Assembly: GCA_046485285.1 (NCBI GenBank) | Contig: JAWOHE010000008.1 | Coordinates: 1 to 33,055, forward strand | From: a bacterium | GTDB taxonomy: Bacteria > Hydrothermota > Tepidihabitantia > Tepidihabitantales > Tepidihabitantaceae | Direction: 5' to 3' | DNA length: 33,055 bases | In this document: positions 1-33,055 of the stretch, piece after piece | Position numbering within the stretch: position 1 is the stretch's first letter | Layout: each line of letters opens with the position of its first letter | Notes under the pieces: generated by a model | Database searches by the model: none | What the model was told of the DNA's origin: nothing | Seen by the model: the letters and a program-made list of their open reading frames with translations, nothing else | Made by a program: the position numbers and the translations under genes

Positions 1-101
1 AGCTCGAGCATCTCGTCCCGGTCCAGCGCAGCCAGCACCTGCGCACCCGCCGACCGGACCCTTCGACTTGCGGCCGACGACCATCTGCTGTACCTTCTCA
101 C
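1..101 (-). CDS. 5' part of hypothetical protein (truncated by window start)
   Basis: Minus strand AAAGGAGA SD then GTG at 101; frame reads MRRYSRWSSAASRRVRSAGAQVLAALDRDEMLE.. and is open to the window edge. Confidence 0.45.
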   Translation of the reverse strand, partial: MRRYSRWSSAASRRVRSAGAQVLAALDRDEMLE

Positions 102-231
102 GCGGTTCTCCTTTCGTTGTTAACCCAGATGATACCATCCGGGCAGGGGAACCGCTCTCCCTAATTTCAACTAAGATCGGGACATCCTCCAAACCAGATG
201 CATAGAGCGTTCAGCGGGGAACGTAAGAGTA

Positions 232-266
232 TTGCGTACGGCGTATAGCATAGAGCGTATCGCGTG
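232..266 (+). repeat. Degenerate 7-bp tandem array (NNGCRTR x5)
   Basis: TTGCGTA CGGCGTA TAGCATA GAGCGTA TCGCGTG directly upstream of the SD of the 284 gene. Confidence 0.6.
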
Positions 267-283
267 ACACGAAAGGAGCTACA

Positions 284-1462
284 ATGCTGAAACGAGTGGT
301 CGCAGTACTGGCGGCAGTGGCCTGCGTGGCCGTTGCCCAGACCATCGTGGTCCAGGCCAAGGGCTACGGGCCGGACCGGACCCGGGCGCTCGAGGACGCG
401 AAGCGCAACGCGGTCGAACAGGCCATCGGCTCGGCCATCCAGGGATTCACCACGATGGAGAACTTCCGGGTGGTGCAGGACGTGGTGAAGAGCCGGGCCG
501 AGGGCTACATCGAGAAGTTCGAGATGGTCGGCGACCCGGTACCGTTGAGAGACCATTTCGAAGTGACCATCAAGGCCTGGGTGAGCACCTCGCCGATGGA
601 GGCGGAGGCAAGGTCGCTCTTTGGCTCGCTGGGCGGGTTCCGCATCATGGTCTTCTACGACCTCCGCAAGCCCAGGCCGGAGAGCGAGCTCGAACACTAC
701 GAATACGCCTACGCCCGCGCAAATGAGTTCCTTGCCCGAAACCGCATCCGGTACGTCGACCGGGGGACATTCGAACGGTTGATGGGAGAGGCGCGTGCGC
801 TGTTCTCGGAGCAGGAGTCCACGGTCACCTTCGCCCAGCACCTGGCCTTGCAGGCGAACGTGCCGGTGTTCATCGACCTGACCCGAGTTACGGTTTCATC
901 CCGGGAACTGGGCATCGAGTCGCCCTACAGCGGCCAGCTGACCGCGGCCGAGGCGACCGTTGACGCGAGTGCGTATAATACCAGTAGCGCTGAGGGTCTG
1001 GGTTCGGCAGTGTACAGGGGCGAGCCGGGCGTTCAGCATACCGGCGCGGACGCGGCCCGGGGTGCACTCGACGGAGCAGTGCTCGGCGCATTGGACAAGT
1101 TGCTGTACCAGATGAGCCCGATTGTTGCGGGCTGGTCGAGCACGGGCAAACCCTACCTGGTCCGATTCTTCGGGCCCTCGTACCGCACCCTGCGCGTACT
1201 GAAGGACGCGTTGAAGAGCGACTCGCGCTTCGGCGGGGAAATGGAAATAGTGTCGGCGACCGGGTACAACCAGTGGGACTTGACGTTCATATCATCCGCC
1301 GACGAACTGGCAGACGCGGTGCTCGACCATGCCGACAAGATACCCGGTCTGGCCGGACTCGACGTGCTGAGTTTCATCCGGGACCAGGTCAACTTCTGGA
1401 TACCCGGCACACCGGGCATCCCGGACGAGTACAAGGTCGAGCCGAAGCGGCTCGGGCAGTAG
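284..1462 (+). CDS. Secreted protein with FlgT-N/LPP20-like N-terminal domain and CsgG/TolB-N-like middle domain
   Basis: AAAGGAG SD; signal peptide MLKRVVAVLAAVACVAVA; motif AKGYG..RALEDAKRNAVEQAIG. Confidence 0.7.
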   Translation: MLKRVVAVLAAVACVAVAQTIVVQAKGYGPDRTRALEDAKRNAVEQAIGSAIQGFTTMENFRVVQDVVKSRAEGYIEKFEMVGDPVPLRDHFEVTIKAWVSTSPMEAEARSLFGSLGGFRIMVFYDLRKPRPESELEHYEYAYARANEFLARNRIRYVDRGTFERLMGEARALFSEQESTVTFAQHLALQANVPVFIDLTRVTVSSRELGIESPYSGQLTAAEATVDASAYNTSSAEGLGSAVYRGEPGVQHTGADAARGALDGAVLGALDKLLYQMSPIVAGWSSTGKPYLVRFFGPSYRTLRVLKDALKSDSRFGGEMEIVSATGYNQWDLTFISSADELADAVLDHADKIPGLAGLDVLSFIRDQVNFWIPGTPGIPDEYKVEPKRLGQ

Positions 1463-1471
1463 GAGAAGAGC

Positions 1472-2008
1472 ATGCGTGTTACTTTGTGGCTGTTAGCGGG
1501 ACTGGTGTTCTCTGCGGGTTGCTCGCCGAAGTATGTCCACGAGGGCCAGATATCGCCCGCGTTCGACACGCGACAGAGCTATGACGTGGCGATAATGCCG
1601 TTTCTGGTGCGCGGTCTGCGCGCGCCCGGCGGGTTTGAGCGGGATATTGCCTACGACTACCTGGCTAGGACGATGATGGGAACCGGCAAGCTGATGCCGC
1701 AGGACGGGTTCGCGGTGCGCGACCTGGTCAAGAAGGAGACCTTCGGCCAGATGGACGGCATCGACCCGGTGAAGGCGCGGGCCTTGGGCAAGAAGCTGGG
1801 GGCGGACCTTGTGTGCCTGGCCGAGTTGAGCTTCGAGCAGATCGAGCCCAAGGTAGTGCTCATTGCCACGGTCAAGCTTCACTCGGTGGACTCGCCGACG
1901 ATTCTCTACTCCGGACTGGGCCGCTCGGCCAACCCGCTTTCGCTCAACGCTGCCGCCGAGGGCGCGCTTGGCCTCGCCACAAAGAAGCTCATCGAGGCAA
2001 TGCGCTAG
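1472..2008 (+). CDS. Lipoprotein, CsgG/LpoB/TolB-N-like fold
   Basis: Lipobox FSAGC; VAIMPF…ARALGKKLGADLV; 9 nt after the upstream stop, AGGAG SD. Confidence 0.7.
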   Translation: MRVTLWLLAGLVFSAGCSPKYVHEGQISPAFDTRQSYDVAIMPFLVRGLRAPGGFERDIAYDYLARTMMGTGKLMPQDGFAVRDLVKKETFGQMDGIDPVKARALGKKLGADLVCLAELSFEQIEPKVVLIATVKLHSVDSPTILYSGLGRSANPLSLNAAAEGALGLATKKLIEAMR

Positions 2009-2122
2009 GACAGCCGATACGCGATAGCGCCTGAACAGCCCAGGCTCCGGCAACGCCCCGCGACACCGGGCGCGTGTCGACTGCCGGGTCTCGGCCGGGC
2101 GCGGCCCGGGGCGGTGCGCTGG

Positions 2123-3088
2123 TCAGAGGCCCAGGCCGCAGCAACCGCCGCGGGAGCCGAGGCCGCCCTGGCGGCCGTAGACGAGGTTGAGGGACAGCGC
2201 CGGGCCACTGCCCTTGCCGGTGATGATGAGGTAGCGCAGGTCAGCCAGCAGGTGGAAGTCGTAGGTCCTGAAGAAGACGTAGCCGACGCCGGGCGCGATG
2301 GCGAACCCGGGTCCGCTATTCTTGAGGCTGTCGTCGAACCAGAGGCCGACGCCGACGGCAGCGCCGAAGTATGGAGAGGCGTCGGTCCGGGAGAAGGTCT
2401 TGTACATCCCGATTGTCAGCGGCATCGCGAGGCCGGCGCCAAACGAGAGGCCGTAGCGGGCCTCGGCGAAGTAGTCCGGGGTCTCGTAGATGCCGAGCGT
2501 GCTGTAGCCCCACTGCATCCGGGTCCGGGTGCCGACGAGCGGCAGGAGTCCGCCGACACCGCCGCCGCCGCCGGCGTAGCTCTTGCGCCGGGTTCCGCCC
2601 CTTTCGACTTCGGGCTCGGTCAGTTTCTCGATCTCGAGCCGCGAGCCGGCGGGTTCCCGGGTGGCCACCGCCCGGGCCAGGCGACCGAGGACGATGTCGA
2701 GTTCGGTCTGGCTGGTCGTGGCAAGCCGGTCCTGGAACTCGACCGCGCCGCCGGCAACGTCGATGAGCTGGACCGCACCGATTGTCTGCGTGCCGAGCCG
2801 GCTGAGACTGCCGATGACCGCCTTCGCGGCGCCGACCCGGCCGGCCGCTTCCTGCGCCTCGGCGATGCCGGTGACAGGCCGGTCGGCACCCAGCGCCGAA
2901 ACCATGTCGTCAGCGGTCGCGACGGCGTAGACGCCGGTCCTGGCCAGTTCTTCACGGAACACCGTCGTGGCGACCATCGCGGTCACCGAGTCCACCCCGA
3001 TGCCCTGGAATCCGAACACCGCGACCCCGGGCGCGGCGCTCGCGAGGCTCACGGACAGCAGGACCAGTAACAGAGCCGACTTCCCCAT
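2123..3088 (-). CDS. Secreted CsgG/TolB-N-like domain fused to a probable outer-membrane beta-barrel-like C-terminal domain
   Basis: GGAGG SD; signal peptide; VAVFGF…AGRVGAAKAVIGSLSRLG; C-terminal alternating aromatic strands (SPYFGAAVGVG, PGVGYVFF). Confidence 0.7.
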   Translation of the reverse strand: MGKSALLLVLLSVSLASAAPGVAVFGFQGIGVDSVTAMVATTVFREELARTGVYAVATADDMVSALGADRPVTGIAEAQEAAGRVGAAKAVIGSLSRLGTQTIGAVQLIDVAGGAVEFQDRLATTSQTELDIVLGRLARAVATREPAGSRLEIEKLTEPEVERGGTRRKSYAGGGGGVGGLLPLVGTRTRMQWGYSTLGIYETPDYFAEARYGLSFGAGLAMPLTIGMYKTFSRTDASPYFGAAVGVGLWFDDSLKNSGPGFAIAPGVGYVFFRTYDFHLLADLRYLIITGKGSGPALSLNLVYGRQGGLGSRGGCCGLGL

Positions 3089-3211
3089 GGCTCAACCTCC
3101 GGTTCGTTCCCGCTTCAGCACCTGAGGCAGGATATCGTCCGCTCTCGGCCGGTGCCGCCTTCAGAGGCTCGTTGCCAGCGTCCGCGCTGGCGCGACCTTC
3201 CCCTGTGCTTC

Positions 3212-3241
3212 AGTATACTGCCGCCCGGGCGGCGCTGTCAA
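3212..3241 (-). promoter_or_regulatory. Sigma70-like promoter for the 3088 gene
   Basis: TTGACA-18-TATACT on the minus strand. Confidence 0.6.
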
Positions 3242-3277
3242 GAGGGCAGCCGGGGCACGGCAGGAGCCGGGCGCTGG

Positions 3278-3562
3278 TCAGCAGGCCGGGCGGAGGTTGC
3301 GCAGGACGAGGATGGCGCCGATGACGACGAAGAGGACGCCGGCGCCGAGGCCGACCCACCGCGCAGGGAGACAGCGGGCGAGCAGGCTGCCGACCAGCGT
3401 CGCGATGAGCGAGGTCGCGACGAGCGCAAGCGCACTGCCGAGGAAGACGCTCCAGAATGAGCGGTTGGCGGCCGAGAAGGCGAGCGTCGCGAGCTGGGTC
3501 TTGTCGCCGAGCTCGGCGAGGAACACGGTCCCGAAGGTGACGAGCAGCAATCTCCAGTTCAT
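3278..3562 (-). CDS. TMEM165/GDT1 (UPF0016) family protein, single-domain; putative Ca2+/Mn2+ transporter
   Basis: Signature FLAELGDKTQL; 3 TM segments; AAAGGA SD. Confidence 0.9.
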   Translation of the reverse strand: MNWRLLLVTFGTVFLAELGDKTQLATLAFSAANRSFWSVFLGSALALVATSLIATLVGSLLARCLPARWVGLGAGVLFVVIGAILVLRNLRPAC

Positions 3563-3589
3563 CGCAGGTGTCCTTTCCGGTGTCCGGTC

Positions 3590-3617
3590 AGGATAGGGCG
3601 CGGCCGGCCGGGGTCAA
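3590..3617 (-). promoter_or_regulatory. Sigma70-like promoter for the TMEM165 gene
   Basis: TTGACC-16-TATCCT. Confidence 0.55.
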
Positions 3618-3621
3618 ACGG

Positions 3622-4554
3622 TCAGGGACAGAACTGCACTGCCCGGCGCAGTTCCGCCTCGGCCAGTCCCTCGCGCCAGTAGAAGTAGCGGTCGTGGCCG
3701 CCGGCAATCGGCCGGTTGGCCAGCACGCATGGTCTGCCGCCGGCTTCGAGGGCGTGGACGACGACCGGGCCGAGGTAGCCGCCGCTGAGGTCGGCGAGGT
3801 CGCGCATCGCCTCGGCGCACGCCGCGTCGACCGCGAGCCCGGCCCCGAGGTGCTGGACGAGCGAGCGCGCGGTCCCGGCCCGGATGGTCATCTCGCCGAC
3901 GTGGGTGCAGCCGCAGGCGCCGAACCGGCTGTCGGCGTAGATGCCGGCGCCGACAATCGGCGAGTCGCCGAGCCGGCCCGGGTAGCGGTAGGCCCAGCCC
4001 GACGTGCTCGCGCCGGCGGCGATGCCGCCCCGGCGGTCGCGGGCGAGGACGATGACCGTGCCCCGGGTGTTGAGGGTCCGGGCCGCGGTCCAGGCGTGTT
4101 CGGCGAGCGGGCCGTCGGCGAGCCTCGCGATGGCGTCGGCCGGGACGTTCCGGCGGAGCCAGTCCGCGTGCGCCTGCTTCGCCTCCGGCGTCAGCAGGTT
4201 GGCCGGCTCGGCCCCGATTTCGCGGGCGAACCGGGCCGCGCCGTCGCCGACCAGCATCACGTGGGGCAGGCGCGTCATCACCTGCCGGGCGACCGATATC
4301 GCGTGCAGAAAGCCTTCGAGCGCGCCGACCGAGCCGGCCTCGCGGGTGTCGCCGTCGATTATCGCCGCGTCGCCCTGCATCCGGCCGAGGAGGTCGGGCG
4401 TGCCGCCCCGGCCGACCGAGCGCACCGCCGGGTCGGCCTCGGCCCGCCTTATGCAGGCCTCGACCGCGTCGAGCGCAGGCTGGCCGGACGCGAGCGATTC
4501 CCGGGCCGCGTCGAGCCCGGGCCGGCCTTCGTAGTTGGTGAGGAACGCCGCCAC
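3622..4554 (-). CDS. Isoaspartyl peptidase / N(4)-(beta-N-acetylglucosaminyl)-L-asparaginase (Asparaginase_2, Ntn hydrolase)
   Basis: ALDAVE, SVGRGG, DAAIIDG, nucleophile RG|TV, GASTSG, PGRLGDSPIVGAG; start reassigned to GTG 4554 because the longer ORF overlaps the opposite gene. Confidence 0.9.
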   Translation of the reverse strand: MAAFLTNYEGRPGLDAARESLASGQPALDAVEACIRRAEADPAVRSVGRGGTPDLLGRMQGDAAIIDGDTREAGSVGALEGFLHAISVARQVMTRLPHVMLVGDGAARFAREIGAEPANLLTPEAKQAHADWLRRNVPADAIARLADGPLAEHAWTAARTLNTRGTVIVLARDRRGGIAAGASTSGWAYRYPGRLGDSPIVGAGIYADSRFGACGCTHVGEMTIRAGTARSLVQHLGAGLAVDAACAEAMRDLADLSGGYLGPVVVHALEAGGRPCVLANRPIAGGHDRYFYWREGLAEAELRRAVQFCP

Positions 4555-4561
4555 GCCGGAG

Positions 4562-4626
4562 AATCTAGCCGGCCCGACGCGGCGGTCAAACGTCCGGATT
4601 GACCGGCGGCGCGTCGCGGCGACAAT
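4562..4626. promoter_or_regulatory. Back-to-back divergent sigma70-like promoters
   Basis: Minus: TTGACC(4589-4584)-16-TAGATT(4567-4562), with GTG 7 nt later (leaderless). Plus: TTGACC(4599-4604)-16-GACAAT(4621-4626). Confidence 0.6.
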
Positions 4627-4651
4627 TTCAGGTGAGCAAAGGAGCGCTATC

Positions 4652-6118
4652 GTGAGAATCCTTGTCTTCCTGCTGTTGCTGGCCGGCGCCGCGCGCGCGG
4701 AGATGCTGGTCGCGGTGCGCGAGGTCCGGCCCGGCGACGAGGTCGCGGTCCTCCGGGCGGTCGAGGGCGCGGTGCTGTGCCGCGCCGCCGAAGCGCCGGC
4801 CGGGGCGGTCGTGCTCGACCCGGTCTTCCGGCCCGGCCGGTACTTCCTCGTGCCCCACACCCGGCTCAACCCGCCGGGCGCGCCGGGGGCGGTGCTCTGG
4901 GACGACGCGCGCCAGGCCGTGGTCCGGCTGAGCGAGGACGAGGCGCGGGCCGCGCAGGACGCCGGCTGGCTGCTCGCCGCCCTGCCGCGGCGCGGCTTCG
5001 CCCCGGCCGCGCAGCCGCCCGCGCGACTCGACTTCGCGCCGGATTCGATGGTCGGCCGGCTTACCGCGCTGGTGTCGCTCGACACGCTGATGGCGGACAT
5101 CCGGCGGCTCCAGGACTTCGGCACCCGCTATAGCTACGCGCCCGAGTGCGAGGCCGCCGGGCGCTGGCTGGCCGACGAGTTCCGGGGGCTGGGCTGGGAG
5201 GTCGCGCTGGACACGTACTACATCCAGTCGACGCGGTGCATCAACGTCGAGGCGACCCGGCCCGGGCTCGAGCCGGACAGCGCCATCGTCATTGCCTGCG
5301 CGCACTACGACTCCTACACCCCGCAGGGGATGACCAGCGCGCCGGGTGCGGACGACAACGCAACCGGGACGGCGATCCTGCTCGAGCTGGCGCGGGTCCT
5401 CAACGAGTACCGGTTCCAGCGGACAGTCAAGCTCCTCGCGTTCTCGGGCGAGGAGCAGTGGATGAAGGGCTCCTACCACTGGGTGGACTCGGTCGCGGTG
5501 CCGCAGGGGCTCGCGATCGAGGTTGCATTCAACGTCGACATGGTCGGCTACGTCGGCGAGGACGTGAACGACGTCGTCATCAACACCGACGTCGCGTCAC
5601 GGCCGTTCGCGGTCCTGGCCGAGTCGGTCAACAACTGGTACGACATCAACCTCAGCCTGCTCAACTACCTCGACCCGGACTGCTACGGCGACAACACGCC
5701 GTTCTGGGAGGCGGGCTACCGGTCGACGTTCGCGCTCGAGGACTCGGAGTGGGGCATCTGGAACGGCTCAAACCCGCACTACCACACGACCCACGACACG
5801 GTCGGCATCCTGACGCCGGCGGTCGTGCACGGGGTCGGCCGGCTGACCGCGGCCTCGGTCGCGACGGTCGCGGTGCCGGTCGAGCCGACCGCGCTCGCCG
5901 AGCCGCCGGCGCGGCCGGACTACCTGCCCGCCGGCGGCACGCTGGTCTTCAGCCGCGAGTTCGTCCTGCCCGGGCGCTGGGATGCGTTCAGCGCCGCGGG
6001 CCGGCGCGTCGCCTCGGGCGCGGCGGAGGATTTAGGGCCGGCGCTGGCGCCCGGGGTGTACTACCTGAGGCCGGGCGACGGTGCGGGGCCGGCCCGGCGG
6101 GTGCTCAAACTCCACTAG
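4652..6118 (+). CDS. M28 family metallopeptidase, secreted, with T9SS-like C-terminal tail
   Basis: AAAGGAG SD + GTG 4652; signal MRILVFLLLLAGAARA; CAHYDS, PGADDNATG, FSGEEQ, NVDMVG, YHTTHD; tail LAPGVYYLR. Confidence 0.9.
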   Translation: MRILVFLLLLAGAARAEMLVAVREVRPGDEVAVLRAVEGAVLCRAAEAPAGAVVLDPVFRPGRYFLVPHTRLNPPGAPGAVLWDDARQAVVRLSEDEARAAQDAGWLLAALPRRGFAPAAQPPARLDFAPDSMVGRLTALVSLDTLMADIRRLQDFGTRYSYAPECEAAGRWLADEFRGLGWEVALDTYYIQSTRCINVEATRPGLEPDSAIVIACAHYDSYTPQGMTSAPGADDNATGTAILLELARVLNEYRFQRTVKLLAFSGEEQWMKGSYHWVDSVAVPQGLAIEVAFNVDMVGYVGEDVNDVVINTDVASRPFAVLAESVNNWYDINLSLLNYLDPDCYGDNTPFWEAGYRSTFALEDSEWGIWNGSNPHYHTTHDTVGILTPAVVHGVGRLTAASVATVAVPVEPTALAEPPARPDYLPAGGTLVFSREFVLPGRWDAFSAAGRRVASGAAEDLGPALAPGVYYLRPGDGAGPARRVLKLH

Positions 6119-6139
6119 CCCCGGCGCGGCGCACAAGAG

Positions 6140-6165
6140 CGGGGGGCGGCTTGCGCCGCCCCCCG
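6140..6165. terminator. GC hairpin between convergent genes (putative bidirectional terminator)
   Basis: CGGGGGGCGGC-TTGC-GCCGCCCCCCG, 11-bp stem; no U-tract. Confidence 0.55.
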
Positions 6166-6185
6166 AGTTGCCGCCCTGAATCCGC

Positions 6186-8171
6186 CTAGCGCTGGACCAC
6201 GAGCTTCCGGGTCGCGGTGAAGCCGGCCGCCTCGACGGTCACGAGGTAGACGCCCGCGCCGAGCCGGTCGAGGTCGAGGCTCGCCGCACCGGCCCGGGCC
6301 CGGCCGAGGCCGCGGCTCAGGACGGTCCTCCCGGCCGCGTCACAGACCCTGACCGTCGCCGGGCCGGCCGCGGGCAGGTTGTAGTGCAGGGTCGCGACCC
6401 GGCCCGCGAGCGGGTTCGGGGCGACCGAGACGAAGACCGGCTCGGCCGGCGCCGCGCCGGACATGGCGCCCGCGCGCCCGGGCCGCGCCGCGAGCGCCAC
6501 CGGCGGGACGATGTAGCGCCAGAGCTCGCGGGTCTTGTTGCCCTTGAGCGCGTAGAACCCCTCGCCCGCGGCGACGATGTCGCCGCCCGCCTTCACCCGC
6601 TTCTTCTTGCCGGTCGAGCCGAAGGCCGGTATCGTGTCGTACTCGCTCCAGCGAAGCGAGTCGAGGCTGAACCGCCAGAATTCCTGGGTGTTGCCGCCCT
6701 TGAGCGCCCAGAGCGCGCCGTCGGCGAGCGCGGCCGAGCTGCCGTCCTTGGCCTTCTTGCTCTTGCCCATCATCCCGGCGAGCGGCATCCCGGGCATCGG
6801 CGCCGTGCTCCATGCCAGTGAGTCGGCGAGGAACCGCCAGAGCTCGTGGTACTTCGCCTTGTGGGCGTAGATGTGGAAGATGCCCTCCTGCTGGCGGCGG
6901 CGGGCGACGAGCCAGGAGCCCTTGTCCCAGCGCGGCTTGCCGCCGGCCGGCGCGGCCGGCATCAGCTCCCAGTCGAGCACCGCGTCGTCGGGGTTGAAGC
7001 GCATGAAGTCGGTCTGCTTACCCTTGAGGAGGTAGAGGTACTCCGGGGTCTGGCCGGTGCCGGCCTTCATCGCGACGAGGTCGGAACCGGACTTGACCTT
7101 GCTTCCGGAGGTGCCGAGCGGGACGTCGCGGAGCTGCTGCCAGGCGAAGACCATCTCGTCGGTGTCGAACCGCCAGAACTCCTGGGTGTTGTTGCCCTTG
7201 ACGAGGTAGATGTAGCGGCCGTCGACGAGGCCAGCGGCGCCCTTGCCGACGCCCTTGCCGCTCGGTCCGTTCGGGACCGGCGGGAGCTCGGTCCAGGTGT
7301 TGGCGGTGACGTTGTAGGAGTAGAACTCGCCGACCTTGTAGCCCTTGGTCGCGTAGAGGATGTCGCCGCCGTCCATCAGCAGGCCGCCGTCCTTGACCGC
7401 CCGGCCCGCCGGGCCGGTGGGCATCGGCGCGACCTCGACCCAGCCCGGCGGCAGGCCGGCCCCGGTCGTGAAGCTCCAGATTTCCGAGGGCGTCGTGCCG
7501 GTCGAGTCCTTGGCGATGACCTGCCAGTAGTAGGTCTGGTTGCCGGCGAGGTTCCGCACCTCGTGCTCGAGCGCGACGAGGTCGCGCGCGACCCGGGTAA
7601 CGGGCGGCGTCGCGACATCGAGGTAGACGTCGTAGTTGTCCGCGCCCTCGGACGCCTCCCATTCGAGGAGCAGGGTCCGGGGCTGGTCGACCGCGCCGTT
7701 GGGCGGCGCGAGCAGGTTGAACGGGCCGGGCGCGGGCAGGTGGACGGCGAAGGCGTCCGGGCCGGCCGCGTCGTCGGCCGGGTTGACGCCGCCGGACAGC
7801 TTCGCCGGCGCGCCGACCGCGCAGCCGCCGTCCGGGTCAGCCGCGACGGATGGGTTCTGCCAAGCGTCGACGCTGTCGAGCAGGACCTCGACATCCTGCC
7901 GGCCCGCACCGGTCTTCGCCCGGTGGTCGACGTGGTAGTTGCCACTCGACTCGGGCCGGCCGCGCCAGATGACGTGGACGTTGCCGTTGTCGTCGGTGGA
8001 GATGGTCGGCTGGAATGGGTAGCCCACGTAGTCGCCGTACCCCGGCGTCTCGTAGAGCGGCGTCGGGCTATCCCAGGTCGCGGCGAGCGCGGCGCCCGGG
8101 ACGACAAACACGAATGCGATGATGGCTGTGACGAGGGCCATCAGGTCGACACGAACATGGCTGCGGAACAT
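6186..8171 (-). CDS. Secreted FN3 + Kelch-like beta-propeller protein with T9SS type A-like CTD
   Basis: AAGGAGG SD; signal peptide; FN3-like (YYWQVIAKD…WSFTT); repeats YxxKGxNTxEFWRY/F; CTD PNP…DAAGRTV…GVYLV…TRKLVVQR. Confidence 0.85.
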   Translation of the reverse strand: MFRSHVRVDLMALVTAIIAFVFVVPGAALAATWDSPTPLYETPGYGDYVGYPFQPTISTDDNGNVHVIWRGRPESSGNYHVDHRAKTGAGRQDVEVLLDSVDAWQNPSVAADPDGGCAVGAPAKLSGGVNPADDAAGPDAFAVHLPAPGPFNLLAPPNGAVDQPRTLLLEWEASEGADNYDVYLDVATPPVTRVARDLVALEHEVRNLAGNQTYYWQVIAKDSTGTTPSEIWSFTTGAGLPPGWVEVAPMPTGPAGRAVKDGGLLMDGGDILYATKGYKVGEFYSYNVTANTWTELPPVPNGPSGKGVGKGAAGLVDGRYIYLVKGNNTQEFWRFDTDEMVFAWQQLRDVPLGTSGSKVKSGSDLVAMKAGTGQTPEYLYLLKGKQTDFMRFNPDDAVLDWELMPAAPAGGKPRWDKGSWLVARRRQQEGIFHIYAHKAKYHELWRFLADSLAWSTAPMPGMPLAGMMGKSKKAKDGSSAALADGALWALKGGNTQEFWRFSLDSLRWSEYDTIPAFGSTGKKKRVKAGGDIVAAGEGFYALKGNKTRELWRYIVPPVALAARPGRAGAMSGAAPAEPVFVSVAPNPLAGRVATLHYNLPAAGPATVRVCDAAGRTVLSRGLGRARAGAASLDLDRLGAGVYLVTVEAAGFTATRKLVVQR

Positions 8172-8220
8172 GCTGCCTCCTTGTGGTCACGGCGTCCACC
8201 CGGCGCGGGGCCGGGCAGAG

Positions 8221-11200
8221 TCAGATGCCAGGGTGGTTCGGAGTAACCTGCGTTTCCAGTATAGGCCGCCCGGACGGCGCGTCAATGGTCAGTCCGGACG
8301 CGGGAAGGCTGGGCAGGAGACAACCGAGGCAAGGCGTCCTCTCGACGGTCGGTCCGGACGCGGGAGCGCTGGGTGCTGGCACGGACGAAAGAGCGAGCCC
8401 GAGCAGGGCCCGGACTTCCGCGTCGTCGAACCGCGCAAGGGCGAGCGCCCGCAACGCCGATGCGCGCAGGAACCAGCCTTCGCTGCCGGCTGCAAGCCGT
8501 TTGAGGAGGGGCAGGATGTCGGGGTCAGACGGGCGTTGCTCAAGCAGCGCGGTCAGCGCGCACGCGCGCACCATTTCGTTCCTGCCCTCGGTCGCGAGCC
8601 GCTTGACCAGCGGCAGGACGCCGGGGTCGGCCGGGCGCTGTTCGGCGAGGGCGCGCAGTGCGGACCAGCGCACGGCCTCGTCCCTGGCCTCGGTCGCGAG
8701 CCGCCTGAGCAGGGGCAGGACGTCGGGGTCGTCCGGCTGCAGTTCGGATAGCGCGCGCAACGCGGACCAGCGCACGGCCTCGTCCCTGGCCTCGGTCGCG
8801 AGCCGCCTGAGCAGGGGCAGGACGTCGGGGTCGTCCGGCTGCTTCCGGGCAAGCGGGCGGAGCGCGGACCAGCGGATGGTTTCGTCTGCCGCCGCGGTCG
8901 CCAACTGCTTCATCAGCGACGGGACGTCGGGGTCGGCCGGGCGTTGCCCGGCGAGCGCACGGAGCGCGGACCAGCGGACAACCTCGTCCTTGTCCCCGGC
9001 CGCGAGCTGTTTGAGCAGGGTGAGCACGCCGGAGGAGTCCAGGTAGTTTCCGGCCAGCAACTCGAGCGCGGACCGGCGCAGGTAAGAAGTCTCACCGTCA
9101 ACCGCGAGCTGTTTGAGCAGGGCGAGCACGCCGGGGTAATCCGGGTACCTGGCGGCCAGCGCCTCGAGCGCGGACCGGCGCAGGTAGTCGCCTTCGCCCT
9201 CGGTCGCCAGCCGCTTGAGCAGGGCGAGCACGCCGGGGTCGTCCGGGCACCGATCGGCGAGCGCGCGCAGCGCGCAGCCGCGCACCGCCACGCTCGCGTC
9301 CTCGTCCGCCAGTCGCCTGAGCAGTTCCGTCAGGCCGGGCGCGTCGGCGTGCTTCCCGGCCAGCGTCCGCAGGGCGGACCCGCGTACGGCCGGGCTCGGG
9401 TCCTCGGCCGCAAGCTGCTTCAGGAGTTCCGCCACGTCGGGGTCGTCGGGACACTTGTCGGCCAGGCTCCGGAGCGCGGACCAGCGCACGGCCTCATCCC
9501 TGCCTTCAGCCGCGAGCTGCTTGAGCAACTGCGGGATATCGGGGTCAGCCGGGTACTGCCCGGCAAGCGCCTGGTACGCGGACCAGCGCGCGGAGGCATT
9601 CGCGCCCCCGGCCACGAACTGCTTGAGCAGTTCCGGCACGCCGGGGTAGGTGGGGCAGTTGCCGGCCAGCACCTCGAGCGCGGACCAGCGCACGTTTTCG
9701 TCGCCGCCCTCGGCCGCCTGCTGCTTGAGCAGGGACAGCGCTTCAGGGTCGGTGCGGTGCACGGCGGCGGCGGCCGCCTGCGCGAACCGCCGGACGCCGT
9801 GGGCCTCGTGGACCAGCAGTTTCTCCCAGCGCTTGAACAGGTTCCAGTCCTGCCAGTGGAGATTCGCCGCGGCCAGCGCCGCCGTGGCCCGCGAGCACGG
9901 AGCCGGGTCTCCCGGCGCGGCGTGGGTGAAGAGCAGGCGCTCATAGCCCTGGAGGACGGATTCGACGTTGTCCCGGTCGCCGCCGGGATCGCGGACCTCG
10001 GCCAGGCACTCGACCGCGAGCAGGGCGAGCCGCGCGGAGGCGTCGGCGTTTCCATTCAGAAGCGCGGCCCGGGCCACGTGCGCGGCGATGGCGGTTCCGC
10101 GGTCGTCGCCGGCCATCCCGGCGAGCAGCCGGATGACCTCGTGCCACAACTCGTCGGTGACGCGCAGCTCGAGAACCTCCCGCGCCAGGCCGCTCAACCC
10201 GTAGCCCTCGATTTCCTTGAGCCTGCGTGCGTAGTGGTCCGCGCACAGGCAGTCCAGGAACGTCCGATCGGCAAACCCGAAGGTCTGCATCCCACAGCCG
10301 CGGAGGATGGAGTTGCCGGTCTCAAGCCGCTCGACCAGCGCCCGGGCCGCCGACACCGCGTCGTCCCGGTCCAGCCGGAGGCGCCCGGACTCGAACACCC
10401 GGGCGAATTCGTTCTCGAGGTCCTGCCCGGTGATGAAGTTGCCCCGGGCGGCCGCGCGCCGCTCCTGCGCTAAGAGCGCCGCGGCCCTCAGCAGGTCGAG
10501 CTTGTCGTCGAAGTCCAGGACCGGCGTGCCCGGCACGACCTTGCGGACGTGGCTGTCGGCGTGCCAGTGCTCGACCAGCGCGCGCACCGCGCGTTCGAGG
10601 ACCTGGTGGCGCCGGCGCGGCAGTTCGGACCGGCGCGGCGTCATCGCGAGGAGGGTCAGGAGCATCGGGTTGCCGGCAAGCGCGCGGATTTCCGGGGAGT
10701 CGTCCACCGCCCTGAGCAGCCGCTGGCGGCGCAACTCACCCCTGACCGTGTCCTCGGCCAGCGTGGTCGCGTACCACCGCCGGCAGAAACGCTCGATGCG
10801 GGGCCGGTCCAGGTCCTGGAGGACGCAGTGGGCAAACCCGGCGCGATCGAACCCGGCGCGGCGGTAGCCAATGGCACGCGAGGTGACGATGACCCGGGCG
10901 CCCGGGTAGTCAAGGGCACAGATCCGGCGCTCGATGTCGGCGCGCGTGCCCGGGTCGAACACCTCGTCGAGCCCGTCGAACACGAAGACCGCCGGGCCGC
11001 CGGACCGGAGCCACTCCTCCAGCTCCGGCTTCTGGAGCGGGTAGTTGTCGGCGTGGCCGAGCCGGTCAAGGTAGTCGACGAAGCCGAAGCCGGCACTGTC
11101 GGCCCGGGCGCTGAAAGCGGCGAGACGGCTCAGCTCGATGACGAACGGCGTCCGGCCGGCAAGGGCGCGCAGTTCCGGCGGCAGTTCGGGCGAGCACAGC

Positions 11201-12099
11201 GCCCACGCCAGGTAACGGCCGAGGAGTGACTTGCCCGAGCCCGGGTCGCCCAGGACGACAAGCCTCGAAGACGAGGGCGCCGCCAGCACTTCCCACAGCG
11301 GCTGGGCCGGCTCCGGGCGATGCTCGTGGCGCAGCTCCCCGGGCCTGCCCGGCGCGCCGTCCTCGCCGGGCAGTTCGCCCACGGCCGCGAGCCGGCTCTC
11401 GATGGACTCGGCCGGCCCGGTGCCGGGCGGGTCGGGCCGGACCTCGGGCTCGACAAAGACCTGCTCGAGCAGGAACCGGGGGCCTTCGCCGTCCGGGTCC
11501 ACCGGGGCGAGTCGGTCGAGCGGGAAGAACCGGTAGCGGTCGCGCAGCCGGGCCCGGTAGCGGGCAAGGTCGAACGCGGCGTCAACCGCGCTCCCGCGGC
11601 CCTCGGTCTCGAGCAACTGCCGCCGGCGAATGAGCTCGGCCACCGGGCGCAGGGCCGCGGCAAGCTCGGGAGTACGCCGGGTCGACCGGGCGTGCGCCTC
11701 GCTCAGCCGGGACCACTTGAACCCCTCGGGCAGGGCAGGTCCCTCCGCGGCAAACGTCTCGTTCCAGGCGCGTCCGAGAACCGCGGCGTCGGGCATCGAG
11801 TCCGGGTCCAACTCGAGCAGCGGGCGCACCAGTTCCTGCCAGACCGACCGGCATTCGACCAGCCTCAGCAGGCGCGGGACGAAGTCGATACGGATTTCAT
11901 CGTCGCTGAGCCCGTCGGCCTGGAGGTTGCGGACGGAAGCCGCGACCGCCGTGCCCAGCACAACGGCAACCGCCTGCTCGGCGCCGGCGACCTCGCCGCC
12001 CTTGAGCTCGCCACCGGTCAGGTCCGCGACGGCGCTCGTCGCGAGGTCCCTGAGCGCGTCAAGACCGCCGCCCAGCATCGAATCGACGGCTTCGCTCAT
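8221..12099 (-). CDS. NACHT (STAND) NTPase with C-terminal HEAT/PBS-lyase-like repeats; bacterial NLR-like protein
   Basis: Walker A LVVLGDPGSGKS, Walker B VFVFDGLDEV, IVTSR, GNPMLL; ~13 34-aa repeats. Confidence 0.9.
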   Translation of the reverse strand: MSEAVDSMLGGGLDALRDLATSAVADLTGGELKGGEVAGAEQAVAVVLGTAVAASVRNLQADGLSDDEIRIDFVPRLLRLVECRSVWQELVRPLLELDPDSMPDAAVLGRAWNETFAAEGPALPEGFKWSRLSEAHARSTRRTPELAAALRPVAELIRRRQLLETEGRGSAVDAAFDLARYRARLRDRYRFFPLDRLAPVDPDGEGPRFLLEQVFVEPEVRPDPPGTGPAESIESRLAAVGELPGEDGAPGRPGELRHEHRPEPAQPLWEVLAAPSSSRLVVLGDPGSGKSLLGRYLAWALCSPELPPELRALAGRTPFVIELSRLAAFSARADSAGFGFVDYLDRLGHADNYPLQKPELEEWLRSGGPAVFVFDGLDEVFDPGTRADIERRICALDYPGARVIVTSRAIGYRRAGFDRAGFAHCVLQDLDRPRIERFCRRWYATTLAEDTVRGELRRQRLLRAVDDSPEIRALAGNPMLLTLLAMTPRRSELPRRRHQVLERAVRALVEHWHADSHVRKVVPGTPVLDFDDKLDLLRAAALLAQERRAAARGNFITGQDLENEFARVFESGRLRLDRDDAVSAARALVERLETGNSILRGCGMQTFGFADRTFLDCLCADHYARRLKEIEGYGLSGLAREVLELRVTDELWHEVIRLLAGMAGDDRGTAIAAHVARAALLNGNADASARLALLAVECLAEVRDPGGDRDNVESVLQGYERLLFTHAAPGDPAPCSRATAALAAANLHWQDWNLFKRWEKLLVHEAHGVRRFAQAAAAAVHRTDPEALSLLKQQAAEGGDENVRWSALEVLAGNCPTYPGVPELLKQFVAGGANASARWSAYQALAGQYPADPDIPQLLKQLAAEGRDEAVRWSALRSLADKCPDDPDVAELLKQLAAEDPSPAVRGSALRTLAGKHADAPGLTELLRRLADEDASVAVRGCALRALADRCPDDPGVLALLKRLATEGEGDYLRRSALEALAARYPDYPGVLALLKQLAVDGETSYLRRSALELLAGNYLDSSGVLTLLKQLAAGDKDEVVRWSALRALAGQRPADPDVPSLMKQLATAAADETIRWSALRPLARKQPDDPDVLPLLRRLATEARDEAVRWSALRALSELQPDDPDVLPLLRRLATEARDEAVRWSALRALAEQRPADPGVLPLVKRLATEGRNEMVRACALTALLEQRPSDPDILPLLKRLAAGSEGWFLRASALRALALARFDDAEVRALLGLALSSVPAPSAPASGPTVERTPCLGCLLPSLPASGLTIDAPSGRPILETQVTPNHPGI
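8258..8285 (-). promoter_or_regulatory. Sigma70-like promoter for the 8171 gene, inside the NACHT 3' tail
   Basis: TTGACG-16-TATACT. Confidence 0.55.
8400..9720 (-). repeat. 102-bp (34-aa) coding tandem repeats, ~13 HEAT units
   Basis: Recurrent (D/E)xVRWSALxxLA…DPxVxxLLKxLA; 8660-8740 is identical to 8762-8842. Confidence 0.9.
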
Positions 12100-12108
12100 C
12101 GTAGGGTC

Positions 12109-12136
12109 ACTTTAGCCTGACCTGATACGGTGTCAA
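12109..12136 (-). promoter_or_regulatory. Sigma70-like promoter for the NACHT gene (near-leaderless)
   Basis: TTGACA-16-TAAAGT; ATG 9 nt after the -10 box; no SD. Confidence 0.6.
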
Positions 12137-12368
12137 GCAACGCCGCGCCGGTCCGCTCTCGTTCCGCGTCCGGCGGGCAGAAAGCCGGCCGCGCCTGTGG
12201 ACGCGCTCAGGCGCAGGGCGCCCGGCCTCAAGCCCGGCGCCAACGACTGGACTTGACGCGCGACTGGTTGTCCTGGTAGAAGGCGTCGTCGCTCATAGCC
12301 TACCCCACCGGCCAGCCCGGTATCGCCTTGTCTATTCCCGCCATCAGCCGGATGGGGTTGCGGATGGA

Positions 12369-12400
12369 ATCGCCCCGCTTGCGGGCGCGTGGATAGAAAC
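12369..12400 (+). CRISPR. Solitary type I-C-like CRISPR repeat (no array, no cas genes)
   Basis: ATCGCCCCGCTTGCGGGCGCGTGGATAGAAAC, 32 nt; resembles the I-C pattern GTCGCGCCC…GGGCGCGTGGATTGAAAC. Confidence 0.55.
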
Positions 12401-12466
12401 AGTCTGGCCGGGCGGCAAGCGTCTCTCGCAGTCGGCCTGTCAAGCCGCCCGGATGCCCGTCCGGAC

Positions 12467-12846
12467 CCCCACCCCCACCTGCCTTCCCCTAGCGGCCCCG
12501 GGGACGCCTCCCCTAGCGGTCCCGGGGGCGGCCTCCGGGACGGCTCCCGAGGCGGTCCCCGGGGCGGCCCCCGGAACCGTCCCGGGGATATCCCCGGGTA
12601 TACCCCCCGGAGCGCTCCTGACTGCCCGGGAATCAAAGGGAAAGTCGGACGACACCCCTATCCCCACCAGCATCCCCGGAGCGGCTCCCGGAACCGTCCC
12701 GGGGACATCCCCGGGGATACCCCCCCTGCCGTCAAAGCTCAGCCGGTGTGTGACTTACGCTTGGGTGCCCGGGAACAAGGCCTGCGAGCGGCTCCTACCC
12801 GACTACGCCAGGGAGGGCCTTGACCCGAAGATGCTGTTTGGGTTCG
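12467..12846 (+). repeat. Dispersed intergenic element copy 1 (12-bp GC tandem array plus conserved core)
   Basis: CCCCACCCCCACCTGCCTTCCCCTAGCGGCCCC…12-bp units…CCCCCCCTGCCGTCAAAGCTCAGCCGGTGTGTGACTTACGCTTGGGTGCCCG; matches 29204-29364 reverse-complemented. Confidence 0.85.
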
Positions 12847-12909
12847 CCCCGACGGACCCCGGTCGAGATGACGGCGGTGGGCGTGCGGGCGGGCCCGGGT
12901 CGCGGGCGG

Positions 12910-12937
12910 TTGACACATCGGGCCCGGCAGTTATGCT
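12910..12937 (+). promoter_or_regulatory. Sigma70-like promoter for the TPR-AAA+ regulator
   Basis: TTGACA-16-TATGCT. Confidence 0.65.
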
Positions 12938-12954
12938 GGAGGTCCGGGTAAACC

Positions 12955-15654
12955 GTGAAGAAGCCAGCCGAAGCCGCGCGCGAGGAAATCGAGGCCCTGA
13001 AGGGCCGGCTGTCCGGGCTTGCCGACGGGCCGGAGCGGGTCGGGGTCCTGCTCGAGCTGGCCAGGCTGCTGCGCTTCAGGGAACCCCGGGCGGCGCTCCC
13101 GCGCCTCGAGGAGGCGGCCCGGCTCGCGTCAGCGGCCGGCGACCAGAGCCGGGTCGCGCTTTCGAGCTACCGGCTGGCGCAACTCCACTCGCACCTGGGA
13201 AGCCCCGAGCAGGCGGCGGAGTCGGCACAGCGGGCGCTGGCGGCCGCGCGCGCGTCGGGCGAGCCCAGTGACGAGGCGATGGCGTACCGGGCGATGGCAA
13301 CCGTGGCGCAGGCAAAGGGCGAGTACGCGAAGGCCCGGGAGAGCTTCGAGAAGGCCATCGCGGCGAGCGAGGCGGCCGGAGACCGGGAGGGCAGGTACGG
13401 CGCGCTGCAGGGTCTGGCCAACGTGAGCTACGCGCAGGGCAGGCACCTGGAGGCGCTGGGCTTCGAGCGGCAGTGCCTCGAACTGGCCGACCGGCCCGAG
13501 CAGGCGGCGGCGGTGCAGATGAACATCGGGCTGACGCTCCACGGCCTGGGCAGGCTGGAGGAGTCGGCCGGGCACTACTACCGGGCGATGGCAATCTGCG
13601 AGGAGCACGGTTTCGCCCTGCTGTCGGTGGCGCGGCACAACCTCGGCATCCTGTACCTGACGCGGAACCGGCTTGATGAGGCGGCGGACATCTTCAGCCA
13701 GGTCGTGGCCGAAGAACGGAGGAACCCGACCGAGCCGGCGTTCCTCGGCTGTGCCCTGATGAATCTCGGGGTTACCCACGAGCGTTCCGGCAATCACGCG
13801 GCCGCCGAGCGCGCCTACACCGAGTCGGCGGCGATACTCGAGCGGACGGGAAGAAAGGACATGCTCGCCAACCTGTACGGCAACATCGCCAGCCTGGCGG
13901 TTGCCGAGGGCCGGCTCGACCGGGCGCGGGACTACGTCGAGCGGTCTTACCGGCTGGCCGACGAGCTGGACCTGCGGCCTGAGCAGGGTGATGCCTGGGC
14001 CATCCGGGCCCGGGTCCGGTCCGAGGAGGGCGACGCGGCCGGGGCGAAGGCGGCATTCGAGCAGGCCATCGGCCTGCTCGCGGACAACCCGGAATCGGAC
14101 AAGCTCGCCCGGACCAGGCTCGAGTATGCGAAGCACCTTGTCGCGACCGGTGAGCCGGGCAAGGCCGGGCCGCTGCTCAGGCAGGCGCTCGAGGCGTTCC
14201 GGAACCTGACGGTCGTGACCGGTTCCGAGGAGGCCAACCGGCTGCTGTACGAGCTCGAACGGCCTGACGGCGGCGAGGCGGCGCTGGCCGGGGCGGTGCG
14301 CGGCCTCGCGGCGACAGGGCTGGAGCCGAACGATTTCTTCGCCCGGGTGCTCGGGATGCTGTGTGAGGGCCTGGGTTTCGAGAGCGGGGTGGTGCTGGCC
14401 GGGGACCGGCCGGTGGTGTTGCGCGGCCGGCCGCGGGTGGACCGGGCGGTCGAGCTGTGCCGGCAGGGCGAGCCGCGGTGCGGGGAGAGCGAGCTGGTGC
14501 TGCCGGTGCGGGCGGAAGGCCGGGCGCTTGGCGGGGTGTTCCTCTCGCGGTCGAAGCCCGGGGCCGCGGAGCAGGGCCGGGCGGTGCTGGCCGACATCGC
14601 GGACTGCCTGTCCGGGCCGCTGGGCAGACAGGCAGAGCTCTTCGCGGCGCCGGCCGGGGCAGAGGCGGAGATTCCCGGACTGCAGTACCGTGGTTTCGTG
14701 GGGGCCAACCCGGTGGTGCTGGAGGCGTTGAAGACGGTGGTGCGGGTGGCGGGCGCGTCGATACCGGTGCTGATACGGGGCGAGAGCGGGACGGGGAAGG
14801 AGCTGGCGGCGCGGGCGCTGCACGAGTCCGGGGCGCGGCGGGACAAGCCGTTCGTGGCGGTGAACTGCGCGGCGGTGCCGGAAGGGTTGTTGGAGGCGGA
14901 GTTCTTCGGGATCGAGAAGGGGGCGGCGACGGGTGTGGTGGCGCGGCGGGGGAAGTTCGAGCAGGCGGACGGGGGGACGGTGTTCCTGGACGAGATCGGG
15001 GACATGAGCGCGGGTCTGCAGGCGCGGCTGCTGCGGGTGGTGCAGGACAAGAAGGTGGAGCCGGTGGGTGGCGGGCGTGAGGTGGCGGTGGATGTGCGGG
15101 TGGTGGCGGCGACGAACCAGCCGCTGGAAGAGCTGATCGAGCAGGGCAGGTTTCGGCAGGACCTGTACTACCGGCTGAACGGGGTTGAGATCGGGTTGCC
15201 GCCGCTGCGGGAGCGGCGTGGTGACATCCCGGGACTGGTGCGGCACTTCATCGCGCGGAGCAACCAGCGGTTTGGGCGGGAGCTGGTGGGGGCGAGCGAG
15301 GAGGCGGTGGGGCGGCTGATGGCGCACGGGTGGCCGGGCAACGTGCGGCAGTTGCGGCACGTGGTGGAGCGGTCGGTGGTGCTGGCGCGGGGGCGGGTGC
15401 TGGAGGTTGGCGACCTGCCGCCGGAGCTGCGGCGGCTCGAGCCGGTCGAGGCGAGCGGGGCGACGGGCGGGCTGCGCGAGGCGAGGCGCAGGGTCAGGGC
15501 GAAGGCGGCCGGCGACCTCGAGCGGGCGATGATAATCGAGTATCTGGGCCGGGCGGAGTGGAATGTCAGCAAGGCGGCGGAGCTGGCCGGGTACAGCCGG
15601 GCGCAGTTCTACCGGCTGATGCGGCGGCACGAGGTCGTGCGGCCCGATCAGTAG
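12955..15654 (+). CDS. TPR-repeat sigma54-interaction-type AAA+ transcriptional regulator with Fis-type HTH
   Basis: N-terminal TPRs; GESGTGKE, VNCAA, FLDEIG, RVVAATN, FRQDLYYRL, WPGNVRQL; HTH NVSKAAELAGYSRAQFYR. Confidence 0.92.
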   Translation: MKKPAEAAREEIEALKGRLSGLADGPERVGVLLELARLLRFREPRAALPRLEEAARLASAAGDQSRVALSSYRLAQLHSHLGSPEQAAESAQRALAAARASGEPSDEAMAYRAMATVAQAKGEYAKARESFEKAIAASEAAGDREGRYGALQGLANVSYAQGRHLEALGFERQCLELADRPEQAAAVQMNIGLTLHGLGRLEESAGHYYRAMAICEEHGFALLSVARHNLGILYLTRNRLDEAADIFSQVVAEERRNPTEPAFLGCALMNLGVTHERSGNHAAAERAYTESAAILERTGRKDMLANLYGNIASLAVAEGRLDRARDYVERSYRLADELDLRPEQGDAWAIRARVRSEEGDAAGAKAAFEQAIGLLADNPESDKLARTRLEYAKHLVATGEPGKAGPLLRQALEAFRNLTVVTGSEEANRLLYELERPDGGEAALAGAVRGLAATGLEPNDFFARVLGMLCEGLGFESGVVLAGDRPVVLRGRPRVDRAVELCRQGEPRCGESELVLPVRAEGRALGGVFLSRSKPGAAEQGRAVLADIADCLSGPLGRQAELFAAPAGAEAEIPGLQYRGFVGANPVVLEALKTVVRVAGASIPVLIRGESGTGKELAARALHESGARRDKPFVAVNCAAVPEGLLEAEFFGIEKGAATGVVARRGKFEQADGGTVFLDEIGDMSAGLQARLLRVVQDKKVEPVGGGREVAVDVRVVAATNQPLEELIEQGRFRQDLYYRLNGVEIGLPPLRERRGDIPGLVRHFIARSNQRFGRELVGASEEAVGRLMAHGWPGNVRQLRHVVERSVVLARGRVLEVGDLPPELRRLEPVEASGATGGLREARRRVRAKAAGDLERAMIIEYLGRAEWNVSKAAELAGYSRAQFYRLMRRHEVVRPDQ

Positions 15655-15713
15655 AAGAGCGCGGCGCAGGTTTTCGGGCGATGCGGGGTCTAAGCGGCAG
15701 GGTTCATCCGCGC

Positions 15714-15741
15714 TTGCGCCGGGCGGCGGTCGGCGTAGACT
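15714..15741 (+). promoter_or_regulatory. Sigma70-like promoter for the porin-CotH-VTC operon
   Basis: TTGCGC-16-TAGACT, followed by AAAAGGAG. Confidence 0.5.
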
Positions 15742-15766
15742 GAACCCCTTAAAAGGAGTTGCAGTA

Positions 15767-16744
15767 CTGACCAAGAGTCGGCCGTCCGGGTTGCGGCCAG
15801 CGGTGCTCGTCATGCTCGCGCTCGCGGCCGCGCCAGCGCCCGCGGTGCGGGTGAGCGCCCGGTCCGGTACCGAGCGGCTCGACATCGACGGCTACGCCCA
15901 CGTCCAATGGCGGCAGATTCTCCAGGGCGGCGGCTCGCCGAGGTACGGTTTCGTCCTGCGGCGGGCGAGGGTCGAGTTCGACTACCGGTTTGACGAGCGG
16001 GTCGCGGCGAGCCTCGAGCTCGGCGGCGACCGGCTGGCGCTGTCGGTCAAGGACGCGTTCATCGAGTACCGGGTTGGCCGGCCGCTCCGGCTGGTCGCCG
16101 GCCTGCGGAAGATGCCGTTCAGCCGGGAGGAGCTTCGGCCTTCGAACCGGCTGCTGACGATCGAGCGCGGCGAGACCAACGACGAGTTCGGCGAACTAGG
16201 CTTCCTGGGCCGGGACATCGGGCTCGCGGTCGACGGCGAGCTATTCGAGCCGGTCCTGCCGGTCGGCTACGCGCTCGGGGTCTACAACGGCACCCGGTTC
16301 TACCGCGACGACAACGACGCCAAGCAGTTCGTCGAGCGGCTGACGGTCGCACCGGCGCGCTGGCTGGCGGTCGGCCTGAACGCGACCCAGCGCAACGACA
16401 CGCTGACCGGGCGGCTGGTCGGCGCGGGCGGCGGCGACGTGCTGGTCAGCCTCGGCGCCGCGACGGTCGAGGCCGAGGCGCTTGCCGGGACCGCCGAGCC
16501 GGGCCGGACGCTCGCCGGCGGCCACGTCACCGGCGCGTACCGGCTGGGCGCGTTCGAGCCGGTCGCGCGGTTCGAGCGGTTCAGCCCGGACGTCGCGGCC
16601 GGGGATTGGCAGACGACGGCAACCGCGGGACTGAACTGGCACGTCCACCGCGGGGCGCGGCTCAAGGCCAACCTCGTCGCCGAGTTCGAGCCCGGGAGCA
16701 GGGCCGGTTACGCGGCGGTGGTCGAGGCGCAGGCGGGATTCTAG
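15767..16744 (+). CDS. Phosphate-selective porin O/P-like outer-membrane protein (start CTG 15767 or TTG 15791)
   Basis: Signal peptide; FVLRRARV, KDAFIEY, KMPFSREEL, IER, GRDIG; terminal Phe. Confidence 0.75.
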   Translation: MTKSRPSGLRPAVLVMLALAAAPAPAVRVSARSGTERLDIDGYAHVQWRQILQGGGSPRYGFVLRRARVEFDYRFDERVAASLELGGDRLALSVKDAFIEYRVGRPLRLVAGLRKMPFSREELRPSNRLLTIERGETNDEFGELGFLGRDIGLAVDGELFEPVLPVGYALGVYNGTRFYRDDNDAKQFVERLTVAPARWLAVGLNATQRNDTLTGRLVGAGGGDVLVSLGAATVEAEALAGTAEPGRTLAGGHVTGAYRLGAFEPVARFERFSPDVAAGDWQTTATAGLNWHVHRGARLKANLVAEFEPGSRAGYAAVVEAQAGF

Positions 16745-16758
16745 AACAGGAGCAGACG

Positions 16759-17739
16759 ATGAACCTATTCGTGCGCGCGGTCGGGCTGAGCGTTCTCGCG
16801 GCGGTCGGCGGCTGTACCGCCGGGCCGGTGGCGCCGTCGCCGCTGGTCGGGGTCGTGGTTATCAACGAGTTCATGGCCGCGAACCGGAGCGTCATCGCCG
16901 ACGAGGCGGGCGACTACGACGACTGGGTCGAACTGCACAACCTCGGCGACAAGGACGTCCGGCTCGGGGCGATGTTCCTGACCGACGACCTCGCGGTGCC
17001 GATGAAGTGGGCGTTCCCGGACACGGTCCTGCACCCGGGCGACTTCCTGCTGGTCTGGTGCGACGGCGAGTTCAAGGAGGGGCCGCTCCACACCTCGTTC
17101 AAGCTGAACGCCGACAAGGGCGAGCAGCTCGGGCTCTTCGTCACCGACGGCGACCGGGTGATGTTCGTCGACACGCTGACCTTCGGGCCGCAGTACACCG
17201 ACACGTCGTTCGGCCGGATACCGGACGGCGGGGCGTGGCGGTCGCTGGCCCGGCCGACGCCGGGCGGCCCGAACAGCGACGGCGCGTCGGCGCAGCGCGG
17301 GACGCTGTTCCTCAACGAGTTCCTCGCCGACAACGGCTCGGTGCTGACCGACGAGCGGGGCGACTACGACGACTGGGTCGAGCTCCACAACGCCGGGGCG
17401 GGGCCGGTCCGGCTCGGCGGGCTGTACCTGACCGACGACTGGCGCGCGCCGCGGAAGTGGGCGTTCCCGGACACGGTGATTGCCGCGGGCGGGTTCCTGC
17501 TGGTCTGGTGCGACGGCGAGCCGGACGAGGGTCCGCTCCACGCGACGTTCGGGCTCAACGCGACGACCGGCGAGGAGCTCGGGCTGTTCGAGCCGGACCC
17601 GCCGTTCGTGCTGGTCATCGATACGCTCCGCTTCGGGCCCCAGCGCACCGACACCTCGTACGGCCGCCTGCCCGACGGCGGCGAGCAGTGGCTGTTGATG
17701 CCGGAGCCGACGCCGCGCCGGCCCAATACCGGACGCTAG
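16759..17739 (+). CDS. Lipoprotein with two lamin-tail domains (LTD)
   Basis: AGGAG SD + ATG 16759; lipobox VGGC; 2x (I/L)NEF(M/L)AxN…DYDDWVELHN…LTDD…FLLVWCDGE…PTP. Confidence 0.85.
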   Translation: MNLFVRAVGLSVLAAVGGCTAGPVAPSPLVGVVVINEFMAANRSVIADEAGDYDDWVELHNLGDKDVRLGAMFLTDDLAVPMKWAFPDTVLHPGDFLLVWCDGEFKEGPLHTSFKLNADKGEQLGLFVTDGDRVMFVDTLTFGPQYTDTSFGRIPDGGAWRSLARPTPGGPNSDGASAQRGTLFLNEFLADNGSVLTDERGDYDDWVELHNAGAGPVRLGGLYLTDDWRAPRKWAFPDTVIAAGGFLLVWCDGEPDEGPLHATFGLNATTGEELGLFEPDPPFVLVIDTLRFGPQRTDTSYGRLPDGGEQWLLMPEPTPRRPNTGR

Positions 17740-17746
17740 CCGGCCG

Positions 17747-19990
17747 ATGCGCCCGCTCGCGCTGACACTGGCCCTCGCCGCGGCCGGGACCGCGGGTTTC
17801 TTCGACGACGGGCGGGTCAACTTCATCGAGCTCCGTTTCGCCGAGCCGGACTGGGACGAGATCCTCGACAGCCTCTACGCGCGCGGGCTCGAGGAGCGGC
17901 TGGCCGGGACCGCGATCGTCAACGGGGTCCGCTTCGACAGCGTCGGGGTGCGCTACAAGGGCCACAGCTCCTACAACCCGTCCCGGCGCAAGAACCCGCT
18001 CAACATCAAGCTCGACTACCGGTTCCCGGACCAGGAGATCGAGGGCCACGGTACCCTACGGCTCGCCAACGTCTACAAGGACCCGAGTTTCGTCCGCGAG
18101 ACGGTGAGCTACGAGATCGCCCGGCGCTACATGGCGGCGGGCCGGGCGAACTACGCCGGCGTCACGATCAACGACATGCCGGTCGGGCTCTACACGAACA
18201 TCGAGGACGTCGACAAGCGGTTCCTGCGCGAGCGGTTCGGGTCGGACGGCGGCGCGAAGTTCAAGGGCCAGATGGACGACAGCGCGCCGGGCGCGGGCTG
18301 GAAGTACTACGGCGCGGACAGCGCGGCCTACCGGCGCTACTACGAGCTCGAGTCGGACTCGGGCTGGCGCGAGCTGGTCGGTTTCCTCGACACGATCGTG
18401 AACCACCGGGCCGCGGCCGAGGAAGTCCTCGACGTCGACCGCCACCTCTGGATGCTGGCGTTCGACATCGTGATGGTGAACCTCGATGCGCCGATAAACA
18501 TGCCCCAGAACTACTACCTCTACCGGCACGACGGCCGGTTCAGCCCGGCGGTCTGGGACCTGAACGAGAACTTCGGCGCTTTCCGGGACGTGATCGGCGT
18601 CGGCCAGTTGACGGTCGCGCAGATGCAGCAGTTCGACCCGTTCTTTCGCGCGGCGGACCCGGACTACCCGATCGCGGGCAGCTTCTTCACCGTGCCACGC
18701 CGGCGCAAGGCCTATGTCGCCCACGCGCGGACGATGATCGCGGAGTGCTTCGCGAGCGGCTGGTACGAGGATCGGGCGTTCGAGCTCCAGGACGCGATCG
18801 ACGCGCATGTCCGCGCCGACCCGAACAAGTTCTACAGCTACAATGATTTCACGAACAACGTCAACCGTTCGGTCGGCAGCGGGCCGCTGGCGATTGTCGG
18901 GCTGACCGAGCTGATGAACGTGCGGGTGGCGTACCTCGCGACCCGGCCCGAGTTCCAGGCCGAGCCGCCCGCGCTCGCCGACCCGGACGCGAGCCCGGCC
19001 CGTCCCCAGCCGGGCAATGACGTGCGGATAACGGTCCGGGCCGCGAACGCGGACTCTGTTTTTCTCGGCTGGCGGCAGACCCTGGCGGGCCGGTTTCACC
19101 GGGTCGCGATGCGCGACGACAGCGCGACCGGGACCTGGACGGCGATGGTCCGGGCCGGCGCGGGCGACCTTGACTACTGCTTCCACGCCGAGAACGCGGC
19201 CGCGGCGGCGTTCCTGCCCGCCCGGGCCGAGCACGAGTTCTTCACCCTGCCGGTCGCGGGCAGCGTCGTCATCAACGAGCTGATGGCGCTCAACGAGACG
19301 ACGGTCCGCGACCCGGCCGGCGAGTACGAGGACTGGGTTGAGCTCTACAACAACTCGACCGTGCCGGTCGCGCTCCGGGGCTGGTACCTGAGCGACGACA
19401 CCGCGAACCCGACGAAGTGGACCTTCCCGAACGTGACCATCCCGGCGGGCAGGTTCCTCGCAGTCTGGTGCGACGACGACGTCGGCCAGCCCGGCCTGCA
19501 CGCCAACTTCCAGCTCGCGGCCGGCGGCGAGGCGGTCGTGCTGACGAACTCCGACCTTGACCTGGCCGACCGGGTCGTCTTTGGCCAGCAGACCGCGGAC
19601 ATCAGCCACGGCCGCTGGCCGAACGGAACCGGTTCGTTCCGCAGAATGAACCCGACCTTCCTCGCCGCGAACGACAGCGGGGTCGGCATCGCGGCCGACG
19701 TCGCGGTCGCGGCCCGGCTCGAGGCGACCGCGCAGCCGAACCCGTTCCCGGGCCGGACGAGCATCCGCTGGGAGCTCACGGCGCCGGCGGTCGTAACGCT
19801 CCGGGTCTTCGACGCCGCGGGCCGGCTCGTCGCGACGCCCTGCGACGGGCCGATGGCGGCCGGCCGCCACGAAAGGTCTTTCGCCCCGGGCCCGGGCGCG
19901 CCGGGCGGGGTGTACTTCGCGCAACTGCAGGCCCGCGATGACGCGGGCGACTGCCTGACCGGGGCCATCAAGCTGGTCCGGACGAGGTAG
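17747..19990 (+). CDS. cotH: CotH kinase family protein + LTD + T9SS-like CTD
   Basis: VGVRYKGHSS, KNPLNIKLD, VRETVSY, GLYTNIEDVD, NYYLY, WDLNENFG; C-terminal LTD and PNPF…GVYF tail. Confidence 0.88.
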   Translation: MRPLALTLALAAAGTAGFFDDGRVNFIELRFAEPDWDEILDSLYARGLEERLAGTAIVNGVRFDSVGVRYKGHSSYNPSRRKNPLNIKLDYRFPDQEIEGHGTLRLANVYKDPSFVRETVSYEIARRYMAAGRANYAGVTINDMPVGLYTNIEDVDKRFLRERFGSDGGAKFKGQMDDSAPGAGWKYYGADSAAYRRYYELESDSGWRELVGFLDTIVNHRAAAEEVLDVDRHLWMLAFDIVMVNLDAPINMPQNYYLYRHDGRFSPAVWDLNENFGAFRDVIGVGQLTVAQMQQFDPFFRAADPDYPIAGSFFTVPRRRKAYVAHARTMIAECFASGWYEDRAFELQDAIDAHVRADPNKFYSYNDFTNNVNRSVGSGPLAIVGLTELMNVRVAYLATRPEFQAEPPALADPDASPARPQPGNDVRITVRAANADSVFLGWRQTLAGRFHRVAMRDDSATGTWTAMVRAGAGDLDYCFHAENAAAAAFLPARAEHEFFTLPVAGSVVINELMALNETTVRDPAGEYEDWVELYNNSTVPVALRGWYLSDDTANPTKWTFPNVTIPAGRFLAVWCDDDVGQPGLHANFQLAAGGEAVVLTNSDLDLADRVVFGQQTADISHGRWPNGTGSFRRMNPTFLAANDSGVGIAADVAVAARLEATAQPNPFPGRTSIRWELTAPAVVTLRVFDAAGRLVATPCDGPMAAGRHERSFAPGPGAPGGVYFAQLQARDDAGDCLTGAIKLVRTR

Positions 19991-20035
19991 CCGGATGCCG
20001 CGCCGGACCCGACGGAGACAGGACACGAGGAGCCA

Positions 20036-21499
20036 ATGAACAACCGCAAGCTGCCCATCGTCATCGCCGGGTTCGCGCTGGCCGCGCTCGCCGCCGGCCA
20101 GGCCTACGACGGCCTGACGCTCTACAACCCGATGATGAGCCGGAACGCCCGGCTGATAACCAACGACGGCCAGGCGGTGAACACCTGGTACTGCAACTCA
20201 AACCCGGCCTACATGCCGTACCTGATGCCGGACAGCACGATGTGGCGGCCCGGGGTGTACTCGGCCGCGTCGCTGCGCCCCGCGGCCTACGGCGGGCTCA
20301 TCGAGCGGTACTCGTGGGACGGCGACGTCATCCAGAGCTTCACCTGGTCCGGGGCCAACTACATCCAGCACCACGACATCCAGCCGATGCCGAACGGCAA
20401 CATCCTCGTCGTCTCGGTCGACCGCTACACCCGCGCCGAGGCCCAGGCGCTGGGCCGGGTCAGCATCTCGGGCAGTTACATCTGGTCCGAGATGATCGTC
20501 GAGTACGACCCGGTCGCGGATTCAGTGGTCTGGGCCTGGCGGGTCTGGGACCACCTCGTCCAGAACGTCGACCCGGCGAAGCCGAACTACGGCGTGATTT
20601 CCGAGTACCCGGGCCGGCTAGACATCAACGTCGGGGCGGTCCAGTTTCAGGGTGACTGGATCCACGTCAACGCGGTCGACTACTGGGAGGAGGAGGACCT
20701 CATCGTCTTCTGCTCGCACTACCTCCACGAACTCTACGTCATCGACCACTCGACGACGACCGAGGAGGCGCGGGGCTCGACCGGCGGCCGGCACGGCAGG
20801 GGCGGTGACTTCCTCTACCGCTGGGGCAACCCGCAGAACTACGGCCGGGGCACGTCGGAAGACCGGCATTTCTATGTCGTCCACGGCGCGAACTGGATAC
20901 AGCCGGGGCTCCCGGGCGCGGGCAACATCCTCGTCTTCAACAACGGCGACCGACCGGGCTCGGCCAACGACTACTCGGTCGTCGAGGAAATCACCCCGCC
21001 GCGCGATTCGCTGGGCGGTTTCCACATCCATTCGGACTCGGCGTTCGGGCCGGCCGAGCCGACCTGGTTCTACCAGAACCCGGGCGCGTTTTACTCCAAC
21101 CACCTGAGCGGCGCGTTCCGGATGCCAAACGGCAACACCTTCATGATCGAGGGCACGAGCGGCCGGATGACCGAGGTGACCGCCGAAAAGCAGGTCGTCT
21201 GGCAGTACAACATCGGCTCACAGACCGGCCGCGCGATCAAGTACCCGCGCGACTACGTCGTCGGGGTCGAGGCGGAGCGCCCGGCGCCTCACGCCGCGCG
21301 CCCGCCGCACGCGACGATCGCCCGCGGCAGGCTGTTCCTGCCCGGGGAGGGCGGCCGGGCGGAACTGCTTGACGCGGCCGGGCGCCGGGTGATGGTACTC
21401 GCGTCGGGCGCGAACGACGTGTCGCGACTCGCGCCCGGGGTGTATTTCGTCCGCGCGGGCGGGCCGGCCGGGGCGACCCGGGTCGTGCTGGCGAGGTAG
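20036..21499 (+). CDS. Arylsulfotransferase (ASST)-like beta-propeller 1 with T9SS-like tail
   Basis: QHHDIQPMPNGN, DWIHVNAV, IDHSTTT, LYRWGNPQNY, ILVFNNG. Confidence 0.85.
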   Translation: MNNRKLPIVIAGFALAALAAGQAYDGLTLYNPMMSRNARLITNDGQAVNTWYCNSNPAYMPYLMPDSTMWRPGVYSAASLRPAAYGGLIERYSWDGDVIQSFTWSGANYIQHHDIQPMPNGNILVVSVDRYTRAEAQALGRVSISGSYIWSEMIVEYDPVADSVVWAWRVWDHLVQNVDPAKPNYGVISEYPGRLDINVGAVQFQGDWIHVNAVDYWEEEDLIVFCSHYLHELYVIDHSTTTEEARGSTGGRHGRGGDFLYRWGNPQNYGRGTSEDRHFYVVHGANWIQPGLPGAGNILVFNNGDRPGSANDYSVVEEITPPRDSLGGFHIHSDSAFGPAEPTWFYQNPGAFYSNHLSGAFRMPNGNTFMIEGTSGRMTEVTAEKQVVWQYNIGSQTGRAIKYPRDYVVGVEAERPAPHAARPPHATIARGRLFLPGEGGRAELLDAAGRRVMVLASGANDVSRLAPGVYFVRAGGPAGATRVVLAR

Positions 21500-21501
21500 C
21501 G

Positions 21502-22995
21502 GTGAAGACGACACCGGGGCTGGCGGCCGCGGCGCTCCTGCTCTGCCTCGCGGCCGCGGCGCGGGCGCAGGTCTTCGACGGCCTGACGCTCTACAACTCG
21601 CTCTACAGCCGGGAGACCCGGCTGGTTGACAACGACGGCCGGACCGTGAACTCCTGGTACTGCCACTCGACCCCGGCCTACATGCCCTACCTGATGCCGG
21701 ACAGCACGCTCTGGCGGCCCGGGGCCTACTCGGGCGCGTCGATGCGCGGCGGCGTCTACGGCGGGCTCATCGAGCGCTACTCGTGGGACGGCGACACCAT
21801 CCAGAGTTTCCTCTGGTCCGACCAGAACCACCAGCAGCACCACGACATCCACCCGATGCCGAACGGACACATCCTGCTGCTGGCCTGGGAGCGCAAGACC
21901 CGGGCCGAGGCGCAGGCGATGGGCCGGGTCAGCATCACCGGCGAGATGTGGCCGGAGGAGATAATCGAGTACGACCCGGACGGCGACTCGGTCGTCTGGG
22001 CGTGGCGGGTCTGGGACCACCTGATCCAGGACGTCGACCCGGCGAAGCCGAATTACGGCGTCGTCCGCGACCACCCGGAGCGCATCGACGTCAACCTCGG
22101 CACGCTGTTCAGCTACGGCGACTGGATTCACGCCAACATCGTCGAGTACAGCGAGGAGCGGGACGAAATCGTCTTCAGCTCCCACTTCCTCAACGAACTC
22201 TACGTCATCGACCACTCGACGACGACCGAGGAGGCGCGGGGCTCGACCGGCGGCCGGCACGGCAAGGGCGGCGACATCCTCTACCGCTGGGGCAACCCGC
22301 AGAACTACCGGCGGGGCGGGCCGGAGGACCAGCACTTCTTCGTCGTCCACGGCGCAAACTGGATCAAGCCCGGGCTCCGCGGCGCGGGCAACATCCTCGT
22401 CTTCAACAACGGCGACCGGCCCGGCAACCAGAACGACTACTCGAGCGTCGAGGAAATCACCCCGCCGCTCGACTCCAGCGACCACTACTACATCCACCCG
22501 GACTCGGCCTTCGGCCCGGCCGCGCCGGGCTGGACCTACTCGAACCCGGGCGTGTTCTACTCCGGGCACATGTCGGGCGCGTACCGCCTGCCCAACGACA
22601 ACACGGTCATCTGCGAGGCGGTCAGCGGCCGGGTGACCGAGGTGACCTGCGACGGCGACATTGTCTGGACGTTCAACGCCGGGAACTGGACCGGCCGGGT
22701 CATCAAGTACCCGCGTGACTACATCGTCGGGGTCGAGGCGGAGCACCCGGCGCCTCACGCCGCGGGGCCGGCGCACGCGACAATCGTCCGCGGCACGCTG
22801 TACCTGCGGCCCTCATCCTACCCTCTCCCAGTGGGAGAGGGGCAGGAGGTGAGGGGGCGAAGCCTCCTGCTCGATGCCTCGGGCCGCCGGGTGATGGCGC
22901 TCGCGCCGGGTGCGAACGACGTGTCGCGGCTCGCGCACGGGGTGTATTTCGTACGGTCGGCGCCCGGCGTCACCAGGGCCCTCGTTACCAGATAG
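21502..22995 (+). CDS. Arylsulfotransferase (ASST)-like beta-propeller 2 (tandem paralog)
   Basis: Same motifs as 20036-21499, with long identical peptide stretches. Confidence 0.85.
   Translation: MKTTPGLAAAALLLCLAAAARAQVFDGLTLYNSLYSRETRLVDNDGRTVNSWYCHSTPAYMPYLMPDSTLWRPGAYSGASMRGGVYGGLIERYSWDGDTIQSFLWSDQNHQQHHDIHPMPNGHILLLAWERKTRAEAQAMGRVSITGEMWPEEIIEYDPDGDSVVWAWRVWDHLIQDVDPAKPNYGVVRDHPERIDVNLGTLFSYGDWIHANIVEYSEERDEIVFSSHFLNELYVIDHSTTTEEARGSTGGRHGKGGDILYRWGNPQNYRRGGPEDQHFFVVHGANWIKPGLRGAGNILVFNNGDRPGNQNDYSSVEEITPPLDSSDHYYIHPDSAFGPAAPGWTYSNPGVFYSGHMSGAYRLPNDNTVICEAVSGRVTEVTCDGDIVWTFNAGNWTGRVIKYPRDYIVGVEAEHPAPHAAGPAHATIVRGTLYLRPSSYPLPVGEGQEVRGRSLLLDASGRRVMALAPGANDVSRLAHGVYFVRSAPGVTRALVTR
22810..22855. 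repeat. Palindromic REP-like element inserted in-frame in a CDS
   Basis: CCCTCA TCCT A CCCTCTCCCA G TGGGAGAGGG GC AGGA GG TGAGGG; encodes PSSYPLPVGEGQEVRG. Confidence 0.75.
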
Positions 22996-23004
22996 GAGAT
23001 TGCG

Positions 23005-24564
23005 ATGAAGGAGAGAAGCTGTCTTTGCACCCTCCTGGTGCTTGGGGCGCTGGTGTCGTGCCCGGCCCAGGGCTGGCTGGCGCGGTACGACGGCCCGGCC
23101 GGCGACGAGGACGAGGCGCGGGCGATCGCGGCCGACGGCGCGGGCGGGGTCTACGTCACCGGCCAGAGCTGGGGAAGCACCTTTGACTGGGCGACGGTCC
23201 GCTACGGCCCGTCCGGGAACCAGCTCTGGGTCAGCCGCTACGACGGCCCGGCCGGCGGGTTCGACGGCGCGCGGGCGGTCGCGGCACAGGGCGACCGGGT
23301 CGTCGTCACCGGCGCGAGCGCGGCCGCCAACATGTTCGACGACATGCTGACCATCGCCTACACCACCGCCGGCGAGACGGCCTGGACCGCCCGCTACGAC
23401 GGCCCGGGCCAGGCCAATGACGCCGGCCTGGCGGTCGGCTTCGACCCGGCCGGCCGGGTCTACGTCACCGGCTACTCCAACGGCGGCGGCGAGTTCTGGG
23501 ACTTCACGACCGCCTGCTACAGCCCGGCCGGGGCCGAGCTCTGGCTGGTCCGGCACCCGACCGAGGACGAGAGCTACGCGGTCGGGCTCGCGGTCGACGA
23601 GGCCGGCAACTGCCACGTCACCGGCTCGTCCGGCAGTCCCTACACGATGAGCTGGGACTACCTGACGATCAAGTACGACTCGGCCGGGAACGAACTCTGG
23701 GGCGCCCGCTACAACGGCCCGGCCGACGAGCACGACGAGGCCCGGGCGATCGCGCTCGACGCGGCCGGCAACGTCTACGTCACCGGCGGCAGCGCCCGGC
23801 CCGGGACCAACGCCGACTTCACGACGATCAAGTACAGCCCGGCCGGCGAGACGCTCTGGCTGCGGCGCTACGACGGCCCGGCGAGCGGGGCCGACTGGGC
23901 GAACGCGATCGCGGTCGACGCGGCCGGCAACGCCTACGTCACCGGCTCGAGTCAGGGCACGACGACCGACGTCGACTACGCGACGGTCAAGTACGCGCCG
24001 GACGGGACCCAGCTCTGGGTCGCCCACTACGACGGCCCGGCAAGCGGCTACGACGAGGCGCGGGCGATCGCGGCCGACGTCGACGGCATCTACGTCACCG
24101 GCGCGAGCGCCGGCGACGGGACCAGGGCCGACTACGCGACGGTCAAGTACGACTTCGCGGGCCGGCAGGAGTGGGTCAGTCGCTACGACGGCCCGGCGAG
24201 CCGGTTCGACGAGCCGCGCGGGATCGCGCTCGACGGCACGGGCGGGGTCTGCGTCACCGGGTTCAGCGTCGGCGACGGCACCGGCGCCGACTACGCGACC
24301 CTTCGCTATGCGACCTGCGGCGCGGCCGAGCCGGCGCCGGGCGACCGGCGCGTCGCGGCCCGCTCCGGCCCGACCATCGTCCGGGGCCGGCTGGTCCTCG
24401 GCTCGGGGTTCGCGGCACCGGGGTCGGACGCGGTCCTGCTCGACGCGGCCGGACGCCGGGTTATGGCGCTCGCGCCGGGCGCGAACGACATGGCCCGGCT
24501 CGCGCCCGGGGTCTATTTCGCCCGGTCCGGGAACGCGGTCGCAAGGGTCGTGGTCGGGAAGTAG
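23005..24564 (+). CDS. SBBP-repeat beta-propeller secreted protein with T9SS-like tail
   Basis: About 7 repeats of WxxRYDGP…D.ARAIA.D..GNVYVTG.S…DYATVKY; AGGAG SD. Confidence 0.85.
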   Translation: MKERSCLCTLLVLGALVSCPAQGWLARYDGPAGDEDEARAIAADGAGGVYVTGQSWGSTFDWATVRYGPSGNQLWVSRYDGPAGGFDGARAVAAQGDRVVVTGASAAANMFDDMLTIAYTTAGETAWTARYDGPGQANDAGLAVGFDPAGRVYVTGYSNGGGEFWDFTTACYSPAGAELWLVRHPTEDESYAVGLAVDEAGNCHVTGSSGSPYTMSWDYLTIKYDSAGNELWGARYNGPADEHDEARAIALDAAGNVYVTGGSARPGTNADFTTIKYSPAGETLWLRRYDGPASGADWANAIAVDAAGNAYVTGSSQGTTTDVDYATVKYAPDGTQLWVAHYDGPASGYDEARAIAADVDGIYVTGASAGDGTRADYATVKYDFAGRQEWVSRYDGPASRFDEPRGIALDGTGGVCVTGFSVGDGTGADYATLRYATCGAAEPAPGDRRVAARSGPTIVRGRLVLGSGFAAPGSDAVLLDAAGRRVMALAPGANDMARLAPGVYFARSGNAVARVVVGK

Positions 24565-24572
24565 CCCGGGCG

Positions 24573-25409
24573 GTGGCATCGACCGGGGACGGACGACCGG
24601 CCGGAATCACCGCCGGCGCGCGGACCGAGTTCCGGCTCGAATACAAGTTCCTGACGCCGATGAAGTTCCTACCCGAAATCCGGGCCGCGATGATGCCCTG
24701 GCTCCGGCTCGACGACTTCAGCGCGTCGCGGCCGGACCGGCAGTACACCGTCCGGAGCATCTACTACGACAACCGGCGGTTCGACTGCTACGAGGAGAAG
24801 GTCGAGGGCTTCACCGCCAAGCGCAAGCTCCGGATCCGGGGCTACGACCAGCCCGGCCCGGACAGCCGGGTCTTCCTCGAAATCAAGTACAAGAACCAGG
24901 ACTACATCGGCAAGAGCCGGGCGCCGGTGCCGTGGGACCGGCTGCCGGCGGTCTTCGACCCGGGCCGGGCCGGCGCGCCCTGGAAGCCGGGCAGCCCGGC
25001 CGAGGCCGCGGCCCGGCGCTTCCTCTACCACTACCACCGCCGGCGGATGCTGCCGGTCGTGCTGGTCGCCTACGAGCGCGAGGCGTTCTACAGCCGGTTC
25101 GACCGGACGCTCCGGATAACCTTCGACAAGAACGTCCGCAGCCGGCTCTACCCGGACCTCGGCTCGCTCTACGTCGACCGCGGCGCGAAGTTCGAGGCGC
25201 CCGGCCTGTTCGTGCTCGAGGTCAAGTTCTTCAGCAGCCTGCCGCGCTGGGTGCGGGACATCGCGACCCGGTTCGACCTGCTCCGGGTCGCCAACTCCAA
25301 GTACGCGCTCGGCATCGAGTGCCAGCGGGTCGAGAAGAAGTTCCTGCGCGGCGTCGGCCATTGGGGCGAGCGCTTCCCGGCGCCGGCCCGGCCGGGAGCC
25401 GCCGCGTGA
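24573..25409 (+). CDS. VTC (polyphosphate polymerase, CYTH/TTM) domain protein
   Basis: RLEYKF, VRSIYYD, KLRIRGY, FLEIKYK, YEREA, RITFD, VLEVKF, SKY; start reassigned to GTG 24573 after the upstream stop. Confidence 0.88.
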   Translation: MASTGDGRPAGITAGARTEFRLEYKFLTPMKFLPEIRAAMMPWLRLDDFSASRPDRQYTVRSIYYDNRRFDCYEEKVEGFTAKRKLRIRGYDQPGPDSRVFLEIKYKNQDYIGKSRAPVPWDRLPAVFDPGRAGAPWKPGSPAEAAARRFLYHYHRRRMLPVVLVAYEREAFYSRFDRTLRITFDKNVRSRLYPDLGSLYVDRGAKFEAPGLFVLEVKFFSSLPRWVRDIATRFDLLRVANSKYALGIECQRVEKKFLRGVGHWGERFPAPARPGAAA

Positions 25410-25443
25410 CCGCGAATACGCCCGACAGTGAGGAGTCGCCGCA

Positions 25444-26130
25444 ATGACGGGATTGCTCAACAACATCACCCAAGACCTGAACCTGCTTCCACTCCAGGCG
25501 CCGGTCGTCATCGCCAAGATCGCGGTGGCGTTCATCTGCGCCTTCTTCATCGCCTTCATCTACCGGAAGACCTACCGCGGGCCGGGCTACTCGGTCGCCT
25601 ACACCCACACGCTGATCCTGCTCTCGATGGCGACCGCGGTCGTGATAATGGTCATCGGCAACAACCTCGCCCGCGCCTTCGGGCTGGTCGGCGCGATGTC
25701 GATCGTCCGGTTCCGCCACGCGGTCAAGAACACCCAGGACATCGTCTACGTCTTCCTCTCGCTCGCGGTCGGGATGGCGTCCGGGGTCGGCTTCTACACC
25801 ATCGCCATCACCGGGACGCTGTTCATCGGCCTGATCGTCTACCTGCTCGCGAAGTCCCGGCTCGGCACGCCGACGCGCAACGACTACCTGCTCCAGTTCA
25901 ACTCCCGCTCGGCCGGCGGCCCGGACGCGCCCTGGCTCGCGGTGCTGGCGAAGCACTGCCGCAAGCTGACGCCGATAAACGTCCGCAGCCTCGGCGACAC
26001 CGACCTGATCGAGCTCTCCTACTACGTCCGGCTCAAGGACCCGGCCCGGGGCGACGCGCTCATCGAGGAACTCAACCGGGCGCGCGGGATCGAGAGCGTC
26101 AACCTGTTCTTCGACGAAGAGCAGATCTAG
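25444..26130 (+). CDS. DUF4956 family membrane protein
   Basis: IGNNLARAFGLVGAMSIVRFR, GMASGVG; GAGGAG SD; adjacent to VTC. Confidence 0.88.
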   Translation: MTGLLNNITQDLNLLPLQAPVVIAKIAVAFICAFFIAFIYRKTYRGPGYSVAYTHTLILLSMATAVVIMVIGNNLARAFGLVGAMSIVRFRHAVKNTQDIVYVFLSLAVGMASGVGFYTIAITGTLFIGLIVYLLAKSRLGTPTRNDYLLQFNSRSAGGPDAPWLAVLAKHCRKLTPINVRSLGDTDLIELSYYVRLKDPARGDALIEELNRARGIESVNLFFDEEQI

Positions 26131-27134
26131 CGGCCGGGCAGCTCGAGGACCGGGGCGAGCCCCGACGAGGCCGTCAGCTCGAGCCCGGGCGTGACGAACA
26201 GCGCCTCGATGCCATCGGTCGCCTCGACCAGCTCCAGCGCCGACGGGCCGAGCACGAACAGCGCGGTCGCCCACGCGTCGGCGAGGACCGGGTCGGCCGC
26301 GACGACGGTCACGCCGGCGAGCGCGCGGGCGGGCCGGGCGGTGCGCGGGTCGAAGATGTGGCAGTAGGTCGAGCCGTCGGCGTCGGTGAAGAACCGCTCG
26401 TAGTCGCCCGAACTGACGACCGCGAGGTCCTCGGCCCGGACGACGGCGATGATCTCGCCGCCGCGCGGACTGCGGATCCCCACCCGCCACGGCGCGCCGG
26501 CCTTCCGGCCGATGGCGTAGACGTCGCCGCCGGCGTCGACGAGCCCGGACCTGACGCCCTCGGCGCGCAGGACCCGGGCCGCCTCGGCGAGCGCGTAGCC
26601 CTTGGCGATGCCGCCGAGGTCGACGCGCAGGCCGGGCCGGCGCTTGGCGACGCTGTCGCCGGCGACGACTAGGTACTGCCAGCCGACCAGCGCCCGGGCA
26701 CTGTCGAGCGCGCGCCGGCCCGGCACCGCCGGCCGGTCGGTGCCGATGCCCCAGAGCGCGACGAGCGGCTGGACCGTGACGTCGAACGCGCCGCCCGAGG
26801 CCGCGCTGACCTCGAGCGCGGCGCGGATGACCCCGGCCAGCCCGGCGTCAACGAACGGCCGGTCCTCCCGGTTGAACGCCCAGAGCGGGCTGGTCGAGTC
26901 GCGGAAGTTGAAGGCCCGGTTTATCTCCTCGAGCCGGCGGAACGCGGCCTCGATGCCCCGGTCCGCGGCCGGGCCGGCCGCGGTCAGCGTGACGTAGGTG
27001 TTCATCAACAGCCGGGTCCGGCGGGCAGGCGCGGGCGCGTCGGCCCGGCGACAGCCGGGGGAGAGCAGGGCGACGAGCGCGCAGGCGGCGAGCGCGCGGG
27101 CGAACAGACGCCTGCGCCCGGCGGCCGGTTTCAC
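26127..27134 (-). CDS. apbE: FAD:protein FMN transferase ApbE (lipoprotein)
   Basis: GAFDVTV, DLGGIAKGY, VDAGGD, SSGDYERF, HIFDPRT, ADAWATA; start GTG 27134; lipobox SPGC. Confidence 0.92.
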   Translation of the reverse strand: MKPAAGRRRLFARALAACALVALLSPGCRRADAPAPARRTRLLMNTYVTLTAAGPAADRGIEAAFRRLEEINRAFNFRDSTSPLWAFNREDRPFVDAGLAGVIRAALEVSAASGGAFDVTVQPLVALWGIGTDRPAVPGRRALDSARALVGWQYLVVAGDSVAKRRPGLRVDLGGIAKGYALAEAARVLRAEGVRSGLVDAGGDVYAIGRKAGAPWRVGIRSPRGGEIIAVVRAEDLAVVSSGDYERFFTDADGSTYCHIFDPRTARPARALAGVTVVAADPVLADAWATALFVLGPSALELVEATDGIEALFVTPGLELTASSGLAPVLELPGR

Positions 27135-27147
27135 CGCCCGGCCCGGC

Positions 27148-28332
27148 TCACACCCGGCGACAGCGGGCAAGGAGTTCGACGAGGACGCCGAAGCCGACCA
27201 GCACGACGAACACCCAGAACAGCCAGCCGCAGATCGGCACCGCGCAGAGCGCGTAAGTCAGCACGACGCCGACCGGCGCGGTCAGCCAGATCGAGGCGCT
27301 CCGCCCGCCGAAGACGTTGAACAGCCAGCGGCCGAACAGCATCCCAGCGAGAATCTTGGCGATGTAGAGCCCGGCGAGCCAGAGCGCGCCGCCGAGGAAG
27401 CCGATCGGGAAGGTCACGATCAGCACCAGCGCGAGCACGAACGCGGCCGGCGCGGCGAAGAACGCGATCGCGCCCGCGCCGACGGTCCGGCCGAAGCGCT
27501 CGAGGGCGGAGTCAATCGCCAGGCGCAGGGCGTGCTTCCAGATCGCGACGAGCAGGAAGGCGAGCGCGAGCGCGCCGAGCACCGAGAGCAGGGCGAAGGG
27601 CAGGATGATGAGCCGGAACAGGTCCGGCCGGGGCCGGAACGGCCTGACGTCGTCCATCGCCCCGCGCGCCCGGCGGGTGAACGCGATCTCGCCGAAGACG
27701 GCGTCGCGGTTGCCGATGTCGATCTCCTTCTCGGCCGTGTAGCGCAGGCTCCCGAAGACCCGGGCGTCCTCGGTCAGCACGATCCGCTGGTCGACCGCGC
27801 AGACGACGTCGCCGTCGACCGTGCCCGAGATGACGATTTCCCGGGCCGCGGCGCGGACGTCGCCGCGCACCGCGCCGTCGATCGCCAGCATCGTCGCGCC
27901 GCAGACGACGTCGCCGCCGACCTCGGCGCCGCGGGCGATGGTGATGTTGGTGCAGGCGGCGAGGACGTCGCGCCCGACCCGGCCGGCGACCCGGACCGTC
28001 GCGGCGGCCGCCCGGACCGCGCCGGCGACCGAGTCGTCGACCGCGAGGTGCTGACAGCCCGCGGTAACGTCGCCGCCGATCGGGCCGGAAAGCGTGATGG
28101 TCTGGCCGCCGAGGAACAGGTTGCGGGTGACGCGGCCGGTGACCGCGACGGTCTGACAGCCGGCCGCGACACTGCCGTCGACCTGGCCGTCGAGGCGCAG
28201 GGCGCCGCCGCCGAAATAGAGGTCGCCGAACTGAAGTTCGCCGGCGGGAAGGGTGAAGCTCGGGCCGGACTCGAAGCGCGCGGCCGCGGCCAGCGCGAGC
28301 GCGAGGACAAGCAGGGTCGCTGTGCGGCGCAT
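27148..28332 (-). CDS. Bactofilin-like (polymer-forming) beta-helix repeat membrane protein
   Basis: Signal peptide; 15-aa repeats GxVxGDVxAxxxxLxI; C-terminal multi-TM region; TGATG coupling with the upstream gene. Confidence 0.8.
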   Translation of the reverse strand: MRRTATLLVLALALAAAARFESGPSFTLPAGELQFGDLYFGGGALRLDGQVDGSVAAGCQTVAVTGRVTRNLFLGGQTITLSGPIGGDVTAGCQHLAVDDSVAGAVRAAAATVRVAGRVGRDVLAACTNITIARGAEVGGDVVCGATMLAIDGAVRGDVRAAAREIVISGTVDGDVVCAVDQRIVLTEDARVFGSLRYTAEKEIDIGNRDAVFGEIAFTRRARGAMDDVRPFRPRPDLFRLIILPFALLSVLGALALAFLLVAIWKHALRLAIDSALERFGRTVGAGAIAFFAAPAAFVLALVLIVTFPIGFLGGALWLAGLYIAKILAGMLFGRWLFNVFGGRSASIWLTAPVGVVLTYALCAVPICGWLFWVFVVLVGFGVLVELLARCRRV

Positions 28333-28808
28333 CACTTGTCTCCCTTCTCGACGTCGCGGAGCTCCTCGCGGACCCGCTCCTCGATCCGGCGGCCGAGCGT
28401 CTCCCAGTCCGCGTCGGAGAAGGTCTCGGCCCGGTCGGCGAAGGCGCGGCGCAGGCCGTCGCGGACCCCGCGCTCGACCCGGCGGGCGATCCGGTCCGGG
28501 TCCGGGGCGACGACCTTCTTCCGGCGGCGCCGACTCGCGCGGGCGCCGCCGCCGAGCGAAATCATGCAACCGAGCAGGAAGCCGATATTGTAGCCCCAGC
28601 CGGCGTTGTTGGCCTCGTAGATGCCGACATCGCGCGTGAACAGGCTGACGACGAAGGTGACGATGATAATCAGGCCGTGCCAGAGTCCGGCCCAGAACCC
28701 GGCTTTGCTGTCAACCGACGCCCAGCGCTCGTTGCCCGGCGCACAGCCGGCGGCGAGCACGAACACCAGGACCAGCGCGGCGAGCAGGACGGTCTGCTTC
28801 GTGAACAT
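28332..28808 (-). CDS. Conserved hypothetical membrane lipoprotein
   Basis: AGGAGG SD; LAAGC lipobox; AGFWAGLWHG…IYEANNAGWGYNIGFLLG. Confidence 0.75.
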   Translation of the reverse strand: MFTKQTVLLAALVLVFVLAAGCAPGNERWASVDSKAGFWAGLWHGLIIIVTFVVSLFTRDVGIYEANNAGWGYNIGFLLGCMISLGGGARASRRRRKKVVAPDPDRIARRVERGVRDGLRRAFADRAETFSDADWETLGRRIEERVREELRDVEKGDK

Positions 28809-28840
28809 TCGAACCTCCTGTAGTCTGCGGTAGTGCCTCT

Positions 28841-28868
28841 ACTTTACCCCGCGCCCGGGAGTGGTCAA
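28841..28868 (-). promoter_or_regulatory. Sigma70-like promoter for the 28808-apbE operon
   Basis: TTGACC-16-TAAAGT. Confidence 0.6.
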
Positions 28869-28895
28869 GCCCGGTCGCGGTCCGTCCGGGCCGTG

Positions 28896-28944
28896 GTTCA
28901 TAGTTCAAGGTTCCTGGTTCAGGATTCAGCGCTCCGCGTTCTCC
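28896..28944 (+). repeat. 7-bp tandem array (GTTCNNN x7, degenerate)
   Basis: GTTCATA GTTCAAG GTTCCTG GTTCAGG ATTCAGC GCTCCGC GTTCTCC. Confidence 0.7.
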
Positions 28945-29019
28945 CTCCGCTGCCGCCTTCCCTTTCGCTCCTCACCCTTCCCCATCTGCCTTCGCGGCGA
29001 AACCCCTCTCCTGTACTCT

Positions 29020-29044
29020 GTGGGAGCGACAGCCCTGTCGCGAT
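29020..29044 (+). repeat. REP-like element (GTGG-type)
   Basis: GTGGGA GCGACA GCCC TGTCGC GAT: GTGG tetranucleotide followed by a palindrome. Confidence 0.55.
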
Positions 29045-29203
29045 CCCCCCCCCCTCTCTCCCTCCCTTCCCTCCTCACCCTTCCATTCCCTTTGCCTTCC
29101 TGTCCTTCCATCTTCTCCCTTCGACCCTTCGTGTCTGGTCCGCTTCCTTCGTCTCAACCTCGACCTCGACTTTGACCTGCCCGTGTCTGCCGCCCGCGGT
29201 TTT

Positions 29204-29364
29204 CCGAACCCGAATTGCGTCTGCGCCAAAGGCGCCGTCTCCTCGCAGGCCCCTCTTTCGGGCACCCAAACGTAAGTCACACACCGACCGAGCCTTGACG
29301 GCAGGGGGGGATATCCCCGGGGGCCATCCCGGGGGCCGCTAGGGGAAGGCAGGTGGGAGTGGGG
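29204..29364 (-). repeat. Dispersed intergenic element copy 2 (inverted relative to copy 1)
   Basis: Reverse complement: CCCCACTCCCACCTGCCTTCCCCTAGCGGCCCCCGGGATGGCCCCCGGGGATATCCCCCCCTGCCGTCAAGGCTCGGTCGGTGTGTGACTTACGTTTGGGTGCCCG. Confidence 0.85.
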
Positions 29365-29415
29365 TACCCGGTCCGGGTTCAGGGCAGCAACCGGCCGGTT
29401 CCCAGACGCTGGCCA

Positions 29416-29444
29416 TTGACAGCCGGGCGACCCGCATCTATCCT
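29416..29444 (+). promoter_or_regulatory. Sigma70-like promoter for the giant fibre-like gene
   Basis: TTGACA-17-TATCCT. Confidence 0.65.
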
Positions 29445-29603
29445 CTACCCGACACATCCCACCCTCGGACGAGGGGTTCGCGTCCCGGGAGACGCGACCG
29501 CGGGGAGCCTGTCGGCTCCCCGGGCGCGGCCGCGCGGCATAGGTCGCACAGCACGCGCCCGCCCGAGCTTGGGGCAAGCTCGCTAAGGAGTAAGGAGGAG
29601 AAC

Positions 29604-32600
29604 ATGCGTGGGACGACAGTCCTGCTCGCAGTCCTGTGCGTCGCGGCATTCGCCGCGGGCGACGCGGCATTGCCGCAGACCGGCACTCACCAGATCCCAA
29701 TCGACAATCGGAAGGCGGAAGTCGCCGACGGCCTCGACGCCGTCACGATACCGCGACTGATGTCATACCAGGGCAGGCTGACCGACACGCTCGGCGTGCC
29801 GGTGCCGGACGACAACTACTCGGTGGTGTTCCGGCTCTACAGCCAGCCCTCGGGCGGGAGCGCGTTCTGGAACGAGACGCAGAGCGTGACGACGGAGGAC
29901 GGGCTGTTCGCGGTCCTGCTCGGGACGGTGACGCCGATTGGCTCAATGCCGGACGCGGGTGCGGCGTATCTCACGATGGCGGTTGAGGGCAGTACGGAGC
30001 TCACGCCGAGGCTGCGGATAGCATCTGCCGCCTACGCCTACCTGACCGAGCGGGCGGCGAGCGCGGACCTTCTGCAGGGCAAGGACACGACCGACTTCGT
30101 GCGAACCGGGCAGGCGAATTCCGTCACGTCCGCAATGGTGGTGGACGGCACCATCGTTCGCGGTGACGTAGCCACGGGCTTCAAAGCGCCCTTCTCGGAC
30201 ACCGCGGACTACGCCCGCGCTGCGCCGGCAGTGGACAGCGCGCGGGTGGCGGCCAACAGCCACAGGCTGCAGGGCAAGGACACGACCGCTCTCGATGGGC
30301 GATTCGTGAACGAGGGCCAGGCCAACTCGGTGACCTCGGCGATGATAACCGACGGCGCGATTGCGACGGCTGACATCGCGACGGGCGCGGTGACGTCGGC
30401 CAAGATACTCGACGGGACGGTAGTCCGGGCCGACGTCGCGGCCGGCTTCAAGGCGCCATTCTCCGACACCGCTGACTACGCCCGCGCAGCTCCGGCAGTG
30501 GACAGCGCGCGGGTTGCCGCCAACAGCCACAAGCTCCAAGGCAAGGACACCACCGCTCTCGATGGGCGATTCGTGAACGAGGGGCAGGCTGGTTCGGTCA
30601 CCTCGACGATGGTGCTGGACAATACGCTCGTCCGAGCCGACGTCGCGGCCGCGTTTAAAGCCCCGTACTCCGACACCTCCGACTACGCCCGCGCGGCCCC
30701 GGCTACCGACAGCGCGCGGGTGGCAGCCAACGCCCATCTTCTCCAGACCAGGGATACGACGTACTTCGCGCGGGCATCCCATGCTCATCCCTTCGTTGAC
30801 AGCTCCCGCGTCGCTGTATCGAGTTATGACAGCCGCCGGCTCCAGGGCAAGGATACCTCAGCCCTCGACGCCCGCTTCGTCAACGAAGCGCAATCCAACG
30901 CGGTCGCCACGGGGATGATCACCGACACGGCGGTGACGATGGTCAAGCTCGCCCGCGCGGGCGCCGCCACCGGCGAGGTCATCAAGTGGGACGGCAGCGC
31001 CTGGGCTCCAGGTCCGGACAACACCGGCGGCGGGACCGGGGTGACGAATGTCTACCAGGACACCGGCATCACCTGCGTGCCGAACCCGATAACCACGACC
31101 GGCAACGTCCGACTCAATCTCAGCTACACCGACGCCCGCTACGTCAACGAGGCGCAGGCCAACTCGGTCACGTCAGCGATGATAGCCGACGGGACGATCG
31201 CGGCCGCGGACATCGCCAGCTCAGCTGTGACCGAGGCCAAGCTGGCCAGTAACGCGGTCACGTCGGCGAAGATACTGGACGGAACGATAGCGGCGGCGGA
31301 CCTGAACCAGATGGGCGCGGGGCCCGGGCAGGTGCTGAAATGGACCGGCACGGCCTGGGCGCCGCGGAACGACTCAATCGGCGGGGGCGGTGGCTCGGGC
31401 ACGGTCACGTCGGTCGGCCAGGCGACCGGGGTGGTCTGCACGCCCAACCCGATAGTCGCGACCGGGACGGTCAGGCTGGACACCACCTACTCCGACGCCC
31501 GGTACGTCAACGAGGGGCAGGCGAGTTCGGTGACTTCGGCGATGATAGTTGACGGCACGATTGCCGCGGCGGACATCGCGACCGGCGCGGTGACGTCGGC
31601 CAAGATACTGGATGGCACGATTGCCCGCGCGGATGTGGCGGTGGGCTTTAAGGCGCCATTCTCCGACACCGCGGACTACGCCCGTGTCGCACCGACGGTG
31701 GACAGCGCGCGGGTTGCCGCCAACAGTCACAGGCTCCAGGGCAAGGACACGACCGCTCTCGATGGGCGATTCGTGAACGAAGGGCAGGCGAGCGCGGTGA
31801 CCTCGGCGATGATAACCGACGGCGCGATCGCGGCGGCCGACATCGCGACCGGCGCGGTGACGTCGGCCAAGATACTGGATGGCACGATTGCCCGCGCGGA
31901 TGTGGCGGCGGGTTTCAAGGCGCCATTCTCCGACACCGCGGACTACGCCCGCGCTGCGCCGGCAACCGACAGCGCGCGCGTGGCAGCCAACGCCCATCTT
32001 CTCCAGACGAGGGACACGACGTACTTTGCTCGCGCAGCCCATACCCATCCCTACGTCGACAGCTCCCGCGTCGCCGTAACGAGCTACGACAGCCGACTGC
32101 TCCAGGGCAAGGATACCTCAGCCCTCGACGCGCGGTTCGTCAACGAGTTGCAGGCCGACGCGATCGCCACGGGAATGCTCGTCGACACCGCGGTGACGAT
32201 GGTCAAGCTCGCCCGCGCGGGCGCCGCCACCGGCGAGGTCATCAAGTGGGACGGCAGCGCCTGGGCTCCCGGTCCGGACAACACCGGCGGCGGGACCGGG
32301 GTGACGAATGTCTACCAGGACACCGGCATCACCTGCGTGCCGAACCCGATAACCACGACCGGCAACGTCCGGCTCAATCTCAGCTACACCGACGCCCGCT
32401 ACGTCAACGAAGGGCAGGCGAGCTCGGTTACCTCGGCGATGATACTCGACGGGACGATAGCCCGGGCCGACGTCGCGGCCGGCTTCAAAGCCCCGCTCGC
32501 CGACACCGCGGACTACGCGCGGGCCGCGCCGGCAACCGATAGCGCGCGCGTGGCCGGGAACGCGCATCTCCTGCAGACCAAGGATACAACTTACTTCGCG

Positions 32601-33055
32601 AAGTCGGCACACATACATCCCTACGTCGACAGCGCCGGCGTAGCGGTCGCGAGCTACGACAGCCGACAACTCCAGGGCAAGGACACGACCGGATTCGTGC
32701 GGACCGGGCAGACGAATTCCGTCACGTCCGCAATGGTGGTGGACGGCACCATCGTTCGCGGTGACGTAGCCACGGGCTTCAAAGCGCCCTTCTCGGACAC
32801 CGCGGACTACGCCCGCGCTGCGCCGGCAGTGGACAGCGCGCGGGTGGCGGCCAACAGCCACAGGCTGCAGGGCAAGGACACGACCGCGCTTGATGCCCGG
32901 TTCGTCAACGAAGGCCAGGCCAACTCGGTGACCTCGGCGATGATAACCGACGGCGCGATTGCGGCGGCTGACATCGCGACGGGCGCGGTGACGTCGGACA
33001 AGATACTCGACGGGACGGTAGTCCGGGCCGACGTCGCGGCCGGCTTCAAGGCGCC
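29604..33055 (+). CDS. Giant secreted repetitive fibre/adhesin-like protein (>1150 aa, 3' truncated; absent from the ORF track)
   Basis: TAAGGAGG SD; MRGTTVLLAVLCVAAFA…IPRLMSYQGRLTD…FRLYSQPSGGSAFWNETQ…GLFAVLLG; repeats LQGKDTT, GAVTSAKILDGT, GQVLKWTGTAWAP; same frame at the window end. Confidence 0.88.
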   Translation, partial: MRGTTVLLAVLCVAAFAAGDAALPQTGTHQIPIDNRKAEVADGLDAVTIPRLMSYQGRLTDTLGVPVPDDNYSVVFRLYSQPSGGSAFWNETQSVTTEDGLFAVLLGTVTPIGSMPDAGAAYLTMAVEGSTELTPRLRIASAAYAYLTERAASADLLQGKDTTDFVRTGQANSVTSAMVVDGTIVRGDVATGFKAPFSDTADYARAAPAVDSARVAANSHRLQGKDTTALDGRFVNEGQANSVTSAMITDGAIATADIATGAVTSAKILDGTVVRADVAAGFKAPFSDTADYARAAPAVDSARVAANSHKLQGKDTTALDGRFVNEGQAGSVTSTMVLDNTLVRADVAAAFKAPYSDTSDYARAAPATDSARVAANAHLLQTRDTTYFARASHAHPFVDSSRVAVSSYDSRRLQGKDTSALDARFVNEAQSNAVATGMITDTAVTMVKLARAGAATGEVIKWDGSAWAPGPDNTGGGTGVTNVYQDTGITCVPNPITTTGNVRLNLSYTDARYVNEAQANSVTSAMIADGTIAAADIASSAVTEAKLASNAVTSAKILDGTIAAADLNQMGAGPGQVLKWTGTAWAPRNDSIGGGGGSGTVTSVGQATGVVCTPNPIVATGTVRLDTTYSDARYVNEGQASSVTSAMIVDGTIAAADIATGAVTSAKILDGTIARADVAVGFKAPFSDTADYARVAPTVDSARVAANSHRLQGKDTTALDGRFVNEGQASAVTSAMITDGAIAAADIATGAVTSAKILDGTIARADVAAGFKAPFSDTADYARAAPATDSARVAANAHLLQTRDTTYFARAAHTHPYVDSSRVAVTSYDSRLLQGKDTSALDARFVNELQADAIATGMLVDTAVTMVKLARAGAATGEVIKWDGSAWAPGPDNTGGGTGVTNVYQDTGITCVPNPITTTGNVRLNLSYTDARYVNEGQASSVTSAMILDGTIARADVAAGFKAPLADTADYARAAPATDSARVAGNAHLLQTKDTTYFAKSAHIHPYVDSAGVAVASYDSRQLQGKDTTGFVRTGQTNSVTSAMVVDGTIVRGDVATGFKAPFSDTADYARAAPAVDSARVAANSHRLQGKDTTALDARFVNEGQANSVTSAMITDGAIAAADIATGAVTSDKILDGTVVRADVAAGFKA

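Follow-up and report, generated by a model that had tools for sequence, protein, structure and literature searches.

An eight-gene bacterial operon joining a Vtc4-like protein and DUF4956 to predicted outer-membrane and surface proteins: a candidate polyphosphate export system

A 33,055-nucleotide stretch of DNA (the window) from an uncultured bacterium of the FCB group carries a single operon of eight genes. It represents a variant form of the cotH/VTC/DUF4956 module, a gene set described before but not explained. At its core are a Vtc4-like candidate polyphosphate polymerase and an inner-membrane DUF4956 protein, and the pairing of these two is all but obligate among related loci. We tentatively propose that polyphosphate made by VTC is exported via DUF4956 and handled by surface proteins, a reading that we regard as quite possible though short of probable. 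The nearest relatives of the host bear the depositor label candidate division WOR-3, and their NCBI rank is Caldifarciminota.

Gene content and order of the operon

The operon spans positions 15767 to 26130 of the + strand, with the following genes in order:

15767 to 16744, +: Porin_O_P outer-membrane beta-barrel (Pfam PF07396, E 2.9e-13, 50.2 bits, cut-off 20.9)
16759 to 17739, +: lipoprotein with two lamin-tail (LTD) domains (Pfam LTD, E 3.4e-19, two stretches)
17747 to 19990, +: exported CotH-family kinase followed by an LTD and a T9SS-like C-terminal domain (Pfam CotH, E 2.5e-33, 116 bits; LTD, E 4e-15)
20036 to 21499, +: ASST-family beta-propeller 1 (Pfam Arylsulfotrans, E 4.8e-16; Arylsulfotran_2, E 6.8e-14)
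21502 to 22995, +: ASST-family beta-propeller 2 (Pfam Arylsulfotrans, E 1.3e-16)
23005 to 24564, +: SBBP-repeat beta-propeller (Pfam SBBP, E 2.9e-25, 88 bits)
24573 to 25409, +: soluble VTC-domain protein, 278 aa, a Vtc4-like polymerase candidate (Pfam VTC, E 3e-37, 129 bits)
25444 to 26130, +: DUF4956 inner-membrane protein (Pfam DUF4956, E 5e-15, 56 bits, cut-off 30.6)

Open reading frame coordinates and Pfam matches thus bore out the preliminary description of eight tightly spaced genes on one strand with these domains; the intergenic gaps are, in gene order, 14, 7, 45, 2, 9, 8 and 34 nt. Terminator-like sites within the operon did not exceed chance (5 observed versus 3.8 expected), and every one was intragenic. 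The N-termini of all six noncore products are signal-peptide-like or lipoprotein-like.

The VTC-DUF4956 core and its neighbors

The VTC protein begins at GTG 24573, the sole in-frame start 3' of the SBBP stop codon, and contains neither an SPX nor a membrane domain. Its profile matches the catalytic domain of Vtc4 (3g3q, E 3e-12), and in the alignment K25, R87, R89, K105, and Y167 correspond to Vtc4 K200, R264, R266, K281, and Y359, while R169, E216, S242, and K243 correspond to R361, E426, S457, and K458. All nine positions are invariant in the homologues (n = 20). According to the portion of the Vtc4 study cited here, these nine residues bind triphosphate or Mn and are required for polyphosphate synthesis, and the K458 position is occupied by I or L in the inactive Vtc2/3 (bioRxiv 10.1101/2023.01.27.525886). 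These correspondences support the assignment of the window protein as a predicted Vtc4-type enzyme with the full catalytic ligand set. Pure-triphosphatase members of the triphosphate-tunnel enzymes have tunnels lined with similar basic and acidic residues, and conservation of the VTC residues is therefore no proof of polymerase activity.

The DUF4956 protein is predicted to have five helices, an outside N-terminus and a cytoplasmic ACT-like C-terminal domain, a topology with which the K+R counts of the loops agree. This arrangement would place the ACT-like domain beside the cytoplasmic VTC. A natural protein (P0127) in which a signal peptide and PF06439 are fused N-terminal to DUF4956 is consistent with the outside N-terminus. 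Apart from DUF4956 itself, the only Pfam match at an E value of ≤0.01 was a weak one to MgtC (E 1.3e-4), and both this and the NCBIfam match to MgtC/SapB (PRK09977, E 4e-5) fell below their cut-offs. When the structure model (pLDDT 83) was searched with Foldseek, it matched ACT domains and the MgtC C-terminal domain 2lqj at an E value of about 5e-3, and no solved transporter was matched. The build therefore resembles that of MgtC/SapB proteins such as Salmonella MgtC, with roughly five helices in the membrane domain and an ACT-like domain at the C-terminus; unlike MgtC, however, DUF4956 has an invariant motif of its own (NLARAFGLVGAxS..RFR) and an obligate VTC neighbor. In two apparent VTC-DUF4956 fusion proteins the C-terminal motifs of VTC are missing, and both have the appearance of read-through across a frameshift.

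The earlier idea that VTC and DUF4956 form a split Vtc4 does not hold literally, since DUF4956 is MgtC-like and not a Vtc membrane domain, which presumably belongs to another Pfam family. The comparison with the yeast VTC complex (Vtc4/Vtc3/Vtc1), in which the polymerase is coupled to a membrane channel, holds for the homologous catalytic domain with its nine identical ligands, and for the genetic tie between a soluble polymerase domain and a membrane protein with a noncytoplasmic far side. Unlike the yeast complex, the window system has no SPX and no Vtc-type membrane domain, its membrane partner is a separate protein, and its relatives carry a periplasmic adaptor for which the yeast complex has no counterpart.

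We surveyed gene neighborhoods in a sample of 80 related FCB loci, with a tree of 81 rows. DUF4956 is the immediate 3' neighbor of VTC, in the same orientation, in 78 of the 80 loci; the exceptions are L069 and, at a contig end, L013. Directly 5' of VTC, again on the same strand, 67 of the 80 loci carry a gene for a periplasmic adaptor, whose profile matches an RND membrane-fusion protein (E 3e-9), AcrA (2e-6), MacA (4e-6), and EmrA (6e-4), and whose model (pLDDT 84) retrieved MacA with Foldseek at an E value of 1e-12, among 64 PDB matches at an E value of ≤0.001. Like its counterparts in MacAB-TolC, EmrAB-TolC, and AcrAB-TolC, the adaptor combines barrel domains and a coiled-coil hairpin with an N-terminal membrane anchor. 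In contrast to those tripartite efflux pumps, its inner-membrane neighbor is VTC plus DUF4956 and not an ABC, MFS, or RND transporter, and no TolC-like gene was seen beside it among the neighbors scanned by Pfam. Known periplasmic adaptors of this kind are parts of envelope-spanning export pumps, and we take the adaptor gene of the relatives as new support for a predicted role in export. A six-frame profile search of the window found no adaptor gene (nothing at an E value of ≤10).

Genes related to phosphate occur near some of the cores (PPK2 in 4 of 80 loci, PHO4 in 2, CYTH in 3, and an SdiA-regulated/phytase-like propeller in 8) and were counted as support.

The outer-membrane and surface proteins

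The porin starts at CTG 15767 or at TTG 15791; an AAGGAG ribosome site stands 7 nt 5' of the former, which was the start taken in the preliminary description. Its N-terminus is signal-peptide-like and it ends in QAGF, with QAQAxF at the C-termini of the orthologues. A channel resembling phosphate porins had been proposed, and the family assignment stands, since the protein shares Porin_O_P with the phosphate- and pyrophosphate-selective OprP/OprO of Pseudomonas. However, the protein is only about 320 aa long and matches positions 35 to 187 of the 370-position profile, and a profile of seven porin orthologues matched no solved porin structure, OprP/OprO included, at an E value of ≤10. In all nine porin-bearing loci the porin gene adjoins that of the LTD lipoprotein. 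The latter (326 aa) starts at ATG 16759, which is preceded by an AGGAG ribosome site, and its N-terminus, MNLFVRAVGLSVLAAVGGC, contains a lipobox-like ...AVGGC.

The CotH protein matches the Bacillus cereus CotH structure 5jd9 (E 3e-5), and its D247 and D271 align with the Asp pair equivalent to the catalytic D228/D251 of Bacillus subtilis CotH. Unlike the Bacillus spore-coat kinase, it is exported, with a signal peptide, an LTD, and a sorting-type tail, and its host is a nonsporulating diderm. Export in a diderm makes the ATP supply of this kinase a problem.

Four proteins (CotH-LTD, both ASST propellers, and the SBBP propeller) had been described as carrying C-terminal sorting domains. Their tails do align with those of their orthologues, of which 27 of 49 scanned match Por_Secre_tail (E ≤ 0.01) and 22 match FlgD_ig, but the window proteins' own scores are all below cut-off: FlgD_ig at 4e-4 and TIGR04183 at 0.021 for CotH, TIGR04183 at 0.0066 for ASST1, and no TIGR04183 match in the ASST2 or SBBP tails.

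ASST1, which has a signal peptide as well as its sorting-domain-like tail, and its paralogue ASST2 (68% identity) score 59 and 61 bits against Arylsulfotrans (cut-off 24.2), and their orthologues (n = 23) share invariant motifs rich in His. Both were thus rightly called ASST-like. However, the ASST profile reaches 3elq, the solved structure of the Escherichia coli periplasmic aryl-sulfate sulfotransferase AssT, only at an E value of 0.12 over 24 residues; the AssT catalytic residues are unmappable on the pair, so sulfotransfer is a candidate activity only. The SBBP protein also matches NCBIfam Lepto_SBBP_lipo (E 8e-28, below cut-off), has a lipobox-like LVSC at its N-terminus, and ends in a tail resembling those of both ASST proteins.

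Porin, ASST, and SBBP genes are confined to the window's clade (15 of 81 tree rows) and are absent from the other 66 rows, so that conservation with the core, as first supposed, holds inside the clade but not outside it. All nine loci with enough upstream flank carry the window-type gene set and sit within the same tree group as the window. The full order, porin-LTD-CotH-ASST(x1-3)-SBBP-(adaptor)-VTC-DUF4956, is found in L002, L004, L005, L007, L008, L010, L011, and L014, and the same genes are rearranged in L012. VTC identity to the window across these nine loci is 41 to 64% (best-segment values). Because the arrangement recurs in 9 of 9 loci at such identities, we conclude that it is not due to chance. 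A CotH gene occurs no more than 10 kb from the core in 38 of the 80 loci; the other 42 have none in that range. Together with the literature, the survey confirmed that VTC, DUF4956, and CotH recur as neighbors in bacteria.

A proposed export route and its alternatives

Under the export proposal, VTC at the inner face of the membrane would link gamma-phosphates of ATP into polyphosphate, and the five-helix DUF4956, as an oligomer, would hand the chain to the periplasm. In most relatives, the adaptor may couple this translocation step to outer-membrane exit. The window's clade would have lost the adaptor and gained instead the Porin_O_P barrel, through which the chain might pass, and the LTD lipoprotein, a putative polyphosphate binder. 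It would also have gained the four exported proteins with T9SS-like tails (CotH-LTD, two ASST, and one SBBP). Once the polyanion reaches the cell surface, these could bind it, use it, or process it, with CotH as a possible user of polyphosphate. Several observations count against this route. DUF4956 resembles MgtC, a protein known for regulatory roles, only at below-threshold scores and matches no solved transporter, and the adaptor gene, which is the strongest argument for export, is missing from the window. The apparent VTC-DUF4956 fusions, the incomplete porin match, and the limited spread of CotH, porin, ASST, and SBBP among the loci weigh against it as well, as do the Streptococcus intermedius deletion phenotypes described below.

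A different reading, unlikely but deserving serious attention, is that the operon is an island for phosphate acquisition or homeostasis, working in the import direction with nothing exported. The porin would take up phosphate or pyrophosphate, the propellers and CotH-LTD would act on external phosphorus compounds, and VTC and DUF4956 would store or sense phosphate as a polyphosphate store and an MgtC-like regulator. The family of the porin fits this reading, as do the PHO4, PPK2, CYTH, and phytase-like propeller genes that adjoin the core in other loci. So does the resemblance to MgtC, which is reported, in the part of the source cited here, to influence phosphate uptake and PhoR (PMC12345266). 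Against it, the adaptor belongs to a class of export-pump proteins, CotH has a kinase fold with both catalytic Asp residues intact and is not a phosphatase, and a Pfam scan of the operon found no phosphatase, PstS, or PhoU domains.

Somewhat more doubtful is a role in modifying the surface matrix, in which a surface protein or glycan would be phosphorylated by CotH-LTD and sulfated, or changed in some other way, by the ASST-like proteins, with VTC and DUF4956 as cytoplasmic or membrane regulators and not as a donor line. The same role is suspected for the three genes beside Gram-positive pel operons. In the sections cited here, cotH, a "poly-phosphate polymerase," and DUF4956 adjoin pel operons in streptococci, clostridia, and bifidobacteria, in an accessory set that also includes DUF4832 (10.1101/768473), and Clostridium perfringens NELoc-2 carries VTC-"tubulin"-CotH genes (PMC2879425). 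In Streptococcus intermedius, deletions of DUF4956 and CotH lowered aggregation, and Pel increased in the DUF4956 mutant; the cited part of that mBio paper reports no aggregation decrease for the VTC deletion, and its authors saw no synteny of the three genes away from pel loci (PMC12345266), whereas CotH is near the core in 38 of our 80 FCB loci. The window shares with the Gram-positive set the adjacency of the three families and a secreted CotH. It differs in its diderm host, its outer-membrane barrel, LTD domains, T9SS-like tails, and ASST and SBBP propellers, and in the adaptor of its relatives. It also differs in that no pel-type gene turned up, in a screen that covered the window and the Pfam-scanned neighbors rather than the CotH loci themselves. 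The ACT-like domain, a fold typical of small-molecule sensing, also suits regulation. However, neither the operon nor its flanks hold a gene for a glycosyltransferase or a polysaccharide synthase. Pure regulation would moreover leave the strictly conserved polymerase ligands and the adaptor gene unexplained.

That unrelated exported proteins are co-transcribed with the VTC-DUF4956 pair by accident is very improbable: the tree rows without porin, ASST, and SBBP and the loci without a nearby CotH would fit it, but the recurrent gene order, the gaps of just 2 to 45 nt, and the association with CotH in Gram-positives, as given in the cited parts of two sources (10.1101/768473, PMC2879425), argue against it.

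Returning to the export proposal, the joining of a candidate polymerase and its membrane partner with an outer-membrane pore and with four proteins of the cell surface hints at a route of polyphosphate export not described before.

Operon layout and genomic surroundings

Eight plus-strand genes at 15767-26130 had been grouped as one tightly spaced system in the preliminary description, and this grouping was borne out by Pfam domain assignments and by the short intergenic gaps, which measure 14, 7, 45, 2, 9, 8, and 34 nt along the operon. The G+C content of the window is ~70%.

Genes of the operon and the neighboring genes discussed with it
6186-8171, minus strand: Kelch-repeat propeller
12955-15654, plus strand: gene with TPR, sigma-54 activator, and HTH_8 domains, just upstream of the operon
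Start at CTG 15767 (AAGGAG 7 nt upstream) or TTG 15791, plus strand: Porin_O_P barrel gene (Pfam PF07396)
Start at ATG 16759, after AGGAG, plus strand: lamin-tail domain (LTD) lipoprotein gene, with two LTD domains (Pfam) and a lipobox-like ...AVGGC
Between the lipoprotein and VTC genes, plus strand: CotH plus LTD, two Arylsulfotrans genes (ASST1 and ASST2), and an SBBP-repeat propeller (all Pfam)
Start at GTG 24573, the sole possible start, 8 nt past the SBBP stop, plus strand: VTC gene (Pfam VTC, E = 3e-37)
Last gene of the operon, plus strand: DUF4956 gene (Pfam DUF4956, E = 5e-15; MgtC match subthreshold)
26127-27170, minus strand: ApbE-family (flavin transferase) gene, convergent, overlapping the DUF4956 stop by 4 nt

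All six products other than VTC and DUF4956 have signal-peptide-like N termini. VTC has no such N terminus, and DUF4956 is a membrane protein.

The position of the sigma-54 activator gene made it a candidate regulator of the operon. However, no -24/-12 sigma-54 site (TGGCAC-N5-TTGCW) was found before the porin gene in the window, where the sole match with up to two mismatches lies at position 1308, against a chance expectation of 7.3. Among five related loci with sequence upstream of the porin gene, one (L002) has a perfect site, TGGCACGGCGGTTGCA, ~150 nt before that gene. Given that the window has no such site and that only one of these five loci does, we dropped the activator as a regulator of the operon. 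Promoter and terminator pattern scans across the operon likewise returned nothing beyond chance.

Several further features of the window are recorded here as observations. GC skew climbs to ~0.26 within 14001-16000, where the activator gene ends and the operon begins, and lies between -0.10 and 0.10 in the rest of the window. A STAND-type protein of 1292 aa (8221-12099, minus strand), which may be a defense or signaling NTPase, contains NNH2, NACHT, and at least seven HEAT repeats, and a long bactofilin-domain protein is encoded at 27148-28569 on the minus strand. An open-ended protein of >1150 aa (29604-33053, plus strand) matches NF053851, the N terminus of Bdellovibrio mosaic adhesive trimer fibers, weakly and below the cutoff (E = 7e-9).

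The VTC and DUF4956 proteins

The VTC protein scores 128.8 bits against PF09359 (cutoff, 23), and a profile of 20 homologues, picked from the 120 homologues listed, reached the Vtc4 catalytic domain (3g3q) at E = 3e-12, with Vtc2/3 matching more weakly. In the cryo-EM structure of the yeast complex, the triphosphate is held by Vtc4 residues K200, R264, R266, K281, R361, K458, S457, and Y359, with E426 as the Mn2+ ligand; substituting any of the eight triphosphate ligands reduces polyphosphate, and K458 is the single ligand that differs in the inactive Vtc2/3 (10.1101/2023.01.27.525886). Reading the correspondence from the profile alignment through the numbering of chain 8i6v_E, we found that window residues K25, R87, R89, and K105 align with Vtc4 K200, R264, R266, and K281, and that Y167, R169, E216, S242, and K243 align with Y359, R361, E426, S457, and K458. 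Given that all nine ligands are identical to those of Vtc4 and invariant in the 20 homologues, the active site of the window protein is, as judged from its sequence, of the active Vtc4 type. Such conservation fits a polymerase and a triphosphatase alike, and the protein is thus a candidate polymerase.

Whereas yeast Vtc4 carries an SPX domain and a membrane domain in the same protein, the 278-aa window VTC has neither an SPX nor a C-terminal Vtc membrane domain; VTC is its sole Pfam domain, and PF09359 also stands alone in the 120 homologues listed. In the preliminary description, DUF4956 had been assigned the missing half of a split, Vtc4-like synthase and exporter. We rejected the identification of DUF4956 with the Vtc membrane domain, as its sole Pfam matches were DUF4956 itself (PF16316, 56 bits; cutoff, 30.6) and a weak one to MgtC (22.7 bits; cutoff, 31.4). 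NCBIfam PRK09977 was also below its cutoff (23 bits versus 214), and the likeness of DUF4956 to MgtC is one of architecture only.

An AlphaFold model of DUF4956, built from a 24-row alignment (pLDDT 83), has a short N-terminal helix, then five long ones, and ends in a domain of the order beta-alpha-beta-beta-alpha-beta. Foldseek gave this model no match at E ≤ 0.001; ACT domains and the MgtC C-terminal domain of Mycobacterium tuberculosis came closest, at E values of 3e-3 to 2e-2. Counts of lysine plus arginine per loop along the alignment (0.2, 2.3, 0.0, 3.0, 0.4, and 2.8) fit a topology in which the N terminus is outside and the ACT-like domain is cytoplasmic, and a naturally occurring protein in which DUF4956 is preceded by a signal peptide and PF06439 agrees with an outside N terminus. 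The stretch NLARAFGLVGAxS..RFR is invariant.

The family is large, with 7491 cluster representatives (50% identity) among 1.84 billion matching the DUF4956 profile at E ≤ 0.001, and the best 150 of these are all ≤249 aa. A search for longer DUF4956 proteins gave four, two of which (461 and 481 aa) contain both VTC and DUF4956. We rejected these two as true fusions and read them as frameshift read-through, with unrelated sequence standing in place of the VTC C-terminal motifs. Three of the longer database proteins (P0124, P0125, and P0126) appear to be VTC-DUF4956 or DUF4956-propeller fusions, and because their junctions are garbled where conserved motifs are expected, they are probably frameshift artifacts of metagenome assemblies. 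No longer, VTC-containing fusion protein was found in a search anchored on VTC.

Neighborhood of the core and a periplasmic adaptor in relatives

Genome contigs were scanned with the VTC alignment, and the best 80 of 573 confirmed loci (the L-numbered loci here) were retrieved with 10-kb flanks; all come from metagenome-assembled genomes or single cells, and FCB-group phyla account for most of them. Open reading frames of at least 70 aa were called and searched with single-domain HMMs built from the window proteins. Among these best 80 loci, DUF4956 directly follows VTC in 78, and in 38 a CotH kinase domain is encoded no more than 10 kb from this core, directly after DUF4956 in 20 of the 38. 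Porin, ASST, and SBBP genes are present in 9, 14, and 13 of the 80 loci, respectively.

In a quick maximum-likelihood tree of 81 VTC rows, the window and 14 loci form one group, whose SH-aLRT value of 88 is below the star threshold; L001 is the closest relative of the window (90% identity), and the named loci of the group have the NCBI ranks Caldifarciminota (candidate division WOR-3) and Stahliibacteriota. The order of the window, that is, porin, LTD, CotH, one to three ASST genes, SBBP, VTC, and DUF4956, is kept in L002, L004, L005, L007, L008, L010, L011, and L014; L012 shows it rearranged. These nine are all the clade's loci whose upstream sequence extends for 8 kb or more, and contig ends cut L001, L003, L006, L009, and L013.

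In the loci without CotH, 68 of 150 candidate neighboring ORFs were scanned against Pfam, and in those loci examined, a gene of ~350 aa, mostly without a Pfam match, always preceded VTC. A profile of 18 of these proteins matched an RND adaptor (E = 3e-9), AcrA (2e-6), MacA (4e-6), and EmrA (6e-4), and a structural model (pLDDT 84) contains a helix at the N terminus, a long hairpin of helices, and beta domains. Foldseek matched this model to MacA, EmrA, and AcrA at E values of 1e-12 to 1e-10, among 64 matches at E ≤ 0.001. By phmmer and HMM searches, the gene for this periplasmic, membrane-fusion adaptor immediately precedes VTC, in the same orientation, in 67 of the best 80 loci; one example is L016:8938-9990. 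Since the adaptor precedes VTC in most loci, we concluded that the widespread core is adaptor-VTC-DUF4956.

Tripartite export pumps contain an adaptor, whereas the window operon has no adaptor gene: the adaptor profile gave nothing at E ≤ 10 against the window's six frames. Neither was the adaptor found in L001 to L009, L011 to L013, or L059; L010 and L014 carry both it and the porin set. The VTC proteins of the adaptor-less clade share an N-terminal extension of ~20 residues (24573-24630 in the window; residues 1 to 20) with a conserved stretch P-x-G-[IV]-x-x-x-A-[RK]. This extension, which is missing from homologues at adaptor-bearing loci, could serve for docking in place of the adaptor.

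Gene sets resembling the core have been described before. Together with DUF4832, genes for cotH, a polyphosphate polymerase, and DUF4956 are listed as accessory genes of Gram-positive pel operons, with no function assigned (10.1101/768473), and a cotH/VTC-type set is also found in NELoc-2 of Clostridium perfringens (PMC2879425). The authors of a Streptococcus intermedius study report not finding cotH/VTC/DUF4956 synteny outside pel loci (PMC12345266). The VTC domain has been mapped across eukaryotes in a review (PMC10657179), and the literature that we found ascribes bacterial polyphosphate synthesis to PPK1 and PPK2. In the open-access papers and preprints searched, we found nothing on the adaptor association or on the version with porin, ASST, and SBBP genes. 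The operon is a new, diderm, extended version of a known but unexplained gene module.

Exported proteins and the possible role of the operon

CotH scores 116 bits against PF08757 and matches Bacillus cereus CotH (5jd9) at E = 3e-5. Mutating D228 and D251 inactivates the Bacillus subtilis CotH kinase (PMC7821199). Window residues D247 and D271 align with an Asp pair of 5jd9 that has the 23-residue spacing of the B. subtilis pair. The two window residues are present in 24 of 25 rows of the alignment, with a gap in the other row; we infer that the 5jd9 pair corresponds to D228/D251. The two ASST proteins score 59.2 and 61.1 bits against PF05935 (cutoff, 24.2) and belong to a strongly conserved family with many invariant histidines (judged from 21 of the 22 full-length orthologues and both copies in the window). 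The ASST sequence searched by itself matched no solved structure, and a profile of 23 orthologues reached Escherichia coli AssT (3elq) over residues 352 to 375 alone. Because that match has an E value of only 0.12, sulfotransfer by these proteins is putative and unproven.

Four of the exported proteins had also been described as tagged with C-terminal sorting domains. The tails of ASST1, ASST2, and SBBP are plainly alike, and the CotH tail resembles them. We aligned 49 C-terminal segments of 90 residues, comprising the four window tails, the Kelch tail, and 44 of 46 orthologue tails (omitting two SBBP fragments of L012). Scanned singly at E ≤ 0.01, 27 of the 49 matched Por_Secre_tail and 22 matched FlgD_ig. 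The tagging is therefore plausible by homology but not borne out by the window tails' own scores, as all four alone fall below the curated type IX secretion system (T9SS) sorting-domain cutoffs. The organism does use T9SS-type tails, given that the Kelch-repeat propeller passes the T9SS type A cutoff (TIGR04183, 41.6 bits). The SBBP propeller combines a lipobox-like ...ALVSC N terminus (23005-23070) with a sorting-domain-like C terminus, two different surface-anchoring signals.

A C-terminal aromatic residue is a mark of outer-membrane barrels, and a C-terminal QAQAxF is conserved among the porin orthologues, as seen in an alignment of six of the nine orthologues plus the window. The porin matches PF07396 at 50.2 bits (cutoff, 20.9; E = 2.9e-13) over part of the profile, positions 35 to 187 of 370, and its orthologue profile matched no PDB chain at E ≤ 10, OprP and OprO included. 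DUF2490 proteins are predicted outer-membrane barrels. In Bacteroides thetaiotaomicron, a DUF4956 gene and the adjoining DUF2490 gene (BT3498-BT3499) are tabulated together at -7.6-fold, in the direction as tabulated, in an iron-dependent stimulon (PMC10434189).

The best-supported reading is that of a candidate polyphosphate synthase plus translocase core, to which the window's clade has joined a barrel of the outer membrane, a lipoprotein, and four enzymes of the cell surface. The preliminary description had VTC and DUF4956 supplying a phosphoryl donor through the porin to the surface enzymes, the CotH kinase included, and this interpretation is supported in part. The proposed direction of transport, outward, rests on the adaptor gene of the relatives, on the likeness to the VTC complex of yeast, and on the fact that every accessory protein is exported. 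In S. intermedius, however, deletions of DUF4956 and CotH cut aggregation by >50% in 10% ASM (the medium of that study) and alter the Pel level, and no comparable effect is reported for deletion of VTC (PMC12345266). These phenotypes, and the fact that about half of the loci lack CotH, weaken a simple line in which VTC feeds CotH.

Two other explanations were weighed. An island for phosphate import or homeostasis is unlikely on balance, although it is the stronger of the two; PPK2, PHO4, and CYTH genes stand beside the core in 4, 2, and 3 of the best 80 loci, respectively, and the adaptor gene of the relatives runs against import. Slightly less probable is a matrix-modification module with a regulatory core, to be set beside the Streptococcus phenotypes on one side and the adaptor and Vtc4-type site on the other. 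An SdiA-regulated/phytase-like propeller follows DUF4956 in 8 of the best 80 loci.

Taken to its full extent, the reading of a candidate synthase plus translocase core would make the module a dedicated polyphosphate secretion machine, which we regard as a speculative and rather improbable proposal. In FCB-group diderms, a Vtc4-like polymerase would feed a polyphosphate chain into a DUF4956 translocon; the adaptor, or in the window's clade the Porin_O_P barrel and LTD lipoprotein, would take the chain across the envelope; and secreted CotH-LTD kinases and companion surface enzymes would use the exported polyphosphate as phosphoryl donor or scaffold. If true, this would add to PPK1 and PPK2 a third bacterial route for making polyphosphate and would explain what fuels a kinase outside the cell.

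The adaptor gene suggests that the product leaves the cell, and this clue makes the idea of polyphosphate export directly testable, with the operon as a compact gene set. Given that DUF4956 is widespread and nearly always beside a Vtc4-like enzyme with an intact site, these proteins form an unstudied class of bacterial candidate polyphosphate enzymes. If their product does leave the cell, they would matter for biofilm matrices, given the triad linked to pel, for the part that uncultured phyla of sediment and groundwater play in phosphorus cycling, and for the phosphoryl-donor source of secreted CotH kinases.
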